The notes under the pieces: model-generated
The model's input: the letters and a program-made list of their open reading frames with translations, nothing else
What the model was told of the DNA's origin: nothing
Database searches by the model: none
From: a virus
Length of the DNA stretch: 44,275 bases
Reading direction: 5' to 3' (one strand)
IMG/VR virus record: IMGVR_UViG_3300031716_000019
Translations under genes and position numbers: made by a program
Shown here: positions 1 through 44,275 of the stretch, piece by piece
How positions within the stretch are numbered: the stretch's first letter is position 1
Layout of the letters: each line of letters opens with the position of its first letter

Positions 1-127
1 GCGACGATTACGGGCGGATCGATCACCGGGGTTATTCTCTCTTCGGCCAACGCGACGATTACGGGCGGATCGATCACCGGGGTTATTCTCTCTTCGGCCA
101 ACGCGACGATTACGGGCGGATCGATCA
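1..127 (+). repeat. 51-bp in-frame tandem repeat (2.5 copies) inside the tail fibre gene
   Basis: Units 1-51 and 52-102 are identical. A third copy at 103-127 diverges after 25 nt. The same units are seen at 44152-44275. Confidence 0.9.
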
Positions 128-873
128 ACAGCACGCCGATCGGTGCGACCACGCCGAGCACGGGTTCATTCACCAACCTGTCCGCAACGGGGACGCTGAC
201 GGGGTTCACCGGGCGGCTGCTCAACGTCCAAGTCTTTACATCGAGCGCCACGTACACGCCAACCCCCGGCACAGCGAAGATCATCGTCGAGGTGCAGGCA
301 CCGGGCGGCGGCAGCGGCGGGGTTGCAGCAACGTCGGCCGCACAGAGCGCAGTAAGTGCCCCAGGCGGGTCTGGTGCCTACGCGAAAGCGCTCATCACAG
401 CCGGGTTTGCTAACGCACCCGTCACGATCGGCGCGCCCGGAATCGCAGGCCCCGCGGGGAATAACCCGGGCGGCACGGGAGGCACGACATCGTTCGGCTC
501 GTTCGTTTCGTGCCCTGGCGGGAACGGTGGTAGCGGGGGGATCATGTGGGCCACACCAGTTGCTATCGGGTACACGATCGCCACCGCTGCCCCGACATTT
601 ACCGGCGTGGCGGTCACCATCGCCTCCGTACCCGGTGCGGCAAACCCAGCGTACGGGATAGTCCTCACCCCCGGAACACAAGCTGCCTCGAGCTCTGGAG
701 CGTCATCGGTCTTAGGCCAGGGCGGACAAGGGCGAGGCGGTGCGGGAACGGGAGGCGCCGGGGGCGGGTACGGCTCCGGTGGAGGCGCAAGTGTGAACAA
801 CGCATCCGCAGCCGCGGGGGTGGGAGCACCTGGCGCGCCTGCAAAAGTCATCGTCTACGAGTTCTCACAATGA
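1..873 (+). CDS. Tail fibre protein, C-terminal part (continuation of the ORF starting at 43933)
   Basis: Frame 1 is open from nt 1 with no start in this part. It joins in frame to 43933..44151 once the 124-nt overlap is collapsed. It has 17-aa ATITGGSITGVILSSAN repeats followed by a Gly-rich C-terminal domain. Stop is TGA at 871-873. Confidence 0.75.
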   Translation, partial: ATITGGSITGVILSSANATITGGSITGVILSSANATITGGSINSTPIGATTPSTGSFTNLSATGTLTGFTGRLLNVQVFTSSATYTPTPGTAKIIVEVQAPGGGSGGVAATSAAQSAVSAPGGSGAYAKALITAGFANAPVTIGAPGIAGPAGNNPGGTGGTTSFGSFVSCPGGNGGSGGIMWATPVAIGYTIATAAPTFTGVAVTIASVPGAANPAYGIVLTPGTQAASSSGASSVLGQGGQGRGGAGTGGAGGGYGSGGGASVNNASAAAGVGAPGAPAKVIVYEFSQ

Positions 874-1055
874 ACTACGCGATCATTCAAAACGGCGTCG
901 TGGTCAATACCGTCGTGTGGGACGGGCAAGCGGATTGGCAGCCCCCCGCCGACACGACGGTGGTTCAAATCCAGAACGGTACGGATGTCGGCATTGGCTC
1001 GACCTATGCCAATGGCGTATTCACCGCGCCGCCCGCGCCACCGGAGACGAATTAA
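870..1055 (+). CDS. Small conserved protein downstream of the tail fibre (61 aa)
   Basis: ATGA start/stop overlap with the tail fibre gene. Protein begins MNYAIIQNGVVVNTVVWDG. The location is typical of fibre-associated small proteins. No function is recognisable. Confidence 0.55.
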   Translation: MNYAIIQNGVVVNTVVWDGQADWQPPADTTVVQIQNGTDVGIGSTYANGVFTAPPAPPETN

Positions 1056-1058
1056 CCC

Positions 1059-1859
1059 ATGACCCTTCTCTACGCGAACAACGCGGCCGGAACCCTCGCC
1101 GCAGCCGTTGCGGTGGGCGACACATCGCTAACGCTGAATGCAGGGCAGGCTGCGGTCTTCCCGATCCCAACGACGACCGATAGTTTCTACGCGACCATCA
1201 CGGACGCGCTGACGCAGTCGTTCATCGAAATCGTGCTGGTGACGGCGGTCAACGGCAACGTGTTCAGTGTCACCCGCGCGCAGGATGGCACGACGGCACG
1301 CTCATGGAACGAGAACGACATCATCTCGCAGCGCATTGTGGCGGCCGAGGCGCGGCAATGGGCCGTGTCCGTGATCCCGAGCGGGATGATTACTCTATGG
1401 TCGGGCTCGCAAGCGTCTATCCCGGAAGGCTGGGTGCTTTGTAACGGACTAAACGGCACGCCGGACTTGCGCAACCGCTTCGTGGTCGGCTCCGGCGGCA
1501 ACGGTCAACCCCCTTACTACCCGGTAGGCGCAACCGGGGGCAATACCTCGATCACGCTGACGACGGCGCAGCTACCCGCGCATGCCCACGGTATCACTGA
1601 CGTAGAGCACACGCACACCTACGTCGACGACGGGCACGACCACACGATAGCCACGTACTCCGGATGGACCAACGGTGCCAACATCGACGGGACAGCGGAT
1701 GGCGGATTCGTTGGCAACAAAACGACTGGCGTATCGACCACGGGCATCAGCATTAACCCTTCGTACACCGGTATCACGACGACGCAAAATACCGGAACGG
1801 GCGCTGCGATTAGCATTCTGCCGCCGTATTACGCTCTTTGCTACATCATGAAAACTTAG
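1059..1859 (+). CDS. Tail fibre protein with phage tail collar-type C-terminal domain
   Basis: ORF track. Motifs ITLWSG..IPEGWVLCNG..TPDLRNRFVVG..LTTAQLPAHAHG, and the ending ILPPYYALCYIMKT, are characteristic of collar-domain (MdpB-like) fibre proteins. Confidence 0.85.
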   Translation: MTLLYANNAAGTLAAAVAVGDTSLTLNAGQAAVFPIPTTTDSFYATITDALTQSFIEIVLVTAVNGNVFSVTRAQDGTTARSWNENDIISQRIVAAEARQWAVSVIPSGMITLWSGSQASIPEGWVLCNGLNGTPDLRNRFVVGSGGNGQPPYYPVGATGGNTSITLTTAQLPAHAHGITDVEHTHTYVDDGHDHTIATYSGWTNGANIDGTADGGFVGNKTTGVSTTGISINPSYTGITTTQNTGTGAAISILPPYYALCYIMKT

Positions 1860-1868
1860 GACTCCTAA
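1856..1868. repeat. 13-bp dyad element copy A1 (TTAGGACTCCTAA)
   Basis: Perfect dyad. It spans the TAG stop of 1059..1859 and lies 3 nt before ATG 1872 (TTAGGACTCCTAACTAATG). Confidence 0.8.
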
Positions 1869-1871
1869 CTA

Positions 1872-2585
1872 ATGACGTCCTACACGTACTCTATCCCACG
1901 CGACACGCTGATCCAGGCAGCTTTCCGGCTGCTCGGACAGTTCAACGACGACACGCCCCCACCGCAGACCGACATCAACAACGCCGCGCAGGCGCTGAAC
2001 TTGATGATTAAGCAGTGGATGTCAAAGAACTATCCGCTGTGGTGCGTCACCGATGTGCCGTTCGTGGTCGTGCAGGGGCAGACGTCGTATCTGTGCGGCC
2101 CGACGTCGCCGACACCGGGGCTCAGCACATTTCGCCCTTTGCGCGTACCGCTCGCGCGGATACGCTACGCGAACACGGATCCGCAGCTCGAGGTGCCGCT
2201 AATCCAGCTTTCGCGGCAAGAGTACCTGCTGATGGGACAGAAGACCGCGCAGGGCACACCAAACTCGTACTACTATGACCCGCAGCTCGGCAACGGCGTG
2301 CTGTATCTGTTCCTGACGCCGGATGCAGAGCCCGATACCGTCATCATGACGTGCCAGCGGCCGATTGCCGACGTGCTGAACAGCACGGACAACTTCGATT
2401 TCCCGATCGAGTGGCTGAACGCGCTCAAGTACGGGTTGGCGAGCGAACTGATCACCGAATACTACGTTCCTGAAGCTGTCGCTTCGCGCATCGAGCGCCG
2501 CGCCGATAGCTACCTGAACGACATGCTGAACTGGGATCAGGAAGAAGCCCCGACGTTCTTCCAGCCGGATATGAGGCGCATGTAA
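1872..2585 (+). CDS. Virion structural protein (adaptor / tail tubular A-like, tentative)
   Basis: ORF track. It is tightly packed in the tail module. The assignment rests on position and size only. Confidence 0.45.
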   Translation: MTSYTYSIPRDTLIQAAFRLLGQFNDDTPPPQTDINNAAQALNLMIKQWMSKNYPLWCVTDVPFVVVQGQTSYLCGPTSPTPGLSTFRPLRVPLARIRYANTDPQLEVPLIQLSRQEYLLMGQKTAQGTPNSYYYDPQLGNGVLYLFLTPDAEPDTVIMTCQRPIADVLNSTDNFDFPIEWLNALKYGLASELITEYYVPEAVASRIERRADSYLNDMLNWDQEEAPTFFQPDMRRM

Positions 2586-4258
2586 TGGCCGAACCGACTC
2601 GCATACCCTTCGCGCAGACCATATCGACTCGGGACTCCACGATGGCGAAGGACGCCATTCTGTGGAACTACTATTCCACGAACAGCCCGGACGGCCGCAA
2701 GTTCACTGATCGGCGCTTCGGAGTATTTTCCGACTCGACCACGCCGTCGGTGCCCGCGGGGACCGCGCTCGGCCTATTCGCCTTCGGTACGCACCTCCTA
2801 GCGGTCGTCGGCACGACGTTCTACTCCGATGGTGTCGCGCACGGCACGGTCGATGGCACAAGTCAGTACCAGTTCACGCTGACGGGGGCCGGCGGGACCG
2901 CAGTGTTCCTGAAGAACAATACGAACGCGTATACGTGGGATGGCACGACGCTTACCGCTATCACCGACCCTAACTATCCCGCGGTTACGGTACCGGGCGT
3001 CGCGTACATGGACGGCTACGTGTTCGTGGTCGGCACGGCTGGCGCGGTATGGAACTCCAACCTGAACACGCCAGGCACTTGGAACGCGCTGAACTTCATC
3101 TTCGGTACGCAGTCGGGCGATCCGGGCGCAGCGGTGTCGCGGCTGTACAACTACGTCGTGCAGTTCGGCGCGAACAGCACGAATTTCTTCTGGGACGCCG
3201 GTAACACGCCCCCCGGCTCGCCGCTTCTACCGAATGTGTCGGCGGTGCTGAATGTCGGGTGCGCCGTCGGTACGTCGGTCGTTGCGACAGAGAACACGAT
3301 TTTCTGGGTCGGTCAGACGCACCAGAAGGGGCGCAGCGTCTACATGATGAATGGCCTGTCGCCGCAGCCCATCTCGGACCAGCACATCGACAAGGTACTC
3401 AATGCGGACCCGTTGACGGGCGTCTACGCATACTTCTTGAAGATCAACGGTCAAGCGTTCTACGTGCTCACGTTGACCGCGAGCAACGCAACGTTGGTGT
3501 ATAACGCCACGACGCACGAATGGGGCCGTTGGTCGAGCACGGCACTAGGCAAGACCATGAACGCATCGAACGCCGTGGTGAACGCAGGCGTCGTTACGCT
3601 CACGGTGCCTAACCACGGGCTTACGAATCCTTGCGTGATCCTCGTGGGAAGCACCAACACATCACCATCCTATCTCGGCACGTTTGTTCCGAATATAATC
3701 GACGCGAACACGCTCAGTTACCCGGTAAATACGATTCTCGTTGGCGGTTTGGATAGCAGCCCGATCAACTCGCGCGCGATCAACGCCGATTCCGTTACCA
3801 ACAGCGCGAACGTCGGGTTTGGGCAGATGACCGTAACACCGTACGTGCAGAATTATTTCGCGCAGGTCTTTTACGCCTTTGCGAACAATACCGACTACCT
3901 GCTCGGCGCCACGGACGGAAAAGTCTATCAGATGCGGCAGGGTGTTTCGAGCGATAACGGACAGTTTATTTACGGGCTGCTGCGCACGAATGCCGGCGAT
4001 TTCGGTTCAAACCGCATGAAATTTTTCTCGCGGCTTGAGGTAATCGGCGATAAGGTATCCGATACGGCGTATTTGGGCTACTCGGATAATGACTTCGCGA
4101 GCTTTGGTGCGTTTCGACCGGTCAATCTGCACTCTGCGCGCTCGCTGATCCGAAGAGCGGGCGCCGCACGCCGTAGATCGTTCGCACTCCTATATATCGG
4201 GGGCTTTCAGGCGCGGTTTTATGACTTGGAGATCGACGTTATGGAAGGCCCGCAATGA
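2585..4258 (+). CDS. Virion structural protein (nozzle / tail tubular B-like, tentative)
   Basis: 557-aa ORF with a TAATG overlap to the upstream gene. Repetitive beta-rich sequence. The assignment is positional. Confidence 0.45.
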   Translation: MAEPTRIPFAQTISTRDSTMAKDAILWNYYSTNSPDGRKFTDRRFGVFSDSTTPSVPAGTALGLFAFGTHLLAVVGTTFYSDGVAHGTVDGTSQYQFTLTGAGGTAVFLKNNTNAYTWDGTTLTAITDPNYPAVTVPGVAYMDGYVFVVGTAGAVWNSNLNTPGTWNALNFIFGTQSGDPGAAVSRLYNYVVQFGANSTNFFWDAGNTPPGSPLLPNVSAVLNVGCAVGTSVVATENTIFWVGQTHQKGRSVYMMNGLSPQPISDQHIDKVLNADPLTGVYAYFLKINGQAFYVLTLTASNATLVYNATTHEWGRWSSTALGKTMNASNAVVNAGVVTLTVPNHGLTNPCVILVGSTNTSPSYLGTFVPNIIDANTLSYPVNTILVGGLDSSPINSRAINADSVTNSANVGFGQMTVTPYVQNYFAQVFYAFANNTDYLLGATDGKVYQMRQGVSSDNGQFIYGLLRTNAGDFGSNRMKFFSRLEVIGDKVSDTAYLGYSDNDFASFGAFRPVNLHSARSLIRRAGAARRRSFALLYIGGFQARFYDLEIDVMEGPQ

Positions 4259-4635
4259 CGAACGCCGTTTTGTATAACGGGCAGTGGGTGCAGAAGGTGC
4301 ACCAGCCGGACGATTTCTTCGCCGAGGACGGGAACATCTTCGTCAAACGCGTTTTGCTCGAGAAGGCTGGCGATCACACGTACGGGCACTCGCATCGGTA
4401 CAGTCACATGAGCCTGCTGACAAACGGCAAGATGCTCGTTGAAGTGGAAGGCGAGCCGCCGACGATCTACGCCGCGCCAGCCTTTATGCACATAAGCGCC
4501 GAGAAGCACCACAAGATGACCGCGCTTGAAGACGGCACGATGTCTTTCTGCGTCCACGACACGCACGGCTTGCCGATTGAAGACTTGGCAGACCCTTTCG
4601 TGCCGGCTGAAATGCGAGGTAAGCATGCTGCGTAG
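4255..4635 (+). CDS. Hypothetical virion-module protein (His-rich, cupin-like pattern)
   Basis: ATGA overlap with the upstream gene. The GDHTYGHSHRYSH and EKHHKM motifs suggest a small metal-binding beta-barrel. Weak inference. Confidence 0.45.
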   Translation: MTNAVLYNGQWVQKVHQPDDFFAEDGNIFVKRVLLEKAGDHTYGHSHRYSHMSLLTNGKMLVEVEGEPPTIYAAPAFMHISAEKHHKMTALEDGTMSFCVHDTHGLPIEDLADPFVPAEMRGKHAA

Positions 4636-5311
4636 CCTGATTCAATTCCTGCTGTGGCCGAGCCAGCTTAAGTTTTTCGGGAGCATTTTCGGCTCGGGTT
4701 CGAACAGCTCGCAAAGCCAAAGCAGCACCAGCAACACGACCAATACGACGGGATTTTCGCAATACTTCCCGCAGTTCGCGCAGCAGCTCGCGAGCTTGGC
4801 CGGTGGCGGGACTTTCGGCAATGCGACGCCGTCGAGCATCAATCCGGGGCTCACGAGCGCGCTGAACGGTTCGTCGATCGGCTCGCAGTTGATGGGCCTC
4901 GTCAGCAACCCGAGCAGCATCTACTCGACACCGCAGTATCAGGCCGCGTTCAACCAAGGGCAGAGCGCGGTGAACAGCACGCTCGCCGCACAGGGGCTGA
5001 ACGCATCGGGCAACCAGTTAGCCGCACTGCAGAGCTACGGGCAGTCGTTTGGGCAGAACGCCTATAACCAGCAGCTTTCGCAGCTGTCGGGCTTGTACGG
5101 CCAATCGCTCGGCGCCAACCAGCAGGCATTCAGCCAAGGGCAAAGCGCGCAGCAACAGGCCTTCCAACAACTCGCAGCGCTATCAGGCCTGAACTACACG
5201 ACAGGCTCGTCGAGCACGAGCACTGGTACGGGCAGCGGCAGCACGACGAACAACCCGAGCATTATGAGCGACCTCGGCAGCGTGGCGGGCCTCGCGGATA
5301 TGCTCTTCTAA
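4625..5311 (+). CDS. Internal virion protein candidate (S/Q/N-rich, N-terminal hydrophobic segment)
   Basis: In-frame ATG at 4625 within track ORF 4526..5311, overlapping the stop of the previous gene. Low-complexity Q/S/N-rich sequence precedes the transglycosylase gene, as in podovirus core proteins. Confidence 0.55.
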   Translation: MLRSLIQFLLWPSQLKFFGSIFGSGSNSSQSQSSTSNTTNTTGFSQYFPQFAQQLASLAGGGTFGNATPSSINPGLTSALNGSSIGSQLMGLVSNPSSIYSTPQYQAAFNQGQSAVNSTLAAQGLNASGNQLAALQSYGQSFGQNAYNQQLSQLSGLYGQSLGANQQAFSQGQSAQQQAFQQLAALSGLNYTTGSSSTSTGTGSGSTTNNPSIMSDLGSVAGLADMLF

Positions 5312-5323
5312 CGGGAGTTGACT

Positions 5324-7300
5324 ATGCCCAGCTGGCAAGATCCGAGCGGCGGCGGTCTACTGTCCCGCATCGTAAACTGGAAAGCGAACAACGACTACGC
5401 GCAGCAGATGCACGCGCAGAATCTGGCCGGCGCGCAGTTGGCGAACCAGGCGCAGTTTCTGCAAAATCAGCAAGCCGCGCAGCAACTGCAGAACGCCGAC
5501 CTGACGCATAAGTATTGGGTGGGTGCGCTGCAGCCCGATGGCGGCGCCGCACCGTCTGCACCCAATCAACCGGCCGGGGCGGGAGCGCTCGCGGCTGCGG
5601 GTAGTGGGCAGAGCGCCAAGGCGCCCGCCGCGCCGCAGGGAGCGATGTCGCTTACGCAGCTCGCATCGCTCGATAGCAAATACGGACTGCCGACCGGGAC
5701 CGCCTACGGGATGATGTCCGCAGAGTCGAGCGGCAACCCGAATGCGGTATCGAAGAAAGGCGCGCAGGGCTTATTCCAGGTCATGCCGTCGACGGCCGCC
5801 GATCCCGGATACGGGCTTAAGCCGTTCGACCCGAAAGACCCTGACGGCGCGATGCGCTACTTCAGCATGCTCTACAAGCAGGCCGGCGGCGATATGTCGA
5901 AGGCGCTCCAAATGTGGAACGCCGGCCCCAAGGGTAACCCGAACAACCCCGAGACGCAGGGTTTCGTGCCCAAGGTACTGAAGGGCATGCAGCAGTTCGC
6001 GGGGGCTCACGGGCTCGATCAGGCGAAACAGCAGCCTACCCCTGCCGATCACATCGCGGCGCAAGAGTCGGCGGGCGTTGACGTGCCCGTGACAGCGTAC
6101 CAGCAAGCAACGCAGGCACAAGGGCACCAGATCCAGACGATGCTTCGCGCTGCGAAGGCGGCCGATCAAGACGGGCACCCTGAGCTCGCGCAGAACTTCT
6201 ACGCGCAGGCCGACAAGCTGCAAGGCTCGATGGCAGACCTGCAGAAGAAGGGGCTCGACGCGCAGAAAGAGGCGAACGACGAGACAGCGAAGCTCGCGGC
6301 CGGCGTCAAAGACCAGTCGAGCTACGACAACTTCCGTGCGCAGGTTGCGCAGAACCCCGCGATGCAAGTCGCTACGCGCGGCCTGGGATTGACTGGCGAC
6401 TACGGCACCGATCAGCAGAAGATGCAGACGCTGGCCGATCGTACGATGACGCTGAAGGATCAGGGCGACCTCGCGATCAAGCAAGGCGAGCTGCAAGTTA
6501 AGCAGGATCAGGAGCGCCGCGCGCAGGCGAAGGAAGATCAGGCGAAGGCCTTTACCAGCCAAGCGCAGGTTGCGGACGTCGCCCGCCGCAATGACCTCGC
6601 AGGCCAGGGCATTCCGTTCGCCCCATCGATCGCGGCGACGGCGCCGCCCGGCACCTCGCCCCAGCAGATCCAGCAGGCGCAACAGAGGGTTGACGCACAA
6701 AATGCGGCGTATGACAAAGCAAATGCACCGGCCATGAAGGCCGCAAGGGAGGGGGCAGACCTTGCGGCGAAAGTGTACGTCGCGCTCGATACGGGCGCCG
6801 TTAGCACAGGCGGCTGGGCTACTACCTTCGCGGATAAGCATCTTGGCAACTGGGCGTTGTCGCAGAACCAGCAGGAGTTCAACAAAGACACCGGGCAGAT
6901 GGTCATGGAAATGGCGCAGGCGGCTGGCGCAAACGGTGCGGCGCGCTCCACGATGACAGCCGCGATGAACAAGATCATTACCCAAATAAAACCGAACGTC
7001 ACGATGGATCCGGAGGCTAATAAAAATGTCGCGCGCCAGCTTTACGCTGGTCTGGCAGCGCAGCGCGAAATGGATAAGTTCATCGACCAGTTCCGTCAGT
7101 CGAACCCTGATGCAACCGCGCAGTCTGGCGTGCTCATGTGGAGGCGGTACGAGCAAGCGGCCGGCCCGTCACAGATTAAAGACCCCGCCACCGGGAAGCT
7201 GGTCCCGAACATGGCGATGATCCCGACGTTTGAGGACGGCACGCCGAACACTGGCTACAAAGACCCCAAGCGCTTTTTCATGAACGGGGGGAAGTTCTAA
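5324..7300 (+). CDS. Internal virion protein with soluble lytic transglycosylase (SLT) domain
   Basis: The motif block AESSGNPNAVSKKGAQGLFQVMPSTA is the SLT catalytic signature. It is followed by a long coiled-coil/Q-rich region. ATG at 5324 (TTG at 5318 is also possible). Confidence 0.85.
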   Translation: MPSWQDPSGGGLLSRIVNWKANNDYAQQMHAQNLAGAQLANQAQFLQNQQAAQQLQNADLTHKYWVGALQPDGGAAPSAPNQPAGAGALAAAGSGQSAKAPAAPQGAMSLTQLASLDSKYGLPTGTAYGMMSAESSGNPNAVSKKGAQGLFQVMPSTAADPGYGLKPFDPKDPDGAMRYFSMLYKQAGGDMSKALQMWNAGPKGNPNNPETQGFVPKVLKGMQQFAGAHGLDQAKQQPTPADHIAAQESAGVDVPVTAYQQATQAQGHQIQTMLRAAKAADQDGHPELAQNFYAQADKLQGSMADLQKKGLDAQKEANDETAKLAAGVKDQSSYDNFRAQVAQNPAMQVATRGLGLTGDYGTDQQKMQTLADRTMTLKDQGDLAIKQGELQVKQDQERRAQAKEDQAKAFTSQAQVADVARRNDLAGQGIPFAPSIAATAPPGTSPQQIQQAQQRVDAQNAAYDKANAPAMKAAREGADLAAKVYVALDTGAVSTGGWATTFADKHLGNWALSQNQQEFNKDTGQMVMEMAQAAGANGAARSTMTAAMNKIITQIKPNVTMDPEANKNVARQLYAGLAAQREMDKFIDQFRQSNPDATAQSGVLMWRRYEQAAGPSQIKDPATGKLVPNMAMIPTFEDGTPNTGYKDPKRFFMNGGKF

Positions 7301-9277
7301 ATGGCTAACGACGACAACAACTATCAAGGCGGCGACCCGCGCGTAGCTCAGATCGTGCGCGCAACGCCCGACCAAATTGCAGCCTATGACCGGGCGCACC
7401 CAGAGCCGACGAGCGCTGTCAAAGTGGATAGCACCGGCCGCCCGACAACAGGCACCGCCCCTCGACAGGTGATGAGCGCCACCGATCCGAAAGGGCTTGG
7501 TGCTAAAGTTCTACAGTCAGCGACTTTCGGCTTCGGCGCGGACGCTGCGGGCGCGCTGCTCGGTAAGCGCAGGGAACAGGAAATCCGACAGCTCGAGCAG
7601 GACTACGATAACCAGCACCCACTGGCATCCTTCGGTATCGATCTAGCTGTAGCTGGCGCAACTATGCCCTTGTTCGGCGCGGGTGAGGCGAAGCTTGCAG
7701 CGACCGGCGCGAGGCTCGCCGGCCGGGCGGTCCCCGCTGCTGGCGACGCTGTGCGCGCAGTGAGCCCCTTACAGGGCGCCGCGCGGGCGGTGGGTGGCGG
7801 GGCAGCGTACGGTGCGGCGCAAGGCGCTGGGTCTGGCGGCACGATGGGCGAGCGCGTATCGAAAGCGGAGAAAGGTGCCATCGTTGGCGGAGCGCTCGGC
7901 GGAGTAGCCGCAGGCATAACGAAGGGTGCGACCCCGTTCCTCGAGAAGACTGGCTTAGTGTCGCCGACTCCGGGAGCGCTCTCTGCGCTACAGGCAGCGC
8001 TGAAAAAAGACGGAAAGTCGCTAAAGGATCTGAATCAGTTCCTCGCTAAGAATCCCGGTAAGCGTGCGGCCGACTTCTCGCCCTCGGTAGCGAAGGTGGT
8101 AAGCACGGCCGGGGCAGTCAGCCCCAAAACAAACCAAGCACTCGGTGACGCTATTCGGGGTGACGCTGCAGGCCAAGCAGACCGAATTATGGGTGGCGTG
8201 GAGGCTACCCGTCTGGTGCAGCGTAGCCCAGCCGCATCGCTCGACAAGATAAAGCAGGAAATGAGCGATCACATTGACAAGCTGGCGGCCGACACGAAGC
8301 AAACTTACGGTAAGGCATACGGTGAGATCATGCCGGTATCGCCAGAGCTGCAGAAGGTGCTTGACCATCCCGAGGTGAATCCGATTCTGCAGCAGAAGCT
8401 GACCGACTACCACAACACACGACTGCTAGGCACAGGCCCGCAATCGAAAGCGCCGAAGTACAAAGTGGGAGCCGAACTGCCGGTATCCGTGCTCGACGAC
8501 TTGCAGAAGGCCGTAGGCGCTGCGGCGAAGGACGAAGGCGTGGGAACGGCGCGGGCAGGCGTACTCCAAGCAGCGCAACGCCAGCTGAAAGAGCACCAGT
8601 CCGGTACGATCGTCAACGCGCAAGCGCTGGCCGCCCGCCTCGGCGGCGACGAAGGGCGGATGTCCGGCATTATCGGCGCGCAAACGTGGGGGAGCAATTT
8701 TGCGTTCGGCAGGAAAGCAGCCGACCCCGAGGCGTGGGAGCGAATCAAGGACTCACCTGAGATGGTGCAATACGCTCGGCTAGGCATGCTCGACGGGCTT
8801 GGAAAGTACCTAGACGAGCACACCCGTATGGGCGATGGCGCGCTCACGAAGATTGCCGACAAGCTGAAAACCCCGCAAGTAACGGATGTGCTCGGCAAAA
8901 AGACCGCGAACGATGTGCGCAAGATATTCGAGACCGAAGCAACCCGCGCGCGCACGAGCGCATCGATGGACCGAAGCAGCGTTCGGCCCTCCGATCAAGA
9001 CGATGGTGCAGAGACTGCGATCCATGCGGTAAAGGTGGCAGCGGGCGGTCCCGTGCGTGCGACGCTGGGCGCGATCAAACTGCTGACAGGCTACGGAATG
9101 AGCGAGAAGCAAGCGCTCAGGCTTATAGAAATAGCTGGCCAGCCGGGCGGGATGGCGAAACTGCAATCTATGGGCGCCACGCCGAAAGTCATGAAAGCGA
9201 TAGACGATGCCTTCCAAAATCGAGGAAAGATTGCCGGCCGTGCGGGAACCCAGCAAGATATCAAAGGGAGCCGATAG
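7301..9277 (+). CDS. Large internal virion / DNA ejection protein candidate
   Basis: 658-aa ORF starting 1 nt after the stop of the SLT gene. Ala/Gly-rich. The assignment is positional. Confidence 0.55.
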   Translation: MANDDNNYQGGDPRVAQIVRATPDQIAAYDRAHPEPTSAVKVDSTGRPTTGTAPRQVMSATDPKGLGAKVLQSATFGFGADAAGALLGKRREQEIRQLEQDYDNQHPLASFGIDLAVAGATMPLFGAGEAKLAATGARLAGRAVPAAGDAVRAVSPLQGAARAVGGGAAYGAAQGAGSGGTMGERVSKAEKGAIVGGALGGVAAGITKGATPFLEKTGLVSPTPGALSALQAALKKDGKSLKDLNQFLAKNPGKRAADFSPSVAKVVSTAGAVSPKTNQALGDAIRGDAAGQADRIMGGVEATRLVQRSPAASLDKIKQEMSDHIDKLAADTKQTYGKAYGEIMPVSPELQKVLDHPEVNPILQQKLTDYHNTRLLGTGPQSKAPKYKVGAELPVSVLDDLQKAVGAAAKDEGVGTARAGVLQAAQRQLKEHQSGTIVNAQALAARLGGDEGRMSGIIGAQTWGSNFAFGRKAADPEAWERIKDSPEMVQYARLGMLDGLGKYLDEHTRMGDGALTKIADKLKTPQVTDVLGKKTANDVRKIFETEATRARTSASMDRSSVRPSDQDDGAETAIHAVKVAAGGPVRATLGAIKLLTGYGMSEKQALRLIEIAGQPGGMAKLQSMGATPKVMKAIDDAFQNRGKIAGRAGTQQDIKGSR

Positions 9278-9302
9278 CGCGACCGGCGCTGAAAGAGTAA
9301 GG

Positions 9303-9377
9303 CTAGGATTCTAGTACTGCGGCGATTACGCCGATGACGAACCAAGCAATGAGTATTCCGCCAGCGATCGTGAGCAT
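9303..9377 (-). CDS. 24-aa hydrophobic peptide (MLTIAGGILIAWFVIGVIAAVLES)
   Basis: Hand translation. SD AGGAGA lies 6 nt upstream of the ATG. A sigma70-like promoter lies at 9402-9429. The gene is convergent with the end of 7301..9277. Confidence 0.4.
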   Translation of the reverse strand: MLTIAGGILIAWFVIGVIAAVLES

Positions 9378-9401
9378 GATGTTCTCCTGCTAGATGCCGC
9401 A

Positions 9402-9429
9402 AGCATAGCAATTGCGAAATACGTGTCAA
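9402..9429 (-). promoter_or_regulatory. Sigma70-like promoter with conserved spacer element (TTGACA-N16-TATGCT)
   Basis: -35 is the reverse complement of 9424-9429 and -10 the reverse complement of 9402-9407. The spacer contains TTTCGCAATTGC (9408-9419). Confidence 0.5.
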
Positions 9430-9436
9430 GGCCAAA

Positions 9437-10750
9437 ATGAAAATTCTTGTTATCGACCAAATCGGCTTATCGCTCGACTTCATCATGCGGTGCTTGGACT
9501 GCGGGCACGACGTCCGCGCCTGGTTCAAGCCGCGGCCGAATGAGAAGCGCTGTGACATCGCCGACGGCTTCGTGCAGAAAGTCGCTGATTGGCGCGCGCA
9601 CATGGGCTGGGCCGATCTGATCGTGACGACGGACAATTCCTCGCTGATGGAGGAAATGCAGCCTTACCACAAAAAAGGCTATCCGATTTTCGGGTCGAAC
9701 GTCGCCGGCGCCGAGCTCGAGCTGAACCGGCAGAAGGGCCAAGACGTATTCAAGCGTAGCGGGATCAAGGTCATGGATTCCGTCGAGTTCGACGACTACG
9801 ACAAGGCCAAGGACTATGTGCAGAAGAGCATGCTGCGCTACGTGTCGAAGCCGAACGGCGACGTCGACAAGGCGCTGAGCTACGTGTCGAAGTCGCCGCG
9901 CGACATGATCCTGATGCTCGACCGATGGAAGACCGAGAACCCGCAGAACCAAGGTTTCATCCTGCAGCAGTTCCGCGCCGGAATCGAAATGGCCGTCGGC
10001 GGTTGGTTCGGCTCGAAGGGATGGTCGAAGCACTTCCTCGAGAACTTCGAGTTCAAGAAGCTCATGCCGGGGGATAGCGGACCGAATACCGGCGAGCAGG
10101 GCACGGCCATGCGCTACACCGAAAAGTCGAAGCTGGCCGACAAGCTGCTCCTGCCGCTCACAAGCTACTTGCACTCGATCGACTATCGCGGCTATTTCGA
10201 CATGGCCGCGATCATCGACGACGAGGGCACGCCCTGGCCGCTTGAAGCGACGAGCCGGCCGGGCTGGCCGTGCCGGATTATCCAGGATGCGCTGCATGTC
10301 GGCGATCCTGCGCAGTGGATGCTCGACCTGCTGCATGGTGAGGACACGCTTGAAGTGCTCGACGAAATCGCCGTCGGTGTCGTGGTGTCCATTCCGGACT
10401 ACCCGTTCACGCAGTACACGAAGCGGAATTGCACCGGGTACCCGATTTACAACACCGATTACCTCGTGATGGAGGACATTCACTTCTGCGAGGTTAAAAT
10501 GGGCATGGCTCCAAACGAGCGCGACGGCAAGATCGTCTACGAGAGAATGCCGGTTACGTGTGGCGACTACGTTTGCATTGCCTCTGGCACCGACTACACG
10601 GTGACTGGCGCCCAAATGCGCGCCAAGCGCGCAATCAAGAAAATCGAAATTCCAAACAGTCCCGGTTGGCGCGACGATATCGGTGAGCGGCTCAAAGGGC
10701 AGTTGCCCGAGCTCCAGGATAACGGCTACGCGACCGGTTGGAAATACTGA
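9437..10750 (+). CDS. PurD-like ATP-grasp enzyme (phosphoribosylamine-glycine ligase homolog)
   Basis: Collinear similarity to PurD across four blocks: MKILVID N-terminus, IFGSNVAGAELELNRQKG, GDSGPNTGEQG (PurD has DTGPNTGGMG) and GDYVCIASG..AQMRAKRAI..GWRDDIG. Confidence 0.75.
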   Translation: MKILVIDQIGLSLDFIMRCLDCGHDVRAWFKPRPNEKRCDIADGFVQKVADWRAHMGWADLIVTTDNSSLMEEMQPYHKKGYPIFGSNVAGAELELNRQKGQDVFKRSGIKVMDSVEFDDYDKAKDYVQKSMLRYVSKPNGDVDKALSYVSKSPRDMILMLDRWKTENPQNQGFILQQFRAGIEMAVGGWFGSKGWSKHFLENFEFKKLMPGDSGPNTGEQGTAMRYTEKSKLADKLLLPLTSYLHSIDYRGYFDMAAIIDDEGTPWPLEATSRPGWPCRIIQDALHVGDPAQWMLDLLHGEDTLEVLDEIAVGVVVSIPDYPFTQYTKRNCTGYPIYNTDYLVMEDIHFCEVKMGMAPNERDGKIVYERMPVTCGDYVCIASGTDYTVTGAQMRAKRAIKKIEIPNSPGWRDDIGERLKGQLPELQDNGYATGWKY

Positions 10751-11028
10751 TGGGCTCGAAGCTCACCCCGCCGCCAGACTCGCGGACCCCGTTCGCCGAT
10801 CCGGCATGGCAGGGCTGGTTATTTATGGTGTTCAAGCTCTTCGGTAACGGTAACCTGGGCAGTTTCGCGGTAGCAAGCTTGCCAAACAACCCGATCGAAG
10901 GGCAGTTCGCGTACGCGGCGAATGGTCGGAAAGTGGGTGAAGCCGCAGGGGCGGGCACAGGGGTGCCGGTCTATTTCAGCAATGGAGCGTGGCGCGTCTT
11001 CAGTACGGATGCAGCCGTCGCCGTATAG
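10750..11028 (+). CDS. Hypothetical protein (92 aa)
   Basis: ATG at 10750 overlaps the TGA of the ATP-grasp gene, within track ORF 10738..11028. The C-terminal GxxVYFSNGAWRV pattern resembles short conserved phage proteins. Confidence 0.5.
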   Translation: MGSKLTPPPDSRTPFADPAWQGWLFMVFKLFGNGNLGSFAVASLPNNPIEGQFAYAANGRKVGEAAGAGTGVPVYFSNGAWRVFSTDAAVAV

Positions 11029-11043
11029 CGCGGGGGTATTGCC

Positions 11044-11241
11044 GTGGTAGGTAAAAAAGCGCCGTCTGATGTGCTGACGAAAGACGAAGCGAAAGAAGCC
11101 CTGAAAGAAGCCGTGAACGAATGGCTAGAAAAGCAATGGGCTATTTTCGGCAAGTGGTCCGCAGCGGGGGTTCTCTCTCTCGCGATCGCCGCGATGGCTC
11201 ACGCTACACACTTTTCGCTCAAAGGGTTTTTTGAGCGTTGA
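11044..11241 (+). CDS. Small membrane protein, lysis cassette
   Basis: GTG start. One C-terminal hydrophobic helix (WSAAGVLSLAIAAMAHA). It lies directly upstream of the holin/endolysin genes. Confidence 0.4.
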   Translation: MVGKKAPSDVLTKDEAKEALKEAVNEWLEKQWAIFGKWSAAGVLSLAIAAMAHATHFSLKGFFER

Positions 11242-11275
11242 AGGGATTCTGCGCCGGGTATTGATCGAAGAGCTT

Positions 11276-11473
11276 ATGCGAGACGACATGCGCGACTACA
11301 CGACTTGCGCCCTGAAGAACGCATTTCCAATGGGCGCCAATTACTGGCTATGGCTCACGAGCCACGACATAAACTGGTACGTCGCCGCGGCGACGATCGC
11401 GTATATCGGCCTTCAGGCGTTCTATCTCATCAAGAATAAAGGCATGAAAGGGGGTGGAAATGTCAAGCTTTGA
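11276..11473 (+). CDS. Holin-like membrane protein
   Basis: In-frame ATG within track ORF 11231..11473. Hydrophobic segments ANYWLWL and WYVAAATIAYIGLQAFYLI. It overlaps the endolysin start. Confidence 0.5.
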   Translation: MRDDMRDYTTCALKNAFPMGANYWLWLTSHDINWYVAAATIAYIGLQAFYLIKNKGMKGGGNVKL

Positions 11474-11942
11474 CGATGCATTCACGGCGCTTATCGGTAA
11501 CGAAGGCGGCTATTCGTTCAACCCAGCGGACCCTGGCGGCGAAACGATGTGGGGCGTCACGGCGCGCGTCGCGCGTGCGCAGGGCTACGCCGGACCGATG
11601 AAAGACCTGCCGATCGACACGGCGAAGCAGATTGCCAAGAAAGAATACTGGGACGCATACCAGTGCGACCAGTTCGACGCGCGCGTAGGCTTTCAGGTAT
11701 TCGACGCCGCATATAACGGCGGTCACCCTGCGCAGTGGCTTCAACGAGCGGCCGGCGTGACGCCCGACGGCGTTATCGGCGCGCAGACGGTCGCGAAGGT
11801 GCGCTCGTCCGATCCGATGCAGATCATCATGCGCTTTGACGCATACCGGTTGCAGTACCTCGGCAGCTTGTCGGCATGGCCGAGTTTCGGCCGGGGCTGG
11901 GCGAACAGAATAGCGAATAACTTGTTGAGAGGTGCAGTATGA
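11460..11942 (+). CDS. Endolysin, glycoside hydrolase 108-type N-terminal domain plus peptidoglycan-binding domain
   Basis: LIGNEGGYSFNPADPGGETMWGV is the GH108 signature. PDGVIGAQT is a PG-binding repeat. Confidence 0.85.
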   Translation: MSSFDDAFTALIGNEGGYSFNPADPGGETMWGVTARVARAQGYAGPMKDLPIDTAKQIAKKEYWDAYQCDQFDARVGFQVFDAAYNGGHPAQWLQRAAGVTPDGVIGAQTVAKVRSSDPMQIIMRFDAYRLQYLGSLSAWPSFGRGWANRIANNLLRGAV

Positions 11943-12496
11943 GCGCATGGACCGATGCACTGAATGTCGTAGAGAACCTCGCGCCGACGATCGCGACGGC
12001 GTTGGGTGGCCCGCTCGCAGGTGGCGCGGTGACTGCGCTCGAGCACGTATTCGGGCTTACGCCCACACCGAACGCTTCGACCGCAGACCGGCAAAATGCG
12101 ATCGCTGATTCGATCAGTAGCGCAACACCGGAGCAGTTGGCCGCGGTGCGTAAAGCCGACCAGGATTACGCGCTCGCTATGGCGGCGGCCGGGTTCAAGG
12201 ACACCGAAACCTTGGCGTCGCTCGCTGTGCAGGATCGCGCAAGCGCGCGTGAGATGCAGATCAGCACGAAAAGTCTGACAGCACCGTTTCTGGCGCTCTT
12301 CGTTACGCTCGGGTTCTTCGGCGTGCTAGCCGTTATGATGTTCTACAACTTGCCGCAAGCGACGCACGACGCGCTTATGCTGATGCTGGGCTCGCTCGGC
12401 ACGGCTTGGACTGGGGTCATTGCGTACTACTTCGGCAGCTCGGCCGGTAGCGACCGCAAGACCGAGCTGCTCGCGAAGCCGTCGTCGGGTCAGTGA
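11939..12496 (+). CDS. Holin, 3-TM (DUF3154 / GTA-holin-like) family
   Basis: ATGA overlap with the endolysin gene. The C-terminal TM cluster LTAPFLALFVTLGFFGVLAVMMF..LMLMLGSLGTAWTGVIAYYFGSS is typical of this family. Confidence 0.65.
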   Translation: MSAWTDALNVVENLAPTIATALGGPLAGGAVTALEHVFGLTPTPNASTADRQNAIADSISSATPEQLAAVRKADQDYALAMAAAGFKDTETLASLAVQDRASAREMQISTKSLTAPFLALFVTLGFFGVLAVMMFYNLPQATHDALMLMLGSLGTAWTGVIAYYFGSSAGSDRKTELLAKPSSGQ

Positions 12497-12657
12497 CCTT
12501 CACACGGCGGCATGCCGAGTGCGCGGCGCGCTTCGTCGCGCACTTCCTTCGTCACGGCATGGCCGAGGTCTTCCGGGTTGAGCAGGCGCTTGATGAAGTC
12601 TGTCATCGCGACGATCGCCCCGACATTCGTGCGGCGCACAACCGTGGGTTCAGCCAT
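12490..12657 (-). CDS. Hypothetical 55-aa protein
   Basis: Hand translation: MAEPTVVRRTNVGAIVAMTDFIKRLLNPEDLGHAVTKEVRDEARRALGMPPCEGH. It starts 5 nt after the SNF2 stop. No homology is recognised. Confidence 0.3.
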   Translation of the reverse strand: MAEPTVVRRTNVGAIVAMTDFIKRLLNPEDLGHAVTKEVRDEARRALGMPPCEGH

Positions 12658-12662
12658 ACCGT

Positions 12663-14060
12663 TCATGCTGCTTTCCTTTTCATGGCGTTGAGCAAAATGT
12701 CCTGCACGTCACGCTTCGTGTCGAGCCGCTCAAGTACGAGCTCGTCAACCGTCGCGCGCGCGACAATCCGGTAAATCCAAGTGGGCCGATCGTGCCCGGC
12801 CTGCTTCTGCCGCACCGGTCCGATCCGCTCGATTATCTGCTGGTGCTCTTCGAGATTCCAGTTCAGGCCGAAGAACACGAGAATGTTGCCGCCGTCCTGA
12901 AGGTTCAACCCGTGCCCTGCGCTTGCAGGATGGGTGAACAGAATCGGGATCTTGCCGACGTTCCAGTCGCGGATCGTCTGCGGGTTTTGATCCAGCACTC
13001 GGCCTTTCGGAAAGGCCTTCGTGAGTCGTGCGAGGTCCGACTTGAAGTTATAGGCGACAAGCACCGGCATACCTGCCGCTTCTTCGACAATGTCCTCGAG
13101 CGCTTGGATTTTCACATCGTGAACCTCCTTCCAGGCGCCGTCATCGTCAGTGTAGACGGCGCCGTTGGCGAGCTGTAGGCACTTCATCGTCCGGCTCGCT
13201 GCGTTGAACGCCTCGACCTCGCTGCCGTCGATTTCCATGAACATTTCGCGCTCAAACTTCCGATAAAGCGCGCGCACCGCCCCCGGCAGTTCGACTTCGA
13301 CATTGCGCACGATCGGCTCGTCAAGGTCGAACCAGTCGCGCGGATCGAGTGTCAGGCAAATGTCGCGCAGCCGGTCCTGGATCTCGGTCTGGGCATGCGC
13401 GAGCGGCCGGATGTTCTGGTAGCCTTGTGCCCCGGGTATCGACTGGAACCAGCGCTGTTGGAACGCATTGAACGAGCGGCCGAGGCGCTCGCCGCCGTCC
13501 AGAAACCACGTTTGGCCCCACAAGTCCTTCAGGCCATTCGGCGCGGGCGTGCCGGTGAGGTTGATCCAGCGATGCACCTTCTTGCGCGCGACCTCGGCCA
13601 GTGCCTGCGCGCGCTGCGTGCCCTGCCGCGTGCGGTAGCCTTTGAGCTTCGTCGATTCGTCGGCGACGACCGTGCCGAATGGCCAGGGCCGCGGGTTGTG
13701 CTTGAACCAGTCGACCAGCCATGGAATGTTCTCATAATTGATCGTGAAGATTGGCGCGTCTCGATTCAGCGCTGTCGCGCGCTGCGATGCGCTGCCGAGG
13801 ATCGGCACGACTTCCATGCCGCGCAGGTGCTCCCACTTCGCCGCTTCGTCCGGCCAAGTCGATTGCGCGACGCGCAGCGGGGCGATGACCAGTGTCGGCA
13901 TCGACTCGGCCCCGATGAAGTACAGGTCGTCGAGCGCGCTCAATGTGCTGCAACTTTTCCCCATACCCATCCCAGCCCACACCCCAGCCCTATCGTGTGC
14001 GTGGATATGGTCAATGATGTGTGACTGGTATTCATAGGGCTTGAAAACTCTGCGCGTCAT
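12663..14060 (-). CDS. SNF2-family DNA helicase
   Basis: Walker A GMGMGKS, DEAD-like VVADEST and helicase C motifs (FTHPASAGHGLNLQ) are present. Confidence 0.9.
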   Translation of the reverse strand: MTRRVFKPYEYQSHIIDHIHAHDRAGVWAGMGMGKSCSTLSALDDLYFIGAESMPTLVIAPLRVAQSTWPDEAAKWEHLRGMEVVPILGSASQRATALNRDAPIFTINYENIPWLVDWFKHNPRPWPFGTVVADESTKLKGYRTRQGTQRAQALAEVARKKVHRWINLTGTPAPNGLKDLWGQTWFLDGGERLGRSFNAFQQRWFQSIPGAQGYQNIRPLAHAQTEIQDRLRDICLTLDPRDWFDLDEPIVRNVEVELPGAVRALYRKFEREMFMEIDGSEVEAFNAASRTMKCLQLANGAVYTDDDGAWKEVHDVKIQALEDIVEEAAGMPVLVAYNFKSDLARLTKAFPKGRVLDQNPQTIRDWNVGKIPILFTHPASAGHGLNLQDGGNILVFFGLNWNLEEHQQIIERIGPVRQKQAGHDRPTWIYRIVARATVDELVLERLDTKRDVQDILLNAMKRKAA

Positions 14061-14569
14061 TTTTTGCCTTTCTGAAGTTCCGCCCGGTGGTGCGCGATAT
14101 GATCGCTTTGCGTCATGACCTCAAGATTTTCCGGTCGGTTATCGCGTTTGTTACCGTTCTTGTGGTGCACGATTTCTTTCGAGGACAGCGGGCGCCCTAG
14201 CATCTGCTCAGCAACTGCTCGGTGTTCGTGACGCTGCCCGACCTTGCGATAGGATTTTCCGGCGCCACGATCGCGCAATGCGGAACCGTCGTTCATTCTG
14301 GCGCGGCGAGCCTGCTCTTCGGCGCTAAATAGGCGCGTATGGTGCCCCCACACGAAAATGTAATTGGTGCGTTCGCCACAACCACAAGCGCATAGATTGG
14401 CCGAAATGAGCGCGTTTTTCGTTCTCGCCTGTTTGTAATGCCGATTGCACAAACCCCTCGCATGAACGACAGCGTCGCAATCGGTTTTCGAACATTTCTC
14501 GTGTGTGCCCATTTTGTGCCCTTGTCGTTTCCGAGCCTTCGCGGTTCGCGCCCTCTGTTGACAGTCCAA
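14057..14569 (-). CDS. HNH homing endonuclease
   Basis: The motif HHKNGNKRDNRPENLEVMTQSDHIAHH is an HNH motif. There is an N-terminal GLCNRHY Cys/His element. It overlaps the SNF2 start by 4 nt. The start may instead be ATG 14512. Confidence 0.85.
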   Translation of the reverse strand: MDCQQRARTAKARKRQGHKMGTHEKCSKTDCDAVVHARGLCNRHYKQARTKNALISANLCACGCGERTNYIFVWGHHTRLFSAEEQARRARMNDGSALRDRGAGKSYRKVGQRHEHRAVAEQMLGRPLSSKEIVHHKNGNKRDNRPENLEVMTQSDHIAHHRAELQKGKK

Positions 14570-14653
14570 TCGCGACCGGCGCGGACTGTTTAAATGACGC
14601 TCAGCCTTATCTGGTAAGGCTTTGCGCCCATACTTTGCTTATTTAGGATCGCA

Positions 14654-14712
14654 CTCGAAATCCGGTGTACGGTTATACCGTACCGTGGGTTCGAATCCCA
14701 CCCTTTCCGCCA
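14654..14712 (+). other. attP core candidate: 3' ~59 nt of a tRNA-Ser(CGA) gene
   Basis: The following elements are present: anticodon loop CTCGAAA, long variable arm GTACGG-TTATA-CCGTAC, T-arm GTGGG-TTCGAAT-CCCAC, acceptor 3' strand and CCA. No D-arm and no proper 5' acceptor lie upstream. The site is 32 nt from the integrase stop. Confidence 0.7.
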
Positions 14713-14743
14713 AGACCCTTATGCAGCAAGCGCCAAGGCCGGT

Positions 14744-15799
14744 TCACCCGACCTTTTTGTTGCCTGCGCCCACCAGATCCGGTGTAGGTTGCGACCAAAT
14801 TGTGCCCAACGCATCGGCGTGCACCGCGAGGTGGTCCGGCGCCAAATGTGCGTAGCGCAGCACCATTTCGTAGCTCGCCCAGCCACCCAGTTCCATCAGG
14901 CGATTCAGAGGCGTGCCCTGCTGCACGTGCCAGCTCGCCCACGTGTGCCGGACATCGTGAAAGCGAAAGTTCTCGATGCCGGCCCGCTGGCAGGCCGCTT
15001 TCCACTGCGCCGCATCCCACTCGTCGAGGAGCTTGCCGTTGCGCGTGAACACGCGCGTCTGGTGCTTGCCCAACTGACGCCGGATCACCGCCACGGCCGT
15101 GTCGTTCAGCGGTACGCCGATCGGTTTGCGCGCCTTCGCCTGATCGGGGTGAATCCAGACCCGGCGCTTGGCCAGATCGACCTGGCTCCACTCGAGCCCG
15201 AGGATGTTCGCCTGGCGGAGCCCCGACATAAAGCCGAACTCCGTCGCGTCGCGCATCCAGTCCGTGTTGATGGCGGCCAGCAGGCGCTGCGCTTCGGTCG
15301 GGGCGAGCCAGCGAATGCGCTTGCTGGGCTCAGGCAAGTCCTCAAGCTTCGGGGCGCGGTCGAGCCACTCCCACGGTCCCGCCGCGTCGTTGAGCATCGC
15401 GCGGATCGTGGCGAGATAGCGGTTGCGCGTGCTATTCGACACGGCGCGTGCCTTGCCGGTGCGCTGGTCCTGCTCTGGCAGTGACGTCAAAATCTCGTCC
15501 CGCGTGATGCTCGAAAGATCGCGGGCACCGAACTTCGCCTCAAACCACATCAAGTGGCGTTCTTTGCTCTCGTAGTCGGCCCGGTGGGCCTCCTGCTTCA
15601 GGTAGCGCATGCAGGCTTCCTTGAACGAGTGCTTGGGTTTATCTCCGAGCTTCGCAGTCCGCCACAGGTCATGCTTCAACTTGTCGTGATACTCCTGCGC
15701 CGCCTTTCGGTCCGCTGTTTCCGTAGAGCGTCGAATTCGCTCTCCGCTTGGCGTGCGGATGTCAACATAGTATGTATCACCGCGCTTTCGGATTGACAT
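14744..15799 (-). CDS. int: Tyrosine integrase
   Basis: The C-terminal catalytic block HDVRHTWASWHVQQG..LGGWASYEMVLRYAHL is present. It is adjacent to the tRNA fragment. Confidence 0.95.
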   Translation of the reverse strand: MSIRKRGDTYYVDIRTPSGERIRRSTETADRKAAQEYHDKLKHDLWRTAKLGDKPKHSFKEACMRYLKQEAHRADYESKERHLMWFEAKFGARDLSSITRDEILTSLPEQDQRTGKARAVSNSTRNRYLATIRAMLNDAAGPWEWLDRAPKLEDLPEPSKRIRWLAPTEAQRLLAAINTDWMRDATEFGFMSGLRQANILGLEWSQVDLAKRRVWIHPDQAKARKPIGVPLNDTAVAVIRRQLGKHQTRVFTRNGKLLDEWDAAQWKAACQRAGIENFRFHDVRHTWASWHVQQGTPLNRLMELGGWASYEMVLRYAHLAPDHLAVHADALGTIWSQPTPDLVGAGNKKVG

Positions 15800-16005
15800 G
15801 AGGATTGCTCCAGTTCTTCCTGCCTTGGGTGTGCAGCATTATATAGCAATTGCGAAACGCTGTGCAAGGTATGCGGCCATACCCGCCACTGCGAGCCGAC
15901 TTGGAAAAAGCCGAGCTTCTCGCGATGCCGGCAGACCGTCTCGTAACTGACCCCGAGCAGGGCGGCCGCTTCCTTCAGGCTCAGTGCGCGCTCGCTAGTT
16001 GTCAT
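15676..16005 (-). CDS. xis: Excisionase-type (MerR-like) HTH protein
   Basis: LSLKEAAALLGVSYETVCRHREKLGFFQVGSQWRV matches the excisionase-family DNA-binding domain. The ORF tail overlaps the int start by 124 nt. Confidence 0.65.
   Translation of the reverse strand: MTTSERALSLKEAAALLGVSYETVCRHREKLGFFQVGSQWRVWPHTLHSVSQLLYNAAHPRQEELEQSSCQSESAVIHTMLTSARQAESEFDALRKQRTERRRRSITTS
15840..15867 (-). promoter_or_regulatory. P_int candidate (TTGCAC-N16-TATATA) with conserved spacer element
   Basis: -35 is the reverse complement of 15862-15867 and -10 the reverse complement of 15840-15845. The spacer holds TTTCGCAATTGC (15846-15857). GGAG lies 8 nt before the int ATG. Confidence 0.5.
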
Positions 16006-16123
16006 CGCGCACACCCCACGACATAAGCGCAGTCAACTCGCGCATTGCCTGCTGAATCAGCACAAACCACAACGCGAGCAGAGCAACGATCAGCGCGCCC
16101 CACACCCAGAGCCAGATCAGCAT
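15995..16123 (-). CDS. 42-aa membrane peptide
   Basis: Hand translation: MLIWLWVWGALIVALLALWFVLIQQAMRELTALMSWGVRDDN. ATGCTGA overlap with the VRR-NUC stop. Confidence 0.4.
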   Translation of the reverse strand: MLIWLWVWGALIVALLALWFVLIQQAMRELTALMSWGVRDDN

Positions 16124-16395
16124 GCCACTTCCCCAATGAATTTATCCACGCCTTCACACGTATCGATCACGCGCACGTTGCAGCCCATCTCGCGCAGCCG
16201 TTGGTGCTCGCGCACTTGGCCGATGCGCGGCGTCGCCCCCGGTTTCTTCAACTCCACGAAGAACACACGGCCGGGGCGAAAGATCACGAGCCGGTCCGTC
16301 GCATTACGCCGGCCGACGTAGGCGAGCTTGCGCTGCTCACCCCCGGCGGCTTCTACTCGCTTGATGAAGTACGCTTCGACGTTGCGCTCAAGCAT
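16117..16395 (-). CDS. VRR-NUC domain nuclease
   Basis: KRVEAAGGEQRKL..DRLVIFRPGRVFFVELKKPG..QVREHQRL matches the VRR-NUC PD-(D/E)XK pattern. The start is taken at MLERN (16395). The track ORF extends to 16443. Confidence 0.8.
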   Translation of the reverse strand: MLERNVEAYFIKRVEAAGGEQRKLAYVGRRNATDRLVIFRPGRVFFVELKKPGATPRIGQVREHQRLREMGCNVRVIDTCEGVDKFIGEVAC

Positions 16396-16834
16396 CTTTG
16401 GTGCTCGTAGTGGCGGCGCGGTCGATGCGCTCGATTTCGGCAAGGATCAGGGCGCCGGCTTTGATGAGGTTGCGGCGCGGAGTTGTCGGCTTCCACCGTT
16501 CTAGTAACCACGGCCATATGTTCGCGCTCGCCTCGCCGCGAGCCGCGTGATACGCGTAGCAAACGGCTGCCATTACGAGTTCGGATTGCGCGTACCCATC
16601 GTCATGCTTGGGCGTCCAGCCTTCCGCCGTCACCTGTCGCGCGCGCTCGGCGAGTACGTCGCGCGCTGCCTGTGTCTGCCGCTCATCCACGCTGACCGGA
16701 GCGGCGGCGAGAAGGGCGCGAAGCTCCTGCTCATACTCCCAAGTCAGGTGGGTGCCATCGTATCTATCGGCTGACACTTCCTCGGAAGTTTGGATTGCCC
16801 ACTCGATTGCTACACGCTGCTTGTCATTCAGCAT
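16388..16834 (-). CDS. Conserved phage protein (helical, NTP-pyrophosphohydrolase-like resemblance, tentative)
   Basis: ORF track. The C-terminal WPW..WKP..RRNLIKAGALILAEIERIDR pattern recurs in phage proteins. Function is unverified. Confidence 0.5.
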   Translation of the reverse strand: MLNDKQRVAIEWAIQTSEEVSADRYDGTHLTWEYEQELRALLAAAPVSVDERQTQAARDVLAERARQVTAEGWTPKHDDGYAQSELVMAAVCYAYHAARGEASANIWPWLLERWKPTTPRRNLIKAGALILAEIERIDRAATTSTKDA

Positions 16835-16836
16835 AT

Positions 16837-16850
16837 TTAGGACTCCTTAA
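16837..16850. repeat. Dyad element copy A2 (TTAGGACTCCTTAA, imperfect)
   Basis: It lies between the TAA of 16847..17023 and ATG 16834, and doubles as SD AAGGAG on the - strand. Confidence 0.6.
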
Positions 16851-17023
16851 CGCCGAGCGTTGATCGAAAGGTCGAGCAGCTGCTGATCGATGCGTCCGAT
16901 CCGCGCGACCAAGTGCTTTTCGAGCAGCTGGCCGTTCACCCGCTCCTGGTACACGTGTTCAAGCTGCTGGCGCAGTGCATGGCGTTTCCGGTCAAGTACG
17001 AATCGCTTCAGTAATGTTTTCAT
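16847..17023 (-). CDS. 58-aa coiled-coil protein
   Basis: Hand translation: MKTLLKRFVLDRKRHALRQQLEHVYQERVNGQLLEKHLVARIGRIDQQLLDLSINARR. A promoter lies at 17042-17069. Confidence 0.5.
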   Translation of the reverse strand: MKTLLKRFVLDRKRHALRQQLEHVYQERVNGQLLEKHLVARIGRIDQQLLDLSINARR

Positions 17024-17041
17024 TGGGTGCCTCTCAGGTTT

Positions 17042-17069
17042 ATTATAGCAACAGCGAAATATAAATCAA
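17042..17069 (-). promoter_or_regulatory. Sigma70-like promoter (TTGATT-N16-TATAAT) with variant spacer element
   Basis: -10 is the reverse complement of 17042-17047 and -35 the reverse complement of 17064-17069, overlapping the polymerase stop. The spacer holds TTTCGCTGTTGC. Confidence 0.5.
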
Positions 17070-19201
17070 TCTTTTCTGTATCGGTACGTGTCGAAACCGG
17101 CGGCGGCCAGCGGTAAGCCGTCTGCCCAATGTGGGTTCGTCGACATGATCCGCGCCACTTCCTCGTGATTGAATTCGAACGAGTCTTCAGGTTCGGTAAG
17201 CAGTTCGTCGTGCACTGACAGCACGATCGGGCAGCCCGCTTCCTCGAGCGCCGGCATGTTGTGCGCGAGCACGTCGCGCGCGGCGGCTTGGCAGAGGTTT
17301 TCGAAGAGCTTCCCGCCGTAGGTTTTGATGCGCTGCCACTTGCGCGTGTAGCTGTTCAGGCCCATGTACGAAATTTCGCCAGCGTCGCTCACTTCCGGCG
17401 AGGGGTAGCAGAGATGCCGGCCGCTGGGCAATTGCAGGCGCAACCACGTACCGTCACGCCGCACCTTGACGCGGCCCGCGCGCAGCGTGACGCCGGGGTG
17501 CCGAATCGCCTGGATCACAGCATCGCGCAGTTCGCCCCACAATGCGACGATTCCGGGATGCGCCGCGCGCCAGCCGCGCTTCAAAATCTCGCAGGCAATG
17601 AACACTTCTTTTTCCAAGCCCAGCGTCTTGCGCTTTTTCTTCGCCCACTCGTAGAAGCCAAATGCGTCTTTCACGATGTCCTGCGGCAGTTCGTCGAGCG
17701 CACTGAAGACGGCCGCAGCGATGCTCAGCAGTTCCATCTTGTAGGTCATCGCCATCGTGACAAACGCGCCAACACCCCCCTCGTAGCCGAGCGCGAGTTC
17801 CTGCACCTTGCCGAGCTGGCGCTGTTCCTTCGTCACGCTGTCAACGGGCACGCTAAACGAGCGGCCGTAGGCCACTTTGTAGAGGTCGGGGCCGGTGCCC
17901 GCGTCGTACTCGCGAAACGCCTTCAACTTCCAGTCCTCGCCAGCGAGCCACGCGGCCATCCGACCTTCGATATTCGCTAAGTCGGCGATAGACAGCTGCT
18001 TGCTGCTCGGCGCGACGATGCAGCCGCGCACGATGTTGCCGGTCAAGCCCATTACGTTGTCGAAGACCAGATGCGCAGAATCGTTCTTCAGCGCATCGAC
18101 GCCTTGCTCGAGATACGCGGCCATGACTTCGTCGGTCAGCTTGTCGGCGCGCATTTCCTTCAGGATCAGCGGCACGTCCGGCCGCGGCATGTTTTGCGGC
18201 TGGAACATGCGCGCCGCCCAGCGACCAGTGCGGTTCGCGCCGCAGAATTGCAGCAGACCGCGCAGGCGCCCGTCGCTCGACACACCGTTCAGGAGCGTCT
18301 GGTACTTGCTCGTCGACGTCATGCTCGCCTCGAGCCGGATTGCGAGCATCTCGCGCAGCGGCTCAGGCAGGTTCGGGTCAGCGATGCGCCGCTCGAGCGT
18401 GGCTTTCTTCAGGTCGGGCAGGTCGACGTTGTACTCGGCCAGTAAGTGCTTGAGCAGTGCGTCGCGCTGCGTGGCCTTCGCTACTTCGCCATCAGTCAGG
18501 TTCTTTGTGCGCGCGGCGAGGTCCTTCTGTGTGCGATCGACGGCGCGGATCGCCGCTTCAGCGAGCTCGACGTCGACGGCAATGCCGCGATCGTTGATCG
18601 TCAGATCGAGATGCCACAGCGCGAGCTCGCGCGGGTTCGCGGGAAAATTCCATTTCGGGCACTTCGCGTGCACGGCGCGCATTGAAACAATGTCCATGCG
18701 CGCGTAGTCAACGAACTCCTGCCAGAGCGCGGGGTGCGTTTCGCGCGTAGCGCGGCGCAGCTTCTGGTTCTTTGGGGCGGGTTTGCAAAACGTGGTTATG
18801 AGCGTCTTGCCGGTCTTCAGTTTCCGATCATCTTGCGGTAACTGCAGAATCTCGCAGAGGCGGTCGAGCGAGCCGGGGAGGCTGTGCGCCAAGGCTTGCA
18901 CGAGCGTGTCGCGCCAACGGTGCAGCGGCATGCGCGCGTACACGTCAGGCATCGCATGCTTGATGATGACGCGATCGAACTGGCCGCCATTATGAAACCA
19001 CAGTTCACAGTCGGGGTCGTCGATAATCGCCGCGAGCGAAGCGGGCATCGGCTCGCCCGTGGTCACGTCCCAGGCGTGCACCGGGCCGTCTTCGAGCGCG
19101 TACACCCAAATCAGGATTTCCGCCTTTTCTGCGTAGCGGTGCACGCCATGCTTCAACGGTGTTTCGCTGTAGGTCTCGAGATCGTGGTAGCTCTTGCTCA
19201 T
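17066..19201 (-). CDS. Family A DNA polymerase with 3'-5' exonuclease domain
   Basis: Exo motif HDLETYS is present, together with Pol A motifs (IADLANIEGR, RQLGKVQELALGYEGG, SVHDELL). The start is taken at MSKSYHD (ATGA overlap with the HNH stop). The upstream 72 codons of the track ORF look non-coding. Confidence 0.93.
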   Translation of the reverse strand: MSKSYHDLETYSETPLKHGVHRYAEKAEILIWVYALEDGPVHAWDVTTGEPMPASLAAIIDDPDCELWFHNGGQFDRVIIKHAMPDVYARMPLHRWRDTLVQALAHSLPGSLDRLCEILQLPQDDRKLKTGKTLITTFCKPAPKNQKLRRATRETHPALWQEFVDYARMDIVSMRAVHAKCPKWNFPANPRELALWHLDLTINDRGIAVDVELAEAAIRAVDRTQKDLAARTKNLTDGEVAKATQRDALLKHLLAEYNVDLPDLKKATLERRIADPNLPEPLREMLAIRLEASMTSTSKYQTLLNGVSSDGRLRGLLQFCGANRTGRWAARMFQPQNMPRPDVPLILKEMRADKLTDEVMAAYLEQGVDALKNDSAHLVFDNVMGLTGNIVRGCIVAPSSKQLSIADLANIEGRMAAWLAGEDWKLKAFREYDAGTGPDLYKVAYGRSFSVPVDSVTKEQRQLGKVQELALGYEGGVGAFVTMAMTYKMELLSIAAAVFSALDELPQDIVKDAFGFYEWAKKKRKTLGLEKEVFIACEILKRGWRAAHPGIVALWGELRDAVIQAIRHPGVTLRAGRVKVRRDGTWLRLQLPSGRHLCYPSPEVSDAGEISYMGLNSYTRKWQRIKTYGGKLFENLCQAAARDVLAHNMPALEEAGCPIVLSVHDELLTEPEDSFEFNHEEVARIMSTNPHWADGLPLAAAGFDTYRYRKD

Positions 19202-19701
19202 ACGTGCGACCCGTTCCGGCCTGAAAGTATCAGGCCTATCGTGTTTCGGTGGACCCCGTACCGCGCTGCCAGCGCTCGAACTCCGACGCCAGCCAACGCA
19301 TCGCCCCGTATGACTGAAACATCTGCTGCCGTAAGCCGCGCCTTGTGGTTTTTCTCGCCGCGCAACATCAGCCCGTTTTGGGCCGCGCGACGCATATTTT
19401 CTTGCGAAGTTACCCACTCAAGATTTGCGGCCGCGCAGTTCTGCTTATCGCAGTCCAGATGGTCCACTTCGGGTAGATTGTCGGGGTTCGGGATGAATAC
19501 CAAAGCAACAAGTCGATGCAGACGGTATCTAACTTGCGCGCCGTTGGGAGACGTAAGGCACGCTTGCAGATACCCGCTGCTCAAAAGCGTTGGGTGCATG
19601 ATTCGGCCTTCTGCGTGCCTGCAGAACGTTTTAACGCGCCCTTGATCGCTGACCTGATAGCGCCCTTCGAATCCAGGCACGTCGCGCCATTGCTCGATCA
19701 T
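19198..19701 (-). CDS. Homing endonuclease (NUMOD4 + HNH_3-type)
   Basis: WRDVPGFEGRYQVSDQGRV is a NUMOD4-like motif. VDHLDCDKQNCAAANLEWVTSQEN is an HNH_3-like motif. There is also a C-terminal HTH-like tail. Confidence 0.85.
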   Translation of the reverse strand: MIEQWRDVPGFEGRYQVSDQGRVKTFCRHAEGRIMHPTLLSSGYLQACLTSPNGAQVRYRLHRLVALVFIPNPDNLPEVDHLDCDKQNCAAANLEWVTSQENMRRAAQNGLMLRGEKNHKARLTAADVSVIRGDALAGVGVRALAARYGVHRNTIGLILSGRNGSHV

Positions 19702-19892
19702 TCGCCCTCCACCTCAAACTCATGCCCGCACTCAGGGCACATCACACTATCCTCGTCTTCATCCTCACCCGGCTCTCCCTGCGCCGCAAACCGCTTCGCC
19801 GCTTCGATCACCGCGTCGATGTCGTCAGGGTCTGCGCCAAGCGCACGACGCAGCTCTGCGTCGTCGTAGCTGCCGTAATTGCGAATCGTCAT
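19698..19892 (-). CDS. Small acidic protein with CPECG zinc-ribbon-like motif (64 aa)
   Basis: In-frame ATG (MTIRNYGSYDD) with ATGA overlaps at both ends. Very acidic C-terminus. Confidence 0.5.
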   Translation of the reverse strand: MTIRNYGSYDDAELRRALGADPDDIDAVIEAAKRFAAQGEPGEDEDEDSVMCPECGHEFEVEGE

Positions 19893-20173
19893 GCTTCCCC
19901 CGCCGTTTGCTGTTCTTCGAGCACACGATCCGCGACGAGCTTCGCGTAGCCGACGATGTCGTGCCAGTTGTCGTGATAGTTCGGGTCGCCGTTGAGAATG
20001 CGCGCGATCTTGTCGGCGATGACCTCGAGCGCTTGGCGTTGATCCGGTGCGAGCCGTGCCCAGCCGTCCGTTACCCACATTGCGTCTTTGATTTCCTGCG
20101 CGATCACTGCATGGTCTGCGAAGCGTCCATAGCGCGTGCCGCGCTCGGCCAACGTTGCGTTGATGTCACTCAC
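19889..20173 (-). CDS. Conserved phage protein (helical, unknown function)
   Basis: GTG start with GGAG 8 nt upstream. The ERGTRYGRF..ALEVIADKIARILNGDPNYHDNWHDIVGYAKL pattern recurs in phage replication modules. Confidence 0.55.
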   Translation of the reverse strand: MSDINATLAERGTRYGRFADHAVIAQEIKDAMWVTDGWARLAPDQRQALEVIADKIARILNGDPNYHDNWHDIVGYAKLVADRVLEEQQTAGEA

Positions 20174-20354
20174 GGGTAATCTCCGATAGGGTTAGAAATA
20201 GGCTTTGCTCAGGTTTGCCGCACCTCATTAGCGCCCACGACTTGCGCACCTCGCGGCAGTGAAGAAGCTATGCGGGCCACCGCGATTCGCGACCTGAACC
20301 TGTGTACGATCCCGCCTCGGACCGTTTGGAGCGAGCGCCCCGCTAAATTCGTTA

Positions 20355-20370
20355 CCCCGCCGAAGCGGGG
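20355..20370 (-). terminator. GC hairpin with UUCG loop after the SSB-like gene (attenuator or RNA-stabilising hairpin)
   Basis: On the - strand it reads CCCCGC-TTCG-GCGGGG followed by TAACGAATTT. The U-tract is weak. Confidence 0.35.
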
Positions 20371-20379
20371 CGAAATTAC

Positions 20380-20392
20380 TTAGGAGTCCGAA
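20380..20392. repeat. Dyad element copy A3 (TTAGGAGTCCGAA)
   Basis: Located 3 nt downstream of the stop of 20396..20950, with no gene start nearby. Confidence 0.75.
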
Positions 20393-20395
20393 ACA

Positions 20396-20950
20396 TCACT
20401 CCAAATCGTTGTTCGCGTCGGCGCCGTCGCCCATGTCTTCGAAGTCGTCCGCAGCGGCCACGCCACCGCCTGCGAAGGCGTCGCCGTCCTTCACAAACTG
20501 GATACCCTTCAGCGATGCGTTGATGCGCTTGCCATACTGGTTGTCCTGGGCCCACACGTCGATGATCGCGTTCACGTAGCAGCCGGCGTACGGCTTGCCA
20601 TCGGCTTCGGTCAGCGGCGAGCGGTCGCGGTCGATCACGGTCGGGCGCTGCGCGTTGCTGCTGTTCACGAAGAAGTTGCCCTCGTAGCCTTCGTACTCGG
20701 CCTTGCTGTCGCCGTTCTTGAGCACCAGCTTGTCCGGCGTCGTGTTCAGCGCCTTCATCACCGTCTCGACCTTCGCTGCCCATTTTTCCTTGGCGACTTG
20801 CGTCTGCGCGGCGAGCACGTCCTTGTACGCCTGGCTGTTCTTGTCGAAAAGAAAAGCAGCCGAGAACTTGGCTGCGTCGCTGCCAGCGATGGTCTTGGCT
20901 TCGAAGATTGCGGGGAAAGCGAGACGGACGTTTTTGAGAATGACTTGCAT
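20396..20950 (-). CDS. DUF2815-type phage ssDNA-binding protein
   Basis: N-terminus VILKNVRLAFPAIFEAK, and C-terminus GCYVNAIIDVWAQDNQYGKRINASLKGIQFVKDGDAF with an acidic tail, are typical of DUF2815. Confidence 0.8.
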   Translation of the reverse strand: MQVILKNVRLAFPAIFEAKTIAGSDAAKFSAAFLFDKNSQAYKDVLAAQTQVAKEKWAAKVETVMKALNTTPDKLVLKNGDSKAEYEGYEGNFFVNSSNAQRPTVIDRDRSPLTEADGKPYAGCYVNAIIDVWAQDNQYGKRINASLKGIQFVKDGDAFAGGGVAAADDFEDMGDGADANNDLE

Positions 20951-20953
20951 TTT

Positions 20954-21148
20954 TTAATTTACCTTTTTGAAGAACTGGGGGAACCGCATCTTTACCTTGA
21001 AGATCGCTTCGTCAATCAGCACTGCGCGCTCTTCGGGATCTTTCAGCTTCCGGGCTTCGTGCGCAGCGAGAATCAGCGTTGCGCGGGCCTGCGCCGGCAG
21101 GATTCGGCTGGTGTTCTGTGACACCAGCATTTCGGATGCGAAGTTCAT
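20954..21148 (-). CDS. Hypothetical protein (64 aa)
   Basis: ORF track. Tightly packed in the early-left operon. Confidence 0.5.
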   Translation of the reverse strand: MNFASEMLVSQNTSRILPAQARATLILAAHEARKLKDPEERAVLIDEAIFKVKMRFPQFFKKVN

Positions 21149-21339
21149 TGCGCACTCCGCATGCGCTGCTGTGCAGCGAGGTAATCCTGTTCGGCCGTCA
21201 GCGTCGCGCAGCGCAGCGCACCGATGAGCATGCTGAATGTCGCGTCGCTCGTGCGGATCTTGTTGACTGCTTCGTCGATGATCTTGTGGACTTCCAGAGC
21301 CGTCATCGGCTGGGCGGGTTTTTCTTTTTTGGTTGCCAT
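21145..21339 (-). CDS. Hypothetical protein (64 aa)
   Basis: ORF track. 4-nt overlap with the downstream gene. Confidence 0.5.
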   Translation of the reverse strand: MATKKEKPAQPMTALEVHKIIDEAVNKIRTSDATFSMLIGALRCATLTAEQDYLAAQQRMRSAQ

Positions 21340-21350
21340 TGTTTTTGTCC

Positions 21351-22646
21351 TTAAACGAGGTCGTCGTTCTCGTCGGCTAGGGTTTCAAATTGATCCGCGA
21401 CTTTCTCGATGAGCACAGCGGGGCGCGGATCACTCTCAGGTACCACGGTGTTGTTGCCTTCGGACTGCGTCACGAGCGCCGAAGCCTTCTTCCACTTGCG
21501 TGGGTTTTCCTTCAGCACCTTCTCGACGCGCGTCGGGCTCGCGAGCTCGTAGTCGTACATCTCGTCGTGCTTCAGGCGCATTGCCTTCAGCACCGCCTCA
21601 GCTTCCTCAGCGCTCGACCACTTGCGATTACCCTTGCGGCTCTTCACGACCTTGGTGCCGGCGACCGTGTGACCGGCGAAGTTCAGCTGCTCGATCTTCG
21701 CGAACACTGCCTTGCGCCACAGGTCGATTACGTCAAGCGCCGGGAAGATTCGCGCGAGGTCGTCGGGCGTGAGCGCCTCGACCTTCGGGTGCAGCGTGGG
21801 CACAGTCATATCTTCGAACTGCGCCGCTATCGTGTCCTGCGTCAGCTTGGCGAGCCCCGGGCACACGGCGCGGCCGCGGCAGAATCGGCACTGCTTTTCG
21901 CCTGGCTTGAACAGATCGAGATGAAACTTGCCGTCGTCCGATCCGCTCTTTCGTGCGTACTCGACGCGCCGCACATGCCCCATTGCGATCTCTGCGGCCG
22001 GTATTGCGGCTGCGGCTGCCCAGTGCTCAAGGTCCGCAACGTTCGTCGTCCACTCGCGCGGCGTCTCTGAAACGCGCGGCTGGCTGATCGTCAGATTCAC
22101 TTCGTCGAAGTCCGCGAGCAGGCCGAACTTTTCGATTGAACCGAGCCCGTACAGCTTCGTCTGCGGATTCTCGACCACGTCGACCTGCACGCCTCGCCCG
22201 TACTTCAGGTCGATTACCTCGATGAGCGCCTCGTCGCCCTTCGTCGCGATAATGATCGCGTCGCTGGTGCCTTCTGCGCCTTCCTCGCCGGTAATGTGAC
22301 CAATCGGCACGCGCTGCTCGACTTCGAGCTGCACTTCGTAGCCAGCGGCTTCGTACGCCTTGACCTTGTTGCGAACGAGGTCGACATAGGTCTGTACGTA
22401 CTCGGCCATGTCCGCGTCGACTTCGTGGCCCTTGGGCAGCTTTCGGCCGATGTAGTCTGCCGCGTTGTCACCGTTCACCAGGCAGTCAGCGGCGAGCGTG
22501 TGCGCGTCGGTGCCTTCGTCCGCAAACTCGCTGCTGTCGTTCGGCTCGCTCAAACCGAGCGCGATCGACTGTTCGCATTCCAGCCAAGTGTGCGCGGACG
22601 ATGGGCTCAGAAGCGCGTGGTAGTTGTCATCGCGCACGTCAGTCAC
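21351..22646 (-). CDS. PD-(D/E)XK exonuclease, DUF2800 / Cas4-like with Cys cluster
   Basis: There is an N-terminal SPSSAHTWLECEQS, a DLKYG nuclease motif, and a C-terminal CRFCRGRAVCPG cluster. This is the standard partner of DUF2815 and Pol A. Confidence 0.85.
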   Translation of the reverse strand: MTDVRDDNYHALLSPSSAHTWLECEQSIALGLSEPNDSSEFADEGTDAHTLAADCLVNGDNAADYIGRKLPKGHEVDADMAEYVQTYVDLVRNKVKAYEAAGYEVQLEVEQRVPIGHITGEEGAEGTSDAIIIATKGDEALIEVIDLKYGRGVQVDVVENPQTKLYGLGSIEKFGLLADFDEVNLTISQPRVSETPREWTTNVADLEHWAAAAAIPAAEIAMGHVRRVEYARKSGSDDGKFHLDLFKPGEKQCRFCRGRAVCPGLAKLTQDTIAAQFEDMTVPTLHPKVEALTPDDLARIFPALDVIDLWRKAVFAKIEQLNFAGHTVAGTKVVKSRKGNRKWSSAEEAEAVLKAMRLKHDEMYDYELASPTRVEKVLKENPRKWKKASALVTQSEGNNTVVPESDPRPAVLIEKVADQFETLADENDDLV

Positions 22647-22869
22647 GGCTGTTCTCCAAGGTCACGGTGCCGTTGAAGTCGGTGAAAAACTGCATGCCCC
22701 AGCTTTCGGTGTAATAACCGACCTTATGGACCCCGCTTTCCGCCTCCCGAACAGAGGTGCCGATGCCTGGGCCCGAGAACAGCACAACCTCGCCGTCCTT
22801 GGCAACCATCAACTTCGGGAACGAAATTGGTAAGGACTCCGAAACATTAACCTGCGCTTTTATTGCCAC
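22639..22869 (-). CDS. Hypothetical protein
   Basis: ORF track (GTG 22869). Alternative ATG at 22809. Overlaps the exonuclease start. Confidence 0.5.
   Translation of the reverse strand: MAIKAQVNVSESLPISFPKLMVAKDGEVVLFSGPGIGTSVREAESGVHKVGYYTESWGMQFFTDFNGTVTLENSRD
22831..22843. repeat. Dyad element copy A4 (TAAGGACTCCGAA)
   Basis: Lies inside the 5' end of 22639..22869 and the 3' end of 22847..23008. Confidence 0.7.
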
Positions 22870-23008
22870 GTTTCACCCCCGTTTTTGAAGCAGGTTTCGC
22901 TTGTGCACCGCGCGTCGGTGCGGGCTTGCGGCGTGCCGGTCGCATCGTGCGGAAGAAGCCCATCACCGCGAGCGCCATGCCGGGTTCGTGTTGCGTTGCG
23001 CGAGACAT
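22847..23008 (-). CDS. Basic 53-aa protein
   Basis: Hand translation: MSRATQHEPGMALAVMGFFRTMRPARRKPAPTRGAQAKPASKTGVKRGNKSAG. The ATG follows the dyad element (TCCTAACTAAATG). Confidence 0.35.
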   Translation of the reverse strand: MSRATQHEPGMALAVMGFFRTMRPARRKPAPTRGAQAKPASKTGVKRGNKSAG

Positions 23009-23012
23009 TTAG

Positions 23013-23025
23013 TTAGGACTCCGAA
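23013..23025. repeat. Dyad element copy A5 (TTAGGACTCCGAA)
   Basis: Covers the last codons (ISES) and the stop of 23013..23222. Confidence 0.75.
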
Positions 23026-23222
23026 ATGTCGATGCAGTTTTCTTCGAGATGATCGGCGAGTGCATCGAAAATCTTGTCGCACTCTGCCGCCGTCGCGGGC
23101 GGCTCTTCGGGCAGGTTGAAGTCCTCGAGGATCTTGACGATCTTGGGGTGTCCGTTCCGCTCGTTGGTAGCCGACCAGCGCATCGCGCGGTAACGTCGGG
23201 CCTGCTGTTCGATCGTGCTCAT
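23013..23222 (-). CDS. Hypothetical protein (69 aa)
   Basis: ORF track. AAGGA SD upstream of the ATG. Confidence 0.55.
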   Translation of the reverse strand: MSTIEQQARRYRAMRWSATNERNGHPKIVKILEDFNLPEEPPATAAECDKIFDALADHLEENCIDISES

Positions 23223-23238
23223 GGCGCTATCCTTTTAG

Positions 23239-23251
23239 TTAGGAGTCCGAA
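23239..23251. repeat. Dyad element copy A6 (TTAGGAGTCCGAA)
   Basis: Intergenic, between the stop of 23257..23757 and the SD of 23013..23222. Confidence 0.75.
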
Positions 23252-23256
23252 ACGTT

Positions 23257-23757
23257 TCACTCCAAACCCTCGGCGCCTTCGGGCAGTACTGCTTCGCTCG
23301 CATCCTCGCCGGCCATGACCTTCTGCGCGAGCGCATAGACGTCTGCGTAGACCGCAATGCCGAGCTGGCTGATCTTCTGCACACCGAACCGTTGAAGCAG
23401 TGCTTCGGCTTGCTCGCGGCTGTCTTGCGGCGTGCCGCGGCTCTTCTTCGACACCTCGAGCACGGCTTGCTTCACCGCGTCGAAGTCAACTTCCGGCTTC
23501 GTCGGCGCCGTGGATTCCGGCGAGGAAGCGGGCGAAGTGTCGGAAGTGGGCTTCGATTTCGGCGTTTCGGGCTTTTTTGCGGCTTCTTCCTTCTCGACCT
23601 TGGTCGGCTGCTCGGTGGCTGCCCAGGCGGGGGCGATCGTCACTGGTGCGGCGACGGGCGTCGACATGCCGGCGGTAAATGCGTTGCCGCTCTTCAATTG
23701 AGCGATCAACGCATTAATTGCGGACGTATTTTCGGACAGCGCTTGCTCGAGACTCAT
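23257..23757 (-). CDS. Hypothetical early protein (166 aa, central P/T/S/K-rich linker)
   Basis: ORF track. First gene of the early-left operon. SD GAGAGGAAA. Confidence 0.6.
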   Translation of the reverse strand: MSLEQALSENTSAINALIAQLKSGNAFTAGMSTPVAAPVTIAPAWAATEQPTKVEKEEAAKKPETPKSKPTSDTSPASSPESTAPTKPEVDFDAVKQAVLEVSKKSRGTPQDSREQAEALLQRFGVQKISQLGIAVYADVYALAQKVMAGEDASEAVLPEGAEGLE

Positions 23758-23825
23758 TTCAGATTTCCTCTCAGGTTTAACTGCATTCGTCGGAACAACG
23801 GGATGAAATTTATGCCCCGATTTCG

Positions 23826-23854
23826 ACTATAGCAAGCGGTATATTTGTGTTGCT
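23826..23854 (-). promoter_or_regulatory. Early-left promoter candidate (TGC-TATAGT extended -10, weak -35)
   Basis: -10 is the reverse complement of 23826-23831. It lies about 70 nt upstream of ATG 23757, in the divergent control region. Confidence 0.3.
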
Positions 23855-23872
23855 CCCCCTTGACACTTTATT

Positions 23873-23901
23873 TACGCTGTGGTTGCAGCATCTGCTATAA
23901 C
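23873..23901 (+). promoter_or_regulatory. Early-right promoter candidate (GCATCTGC-TATAAC)
   Basis: A 13-nt stretch, GCATCTGCTATAA, is identical to the promoter at 30488-30515. The -35 is poor. Confidence 0.3.
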
Positions 23902-24016
23902 GCTGCGTGAAATCGTCGCAGGCCTTGTCCGGCATGGCTTGCAAGGTATTCCGCACGGATTGCATACGGTGCGAGAAGTAGTTTCGTCGGATGAATGCGA
24001 CACGGTTTTTTAAATA

Positions 24017-24045
24017 ACTGTTGCGTGTTTCGCACATGCTACAAT
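24017..24045 (+). promoter_or_regulatory. Promoter candidate with TTTCGCACATGC-TACAAT
   Basis: The conserved 12-mer (24028-24039) abuts TACAAT (24040-24045). The -35 is weak. It lies 30 nt upstream of ATG 24075. Confidence 0.35.
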
Positions 24046-24074
24046 CGCGTATCGACATTGAAAGGATGCAAGCC

Positions 24075-24362
24075 ATGGGCAGCAAGAAGCTTCACGAGTG
24101 GATGAAGGCGGCCACGCCTGACGAGCAGCACGCACTGGCCGCCGCGGCGACGACGTCTCGCTCGGTGCTCTACCAGTTGTGCTACCCGAAAGAGAAGGGC
24201 GGCCGTGTCGCATCGGCCGAACTAGCTGACCGGATCGAGACCGCGGCTAAGCCGATCACATCGAAATCGAAGGGCAGACTGCCGCAGCTCACGCGAGCCG
24301 ATCTGTGCCCGGCGTGCGCAGCGTGCCCCTACTTCGCGAAGTGTGGGCCGCGCTCTGATTAA
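24075..24362 (+). CDS. Putative HTH regulator with C-terminal CxxCxxC motif
   Basis: In-frame ATG with AAAGGA SD, within track ORF 24021..24362. First gene of the rightward early unit. The HTH-like segment is SRSVLYQL..ASAELADRI. Confidence 0.55.
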   Translation: MGSKKLHEWMKAATPDEQHALAAAATTSRSVLYQLCYPKEKGGRVASAELADRIETAAKPITSKSKGRLPQLTRADLCPACAACPYFAKCGPRSD

Positions 24363-24446
24363 AGCAATCGCGAAAAAATTCTTCGTGACAAACGTCTCCC
24401 TGATCGGCTAGATTTGCCTCTGTCCTAATTCGTATAGAGGCGTGTC

Positions 24447-24650
24447 ATGTTGATCGGGGTAACGGATGTTGTTGAACTTCTGGAAGTGTCTAGGTCGACC
24501 GTTTATCGGTTGATGGAGCGGCACGACTTCCCAAAAGCTATTAAGGTTGGCGGCTCAGTGCGATGGGATTTTAAGGAGGTCGATGCTTGGGTGGAGGCGC
24601 AGAAAGCGAAGCGCGACGGTTCATTGGGCGCCGAAACTTCGGAGTCCTAA
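24447..24650 (+). CDS. AlpA / excisionase-type HTH regulator
   Basis: VVELLEVSRSTVYRLMERHDFPKAIKVGGSVRWDFKEVDAWV matches the AlpA-family pattern. Confidence 0.75.
   Translation: MLIGVTDVVELLEVSRSTVYRLMERHDFPKAIKVGGSVRWDFKEVDAWVEAQKAKRDGSLGAETSES
24638..24650. repeat. Dyad element copy A7 (TTCGGAGTCCTAA)
   Basis: Encodes SES plus the stop of 24447..24650. It lies 3 nt before ATG 24654. Confidence 0.75.
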
Positions 24651-24653
24651 GCA

Positions 24654-25256
24654 ATGAAGGTCTGCACGAAATGCGGTGCCGAGAAGACGCTTGATGGATT
24701 CGGCAGGGATAGGGGTAGGTTGCGCAGCCATTGCAAAGTGTGCGCAACTGCTGCAGGCAAAAAGTGGGGCGAAGAGAACCGGGAGCGCGTGGCTAGAAAC
24801 CGCAAAAAGTGGCGAGAAGAAAACCCGGGGCGCTACGCAGCCAATAGTAAAAAGTGGCGCGAAGAGAATCAGGCTCGCGTGGCCGCCAACAACAAAAAGT
24901 GGTACGAAGAGAATCGCGAGCGCGTAGCTGCCTACAACAAAAAGCGGAGAGAAGAAAACCCGGAGCGCGAACGGGAGTTGCAATTGAAGCGTAAGTACGG
25001 TATCGGCCTAGTGGAGTACCAACAAATGGCGGACGCGCAGAATGGAAAGTGCGCGATTTGCCGCGGGGAGAATGAACATCGATCAATGCCTGTTGACCAC
25101 GACCATCATACCGGTCAGGTGAGGGGACTACTGTGCGACCTCTGTAACCAAATGATCGGACTGGGTCGCGACAACGAATTCATTTTGGAGTCCGCGATCG
25201 AGTACCTGCGCAAGCACCGCGCGATCGGTCGGACGGAGAATCTGGACTTGATATGA
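24654..25256 (+). CDS. Endonuclease VII-family (HNH-like) homing endonuclease
   Basis: CAICRGENEHRSMPVDHDHHTGQVRGLLCDLCNQMIG matches the recombination endonuclease VII signature. ATGA overlap with the primase gene. Confidence 0.85.
   Translation: MKVCTKCGAEKTLDGFGRDRGRLRSHCKVCATAAGKKWGEENRERVARNRKKWREENPGRYAANSKKWREENQARVAANNKKWYEENRERVAAYNKKRREENPERERELQLKRKYGIGLVEYQQMADAQNGKCAICRGENEHRSMPVDHDHHTGQVRGLLCDLCNQMIGLGRDNEFILESAIEYLRKHRAIGRTENLDLI
24750..24959 (+). repeat. Five tandem 42-bp coding repeats (14-aa unit A-x-N-x-KKWREEN-x-ERV)
   Basis: Seen in the translation as KKWGEENRERV / KKWREENPGRY / KKWREENQARV / KKWYEENRERV / KKRREENPERE. Confidence 0.7.
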
Positions 25257-27478
25257 CGACAGAACAAGAAGACCTTGCGCGAGCTATCGCGCCGCTCGTC
25301 GAGCGCGTACGCCGGGATACTTGCGTGGAAGTCAAACCCGGTAAAGCCCCTGCCCGCGTAGACCAGCCGCTCTCCGATGTCAAAGTGCGCCGGCATCTGT
25401 CCGGTGGTACCGCGTACGGTGCATACCCTATGCTGCCTGGCAGCTCGACTACGCGGGTCGCTCTGCTCGATATGGACAGCCACCGCGGGGAGACGGCGTG
25501 GCCCGATATGCAGACGGCTGCACTGCGCGTCATGCAGGCGGCCGAGGCGCGAGGACTGCTTGGGACGCCGTTCCGTAGTGGCGGTGGCAAGGGCGTGCAC
25601 GTCTATTTTCTATGGGAAGCCGAGAACGATGCCTACAGCGTTCGTGCGTTGCTCGCCGACGTTTTGGCCGATGCGGGCTTTACGGATGGCGCTGGCGGTG
25701 TTGCCGCAGGCGAGATCGAGATTTTCCCCAAACAGGATCGTATCGAGCCGGGGAAGTTCGGGAACATGTTCGTGATACCAGGGGCGCGCAAGAGCGTACC
25801 CCTGGATACCTTCGAACTCGAGGACTCAGATTACTTCGGACTCCTAACTAATGGGTGGCCGATGTCGTCACCTGTCGCGCCGCGTGAGCGCCCAGCTACA
25901 TCGTCGTTGACCGTCGTGAAAGCGCCGAGCTCGTCAGCAACTTGGCGCCAAGCGCTCGACGCGATCCCGAATTCAGGTAGCAACGAGCTGCCGTACGATG
26001 ACTGGTTCAAGATCATCGCAGCGATCGACTTCGAAACCGAGCACAGCGACGAAGGGCTGCAAATCGCGCTCGAGTTCAACGCGCGCGCCGGCAAAGACAA
26101 TCGCGAGTTCTTCGAAAACCGGGTGTGGCCATACCTGACACCGGACCGCGACCGGCCCATTACCGGGGAGACGATCAAACGGATTGCCGCTGAGCAATAC
26201 GGCTGGGAAGAGGATGTGGCGCAGCAGTTTGAAGTGTTGCCGGCGTCGTCTGCCGACAGTCCCGAGCTCGACGAGGCGTTGCCGGACTTCCTGAACCGCA
26301 ACCCAAAGACCGGCATTGTGCCGGCGAACAGCACGAATATTTACCTGGCGCTCAAGTGCCGCGCGATCGTGCCCTGGACGCTGGGTTATGACTCGTTCCG
26401 CGACGACATCATGCGCCTTGAGCGTGGCGGCTCGGAATGGGTTCCGTTCGATGAGGTCGATTACCCGCGGCTTGCCATCGCGCTCGAGGCGGTGAAGTTT
26501 GGCGAGATTCCGCACGCCAACTTGCGACGCATGGTGGCAATGGTGGCGCACGAGAACACCTTCGACTCGGCGATGCAGTGGCTGACCGGCTTGCCGGCCT
26601 GGGACGGCGTGAAGCGTTGCGAGACGTTCCTGCAGGACTGCATGGGTGTGGAAGACACGCCATACACGCGCGCGGTGTCGCGGTACATGTGGAGCGCGCT
26701 CGCGGGGCGCGTGCTGTCGCCTGGTGTCAAGGCGAAGATGGCGGTCATTCTTACGGGCTTGCAGAACGCGGGCAAGTCGACGCTCGTTGAAACCATCGCG
26801 CCTTCGATTTCGTTTTTCACCACGCTCGACCTGTCGAACACTGGGCCAGAGATGAGCCGGCTGATGCGCGGCCGGCTGCTGATTGAGCTGCCAGAGCTTA
26901 AGGGCATGCGCAATGGCAGCATCGAGCACATCAAGGCGATGATTAGCCGCACGCACGAGGACATCCGCAACCTATACGCCGAGAAGTATCACCAGTACGC
27001 GCGACGCTTCATTTTCATCGGTACGACCAACGACGATGAATTCTTGGTCGACCGCACCGGTAACAGCCGGTTCTTGCCGGTGCGAGCTGGGAAGGGCGAC
27101 CTCGAGCGCATCGCGCGCGATCGCGAGCAGCTTTGGGCCGAAGGCGCAGCGCTTTTCGGTGAGCATGGCGTGATGTGGGAAGAGGCCGAAGGCCTAGCGC
27201 AGGCCGAGCACCAGCAGTTTATGGTGAGCGACACGTGGGAAGAGCACATCGCGCAATGGCTGGACGAGGCGGACATGGATGGCGAAGAGCCCCGCGGTTA
27301 TGGCCCGTTCCTGCTTTCCGACGTCTTGCACGGAGCGCTGGGGCTGAACGCGCAGCAGGTCAACAAGCCAATCCAGATGCGCGCGGCCGACTCGCTCAAA
27401 GCACTGGGCTATGTGAAGCAGCAGAAGCGGGTGGGCGGCGCTGTGCGCAAGGTCTGGATCGATTCTCTGCTGCTGTAG
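25253..27478 (+). CDS. Bifunctional primase-polymerase / VirE-D5-like P-loop helicase
   Basis: There is an N-terminal prim-pol-like domain (LLDMDSH..GKGVHVYF). A central P-loop is present (TGLQNAGKST). The C-terminal wHTH-like tail is ..LGYVKQQKRVGGAVRKVW. Confidence 0.88.
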   Translation: MTTEQEDLARAIAPLVERVRRDTCVEVKPGKAPARVDQPLSDVKVRRHLSGGTAYGAYPMLPGSSTTRVALLDMDSHRGETAWPDMQTAALRVMQAAEARGLLGTPFRSGGGKGVHVYFLWEAENDAYSVRALLADVLADAGFTDGAGGVAAGEIEIFPKQDRIEPGKFGNMFVIPGARKSVPLDTFELEDSDYFGLLTNGWPMSSPVAPRERPATSSLTVVKAPSSSATWRQALDAIPNSGSNELPYDDWFKIIAAIDFETEHSDEGLQIALEFNARAGKDNREFFENRVWPYLTPDRDRPITGETIKRIAAEQYGWEEDVAQQFEVLPASSADSPELDEALPDFLNRNPKTGIVPANSTNIYLALKCRAIVPWTLGYDSFRDDIMRLERGGSEWVPFDEVDYPRLAIALEAVKFGEIPHANLRRMVAMVAHENTFDSAMQWLTGLPAWDGVKRCETFLQDCMGVEDTPYTRAVSRYMWSALAGRVLSPGVKAKMAVILTGLQNAGKSTLVETIAPSISFFTTLDLSNTGPEMSRLMRGRLLIELPELKGMRNGSIEHIKAMISRTHEDIRNLYAEKYHQYARRFIFIGTTNDDEFLVDRTGNSRFLPVRAGKGDLERIARDREQLWAEGAALFGEHGVMWEEAEGLAQAEHQQFMVSDTWEEHIAQWLDEADMDGEEPRGYGPFLLSDVLHGALGLNAQQVNKPIQMRAADSLKALGYVKQQKRVGGAVRKVWIDSLLL
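25835..25847. repeat. Dyad element copy A8 (TTCGGACTCCTAA) inside the primase ORF
   Basis: The full junction-type string TTCGGACTCCTAACTAATG is read through in frame as FGLLTN. Confidence 0.75.
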
Positions 27479-27487
27479 CCAAAACAG

Positions 27488-27510
27488 GCGCCCTGGCGGG
27501 TCTAGGGCGC
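27488..27510. terminator. Bidirectional hairpin terminator between convergent units
   Basis: GCGCCCT-(9 nt)-AGGGCGC. A T-run (CTTTATTTG) lies on the + side and CTGTTTTGG on the - side. Confidence 0.55.
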
Positions 27511-27518
27511 GTTCCGCT

Positions 27519-27821
27519 TTATTTGTCCCAACCGTTCTTACGGCAGAAGGACTCATAGCCGGCGCGGACTGACGCGGGGCTCGCGTCGACCCCTTCGCCC
27601 GGGTGGTACACGTCATCGGCGACGAGTGCGGTGAAGCGCACGAACTTGATGTCTTCGGAAGAGCCCATTACCCCTTCCAGTGTCCTCTGCTCAGGAACGC
27701 CAAGCTCTCGGCTTTTGGCTATCTCCCCCGCCAGTTTCCCGATCGACGCGCAAAGGTCGTCGGTGGCGTGCACGCTAGCAGCTGCGGCCGCGAACAGAAT
27801 GGCGGCGATGATTCTTTTCAT
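27519..27821 (-). CDS. Secreted small protein (Sec signal peptide, 100 aa)
   Basis: MKRIIAAILFAAAAASVHA-TDD is a signal peptide. GGAGG SD. Last gene of the four-gene accessory operon. Confidence 0.6.
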   Translation of the reverse strand: MKRIIAAILFAAAAASVHATDDLCASIGKLAGEIAKSRELGVPEQRTLEGVMGSSEDIKFVRFTALVADDVYHPGEGVDASPASVRAGYESFCRKNGWDK

Positions 27822-28051
27822 GGTTGTAGCCTCCGTTTAATCAGCCGAACGATAGTACGCCCATTGCGCTCAACGACAAACCGGTAGATCGCCGGCCGGG
27901 CGTTGAACCGTTCTAGCATCACTTCCAGCGCCTCTCTGCGCGTTCGGTACTCGAGCGACTTGAACCCGGCTCTATTCTGGAATGGCGGTGTACGGAAGGA
28001 CCACAACCCGTCACAGTAGGTCATGGTCCATACGCGGGACGTATCGGGCAT
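27818..28051 (-). CDS. Hypothetical protein (77 aa)
   Basis: ORF track. ATGA overlap with the downstream gene. Confidence 0.5.
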   Translation of the reverse strand: MPDTSRVWTMTYCDGLWSFRTPPFQNRAGFKSLEYRTRREALEVMLERFNARPAIYRFVVERNGRTIVRLIKRRLQP

Positions 28052-28117
28052 TTCGTTTTTACCCTTCCGTAGTGGTTGCCTTTTAGCTGGGCCGGGGGGG
28101 TCTGTGGTGGGGCTGCG

Positions 28118-28330
28118 TTAGACGACCGGCCCGGTGAACACCGGGTGAGTTAGCGTATTCACTCCCTTACGGTAGGTACAGACGACTGCGCCTTCTACCA
28201 CTTCGGTGTGCACCGAAGCTTTGAATTCTTCCGGCCCGGTCTGGTAGACCAGTACGGTACCGAATAGCGCGCGGCTGTAGTCCTTCGCGAAGTCAATTGC
28301 GCCCTGCAGAGTGCGGTGAGTGCTCGCCAT
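28118..28330 (-). CDS. Hypothetical protein (70 aa)
   Basis: ORF track. AAGGA SD. Confidence 0.5.
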   Translation of the reverse strand: MASTHRTLQGAIDFAKDYSRALFGTVLVYQTGPEEFKASVHTEVVEGAVVCTYRKGVNTLTHPVFTGPVV

Positions 28331-28403
28331 GTTTGGTCCTTTTGGTTATCCCCAGACGCCCCGGTGGGCGTTTCGCCGGCGTTACGGCTCGTCAGTGGGG
28401 CTA

Positions 28404-28649
28404 TTACTTCACGTTCGTTGCGTCGACCAGGTACACCCGACCGCCCTTGGTCGTGCGCAGCGTGCCTTCGATCTTACCTTTGATCTTACCTTCGACTTGC
28501 AAGCCGTAGATGAAGCCACTGTTCGGCTTGTTGCGGCAAACAATCTGCTGGCCCTTCGCGTTCTCCTGCACAAGCGTCAGTTCCCACATCGGGTTGCCAA
28601 CAGTGGTGTTGCGAAGGCGCTTTGCATTGGTGATCGTGAAAGTTGCCAT
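28404..28649 (-). CDS. Hypothetical protein (81 aa; NAKRL..VGNPMWELT pattern)
   Basis: In-frame ATG with GGAGAA SD, downstream of promoter 28687-28715. The pattern resembles a widespread small phage protein family of unknown function. Confidence 0.55.
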   Translation of the reverse strand: MATFTITNAKRLRNTTVGNPMWELTLVQENAKGQQIVCRNKPNSGFIYGLQVEGKIKGKIEGTLRTTKGGRVYLVDATNVK

Positions 28650-28686
28650 GCTGTTCTCCGTTTCGTTGTTTCGTTGCGATGTGAGA

Positions 28687-28715
28687 ACTATAGCAAATGC
28701 GAAACGTGAGCGCAA
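28687..28715 (-). promoter_or_regulatory. Sigma70-like promoter (TTGCGC-N17-TATAGT) with conserved spacer element
   Basis: -35 is the reverse complement of 28710-28715 and -10 the reverse complement of 28687-28692. The spacer holds TTTCGCATTTGC (28693-28704). Confidence 0.55.
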
Positions 28716-28739
28716 GCGGTTTCTGCAAAATTTGCGCGT

Positions 28740-29009
28740 TCAGATTAGGGTACTGCGCCATACCTTACGCACTGTGCCGCCGGTCCACTTCTGTGTCTTC
28801 GCGTACCCCAGATCGCGCAGCAGGGTTGCTATCCGCATTTGATTTGATGTCTTGTGGCATGCAGGCATCAAACCGCCCAAGGCACCGGCAACGGCCTGAT
28901 CCATCGTGAAGACTTCGGGCGCGCGGTCCCTGACCCATGCGGTGACAAGCGGCCGCCATTTATCTGTTAGGAAATCAGTTGTTTTCCGGGCGTGGTTTCG
29001 GTTTGTCAC
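28740..29009 (-). CDS. Stand-alone paralog of the primase C-terminal (wHTH-like) domain
   Basis: FTMDQAVAGALG..QMRIATLLRDLGYAKTQKWTGGTVRKVW aligns with the primase C-terminus FLLSDVLHGALG..QMRAADSLKALGYVKQQKRVGGAVRKVW. GTG start. Confidence 0.6.
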   Translation of the reverse strand: MTNRNHARKTTDFLTDKWRPLVTAWVRDRAPEVFTMDQAVAGALGGLMPACHKTSNQMRIATLLRDLGYAKTQKWTGGTVRKVWRSTLI

Positions 29010-29139
29010 GGTCTATCCGTCAAAAGTTGTAATTTGCCGCACGCTGCTCAGCGGCGTGTATCCAACGTTGTTGGGGCGGTTACTCAGGTGGGCGACGGCT
29101 CGGAGCCTTACTCAGATTGGCTTCTACCTACAGTATCCA

Positions 29140-29260
29140 CAGTATCTATTATTTTATAGTAAGTAGGAAGGAATGAAAGATAGAAAGGTAGAAGTAAGAA
29201 TACGTATAGCATAAGATATAATATATAGAGAGAAGGTCTTGGGAGGGGGTGGATGCGAGG
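29140..29260. other. AT-rich, C-depleted (top strand) island with short direct repeats
   Basis: Only 2 C occur in 29161-29236, in a genome of more than 60% GC. The flanking direct repeats are TTACTCAG (x2, 29070-29120) and CAGTATC (x2). TAGAAAGG-like repeats also occur. Confidence 0.6.
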
Positions 29261-29327
29261 TTACAGGATACGGTTCATTGAGCGAAGAGAACGCGCAAGA
29301 ATTGCAGATTCAGAGTGCACAATGAAA

Positions 29328-29347
29328 ATCGGCCCTTGCGGGCCGAT
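29328..29347 (-). terminator. Rho-independent terminator of the three-gene micro-operon
   Basis: ATCGGCCC-GCAA-GGGCCGAT followed by TTTTCATT on the - strand. Confidence 0.7.
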
Positions 29348-29374
29348 GGTTGCGGGGGTGGCGACTTGTTGCCG

Positions 29375-29527
29375 CTAGACTTGCTCAAGCTGCCCACGGC
29401 GCGCCGGATGGTGGCTGAATTTCTTCAGCATCGTGCACGCTTCGTGGTGCGGCATCGGGTAGGCCGTGCAGTAGACCTTCCGGCCGCTGCGCTCGTTGAT
29501 TGCGACGATGTGGTAGAGGCGGGGCAT
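29375..29527 (-). CDS. Hypothetical 50-aa protein
   Basis: In-frame ATG (MPRLYHIVAINERSG...) with AGGAG SD provided by the dyad element. Confidence 0.45.
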   Translation of the reverse strand: MPRLYHIVAINERSGRKVYCTAYPMPHHEACTMLKKFSHHPARRGQLEQV

Positions 29528-29529
29528 AA

Positions 29530-29542
29530 TCAGGACTCCTAA
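29530..29542. repeat. Dyad element copy A9 (TCAGGACTCCTAA)
   Basis: Lies between the stop at 29547 and the ATG at 29527. Confidence 0.65.
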
Positions 29543-29546
29543 GAGA

Positions 29547-29723
29547 TCAGAAACGAACAGCGAGCGCACGGCCAAAACGCGTGCTCACCGTGGCGCGCAC
29601 ACCGGCAGGGTAGCAGGCCGCCCACGACAGCGCTTCGTAAAACGACTTGGCGCGGTGTACGATGACATCGTCGCGGTAGCCGATGACCGTGACGCGGTAG
29701 GGATTGAGTAGGGCTTTGAGCAT
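29547..29723 (-). CDS. Hypothetical 58-aa protein
   Basis: Hand translation: MLKALLNPYRVTVIGYRDDVIVHRAKSFYEALSWAACYPAGVRATVSTRFGRALAVRF. Confidence 0.4.
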   Translation of the reverse strand: MLKALLNPYRVTVIGYRDDVIVHRAKSFYEALSWAACYPAGVRATVSTRFGRALAVRF

Positions 29724-29738
29724 GATGGGTGGTCCTGG

Positions 29739-29882
29739 TTAGATGGCGTTACGAACCCACAGGAGATTCCCACCGTGCTGCAACGACGCCATGTCGAATG
29801 CCTTCGAGAGACTATCAGCTTCGCAAAGATACGTTTCAAGCTTCCCGTTCGAATTGGTGTAACCGATATAGAACTTTGCCAT
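29739..29882 (-). CDS. Hypothetical 47-aa protein
   Basis: Hand translation: MAKFYIGYTNSNGKLETYLCEADSLSKAFDMASLQHGGNLLWVRNAI. First gene after promoter 29918-29945. Confidence 0.4.
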   Translation of the reverse strand: MAKFYIGYTNSNGKLETYLCEADSLSKAFDMASLQHGGNLLWVRNAI

Positions 29883-29917
29883 CTCGTTCCCCTTCGTGTT
29901 TCGTTTCGATGGATTGA

Positions 29918-29945
29918 ATTATAGCAAATGCGAAATGTAATGCAA
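29918..29945 (-). promoter_or_regulatory. Sigma70-like promoter (TTGCAT-N16-TATAAT) with conserved spacer element
   Basis: -35 is the reverse complement of 29940-29945, overlapping the ATG of the divergent HTH gene. -10 is the reverse complement of 29918-29923. The spacer holds TTTCGCATTTGC (29924-29935). Confidence 0.55.
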
Positions 29946-30368
29946 GCGGAAATTGATGCCTTCCACAAATCGATCTGCGCGCGCGCACTGCTCATCGCAA
30001 TTGAATGGGCGGGGAGCGGTGCGGCACTGTCTCGCGCAGCTGGACTGGGTCGATACGCTTGCAACACCTGGACGCACAGAGGAGGCATCCCGCCAATTGC
30101 AGCGCTCATCTTGGAGCACGTAGAAGGCTTTCCATTGACGGCTAAAGAGATGCGGCCGGATGTCGATTGGAGCCGCTACAAGCCAATAAGGTGCAACGGA
30201 TGCGGCAAGCACATACACCCCAATGGCTACCGGAGCGGGTGTCGTCCTGTGTTAAGGGCTCATGTTAATGGCCGCGCACCGAAGGCTCCGAAGCAGCCTA
30301 AACGCAGCCCAGCTCGCACCAAGCCGAAGGCATCGAGCGCCGCGCACCTGGCCTCGAGCGCTGCCTGA
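29940..30368 (+). CDS. Cro/YdaS-like HTH regulator with CNGCG zinc-ribbon-like motif and basic tail
   Basis: LLIAIEWAGSGAALSRAAGLGRYACNTWTHRGGIP resembles the YdaS/Cro-type HTH. It is divergent from the micro-operon promoter. The start could also be 29928. Confidence 0.65.
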   Translation: MQAEIDAFHKSICARALLIAIEWAGSGAALSRAAGLGRYACNTWTHRGGIPPIAALILEHVEGFPLTAKEMRPDVDWSRYKPIRCNGCGKHIHPNGYRSGCRPVLRAHVNGRAPKAPKQPKRSPARTKPKASSAAHLASSAA

Positions 30369-30487
30369 GCCGCGGCCGCGGCCACACGATGGGCACACCG
30401 ACGCGCCGCATCAAGCGCAAAGCCTTACTGCATAAGGCGATGCGCGCATCGTACACCGGAGTCTAGATCCGCTGCGCACGAAAGTAC

Positions 30488-30515
30488 TTGCATTCCTTTT
30501 CGCATCTGCTATAAT
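30488..30515 (+). promoter_or_regulatory. Orphan sigma70-like promoter (TTGCAT-N16-TATAAT) with conserved spacer element
   Basis: -35 at 30488-30493 and -10 at 30510-30515. The spacer holds TTTCGCATCTGC (30498-30509). No credible ORF lies downstream. Confidence 0.55.
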
Positions 30516-30521
30516 GTAGTC

Positions 30522-30668
30522 ATGGTGTGAGGCTGATGCAGCAAGGATCGGCGTCGATGAGTAAGGGTTTACCCTTAGTTCGGAGGCGGGGAGGCCGCCC
30601 GCGGCGGCCGCGCGGGGCCGGGGCCAGGGGGTAAAATCACCGTAACAGGTTACGGTAACACCCTGTTT
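30522..30668 (+). ncRNA. Candidate structured non-coding RNA (three GC-rich hairpins)
   Basis: It lies downstream of the orphan promoter. Three hairpins are present: TAAGGG-UUUA-CCCUUA (30562-30577), GGCCGCC-CGC-GGCGGCC (30593-30609) and ACCGUAA-CAGG-UUACGGU (30639-30656). The last is enclosed by CAGGG/CCCUG and followed by UUUCC. The only ORF is a 32-aa Arg-rich one with poor SD spacing. Confidence 0.3.
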
Positions 30669-30699
30669 CCGACGCTCGCGCAAAAATAAAGAGCCCGCA

Positions 30700-30726
30700 T
30701 TTCGCAGATTGCATTTCGCAACATGC
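30700..30726 (+). promoter_or_regulatory. Two tandem copies of the spacer element without a -10 box
   Basis: TTTCGCAGATTGC and TTTCGCAACATGC, both with a 3-nt centre. They are followed by the C-tract CCTCCCCTCCCTCCC (30738-30752). Confidence 0.4.
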
Positions 30727-30792
30727 AAAACACACGCCTCCCCTCCCTCCCGAAACACGCAAAAATCCCCAATTAGCGTCCACAAAGAAAAA

Positions 30793-30808
30793 GCCCACCG
30801 AAGTGGGC
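30793..30808 (-). terminator. Rho-independent terminator after 30835..31464
   Basis: GCCCAC-TTCG-GTGGGC followed by TTTTTCTTTG on the - strand. Confidence 0.7.
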
Positions 30809-30834
30809 CTTGTCACATCAGCACCAGGGAGCCG

Positions 30835-31464
30835 TTAGAGCTTCGCGGCGACCTTCTTTTTCAAGCCGAACAACCGGTGGAAGCCGAGCATGAGAGACAT
30901 CTCGGTGAAGCCTTCTTCGATGTGCGCCAGCAACTCGTGCAGCAAAACGTGGTGCTCGGCCGGCAGGGCCGCGAGTACCTTGTCGACGGGCTCAGCCGTC
31001 TCGCCAGTGCCAGACAAGCCAGCCGATGGCGCAGACGAGACAGGCGCAGTAGCCCCACCCGAAGAGGCAGGCAGCGACGACTGCCCGCCGGTAACCACGT
31101 TTCCCGGTTCAGCCGCCGAACCAGTGCTCACGGGTACGACGGCAGACACGTTTCCCGCTTCAGCCACCGGAGCCACAGCCGAGACGGCAGTAGCGGTAGG
31201 GGCTGCCGCAGCTGCTACAGGGGCGGTATGCGCGGAAGCGGCGGGGACGTTTCCCGCATCACCAAGGCCAGCGGCTGAGGTCGCGGGGCTCTCCGACGGA
31301 GCGGACGAGGCTACGGAAGCCATCCCGTCTCCACTCGAGACAGCAGCGGGCGCAGTAGTTGAAGGGGCCGGCGTCGAGCTCGCCGTCGCAGCGCCGGCAT
31401 CGACGTTTGGGGATTGAGCGGCGAGAGCCACGTTCGCGTCAGCGATCGGATCGGACATTTGCAT
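30835..31464 (-). CDS. Acidic Ala/Ser/Pro-rich protein with structured C-terminal domain
   Basis: AAAGGAG SD, with a terminator after the stop. About 150 aa are low-complexity, with three (D/E)xGNV repeats. The C-terminus is LPAEHHVLLHELLAHIEEGFTEMSLMLGFHRLFGLKKK. Confidence 0.55.
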   Translation of the reverse strand: MQMSDPIADANVALAAQSPNVDAGAATASSTPAPSTTAPAAVSSGDGMASVASSAPSESPATSAAGLGDAGNVPAASAHTAPVAAAAAPTATAVSAVAPVAEAGNVSAVVPVSTGSAAEPGNVVTGGQSSLPASSGGATAPVSSAPSAGLSGTGETAEPVDKVLAALPAEHHVLLHELLAHIEEGFTEMSLMLGFHRLFGLKKKVAAKL

Positions 31465-31607
31465 TACTCCTTTGGGAAAGAACCACGAATGGCGGTAAGA
31501 AAAGTCGATTGGGCGCCGTTCACGGTTTTACTCGTGCCGACGACACCGTAGCCGCGAGCAGTGCAATGCCATAAACCGCCGCGGAAATAAAATAGGAATC
31601 TGCGCAT
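31464..31607 (-). CDS. Possible 47-aa ORF in the leader of the leftward accessory transcript
   Basis: The in-frame ATG at 31607 is preceded by a degenerate dyad element (TCGGAGTCTAACC). Composition is unconvincing. Confidence 0.2.
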   Translation of the reverse strand: MRRFLFYFRGGLWHCTARGYGVVGTSKTVNGAQSTFLTAIRGSFPKE

Positions 31608-31638
31608 CGATTGGTTAGACTCCGATCTAGCCTTCAAG

Positions 31639-31667
31639 ATTATATTTTGCATTTGCGAAACCATCAA
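31639..31667 (-). promoter_or_regulatory. Leftward promoter (TTGATG-N17-TATAAT) overlapping the late promoter
   Basis: -10 is the reverse complement of 31639-31644 and -35 the reverse complement of 31662-31667. The spacer holds TTTCGCAAATGC (31649-31660). Confidence 0.5.
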
Positions 31668-31675
31668 AGGATAAT
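31647..31675 (+). promoter_or_regulatory. Late-operon promoter candidate (TTGCAT-N17-GATAAT)
   Basis: -35 at 31647-31652 and -10 at 31670-31675. The predicted start falls in the perfect dyad at 31677-31691. It lies 30 nt upstream of terS. Confidence 0.5.
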
Positions 31676-31677
31676 AG

Positions 31678-31690
31678 TTAGGAATCCTAA
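31678..31690. repeat. Dyad element copy A10 (TTAGGAATCCTAA; 15-bp perfect palindrome GTTAGGA-A-TCCTAAC)
   Basis: Located at the predicted +1 of the late promoter, 16 nt before terS ATG 31706. Confidence 0.8.
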
Positions 31691-31705
31691 CTAAAGCTGC
31701 TCCAC

Positions 31706-32278
31706 ATGAGCAAACCACGCAATGCGATTGCCGGCCAGCCCATCGACACCACGCCCGACGAAGAGCGGCGCGAGGCGTTTGTGCTCGCCTATTTCGATAC
31801 AGGGCACCAGGCCAAAGCCGCGTTGATTGCCGGTGTGCACATCAACACCGCGGCGAAGTGGACTCGTGAGAAGTGGTTCGCCGATGCAACGAAAGACCTG
31901 AAGCGCTCGCTCGATCGGCGCATGGACGGCCGGATCAGCAAGATCCTCGACAAAGCGCTCGACCGGCTTGAAGACCGCATCGAGCATGGCGACGAGAAGG
32001 TGCTGCTCACGAAGACCGGCGTGATCCGGGAAACGCAGCCGATCAGCGCGCGCGACCTGGCCGTAGTCACGGGAGTCCTGTTCGACAAGCGCGCGGCGAT
32101 CCGCCGTGAGCCCGACCAAGACGACAAGGCGGCGAGCGCTCTCGAGCGTATCGCCGACAAGCTGCGCCAGTACGGCGCCACTGAGAACCGCGACGCGCTG
32201 CGCGACACCGCGACGGTCGATGTCGAAGTGCGCGAGGTCGAGACGGAGAACGCAACCGAGAACGAGGACTTGGTATGA
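31706..32278 (+). CDS. terS: Terminase small subunit
   Basis: N-terminal HTH-like FVLAYFDTGHQAKAALIAGVHINTAAKW. It lies upstream of terL and is the first gene of the late operon. Confidence 0.7.
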   Translation: MSKPRNAIAGQPIDTTPDEERREAFVLAYFDTGHQAKAALIAGVHINTAAKWTREKWFADATKDLKRSLDRRMDGRISKILDKALDRLEDRIEHGDEKVLLTKTGVIRETQPISARDLAVVTGVLFDKRAAIRREPDQDDKAASALERIADKLRQYGATENRDALRDTATVDVEVREVETENATENEDLV

Positions 32279-32463
32279 AAATAACCCAGTCTGACGCCGA
32301 GAATATTTGCATCGCCATCATGCAGTGGCGGACGGCGGACGGAAAAGCGACTTCGTGGGGGCATGACATCGCGACGCGGATACTAGCCGATATATGCGCA
32401 ACAGGTCGCGTCGTGCTTGAGGTAGGAGAGATCGAATGCTCTACGACCACAGCGGATCGATGA
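32275..32463 (+). CDS. Hypothetical protein (62 aa)
   Basis: ORF track. ATGA overlap with terS. Confidence 0.5.
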   Translation: MKITQSDAENICIAIMQWRTADGKATSWGHDIATRILADICATGRVVLEVGEIECSTTTADR

Positions 32464-32564
32464 AGCTGGTTTTAATACTTGCGGCATCTATCGCTCTGTG
32501 GCTCGGCGTCTCGTACCTGACGCTATGGATTTTGGATCGTCTTAACGCTCGAAAAAGGAAATGA
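32460..32564 (+). CDS. 34-aa membrane peptide
   Basis: Hand translation: MKLVLILAASIALWLGVSYLTLWILDRLNARKRK. ATGA overlaps at both ends. Confidence 0.35.
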   Translation: MKLVLILAASIALWLGVSYLTLWILDRLNARKRK

Positions 32565-32707
32565 ACATGGCCGCATCCCGTGCGCACAAGGACCAGAAAG
32601 GACAGTCGCGAGCCCCGAAGAAGGCACCGGCCGATCGTAAGACGCTCAGCGGTACGGGGCAGTCGACGTCGAGCAAGAAGCCCAAGCGCATCGTCTGTAA
32701 GGACTGA
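32561..32707 (+). CDS. Basic 48-aa protein
   Basis: Hand translation: MNMAASRAHKDQKGQSRAPKKAPADRKTLSGTGQSTSSKKPKRIVCKD. Confidence 0.35.
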   Translation: MNMAASRAHKDQKGQSRAPKKAPADRKTLSGTGQSTSSKKPKRIVCKD

Positions 32708-32709
32708 CC

Positions 32710-32886
32710 ATGCCGGACGAAAAAGCCAAAGTGATCGAACTGCGATCAAGGGATCCGCTCACCGGCCAGCTTCAGGACGATCTTCTTGCCGTGATTTGGG
32801 GGGATAAGTACGCGAATCTCCCAAATGCCAACGTGGTCGGTGTGCTTGAGTTCCTGAAGTGGAATTTGATAAACCGTAGCGACTGA
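32710..32886 (+). CDS. Hypothetical 58-aa protein
   Basis: Hand translation: MPDEKAKVIELRSRDPLTGQLQDDLLAVIWGDKYANLPNANVVGVLEFLKWNLINRSD. The stop overlaps the terL ATG. Confidence 0.45.
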   Translation: MPDEKAKVIELRSRDPLTGQLQDDLLAVIWGDKYANLPNANVVGVLEFLKWNLINRSD

Positions 32887-34418
32887 TGCAGGTATCCCGC
32901 TCACCCACGCAAACAGCGCGATCGACGAAGCCCCCACCGAAGATGGCGAAGGGCAAGCTCGATGTTGCGCTGATCGAAGGGTTTCAGCGGATGTACCTGT
33001 GGGATGGGTTCGACGATCCGGCACCAACCGCGCCGTTTCACCGGACGATGTGGGAAGAGGCGTGTAACCCAGGGTTGAAGTATTGCGCCTGGGCCGCACC
33101 GCGCGGGCACTCGAAGTCGACGTCGATCACGCACACGTTCGCGATGGCCGTCATCCTGTTTCGGATGCGCGACCACATCATGATCGTCTCGGACTCCGAA
33201 ACTCAGGCCGTGCACCAGCTCAAGGAAATCAAGAACGATTTCTACGAGAACGAAGACCTGTGCGCAGACTTCCAGTTTCGGCAGTTCCTGAAGGACACGG
33301 AAACCGAAATCATCCTCGAGTTCGCGGATGGCCATGTGGTGCGGGTCATCGCGAAGGGCAGCGAGCAGCGTCTGCGTGGCCTGAAGTGGCGCGGCAAGCG
33401 ACCAAACATGGTGCTCGGCGACGATCTGGAGTTCGACGAGATCGTGACGAACCCGGAGCGCCTGAAGAAGTTCAAGGCATGGTTCTTCAAGCAGCTGTTG
33501 CCGGCGGGTTCGAAAGATTGCCTGTTTCGCATCGTCGGCACGATCCTGTCGTTTAACTCGCTGCTGATGGACTTGATGAGCGACGCGCAATGGACGACGC
33601 ACCTGTGGGCTGCACATCACTCGTTCGACGACTTCAGCGAGATTCTGTGGCCGGATGCTTGGACCGAAGAGCGACTGCGCGAGACGCGGCAGGTGTTCGT
33701 CAACCAGGGGCAGTCGGATGCGTACTCGCAGGAATACCTGAACCAGCCGATCGCCGAGGGCAACAGCTTCTTCGACCGCGACGATCTGCTCGACATCCCG
33801 GAAGAGCACTACCGCGACTGGGAACACAACCCCGGCCGGCGCCCAGTGAACTTCTACGCCTCGGTGGACTTGGCCGTGTCGACGCGCCAGAGCGCGGACC
33901 GCTCGGTTATCTCGGTCGCGACGCTCGACGCGGCGCAGAACCTCGACCTGATCGACGTGAAGAAGGGCCGCTGGGAACCGAAGACGCTGGTCGACCAGAT
34001 TTTCGCCGTGCACGAAGAGTACGAACCCGATACGTGGTTCGTCGAGTCGGGCACGATCTTGAAAGCGCTGGGGCCGTACTTGAACGAGGAAATGGCGCGG
34101 CGCAACTGCTTCTTGACGCTGCACCTGATGATCCCGAGCAAGGACAAAGTGACACGCGCGAAGTCGATCCAGGCGCGGATCAAGGCGCGGCGCGTGCGCT
34201 TTGACAAGAGCGCGGACTGGTACGACGACGTCGAGCAGGAAATGCTGCAGTTCCCTCGCGGCGCGCACGATGACGTGGTCGACACGTTGAGCCAGTTTGG
34301 GCTGGCGCTCGATCAGGTCGTCACGCCACCCACGGAAGAAGAGGTCGAGGAAGAAGAGTACGCCGCTGAAGTGGCGGGCGCATACCAACAAGGCAGAAGC
34401 AAAACGACCGGGTATTGA
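32886..34418 (+). CDS. terL: Terminase large subunit
   Basis: Walker A-like AAPRGHSKST, Walker B MVLGDDLE, and a C-terminal RNase H-like nuclease (DLAVS..; HDDVVD). An alternative start lies at 32943. Confidence 0.93.
   Translation: MQVSRSPTQTARSTKPPPKMAKGKLDVALIEGFQRMYLWDGFDDPAPTAPFHRTMWEEACNPGLKYCAWAAPRGHSKSTSITHTFAMAVILFRMRDHIMIVSDSETQAVHQLKEIKNDFYENEDLCADFQFRQFLKDTETEIILEFADGHVVRVIAKGSEQRLRGLKWRGKRPNMVLGDDLEFDEIVTNPERLKKFKAWFFKQLLPAGSKDCLFRIVGTILSFNSLLMDLMSDAQWTTHLWAAHHSFDDFSEILWPDAWTEERLRETRQVFVNQGQSDAYSQEYLNQPIAEGNSFFDRDDLLDIPEEHYRDWEHNPGRRPVNFYASVDLAVSTRQSADRSVISVATLDAAQNLDLIDVKKGRWEPKTLVDQIFAVHEEYEPDTWFVESGTILKALGPYLNEEMARRNCFLTLHLMIPSKDKVTRAKSIQARIKARRVRFDKSADWYDDVEQEMLQFPRGAHDDVVDTLSQFGLALDQVVTPPTEEEVEEEEYAAEVAGAYQQGRSKTTGY
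33188..33200. repeat. Dyad element copy A11 (CTCGGACTCCGAA; perfect core TCGGA-C-TCCGA) inside terL
   Basis: It is the only copy oriented against local transcription. It codes SDSE. Confidence 0.55.
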
Positions 34419-34420
34419 GC

Positions 34421-36565
34421 ATGGAACTGAACAAGCACCTGAGCCTTGGGGCCATCATTTCGTCGAACAACGTCGTCGAAATGATGCACGAGGACGACGT
34501 GAAGAACGTCGGCGAGATGATCCGCCGACATTACCAGACCGACAAGCAATCGCGCGCCGAGTGGGAAGACCGGTATGCGGACGCGGAAAAGCTCGTCATG
34601 CAGCTCGCCGAGGAAAAGACGTTCCCGTGGCCCGGTGCGAGCAACGTCAAGTTCCCGCTGCTAACGATCGCGGCGCTTCAGTACCACGCCCGTGCGTATC
34701 CGGCGCTCGTGCGCGGCGCACAACCGGTGAACTGTCGCGTGATCGGCGAAGACCCGGATGGCCAGAAGACGGCGCGCGCGAAGCGCGTTTCGCAGCACAT
34801 GTCGTTTCAGGTCATGGAAGAGGACACCCAATGGGAAGACAGCACCGATAAGGCGCTGATCGTCCAGGCGATCATGGGCTGCGCGTTCAAGAAGACCTAT
34901 TCGAGCTCGAGCTATCACCACGTGGTGAGCGAGCTCGTGATGCCGAAGGACTTGGTCATCAACTACTACGCGAAGTCGCTCGAAGACGCGCCGCGCATGA
35001 CGCACGTCATCGGCCTGTCGCGTGACGAGGTCGAAGAGCGCGTTCGCCGCGGCTTGTTTGCGCGGCCGGCAGAGACCTATGGCGCCGAAGGTGACGACGA
35101 TATCCCGTCGCCCCGCGCGCTGCCGCCCGCGAGCGTCATCAACCACGCCGAGAACGAAATCAGCGGCGTGCAGCACCCGGCGATCGATGACGACACGCCA
35201 ATCATAATGCTCGAGCAGCACTTCTGGCTCGACCTCGACGGCGACGGCATGCGGGAGCCCTACATCGGTTTCGTGCGCGAGGACGACGGCGTGCTCTATC
35301 GGCTCGTCGCGCGCTTCGAAAACGACAAGGTCGAGCGCAACGCGGCCGGCGAGATCGTACGCATCGAGCCCGAACACTACTTCACGAAGTACGAATTCAT
35401 CCCGTCGCCGGACGGCTCGATCTATGGCATGGGCTTCGGCATGCTGCTCGGCGCCACGAACGAGTCGATCAACACGCTCGTGAACCAGCTGATCGATGCC
35501 GGCACGATGTCGAACCTCGGCGGCGGCTTCCTCGCGCGCGGCGTGCGCGTGCGCGGCGGCGAGTACGCATTCAAGCCGCAAGAATGGAAGCGCACCGATT
35601 CGACGGCGGAAGACCTGCATAAAGGCGTCTACCCGCTGCCGATCCGCGAGCCGTCAGCCGTGCTGTTCCAGCTGCTGAACCTCCTGATCGACTGGGGATC
35701 ACGTATCGGCATGGCGACAGATGCCGCGACCGGCCAGAACCCCGGACAGAACCAGAAGGTCGGCACGACCGAGGCTGTGATCGAGCAGGGTGAGAAGGTC
35801 TTCAACGGCATCTACAAGCGTACGTACCGCGCGATGAAGAAGGAGTTCCGGCTGATCTATCGCCTGAACTACCTCGCCGAACCCTCGACGGGCCGATTCG
35901 ACTACGCCGACGAGTCGGGCAATGGCGGCTACGCGCTGTGGACCGATTACTTCGAATCGAACAAGGCGATTGTGCCGGCCGCAGACCCGAGCATCGCCTC
36001 GCGCGAGAAGCTCCTGCAGCGTGACATGACGGTGCGCCAGTTGGCGAGCAGCATGCCTGGGTACAACCGCTACGCCGTCGAGCGCCGCGTGCTCGAGGGA
36101 CTCGAAGTACCGAACATCGACGAGATTTTCCCGAAACCCGGCACGCCTGGCGCGCAGCAACCGTCGCCACCCCCACCGGTGATGATCGCGCAGATCAAGG
36201 CGCAGACCGAGCAGGCGAAGTTGCAAGCGGCCGATCGTCGTCACCAGCTCGAGCTCATGGAAAACGCGCGGCTGAACCAAGCCAAGATCGTGTTGCTCGA
36301 GGCGCAGGCGCTGAAACTGCGCACTGAGGCTGGCGTCGCGGAGAACGGGCAGATTCTCGACTTGATGAATCACGAACTGGACGCCGCCAAGGCGTACCAG
36401 GACCAAATGACGTCGGCGATCGACGGCTACACGAAGCTTTTTGAGTCACAACAAGCGCAAGGAGGAACAGGTGGGGGGAATTCTCAGCAGGGAGCAGTGG
36501 CAGGCATGGACGCAGCAGGAGGAAACCAAGCAGTTCCTGGCATTCCTGGCGGCGCTGCGGGCTGA
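34421..36565 (+). CDS. Portal protein
   Basis: About 715 aa, immediately after terL. ATG at 34421 (the track starts at TTG 34415). The C-terminal tail is Q/G-rich. Confidence 0.88.
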   Translation: MELNKHLSLGAIISSNNVVEMMHEDDVKNVGEMIRRHYQTDKQSRAEWEDRYADAEKLVMQLAEEKTFPWPGASNVKFPLLTIAALQYHARAYPALVRGAQPVNCRVIGEDPDGQKTARAKRVSQHMSFQVMEEDTQWEDSTDKALIVQAIMGCAFKKTYSSSSYHHVVSELVMPKDLVINYYAKSLEDAPRMTHVIGLSRDEVEERVRRGLFARPAETYGAEGDDDIPSPRALPPASVINHAENEISGVQHPAIDDDTPIIMLEQHFWLDLDGDGMREPYIGFVREDDGVLYRLVARFENDKVERNAAGEIVRIEPEHYFTKYEFIPSPDGSIYGMGFGMLLGATNESINTLVNQLIDAGTMSNLGGGFLARGVRVRGGEYAFKPQEWKRTDSTAEDLHKGVYPLPIREPSAVLFQLLNLLIDWGSRIGMATDAATGQNPGQNQKVGTTEAVIEQGEKVFNGIYKRTYRAMKKEFRLIYRLNYLAEPSTGRFDYADESGNGGYALWTDYFESNKAIVPAADPSIASREKLLQRDMTVRQLASSMPGYNRYAVERRVLEGLEVPNIDEIFPKPGTPGAQQPSPPPPVMIAQIKAQTEQAKLQAADRRHQLELMENARLNQAKIVLLEAQALKLRTEAGVAENGQILDLMNHELDAAKAYQDQMTSAIDGYTKLFESQQAQGGTGGGNSQQGAVAGMDAAGGNQAVPGIPGGAAG

Positions 36566-36725
36566 CGCACAGCGCGCGTGGAGCGCGGGGCAGTTCACGC
36601 CCAGCGGCGCGCCGATGGATGTGATCGCGGCCATGAATATCGCCGCGGTCGAGAAGGTGAAGACCATCGAAGCAATTGCCGAGATGGATTACGACGAATA
36701 CCTCAACGCAATGAAGGGTGAGTGA
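36471..36725 (+). CDS. Hypothetical head-module protein overlapping the portal 3' end
   Basis: GTG start preceded by AAGGAGG. It overlaps the portal gene by 95 nt in another frame. Confidence 0.45.
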   Translation: MGGILSREQWQAWTQQEETKQFLAFLAALRADAQRAWSAGQFTPSGAPMDVIAAMNIAAVEKVKTIEAIAEMDYDEYLNAMKGE

Positions 36726-36726
36726 A

Positions 36727-37047
36727 ATGCAAAACACATCGGGGTTCATCCCGCTCGGTCACCGGCTGCTCGTCCTCCCGGACAGCGTCGAGAAGAAGAC
36801 GGGCAGCGGCATCGTGCTCGTTGAAGAGACGACCGGTCGCGACGAAATGGCGCAGGTCAAGGGCACGGTCGTAGCCGTGGGCGACGGCTGCTGGAAGGAC
36901 ACGCCGACAGCGGAATGGGCGAAGCCGGGTGACCGCATCGTCTTCGGCAAATTCGCGGGGCTCCTGTACAGCGGCAGCGATGGCGCGAAGTACCGCATCT
37001 TGAACGACCTCGATGTGGTCGGCTTGGAGGTGGAAAATGTCGCTTGA
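36727..37047 (+). CDS. GroES-like co-chaperonin (Cpn10 family)
   Basis: IPLGHRLLVLPDSVEKKTGSGIVLVEET..KGTVVAVGDG..GDRIVFGKFAG follows the Cpn10 pattern. Confidence 0.75.
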   Translation: MQNTSGFIPLGHRLLVLPDSVEKKTGSGIVLVEETTGRDEMAQVKGTVVAVGDGCWKDTPTAEWAKPGDRIVFGKFAGLLYSGSDGAKYRILNDLDVVGLEVENVA

Positions 37048-37951
37048 TGCCGACGATACCCCGGACCTCGAAAACGCCAATCTTGACGGCGCTGAAATCC
37101 CGGAATATGGTTCGACTGACGATACCCGCACTTTGTCAAATGCAGGTGAGGGTGGTGATGTAGAAGCGCAGGCTCGCGCGCTCGGCTGGGTTCCCGAAGA
37201 TGAGTACACGGGCAACCCGTCGAAGTGGGCCGACGCAGAGACGTTTCTCGAAGTGCATGCCCGCAACAATGGTTCGCTGCGTAAAGCCGTAGCGAAACAG
37301 GCCGATGAGTTGGCCGAGTTGCGCCGGCAGATGCAAGGCATGGATGCCGCGCACAAGCGGATCTTTGACCTTCAGATTAAAAAGCAAAAGGACGAGTTCG
37401 ATCAGCAGATCGCGTTCCTGAAAGCGCAAAAGAAAGAAGCGTTGCGAGCCGGCGAGCACGAAACCGCTGCGGATATCGACGATCAACTCGATAGCCTGCG
37501 CGAACGTGGTCCTGAGCTTCCCGACCTTCCTGAAGGCACTTCACCCAAAACCACACCGCAAGCTCAAGACTGGCGCAAGAACCCGACTCTGGTGGAATGG
37601 GCTGGGCGCAATCCGTGGTTCGAGAAGGACGAGGATATGTCGGCGTACGCCGGCGGGATGGGTCAGCAGATCCGCAACGCCAACCCCGATATGCCCTTCG
37701 AAGCCTTGCTCGAGGAAGTCACGAAGCGTGTCAAACGAGCCTTTCCGCAGAAGTTCGCGGCCGGTCGGCGCAACCCCGTCGAAGGGGCAACGCCAGGAGC
37801 CACAGGTGGCGCAGGCGCAGGGCGAAACTCTTATGAGGCGCTGCCGCGCGAGGCAAAGCAGGCGTGCGACGAAGCCGTGGCAGAAGGCGGCATTACGCGC
37901 AAGCAATGGGTGGAGCTGTACCACGGATACGATGATCGGAGAAAGCGATGA
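37037..37951 (+). CDS. Scaffolding-like coiled-coil protein
   Basis: In-frame ATG (MSLDADD). Acidic N-terminus and long charged coiled-coil region. It lies between the portal and capsid genes. Confidence 0.55.
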   Translation: MSLDADDTPDLENANLDGAEIPEYGSTDDTRTLSNAGEGGDVEAQARALGWVPEDEYTGNPSKWADAETFLEVHARNNGSLRKAVAKQADELAELRRQMQGMDAAHKRIFDLQIKKQKDEFDQQIAFLKAQKKEALRAGEHETAADIDDQLDSLRERGPELPDLPEGTSPKTTPQAQDWRKNPTLVEWAGRNPWFEKDEDMSAYAGGMGQQIRNANPDMPFEALLEEVTKRVKRAFPQKFAAGRRNPVEGATPGATGGAGAGRNSYEALPREAKQACDEAVAEGGITRKQWVELYHGYDDRRKR

Positions 37952-38526
37952 GCCGCAGCCGCGAACGTTTGGAAGCACTTGCAGCCGGAGTTTCAGTTAG
38001 GACTCCTGACAATTCGGATTTGGTCGGCGAGGCACCAGTGCGCTCGCAGACTGATCGAGAGGTGAAGACGATCCGCACGCGACAGCGCGGCGTCTTCAAC
38101 GGTACGAACAAGCGCCTCGAGGTGCTCACGCAAATCCCCGGCTATGTGCAGCGGTGGTTTAACGAGACGCCGGGGCGCCTCGAGCGCGCCGAGTCGGGCG
38201 GCTGGGAATTCGTCGAGCGCAGTGAAGTGTCGCTCGCCGAGAGCAACAAGGTCGTCGAGCGCAATTCGGACGTGGGCAACCGCATCCGCGCGATCGTCGG
38301 CACGACGGACCAGAACACGCCGCTGTACGCCTACTTGATGAAGATCAAGCAGGAATGGTTCGAAGAGGACCAGCAAGAATCGGTGCAGACAATCGCCAAG
38401 AGCGAGCGCGACATGCTGCGCAACGGCGGGATGAACACCGATCGAATCGGCGAGAAGTACCTGCCCGATCAGCGCAAGCAAGCGCTGGTGGTGCAGCAGG
38501 GCGAATTCGGACGAACGGTTAGTTAA
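37948..38526 (+). CDS. Hypothetical head-morphogenesis protein
   Basis: ORF track. ATGA overlap with the upstream gene. Contains dyad copy A12 about 50 nt into the ORF. Confidence 0.5.
   Translation: MSRSRERLEALAAGVSVRTPDNSDLVGEAPVRSQTDREVKTIRTRQRGVFNGTNKRLEVLTQIPGYVQRWFNETPGRLERAESGGWEFVERSEVSLAESNKVVERNSDVGNRIRAIVGTTDQNTPLYAYLMKIKQEWFEEDQQESVQTIAKSERDMLRNGGMNTDRIGEKYLPDQRKQALVVQQGEFGRTVS
37997..38009. repeat. Dyad element copy A12 (TTAGGACTCCTGA)
   Basis: Read in frame as VRTPD within 37948..38526. Confidence 0.6.
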
Positions 38527-38540
38527 ACAGGAGAGAAGCA

Positions 38541-39164
38541 ATGGCAAACGTGGTCGCCCCGATGGGGTTTTCACCGGTTCGCGGCGTCGGCGTGTATACC
38601 GGGCAGACGAACACCTACGTCATTCCCGCGACGGACACCAATCAATACCAGATTGGCGACGCCGTGAAGTCTGTAGCAGGTGGTGATGCGAACGGTATCC
38701 CGGCGATCACGAAGTCGACGGGCGCCGCGGCCGAGTATCAACGCGGCGTCATCGTCGGCGTGTTGGCGGTCCCCGCAATCGGTACGCCGTCGCTGATCGG
38801 CACGCCGCTCGCGCTTGAGGTCATCAATGTACCGGCCGCGAAGACGCACGATTACTACGTGGTCGTCAACGACGACCCGAACGCGCTTTACGAGATCGCG
38901 GACGATGGGCTGACCGCGCTCACGGCAGCAGCTTGCAACAAGAACGCAGCGTTCACGCCGACGAACCCGACTCCGCCGTTGCAGATTTCCGCGACGACGC
39001 TCACCACGGGCTCTGTCGCAACGACCGCAACCCTACCGTTGAAGATGATGGGCCTGTCGCAGCGTCCGGCCCCTGGTGGTGGCAACACTCTCGGCGCAAA
39101 CGCCCGTTGGATCGTGAAATTCAATCTTCACGAGCTGTCGGGTTCCGGCGTCGCCGGCGCGTAA
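38541..39164 (+). CDS. Head decoration / cement protein candidate
   Basis: 207-aa beta-rich protein directly upstream of the major capsid gene. GGAGAG SD. The assignment is positional. Confidence 0.45.
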   Translation: MANVVAPMGFSPVRGVGVYTGQTNTYVIPATDTNQYQIGDAVKSVAGGDANGIPAITKSTGAAAEYQRGVIVGVLAVPAIGTPSLIGTPLALEVINVPAAKTHDYYVVVNDDPNALYEIADDGLTALTAAACNKNAAFTPTNPTPPLQISATTLTTGSVATTATLPLKMMGLSQRPAPGGGNTLGANARWIVKFNLHELSGSGVAGA

Positions 39165-39191
39165 TAACACAGGCTATCAAGGAGAAAGAAA

Positions 39192-40109
39192 ATGGCAGGT
39201 GGCGTAATCAATACCGGTTCAGAAGCAAAACTGCTGTGGCCTGGGCTATTTGCAACCTTCGGCCGCGAGTACAACGAAACGGCGCAGGAGTGGAAATCGC
39301 TCGTCGACGTCTTCAGCTCGAAGAAGCAGTACGAAGAAATCGTGCAGATCGTCGGCTACGGCGCGGCTCCGGCCAAGCCCGAAGGCCAGCCGACGATGTA
39401 CGACAGCGAATGGCAGGGCTTCGTGACGCGATTCATTCACATCGCGTACGGTCTGGGCTACATCGTCACGCAGGAAGAGATCGACGACAACCTGTATCCG
39501 CAGGTCGCGAACGAGCGCACTGGTGCGCTGGGCTTCTCGTTCCGCCAAACGAAGGAAACGGTCGTCGCGAACTTCTACAACACAATGGGCACGCGCCTTG
39601 GCTCGGACGGCGTGCCGTTCATCTCGTCGGCGCACCCGCTGCAAGGTGGCGGCACGGGCTCAAATACGCTGTCGGTGCCCGCTGACTTGTCGGAAGCCGC
39701 GCTCGAGGATTTGACGATCCAGATGTGGCTGACGACGGACGACCGCGGCAACCGCATCTCGTTGATGCCGCGTTCGCTGATCGTGCCGGCGCAGGAAATG
39801 TACAACGCGCAACGCATCCTGAAGTCGACGTTCCAGAGCGGCACCGCGAACAACGACATCAACGCGCTCAAGTACCTGAACATGTTCCCGGAAGGCGTGA
39901 AGATGAACCGGTACCTGTCGGCGCCGCATACGTTCTTCATCCGCACGAACATCATGGCGAAGCAAGGGCCTATTTTGTTCCAGCGAAATCCGATTCGCTT
40001 CTCGGATGACGGGGATTTCGATTCGGGCAACGTGAAGTACAAGGCCTACGAGCGCTATTCAGTGGGAATGGCTGACTGGCGCGGTGTCTTCGGATCGGTG
40101 GGGCCATAG
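39192..40109 (+). CDS. Major capsid protein
   Basis: 305 aa with a strong SD (AAGGAGAAAG). It lies after the scaffold/decoration genes and is followed by a strong hairpin. Confidence 0.8.
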   Translation: MAGGVINTGSEAKLLWPGLFATFGREYNETAQEWKSLVDVFSSKKQYEEIVQIVGYGAAPAKPEGQPTMYDSEWQGFVTRFIHIAYGLGYIVTQEEIDDNLYPQVANERTGALGFSFRQTKETVVANFYNTMGTRLGSDGVPFISSAHPLQGGGTGSNTLSVPADLSEAALEDLTIQMWLTTDDRGNRISLMPRSLIVPAQEMYNAQRILKSTFQSGTANNDINALKYLNMFPEGVKMNRYLSAPHTFFIRTNIMAKQGPILFQRNPIRFSDDGDFDSGNVKYKAYERYSVGMADWRGVFGSVGP

Positions 40110-40122
40110 CCCTCCAATCGGC

Positions 40123-40158
40123 TATATAATGTGACCCTCCTAGCCAAGAGGGTCACAT
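40123..40158 (+). promoter_or_regulatory. TATATAAT box fused to an 11-bp perfect hairpin that sequesters the SD of the endonuclease gene
   Basis: TATAAT at 40125-40130. The stem ATGTGACCCTC / GAGGGTCACAT spans 40129-40158 with an 8-nt loop. GAGG (40148-40151) lies in the 3' arm. ATG at 40160. Confidence 0.5.
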
Positions 40159-40159
40159 C

Positions 40160-40834
40160 ATGAAGTGCAGTGTCAGGGAATGTTGCAACGAAGCGTGGCA
40201 AAAAGGTTTGTGCTCGATGCACTACAGCAGGTTGCGTAGGCATGGGGACTTGGAAGCAAGCCGCCCCAGCGATTGGGGAAACCGGCGAAAGCACCCGCTG
40301 TACAACGCATGGCGGGAGTTGGTGCGAAAGAAAGACAAGGCCCGCGCTGAGGTATGGCAGGACTTTTGGGTGTTCGTGAAAGACGTAGGGCGCCGCCCGA
40401 GCGAAGAGCACGTGCTCTCTCGGTTCGACGAGGACAAACCGTTTGGCCCAGGGAATTTCTTTTGGCGAGAGAAGGTGTTCACCAAGAGGAATGACGAGAC
40501 CGTACGCGAGTACCGCCGACGTTATATGCGCGAGTATGCAGCGATGCACCCGGAACGCATTAAGAAGTACGACATGAAACGCGGCTACGGTCTGACTGCG
40601 ATTCAGTACAACCTCATGTTGGATGCACAAAACGGTGTTTGCGCAATATGCAAGCAGCCGGAAACGGTTTGCGATAGCCGCGGCAAAGTGAGAGACCTAG
40701 CCGTCGATCACTGCCACAAGAAAGGCGGGGTTCGGAAGTTACTCTGCACCCGGTGCAATCAGGGACTTGGACAATTCAGAGATAACCCGGAATACTTAGC
40801 AGCGGCAATCGAATATCTTAATTCGCACTCCTAA
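40160..40834 (+). CDS. Endonuclease VII-family homing endonuclease
   Basis: CAICKQPE..LAVDHCHKKGGVRKLLCTRCNQGLG is the Endonuclease VII signature. The N-terminus has a GLCSMHY element. It is inserted right after the capsid gene. Confidence 0.85.
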   Translation: MKCSVRECCNEAWQKGLCSMHYSRLRRHGDLEASRPSDWGNRRKHPLYNAWRELVRKKDKARAEVWQDFWVFVKDVGRRPSEEHVLSRFDEDKPFGPGNFFWREKVFTKRNDETVREYRRRYMREYAAMHPERIKKYDMKRGYGLTAIQYNLMLDAQNGVCAICKQPETVCDSRGKVRDLAVDHCHKKGGVRKLLCTRCNQGLGQFRDNPEYLAAAIEYLNSHS

Positions 40835-40850
40835 GCAATAGGGAAGGTAA

Positions 40851-41063
40851 ATGGCAAAGCTAACTGCAGCGAAGCGCAAGAGCCTTCCCAAGAGCTCGTT
40901 CGGGCTCCCTGGGTCGAAGTCTTACCCAATGCCCGATAAGGCGCATGCGAGGAATGCGAAGGCGAGAGCCGCGCAGCAGCGCAACAAAGGGAACCTGTCG
41001 GCTTCGGCGAAGAGCAAGATCGACGCAAAAGCCGACAGAATCCTCGGTAAGAAAAAGACATAG
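40851..41063 (+). CDS. Hypothetical basic protein (70 aa)
   Basis: ORF track. The SFGLPGSKSYPMPDKAHARNAKARA pattern recurs in phage proteins of unknown function. Confidence 0.55.
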   Translation: MAKLTAAKRKSLPKSSFGLPGSKSYPMPDKAHARNAKARAAQQRNKGNLSASAKSKIDAKADRILGKKKT

Positions 41064-41080
41064 CGCATAGGAGTGGCGAC

Positions 41081-41269
41081 ATGCACAAGAAATCAGGCCG
41101 CCCCGGCATCTTGACGAAGACCGATCACAAGCCGAAGAAAAGTACGGCCGTGAAAGGCAGCGCGAGCATGGGCGGGGCCGAAAAGCTGTTGAGCGTGAGC
41201 AAAGCCGGGCGAGGCGCGGCGAAGAAAACGACGAGCTCGCGCGTGAAGCACAAGAAAACGATGTATTAA
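41081..41269 (+). CDS. Lys-rich basic protein (62 aa)
   Basis: ORF track. AGGAG SD. Confidence 0.45.
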   Translation: MHKKSGRPGILTKTDHKPKKSTAVKGSASMGGAEKLLSVSKAGRGAAKKTTSSRVKHKKTMY

Positions 41270-41319
41270 CCCTTGGCGCGCCGTTTGGCGCGTTGCCCTG
41301 CAACGTCAAGGAGCCGTAA

Positions 41320-42087
41320 ATGCCTTCCTCCCCCGTCCGTTTCACCTCCGGTTTCTCCAACCTTCCGCCCTGGCAGTTGCTTGGCCGCATGGGCATGGAG
41401 AACCCGTTCTTCTACCATGTGTTCGCCGATGACTTCGATCTGCCTGCCTCGCTGTCCGGCTGGGTGCAGACGGTCACGACGGGCACCGCTGTCAATGTCG
41501 CGGGGGACGGTGGCCTTCTCCAGATGGAGACGGCGGCCACGGTGGGCGACTTCGTATCGATTCAACGCGGCGTGCCGAGCTTCGTTGCAAGTGCGGGCAG
41601 TCGGATGTTCTTCGTCGCCCGCATGACGCTCGGCGACGTCACGGCGTCGGCGTTCATGGCCGGCATGATCCCGGTTACGGCCACACCGTTCACTGGGTCG
41701 CCCCAGGCCGGTGTGTGGATCAGCAAAGCAGCCGGCGGCACGCAACTCATGCTAAACGTGTCGAACGCTGGTGTCGTCACTTCGACGCTGTTCCCCACGA
41801 AGGCATACACGCTTCAAAACGGCGTCAGTTTCGACATCGGGTTTTCACTCGACCGCGACGACTCTATCCGCGCCATGATCGCACCGAACATGGTCGGCTA
41901 CGTGCCGCAAAGCGGCACCAATCAGCCGAATTCGACGAACCGCTCGCCGGTGGTCACTAGCCCAGTCGGCCGCAACGTTTCGGGGATCGGCGGGGTGCTC
42001 TGTGCGCCGATCGTGGCGGTGCAAGCGAGCACTGCGGTTGCGCAGACGCTGACGCTCGACTTCGTGATGGCGTCAAAGGAGCGTTGA
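41320..42087 (+). CDS. Virion structural protein candidate (beta-rich)
   Basis: ORF track. AAGGAG SD. Located in the late module. Confidence 0.5.
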   Translation: MPSSPVRFTSGFSNLPPWQLLGRMGMENPFFYHVFADDFDLPASLSGWVQTVTTGTAVNVAGDGGLLQMETAATVGDFVSIQRGVPSFVASAGSRMFFVARMTLGDVTASAFMAGMIPVTATPFTGSPQAGVWISKAAGGTQLMLNVSNAGVVTSTLFPTKAYTLQNGVSFDIGFSLDRDDSIRAMIAPNMVGYVPQSGTNQPNSTNRSPVVTSPVGRNVSGIGGVLCAPIVAVQASTAVAQTLTLDFVMASKER

Positions 42088-42088
42088 T

Positions 42089-42514
42089 ATGCCGGCGAGC
42101 ATCACAGTACGCGTCCTAGAGGATGGACCGCGTAATGCGGTTCTTCTCGTGCAGGGGGATAACGGCGGCTCGGGCGGCGGTGACCTGGCCGTCACGTCGC
42201 TAATCCTGCCGTCACAGCTCGGCTACGTCGACGTGTCGCGCAAGCAGCGCGCCACGCAGCTGCGTGTCGACTGCATCGAGTGGGACATCCAGGCCGAAGC
42301 GCAGATGCAGGTGAAGCTCTTCTGGGATGCCACCACACCGAAGCAGTTCTACGACTGCATCGGCCGCGCCAACAAGTATTTCCGGGACTTCGGCGGGATT
42401 TACCCTGATCCGGGGCTCGCTGGTGCGACAGGCGGCATCAGCATTTCGACGGTGGGCGCGAGCACCACGGTCGATAACGGCTACACGCTCGTTTTGCGTC
42501 TTGTAAAACAATAA
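42089..42514 (+). CDS. Virion structural protein candidate (141 aa)
   Basis: ORF track. Starts 1 nt after the upstream stop. Confidence 0.5.
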   Translation: MPASITVRVLEDGPRNAVLLVQGDNGGSGGGDLAVTSLILPSQLGYVDVSRKQRATQLRVDCIEWDIQAEAQMQVKLFWDATTPKQFYDCIGRANKYFRDFGGIYPDPGLAGATGGISISTVGASTTVDNGYTLVLRLVKQ

Positions 42515-42525
42515 GGGAGTTTGCC

Positions 42526-43632
42526 ATGCGTTCTATAAAAAAGGTTTTCGCGATACTCGCGTTCAGCTTGGCGGCCGGAGCGCATGCGCAGACAACGGGG
42601 GAAGGGCAGGTTGTCCTGCAGAACAAGCCGACGATCAACTCGCCGACGATCACCGGGGCGACGCTTGACGGTTCGAACCTCGGTGCGGCGAACGCATCGA
42701 GCTTGACGGTTACCGGAGCGGTCACAGCCGGCAGCGTCGCCGCGCCGACTGTCTCGGCGTCGAGCGTTTCAGTATCGGGCAACGTGGCTGCGGCGAGCGT
42801 AACCTCAGCTGGGGATATCACGGCTGTCGGCAACGTCAACGTCAAGGGATCACTCAGCTCAACCGCCAATACCCAACCGGCGAGCCCGACGAATTCAGGT
42901 GTCGCGCTTGGCGCCTCTCCGACATGGGCGATAGCGAGTTTCTACGATCAATCGAGCACGGCGAACAACCGCACCGTGCAGATTCTCAATATCAATGGCG
43001 GCATGTACTTCAGGTTCGTCAACGATGCAGGATCCGGCGCGGTGAACTTTATGTCGGTATTGGGAGGCTCTGCATCTGGCGTCACCGGTATCGCATCGAC
43101 CAGCGGAAGCGGTGCGTGGGCGCATACTGGAACGTTCTCTGCGACGGGCGACATCGCATCAGCAGGGACTCTGTACGCGACGATCGCAGGCGGGAATAGT
43201 GTCGCATTGAATGGCGCGGCAAGCGGCGGCACGCCGACGCTGTCCACCATCGGCGTGAACAACAATATCGGATTGAACATCACCCCGAAAGGTGCTGGCG
43301 GGATCAATCTGAATTCGAACACTGCCGTGGCAGGCACGATGTCCGTTTCCGGTACGCTGCTTGCCAACACCGGCACGGTGAACGTCTATTCCGATAGCGG
43401 CACGCCCGTTACGACGCCGCATATGGTGATGGGCTCCGTTACCCTCGCGTCGGGTGCTGGCACAGCCACGTTCACGGGGGGCGCCATCTTCAGCAGCACG
43501 ACGTCGTACAACTGCACGGCAACGGATACCACGACCAATAGCGCCGTGAAGGTGACGCCGGCATCTGCATCGACCGTCTCTTTCAGCGGCGCGACGACGG
43601 ACACGATAGCTTATCAGTGCGTCGGAAATTGA
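42526..43632 (+). CDS. Repeat-rich fibre/adhesin-like protein with N-terminal Sec-type signal peptide
   Basis: MRSIKKVFAILAFSLAAGAHA-QTT is the signal peptide. It is followed by S/T/G/A/V-rich beta-strand repeats. Confidence 0.6.
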   Translation: MRSIKKVFAILAFSLAAGAHAQTTGEGQVVLQNKPTINSPTITGATLDGSNLGAANASSLTVTGAVTAGSVAAPTVSASSVSVSGNVAAASVTSAGDITAVGNVNVKGSLSSTANTQPASPTNSGVALGASPTWAIASFYDQSSTANNRTVQILNINGGMYFRFVNDAGSGAVNFMSVLGGSASGVTGIASTSGSGAWAHTGTFSATGDIASAGTLYATIAGGNSVALNGAASGGTPTLSTIGVNNNIGLNITPKGAGGINLNSNTAVAGTMSVSGTLLANTGTVNVYSDSGTPVTTPHMVMGSVTLASGAGTATFTGGAIFSSTTSYNCTATDTTTNSAVKVTPASASTVSFSGATTDTIAYQCVGN

Positions 43633-43932
43633 ATGGGCCGCGCAGACTTTTACAAAAAGGGTCAATGGGACGTAATCTGCGATGTCTGCGGGATGAAATT
43701 CCATTCAGGCGATCTAAAGCAGCGCTGGGATGGCCTGATGACCTGCAGAGAAGACTGGAATATCCGCCAGCCGCAGGATTTCGTGCGAGGCATTCTCGAT
43801 CGCCAGTGGGTGCCGTGGAGCCGGCCGGATACAACGCCGACTTTCGTACCGATCCTGAATCAGTTTCTGGAAGATACGGACGGCAATCCGATTTTCGACA
43901 CGTACGACGCCCCCATACTGGCGACATCATAA
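43633..43932 (+). CDS. Conserved Cys-containing protein upstream of the tail fibre
   Basis: DFYKKGQWDVICDVCGMKF..LMTCREDWNIRQPQDF is a pattern seen next to podovirus fibre genes. Confidence 0.6.
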   Translation: MGRADFYKKGQWDVICDVCGMKFHSGDLKQRWDGLMTCREDWNIRQPQDFVRGILDRQWVPWSRPDTTPTFVPILNQFLEDTDGNPIFDTYDAPILATS

Positions 43933-44275
43933 ATGGCTCGACAAGGTTCATATCCGCTAGGCACTCGCACTCTCGCGCCGACTGACACTCTGACCGGTGT
44001 CGTGACGACACAGACGGCGGACGTGCCGCTCAGTACGCTGGCATCGTTCGTCAGTACGTACCTCACACTCGGTACGATGGCGACGCAGAATGCGAACGCC
44101 GTTGCGATCACAGGCGGCTCGGTCACGGGGATCTCGCTGTCTTCCTCGAACGCGACGATTACGGGCGGATCGATCACCGGGGTTATTCTCTCTTCGGCCA
44201 ACGCGACGATTACGGGCGGATCGATCACCGGGGTTATTCTCTCTTCGGCCAACGCGACGATTACGGGCGGATCGA
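43933..44275 (+). CDS. Tail fibre protein, N-terminal part (runs off the window end; continues at nt 1)
   Basis: The ATG at 43933 starts 1 nt after the upstream stop. No stop occurs before the window end. It enters the 51-bp repeats at 44152. Confidence 0.75.
   Translation, partial: MARQGSYPLGTRTLAPTDTLTGVVTTQTADVPLSTLASFVSTYLTLGTMATQNANAVAITGGSVTGISLSSSNATITGGSITGVILSSANATITGGSITGVILSSANATITGGS
44152..44275 (+). repeat. Exact copy of nt 1-124 (two and a half 51-bp repeat units)
   Basis: Direct comparison of the two window ends. Confidence 0.9.

Follow-up and report, generated by a model that had tools for sequence, protein, structure and literature searches.

A dyad-symmetric 13-mer recurring at gene seams of a temperate phage: candidate operators for a dimeric DNA-binding protein

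Cluster A mycobacteriophages carry 24–36 stoperators, compared with about 12 copies of the word described here. In Cluster K phages, the SAS is found 3–7 bp before virtually every associated start and only in the non-structural half of the genome (PMC3203893), while Cluster O mycobacteriophages harbor more than 30 dyad-symmetric 17-mers, TGTTCGGNNNCCGAACA, many of them intergenic and one third intragenic, for which the authors predict dimeric DNA-binding proteins as binders (PMC4351075).

The window (the whole stretch of DNA that was analysed) is a 44,275-nt genome, that of a temperate phage whose host is probably Burkholderia-like; an integrase is encoded, which marks the phage as temperate. 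In the sense of transcription, the repeated unit can be written as (stop)-N0-5-TT[C/A]GGA-S-TCCTAA-CTAA-(ATG); the consensus dyad has complementary pairs at all six half-site positions, with G, C or A as the centre base. The copies are the following:

1856–1872, plus strand: TTAGGACTCCTAA followed by CTAA; the g3 TAG stop lies inside it (1857–1859) and the g4 ATG is at 1872.
16835–16849, minus strand: TAAGGAGTCCTAA; it opens with the g23 TAA stop, and the g22 ATG, for which it is the only Shine-Dalgarno (SD) sequence, is 2 nt on.
20376–20392, minus strand: TTCGGACTCCTAA followed by GTAA, 3 nt past the TGA that ends g28 (ssDNA-binding protein); 8 nt past it comes a terminator-like, GC-rich hairpin, CCCCGC-UUCG-GCGGGG in the computed fold, and the gene start that follows is at a distance of 206 nt.
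22827–22843, minus strand: TTCGGAGTCCTTA, 3 nt past the g33 TAA stop and 21 nt before the g32 ATG.
23009–23025, minus strand: TTCGGAGTCCTAA followed by CTAA; codes S-E-S-stop of the ORFan g34 and is the only SD of g33, whose ATG is 4 nt on.
23235–23251, minus strand: TTCGGACTCCTAA followed by CTAA, 5 nt past the g35 TGA stop; the g34 start, which has its own separate AAGGA SD, is 16 nt on.
24638–24656, plus strand: TTCGGAGTCCTAA; codes S-E-S-stop of g37 (AlpA/HTH_17) and is the only SD of g38 (endonuclease VII), whose ATG is 3 nt on.
25835–25851, plus strand: TTCGGACTCCTAA followed by CTAA, within the primase-helicase g39, read as F-G-L-L-T-N.
29530–29542, minus strand: the minus strand reads TTAGGAGTCCTGA, 4 nt past the g44 TGA; the g43 ATG, for which it is the only SD, is 2 nt on.
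31675–31693, plus strand: the perfect 19-bp palindrome TAGTTAGGAATCCTAACTA, 15 nt before the terS ATG (31706).
37997–38009, plus strand: TTAGGACTCCTGA, within g55 (ATG at 37948), read as V-R-T-P-D.
40822–40838, plus strand: TTCGCACTCCTAA followed by GCAA; codes S-H-S-stop of the endonuclease VII g58, with the g59 ATG 16 nt on.

The exact word TTMGGANTCCKAA occurs seven times versus a mean of 0.01 in dinucleotide shuffles, none of which (0/100) reached seven; the excess is therefore far above the composition-matched null that the earlier note had put forward as a check. The same holds for YTTCGGASTCC, for which seven copies against about 0.08 expected had been calculated by hand: the shuffle mean is 0.11. 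Over the whole window, 12–13 copies have at most one mismatch to the 13-mer, and 14 matches have at most two, versus 3.43 expected; the latter list also holds 40822 and a chance-level match at 4181. A position weight matrix made from 11 copies and scanned over the window with a cut of 10 bits retrieved the same sites again and nothing further. All of the copies previously called good are within the two-mismatch list, but one of them, at 33188–33200 (plus strand, in terL, CTCGGACTCCGAA), was rejected as mostly ancestral S-D-S-E coding sequence; relatives have TCGGACTCGGAA or TCGGACTCGTAC at these codons, and the resemblance is best treated as due to chance. Among the copies previously listed as degenerate, 40822 scored 24.6 bits and is probably a degenerate member, whereas 30457 and 31613 had no member-level score and are not supported. 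We count 11 or 12 genuine members.

An artefact, with AT-rich stop, start and SD sequence at compact junctions mimicking a motif, might be considered, since the word includes TAG, TAA and GGAG, each an ordinary ingredient of a junction. However, besides the seven exact copies, the ordinary junctions of this phage differ in look from the motif junctions, half-site hexamers occur outside full copies only three times, and the window has an 8-mer common to at least four junctions, which none of 23 related loci has, except for a GC-rich word in L089. According to the shuffle, mismatch, matrix and related-loci results, the chance reading is effectively refuted, and we give it almost no credence.

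Regarding placement, 9 of the 12 copies overlap the upstream stop codon or lie at most 5 nt from one, a condition satisfied by 3.0% of positions (binomial P = 4e-12), although TAG and TAA within the motif itself account for some of this signal; in four copies the stop codon is 3–5 nt upstream, outside the word. The location at gene junctions reported before is thus confirmed. Every adjoining start codon is ATG. The codings given in the earlier note (S-E-S-stop twice, F-G-L-L-T-N, V-R-T-P-D and S-D-S-E) were all correct and, with copies in differing frames or between genes, its view that selection acts on the nucleotide word and not on a peptide is upheld. This view is reinforced by the way in which two copies arose: that at 37997 through the in-frame insertion of 12 nt, as judged against L008, and that at 25835 by substitutions in a variable linker of constant length, to which it aligns without indels in the g39 homologues. 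Wherever a copy can be oriented, its asymmetric parts (an upstream C at position 3, CTAA downstream) run with transcription, as had been claimed; the orientation of 29530, however, is ambiguous rather than plus, because the site lies between minus-strand genes and the minus-strand reading, TGA-tctc-TTAGGAGTCCTGA-tt-ATG, fits the stop and the start.

Conservation at orthologous junctions, to which the earlier note had looked for support, was not found: the motif is absent from relatives with 55–77% identical proteins, which have no comparable junction word either, and is therefore lineage-specific. The junction orthologous to g3/g4 in L004 has a plain AAGG SD; the g37 homologues of L003, L007 and L009 end 7–10 residues earlier, without motif and without g38; and, compared with L008, g58 and g59 are inserted. 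The same word is present in two otherwise unrelated phages, namely M63, with three copies, two of which are TTAGGAGTCCTAA directly before ATG, and L242, with seven perfect 15-bp palindromes. A copy in a Trinickia chromosome also lies directly before an ATG. As far as sequence is available, these two phages share no regulator with the one studied here.

It had been argued that the 1-nt centre excludes an RNA hairpin. The argument fails, since RNA fold prediction gives a self-hairpin for 2 of the 12 copies only (31678 and 37997), in the form of 6–8 bp triloop hairpins of -8.1 and -6.0 kcal/mol with a pairing probability of at least 0.9; what saves the conclusion is solely the C·U mismatch of the majority class, the six TTCGGA...TCCTAA copies folding at about 0 kcal/mol (pairing probability at most 0.10). 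Structure in RNA or ssDNA therefore does not account for the symmetry, and a dimeric DNA-binding protein would be the most economical reading of a dyad without a conserved hairpin.

A sigma-70-type promoter of the packaging/structural operon is predicted by consensus match at 31648–31675 (plus strand; TTGCAT, 16 nt, GATAAT). The 31678 copy starts 2–3 nt past its -10 and contains the predicted start site, which would be the classical operator position at a late promoter; this, in turn, would imply that RNA from this promoter carries only half of the word. The predicted early promoters bear another repeated word, TTGCAT-N5-TTTCGCA, so the 13-mer is probably not a CI/Cro operator, and the divergent early control region (23757–24447) has no copy. 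Three recognisable HTH proteins are encoded, that is, g36 (Cro-like), g37 (AlpA/HTH_17) and a YdaS-like ORF (29928–30368), with no evidence linking any of them to the motif.

On the whole, we tentatively prefer to regard the 13-mer as a set of dispersed duplex-DNA operators to which a sequence-specific protein, either phage-encoded or borrowed from the host, would bind as a symmetric dimer; the binding, the identity of the binder and the block to transcription are what we infer from the sequence. A bound site inside an operon would be a roadblock to transcription, or silence it, in an orientation-sensitive way, and the copy before terS, at its predicted promoter, would block initiation of the late operon; if so, one protein would control several transcription units of a temperate phage. 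The location at gene seams might follow from the word itself, because an AT-ended palindrome with TAG and TAA would be tolerated only there, or in one frame per strand. There it would have been co-opted locally, its TAA or TAG serving as the stop codon of the upstream gene, the CTAA extension closing a second frame, and a G at the free centre providing GGAG as the SD of the downstream gene. This reading draws on the three copies that serve no gene start (20380, flanked by a stop codon and the terminator-like hairpin; 25835, in the primase; 37997, in g55), on the six complementary half-site pairs with a variable centre, which suit a dimer on DNA, on the temperate nature of the phage together with the operator position of 31678, and on the orientation with transcription, which stoperators share (PMC4351075, PMC9283540). 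Against it, the strict co-orientation and the tight stop/start link would equally fit an RNA-level signal, none of the three HTH proteins is tied to the motif, the early control region lacks a copy and its promoters have a different word, relatives keeping a g37 homologue (45–55% identity) have no such sites, the other two phages share no regulator, and the 31648 promoter is a consensus match only.

An RNA-level signal could take the form of a start-associated mRNA element, i.e., an extended ribosome-binding or coupling cassette (stops, GGAG, spacer and ATG) that sets or regulates translation initiation at the next cistron upon recognition by the ribosome or by an RNA-binding factor of phage or host. 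This is possible, although we doubt it. Five copies are the only SD, 2–4 nt before the ATG of g4, g22, g33, g38 and g43, and the all-ATG starts, the orientation, and the M63 and Trinickia copies immediately followed by ATG point the same way, as does the Cluster K SAS, also 13 bp, with AGGAG, symmetric outer bases and possibly an upstream stop inside (PMC3203893). Nevertheless, 7 of the 12 copies are not in SD position: four are 15–21 nt upstream of an ATG, where g34 and g59 have a separate SD and g32 and g47 no clear one, one precedes the terminator-like hairpin with no gene, and two are intragenic. Moreover, the GGAG-to-ATG spacing is 8–10 nt versus 6–7 nt at the ordinary strong SDs of the phage, dyad symmetry serves nothing in a linear RNA signal, and at 31678 the predicted transcript would start within the word. 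The centre base is G in four of the five sole-SD copies and C or A in six of the seven others, which thus lack GGAG (one-sided P = 0.045); the earlier remark that half of the copies supply GGAG is thereby sharpened, and SD use looks like a secondary overlay on a site with an otherwise free centre. Considerably less probable is a short stem-loop formed by the polycistronic mRNA, as the target of an endoribonuclease or as a stabiliser of upstream segments. RNase III sites at T7 gene junctions are the model for such processing, and the placement between cistrons in the sense of transcription, the triloop hairpins at 31678 and 37997 and the seven L242 palindromes, all of which could fold, are consistent with it; but the six best-conserved copies retain the C·U mismatch at about 0 kcal/mol without compensatory change, and no match to Rfam was obtained.

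At the DNA level, the module-delimiting recombination hotspot proposed earlier fits the data, because nearly every copy lies where conserved DNA meets lineage-specific DNA. As a PeSL-like linker of accessory-gene cassettes, the word might then travel with small lineage-specific genes or mark their seams, offering microhomology for the gain, loss and shuffling of these genes by recombination, for which PeSL cassettes are a precedent (PMC2839356). The ORFans g32, g33 and g34 each have a copy before them; other copies separate g37 from the inserted endonuclease VII g38, the likewise inserted g58 from g59, conserved g44 from the ORFan g43, g28 from variable genes, and the variable C-terminus of g3 from conserved g4. 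The 24638 and 40822 copies, each beside an endonuclease VII gene, have a longer string in common, TCCTAAGCAAT, and the word recurs in the two unrelated phages. We nonetheless find this rather unlikely: 13–17 bp are short for homologous exchange, the 25835 copy arose in place by substitution and not by insertion, the flanked genes yielded no homologue with matching flanks elsewhere (g34 has none at all), the motif is missing from other mosaic boundaries, for example g31/g30/g29, and PeSLs are composites of promoter and stem-loop of tens of bp, neither part of which is present here. Even less can be said for a site of nicking, cleavage or modification, as a target of HNH or endonuclease VII proteins or through methylation of the embedded GANTC, which we hold to be the most improbable of these functional readings. 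Two Endonuclease_7 proteins (g38 and g58) and two HNH proteins (g18 and g25) are encoded, two copies adjoin endonuclease VII genes, and GANTC is within the motif core; yet GANTC occurs 113 times in the window, neither depleted nor confined to the motif, and no methyltransferase signature was seen by eye in the translations, of which about 30 were scanned against Pfam or PHROGs, so the methylation idea of the earlier note is not borne out. Homing-type nucleases, moreover, normally have no target sites in their own genome, and the seam placement and the link between centre base and SD would be left unaccounted for.

Returning to the operator reading, the Cluster A stoperators (L5, Bxb1 and TipsytheTRex; PMC9283540, PMC4351075) are likewise a many-copy 13-bp word of temperate phages, located for the most part in narrow intergenic gaps at stop/start codons and oriented with transcription; their proposed action, through a protein bound within operons, is the mechanism favoured for the 13-mer too. 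As described there, they are asymmetric and bound by a monomeric immunity repressor, whereas the 13-mer core is a dyad, and they repeat the operator of the early lytic promoter, whereas the early promoters of this phage carry TTTCGCA and a copy is found at one predicted late promoter only. Their hosts are actinobacteria, while the host here is a proteobacterium, and no homologous repressor was found. PeSL cassettes of T4-type phages (PMC2839356, PMC4122927) are likewise repeats before small ORFans in variable regions and candidates for mediating modular shuffling, but are longer, combining an early promoter with a stem-loop/terminator; 11 of the 12 copies of the 13-mer lack a promoter, and no stem-loop is conserved. 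The Cluster O repeat shares the dispersed dyad, the intergenic, gene-5'-end and intragenic copies and the lack of promoter association; it differs in its 3-bp centre and 7-bp arms (1 bp and 6 bp in the 13-mer), in its more than 30 copies without orientation relative to transcription or a start/stop link, both of which the 13-mer has, and in phages that are not obviously temperate, unlike this one. The SAS (PMC3203893) is likewise 13 bp long, with an SD core inside and symmetric outer bases, sometimes includes the upstream stop, and occurs in a single orientation, followed by ATG, in one phage lineage; it is non-palindromic, however, while the 13-mer is palindromic and has no ESAS-like upstream inverted repeat, with 5 of 12 copies in SD position, three or four in the structural region and two intragenic. 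The 13-mer most likely represents scattered binding sites of a regulatory protein, akin to the mycobacteriophage stoperators and SAS.

The window (G+C 60%) appears to be the whole genome of a temperate phage. Repeat words with a 51-nt period, lying within a fibre-like ORF, are common to both of its ends (1-150 and 44152-44275), which indicates a circularly closed or permuted complete genome. An independent assembly, SRR8549365, holds an identical 22-kb stretch, and the genes called on it agree with the gene map of the window:

1-12496, + strand: tail and lysis genes
12490-23757, - strand: leftward replication/recombination operon (SNF2 helicase, integrase, DNA polymerase A, DUF2815-type ssDNA-binding protein, DUF2800 nuclease)
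14744-15799, within the leftward operon: integrase
24075-27478, + strand: rightward early operon (Cro-like g36, AlpA/HTH_17 g37, endonuclease VII g38, AEP-VapE primase-helicase g39)
29928-30368, in a small leftward gene block: YdaS-like repressor candidate
from 31706 (terS) onward: packaging and head genes

No close relative was found among the deposited phages. The nearest homologues of the primase share at most 49% identity with it, and most of those assigned to a named organism belong to Burkholderia, Caballeronia, Paraburkholderia, Trinickia, Achromobacter and Bordetella, which makes a Burkholderiales host likely. A stretch at 14657-14709 (- strand) gave a sub-threshold Rfam match to a plastid 3'UTR family (58.9 bits, E = 3e-10) and may be a tRNA-gene fragment; given its position immediately downstream of the integrase gene, it could be an attP core matching the 3' end of a host tRNA. 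No tRNA genes were found in the window. A Cpn10/GroES-like gene (36727-37047) separates the portal gene from the next head gene and is kept by the relatives (76-83% amino acid identity). Moreover, the genome harbors two paralogous Endonuclease_7 genes (24654-25256 and 40160-40834) and two HNH genes (14057-14296 and 19198-19701), at least two of the four being insertions with respect to close relatives. Gene g38 is placed between the AlpA-like gene and the primase gene. A terminator-like hairpin (40131-40157) precedes g58, which is 46% identical to g38 over the C-terminal ~90 residues and is located in the interval from the major capsid gene to g60.

The palindromic 13-mer TT[C/A]GGA-S-TCCTAA is real, statistically robust and lineage-specific, and it has informative natural variants. 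Exact TTMGGANTCCKAA occurs seven times in the window, far above the 0.01 expected from dinucleotide-preserving shuffles, and the seven occurrences of the sub-pattern counted in the earlier note were confirmed (0.11 expected). Allowing up to two mismatches, 14 matches were retrieved (3.4 expected). A weight matrix built from 11 copies pointed to the same places and to nothing else above 10 bits, the best additional site being 40822; outside the full copies, the genome has only three occurrences of the half-site hexamers TCCTAA and TTAGGA. Chance is thus hardly conceivable as an explanation. The list of copies did change: the one at 33188, in terL, was dropped, since the relatives carry TCGGACTCGGAA at the same codons and it therefore represents ancestral coding sequence. 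Two sites listed as degenerate copies, 30457 and 31613, fall short by score, and the orientation assigned to copy 29530 is ambiguous, since minus-strand genes flank it.

Along the direction of local transcription, the unit reads [stop]-N0-5-TT(C/A)GGA-S-TCCTAA-CTAA-[ATG]. In the orientable copies the TTC half is always upstream and the TCCTAA(CTAA) half downstream (6/6 for the TTCGGA type). The six copies of the sub-class TTCGGA...TCCTAA all fall within 20380-25835, in both arms of the early region, and the TTAGGA-type copies lie outside this cluster. The proposed association with gene junctions held: in 9 of the 12 copies the motif overlaps an upstream stop codon or is no more than 5 nt away from one, a situation for which 3% of positions qualify (P = 4e-12). 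Three copies supply the stop as the TAA at positions 11-13 of the motif and two as the TAG or TAA of the left half; for four, it is found 3-5 nt upstream. On the other side, an ATG follows after 2-4 nt at g4, g22, g33, g38 and g43, where the motif is the sole Shine-Dalgarno (SD) sequence, and after 15-21 nt at g34, g59, g32 and g47, two of which have an SD of their own. Downstream of the copy after g28 comes a strong terminator-like hairpin, the next ATG being 206 nt away. The two intragenic copies are located in the primase (25835, read FGLLTN) and in g55 (37997, read VRTPD). Copies 1856, 31678, 37997 and 40822 belong to the packaging/head/tail region, and a predicted promoter adjoins one copy of the 12. 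Both GGACTCC-type copies of the left operon are preceded by TTTGGAGTGA (20393-20410 and 23252-23270, - strand), so that the upstream proteins end in L-E-stop; the GGAGT of this context can pair with the ACUCC of the motif, and appears paired in predicted folds. Either common descent or a local structure may account for it.

The sequence GGAG is present in five of the 12 copies. At the centre, four of the five sole-SD copies have G, which gives GGAG on the mRNA strand, and six of the seven others have C or A (one-sided Fisher P = 0.045). This pattern indicates that the primary function leaves the centre unconstrained and that the base becomes G at copies required as an SD; at the others, the mRNA avoids a spurious GGAG. 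The spacing from GGAG to ATG is 8-10 nt at motif copies versus 6-7 nt at the strong SDs of the phage.

Conservation at orthologous junctions, a check proposed in the earlier note, was not found: the word occurs in none of 14 loci collected via the portal (72-77% amino acid identity) and none of 18 collected via the ssDNA-binding protein (36-61%). At the g3/g4 junction, the related locus L004 has an ordinary AAGG SD, and upstream of terS the relatives have unrelated sequence. The g55 homologues of L008 and L004 share the N-terminus SRSRERLE..LAAG with the window and lack 12 nt; these 12 nt create the motif, and copy 37997 is thus an in-frame insertion. The primase copy, 25835, aligns without indels to a linker that varies in sequence but not in length among the homologues, which implies that it was made by substitutions. 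The g37 homologues of L003, L007 and L009 are 7-10 residues shorter at the C-terminus, with the next gene following immediately; the g37 of the window has a motif-bearing tail and is followed by g38. Genes g58 and g59 together represent an insertion relative to L008, and for g34, flanked by two perfect copies, no homologue was found anywhere. Nearly all copies lie between conserved and lineage-specific DNA; motif-flanked ORFans were observed, and no exchange event was found. A count of stop-centred 8-mers in 23 related loci retrieved a word common to four junctions only in L089 (the GC-rich GCCGCCGC), whereas GGAGTCCT stands at five junctions of the window; this, in turn, points to a recent, lineage-specific acquisition of the motif. 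Two cruder scans of the relatives, for k-mers and for palindromes, were dominated by GC-rich words and uninformative.

The 13-mer is absent from 23757-24447 and from the promoters near 29960 and 30488, where TTGCAT-N5-TTTCGCA stands instead. Predicted sigma-70-type promoters (TTGCAT-N16/17-TATAAT with embedded TTTCGCA) were detected at 29960-29925 (-), 30488-30516 (+) and 15866-15838 (-), and a predicted extended -10, TGcTACAAT, preceded by GTTTCGCA, at 24028-24045 (+). This family of strong sigma-70-like promoters has the form TTGCAT (or TTGCAC)-N5-TTTCGCA-N4/5-TATAAT, often with a TG-extended -10, and includes 31648-31675 (+) and 30700-30735. The embedded word TTTCGCA/TGCGAAA was found at all predicted control regions, and these sites are probably the actual CI/Cro operators, distinct from the 13-mer. 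The one predicted promoter with a copy of the 13-mer is 31648-31675, whose predicted -10 ends 2-3 nt before a perfect 19-bp palindrome (31675-31693), so that the predicted transcript would start inside the motif.

Directly downstream of the promoter at 30488-30516, about 180 nt (30520-30700, +) are very GC-rich and apparently non-coding; they contain TTAGTTCGGAGG, half of the extended motif, have no Rfam match, and could represent a small RNA or a leader. The YdaS-like ORF begins in or beside a TATAGC -10-like hexamer and overlaps the divergent leftward promoter (29883-29945), which suggests a leaderless repressor mRNA like that from lambda PRM.

The same word was also sought in other genomes. 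In the 33.9 kb read of a 63.9-kb contig (IMGVR_UViG_3300028768_000001, GC 0.61) it has three copies, two of which are TTAGGAGTCCTAA directly followed by ATG; this second phage shares with the window only lysis genes at 33-45% identity and very distant replication/integration genes (22-29%). The contig L242 (IMGVR_UViG_3300047272_000365, GC 0.47) carries GTTAGGAWTCCTAAC seven times in 8 kb, at 743-4834, 3-8 nt after stops and with conserved asymmetric flanks CCG...CA; two copies are intragenic, and their two frames (V-R-I-P-N or L-G-F-L-T) match those of the intragenic copies of the window. Judging from its ORF translations, which include WhiB-like and sigma-like proteins, L242 would be actinophage-like, and no protein common to it and the window was found. 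Since it was picked out of millions of contigs by scanning for the motif pattern itself, its match may be a coincidence between independent repeat systems. A scan of a genome collection with the 17-mer returned 58 matches, mostly single chance matches across many phyla. Three are in Trinickia: one between two chromosomal genes in the order stop, motif, SD, ATG, another inside a coding gene, and a third with an ATG directly after it. They form no local multi-copy pattern, and a host element was not established. A metagenome scan retrieved ten Ga0307489 contigs (L156 and nine others) in which the word is inside a ~315-bp tandem unit (GC ~0.5) with TTAGTTAGGACTCCTAATTGATGAGATACCCC, a tRNA-like sequence and TTTAGGG telomere-like repeats; these were discarded as an unrelated, eukaryote-like repeat. 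A literature search for the motif sequence returned only primers.

Our tentative preference is to regard the 13-mer as a duplex-DNA site to which a dimeric protein binds. This reading is suggested by the dyad with a free centre and no conserved fold, by copies without a start codon to serve, by copies created inside coding sequence, and by the one copy in operator position at a predicted late promoter. The placement at seams would follow from the word's own stops, which leave one readable frame per strand. The uses as stop codon, as second-frame stop (CTAA) and as SD would then be local co-options of an existing site, and the orientation with transcription may result from these co-options or from a polar roadblock, as in stoperators. 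By elimination, g37 would be the first phage candidate for the binder, because its gene ends in a copy, and because g36 and the YdaS-like repressor more plausibly use TTTCGCA; the relatives carrying a g37 homologue have no motif sites. No regulator common to this phage and the other motif-bearing phages was found in the 33.9 kb of the 63.9-kb contig, in L242 or in a further locus, L264. A translation element acting in RNA, as SAS would be, is a less likely but sizeable possibility: the five SD-positioned copies and the ATG-adjacent copies of the second phage are in keeping with it, whereas seven copies are out of SD position and dyad symmetry is not accounted for. Rather unlikely is a linker of accessory-gene cassettes, which would explain the copies at the boundaries between conserved and lineage-specific DNA but not the shortness of the word or the primase copy, which arose in place.

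In three genomes (the window, the 63.9-kb phage and L242) the palindrome stands a few nucleotides after stops. It is accordingly conceivable, though we consider it unlikely, that phages of unrelated hosts make wide use of TTAGGA-N-TCCTAA as an intercistronic signal, read by a conserved unrecognised factor or directly by the transcription/translation machinery; if so, it would represent a new class of gene-junction punctuation, coupling the termination of one cistron to the control of the next. RNA processing or a hairpin is very unlikely. The argument of the earlier note, that a 1-nt centre excludes an RNA hairpin, is wrong, since a triloop forms, but its conclusion stands for most copies: in ViennaRNA folds the arms pair with each other only at 31678 (-8.1 kcal/mol) and 37997 (-6.0 kcal/mol), two of the 12, and the six TTCGGA...TCCTAA copies retain a C.U mismatch and fold at ~0 kcal/mol. 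Folding thus ruled out an RNA or ssDNA hairpin as a conserved feature, and no motif copy has an Rfam match. Slightly less probable still is a nick or modification site. The suggested link to GANTC methylation did not survive, only ~12 of the 113 GANTC sites of the window being in the motif, and no methyltransferase signature was seen by eye in its translations. Two further candidates were rejected: a promoter for a phage RNA polymerase or sigma factor, neither of which was seen by eye among the translations, the ATG moreover lying within 2-4 nt; and an integron attC site, whose cores GTTRRRY/RYYYAAC are resembled by GTTAGGA/TCCTAAC, but the core order is inverted and the 50-120-nt attC body is absent.

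To our knowledge, almost all descriptions of short repeats dispersed at phage gene junctions come from actinobacteriophages (stoperators, SAS and Cluster O repeats), with a mechanism established only for stoperators, and we know of no precedent in proteobacterial phages, nor for dyad symmetry, polarity and translational co-option combined. The phenomenon itself has precedents, and the mechanism put forward here is a proposal from sequence. The motif represents a clean case in a temperate phage of proteobacteria, probably of Burkholderiaceae, and it comes with natural experiments: a centre base that varies with SD use, a copy evolved in a primase linker, an in-frame insertion and motif-free relatives. 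Should a binding protein be found, the system would serve as a compact model of silencing or timing across the genome in a phage of a non-actinobacterial host, and the 13-bp word as a portable control element; a role of the word in RNA or in recombination would instead bear on how phage operons take in accessory genes.

Cluster A stoperators are 13-bp words at junctions, oriented, silencing, asymmetric and identical to the operator at the early lytic promoter (PMC9283540; PMC4351075). They are sites for the immunity repressor, which on binding blocks transcription elongation. The motif shares with them the dispersal of one ~13-bp word at the junctions of a temperate phage (12 copies, nine at stops, and an integrase) and the orientation with transcription; unlike them, it has a 6-N-6 dyad core, asymmetric only at position 3 and in the CTAA extension, and the early promoters lack it and carry the TTTCGCA word instead. 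The SAS of Cluster K (13 bp) contain AGGAG, may hold the upstream stop and lie 3-7 bp before the ATG, their function being not established (PMC3203893). Single orientation is common to both, but SAS are non-palindromic and confined to the non-structural half, whereas the palindromic motif also occurs among packaging, head and tail genes, and only five of its 12 copies are 2-4 nt before an ATG (four are at 15-21 nt, one has no gene and two are intragenic). The 17-bp dyad repeats of Cluster O are dispersed, partly intragenic, unoriented and predicted to bind dimeric proteins (PMC4351075); the motif is likewise a dispersed dyad word, partly intragenic (2/12) and rarely by a promoter (1/12), but it differs in its orientation bias and its association with stops and starts. 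T4-type PeSLs are repeats that flank ORFans and shuffle them (PMC2839356), and here motif-flanked ORFans in variable regions were observed, no exchange event being found; the motif lacks the composite of early promoter and stem-loop (a promoter by one copy, a hairpin in two of the 12). RNase III-type intercistronic hairpins differ in that the motif has no stable conserved stem-loop and conserves its mismatch, and the CcrM/GANTC system in that GANTC is not concentrated in the motif and no methyltransferase was recognized by eye in the translations. Lacking at least one defining feature of each of these families, the motif is a junction repeat of a general phage kind and a member of no single family, combining features of stoperators, SAS and Cluster O repeats: a dyad core, orientation with transcription, and use as stop codon and SD.
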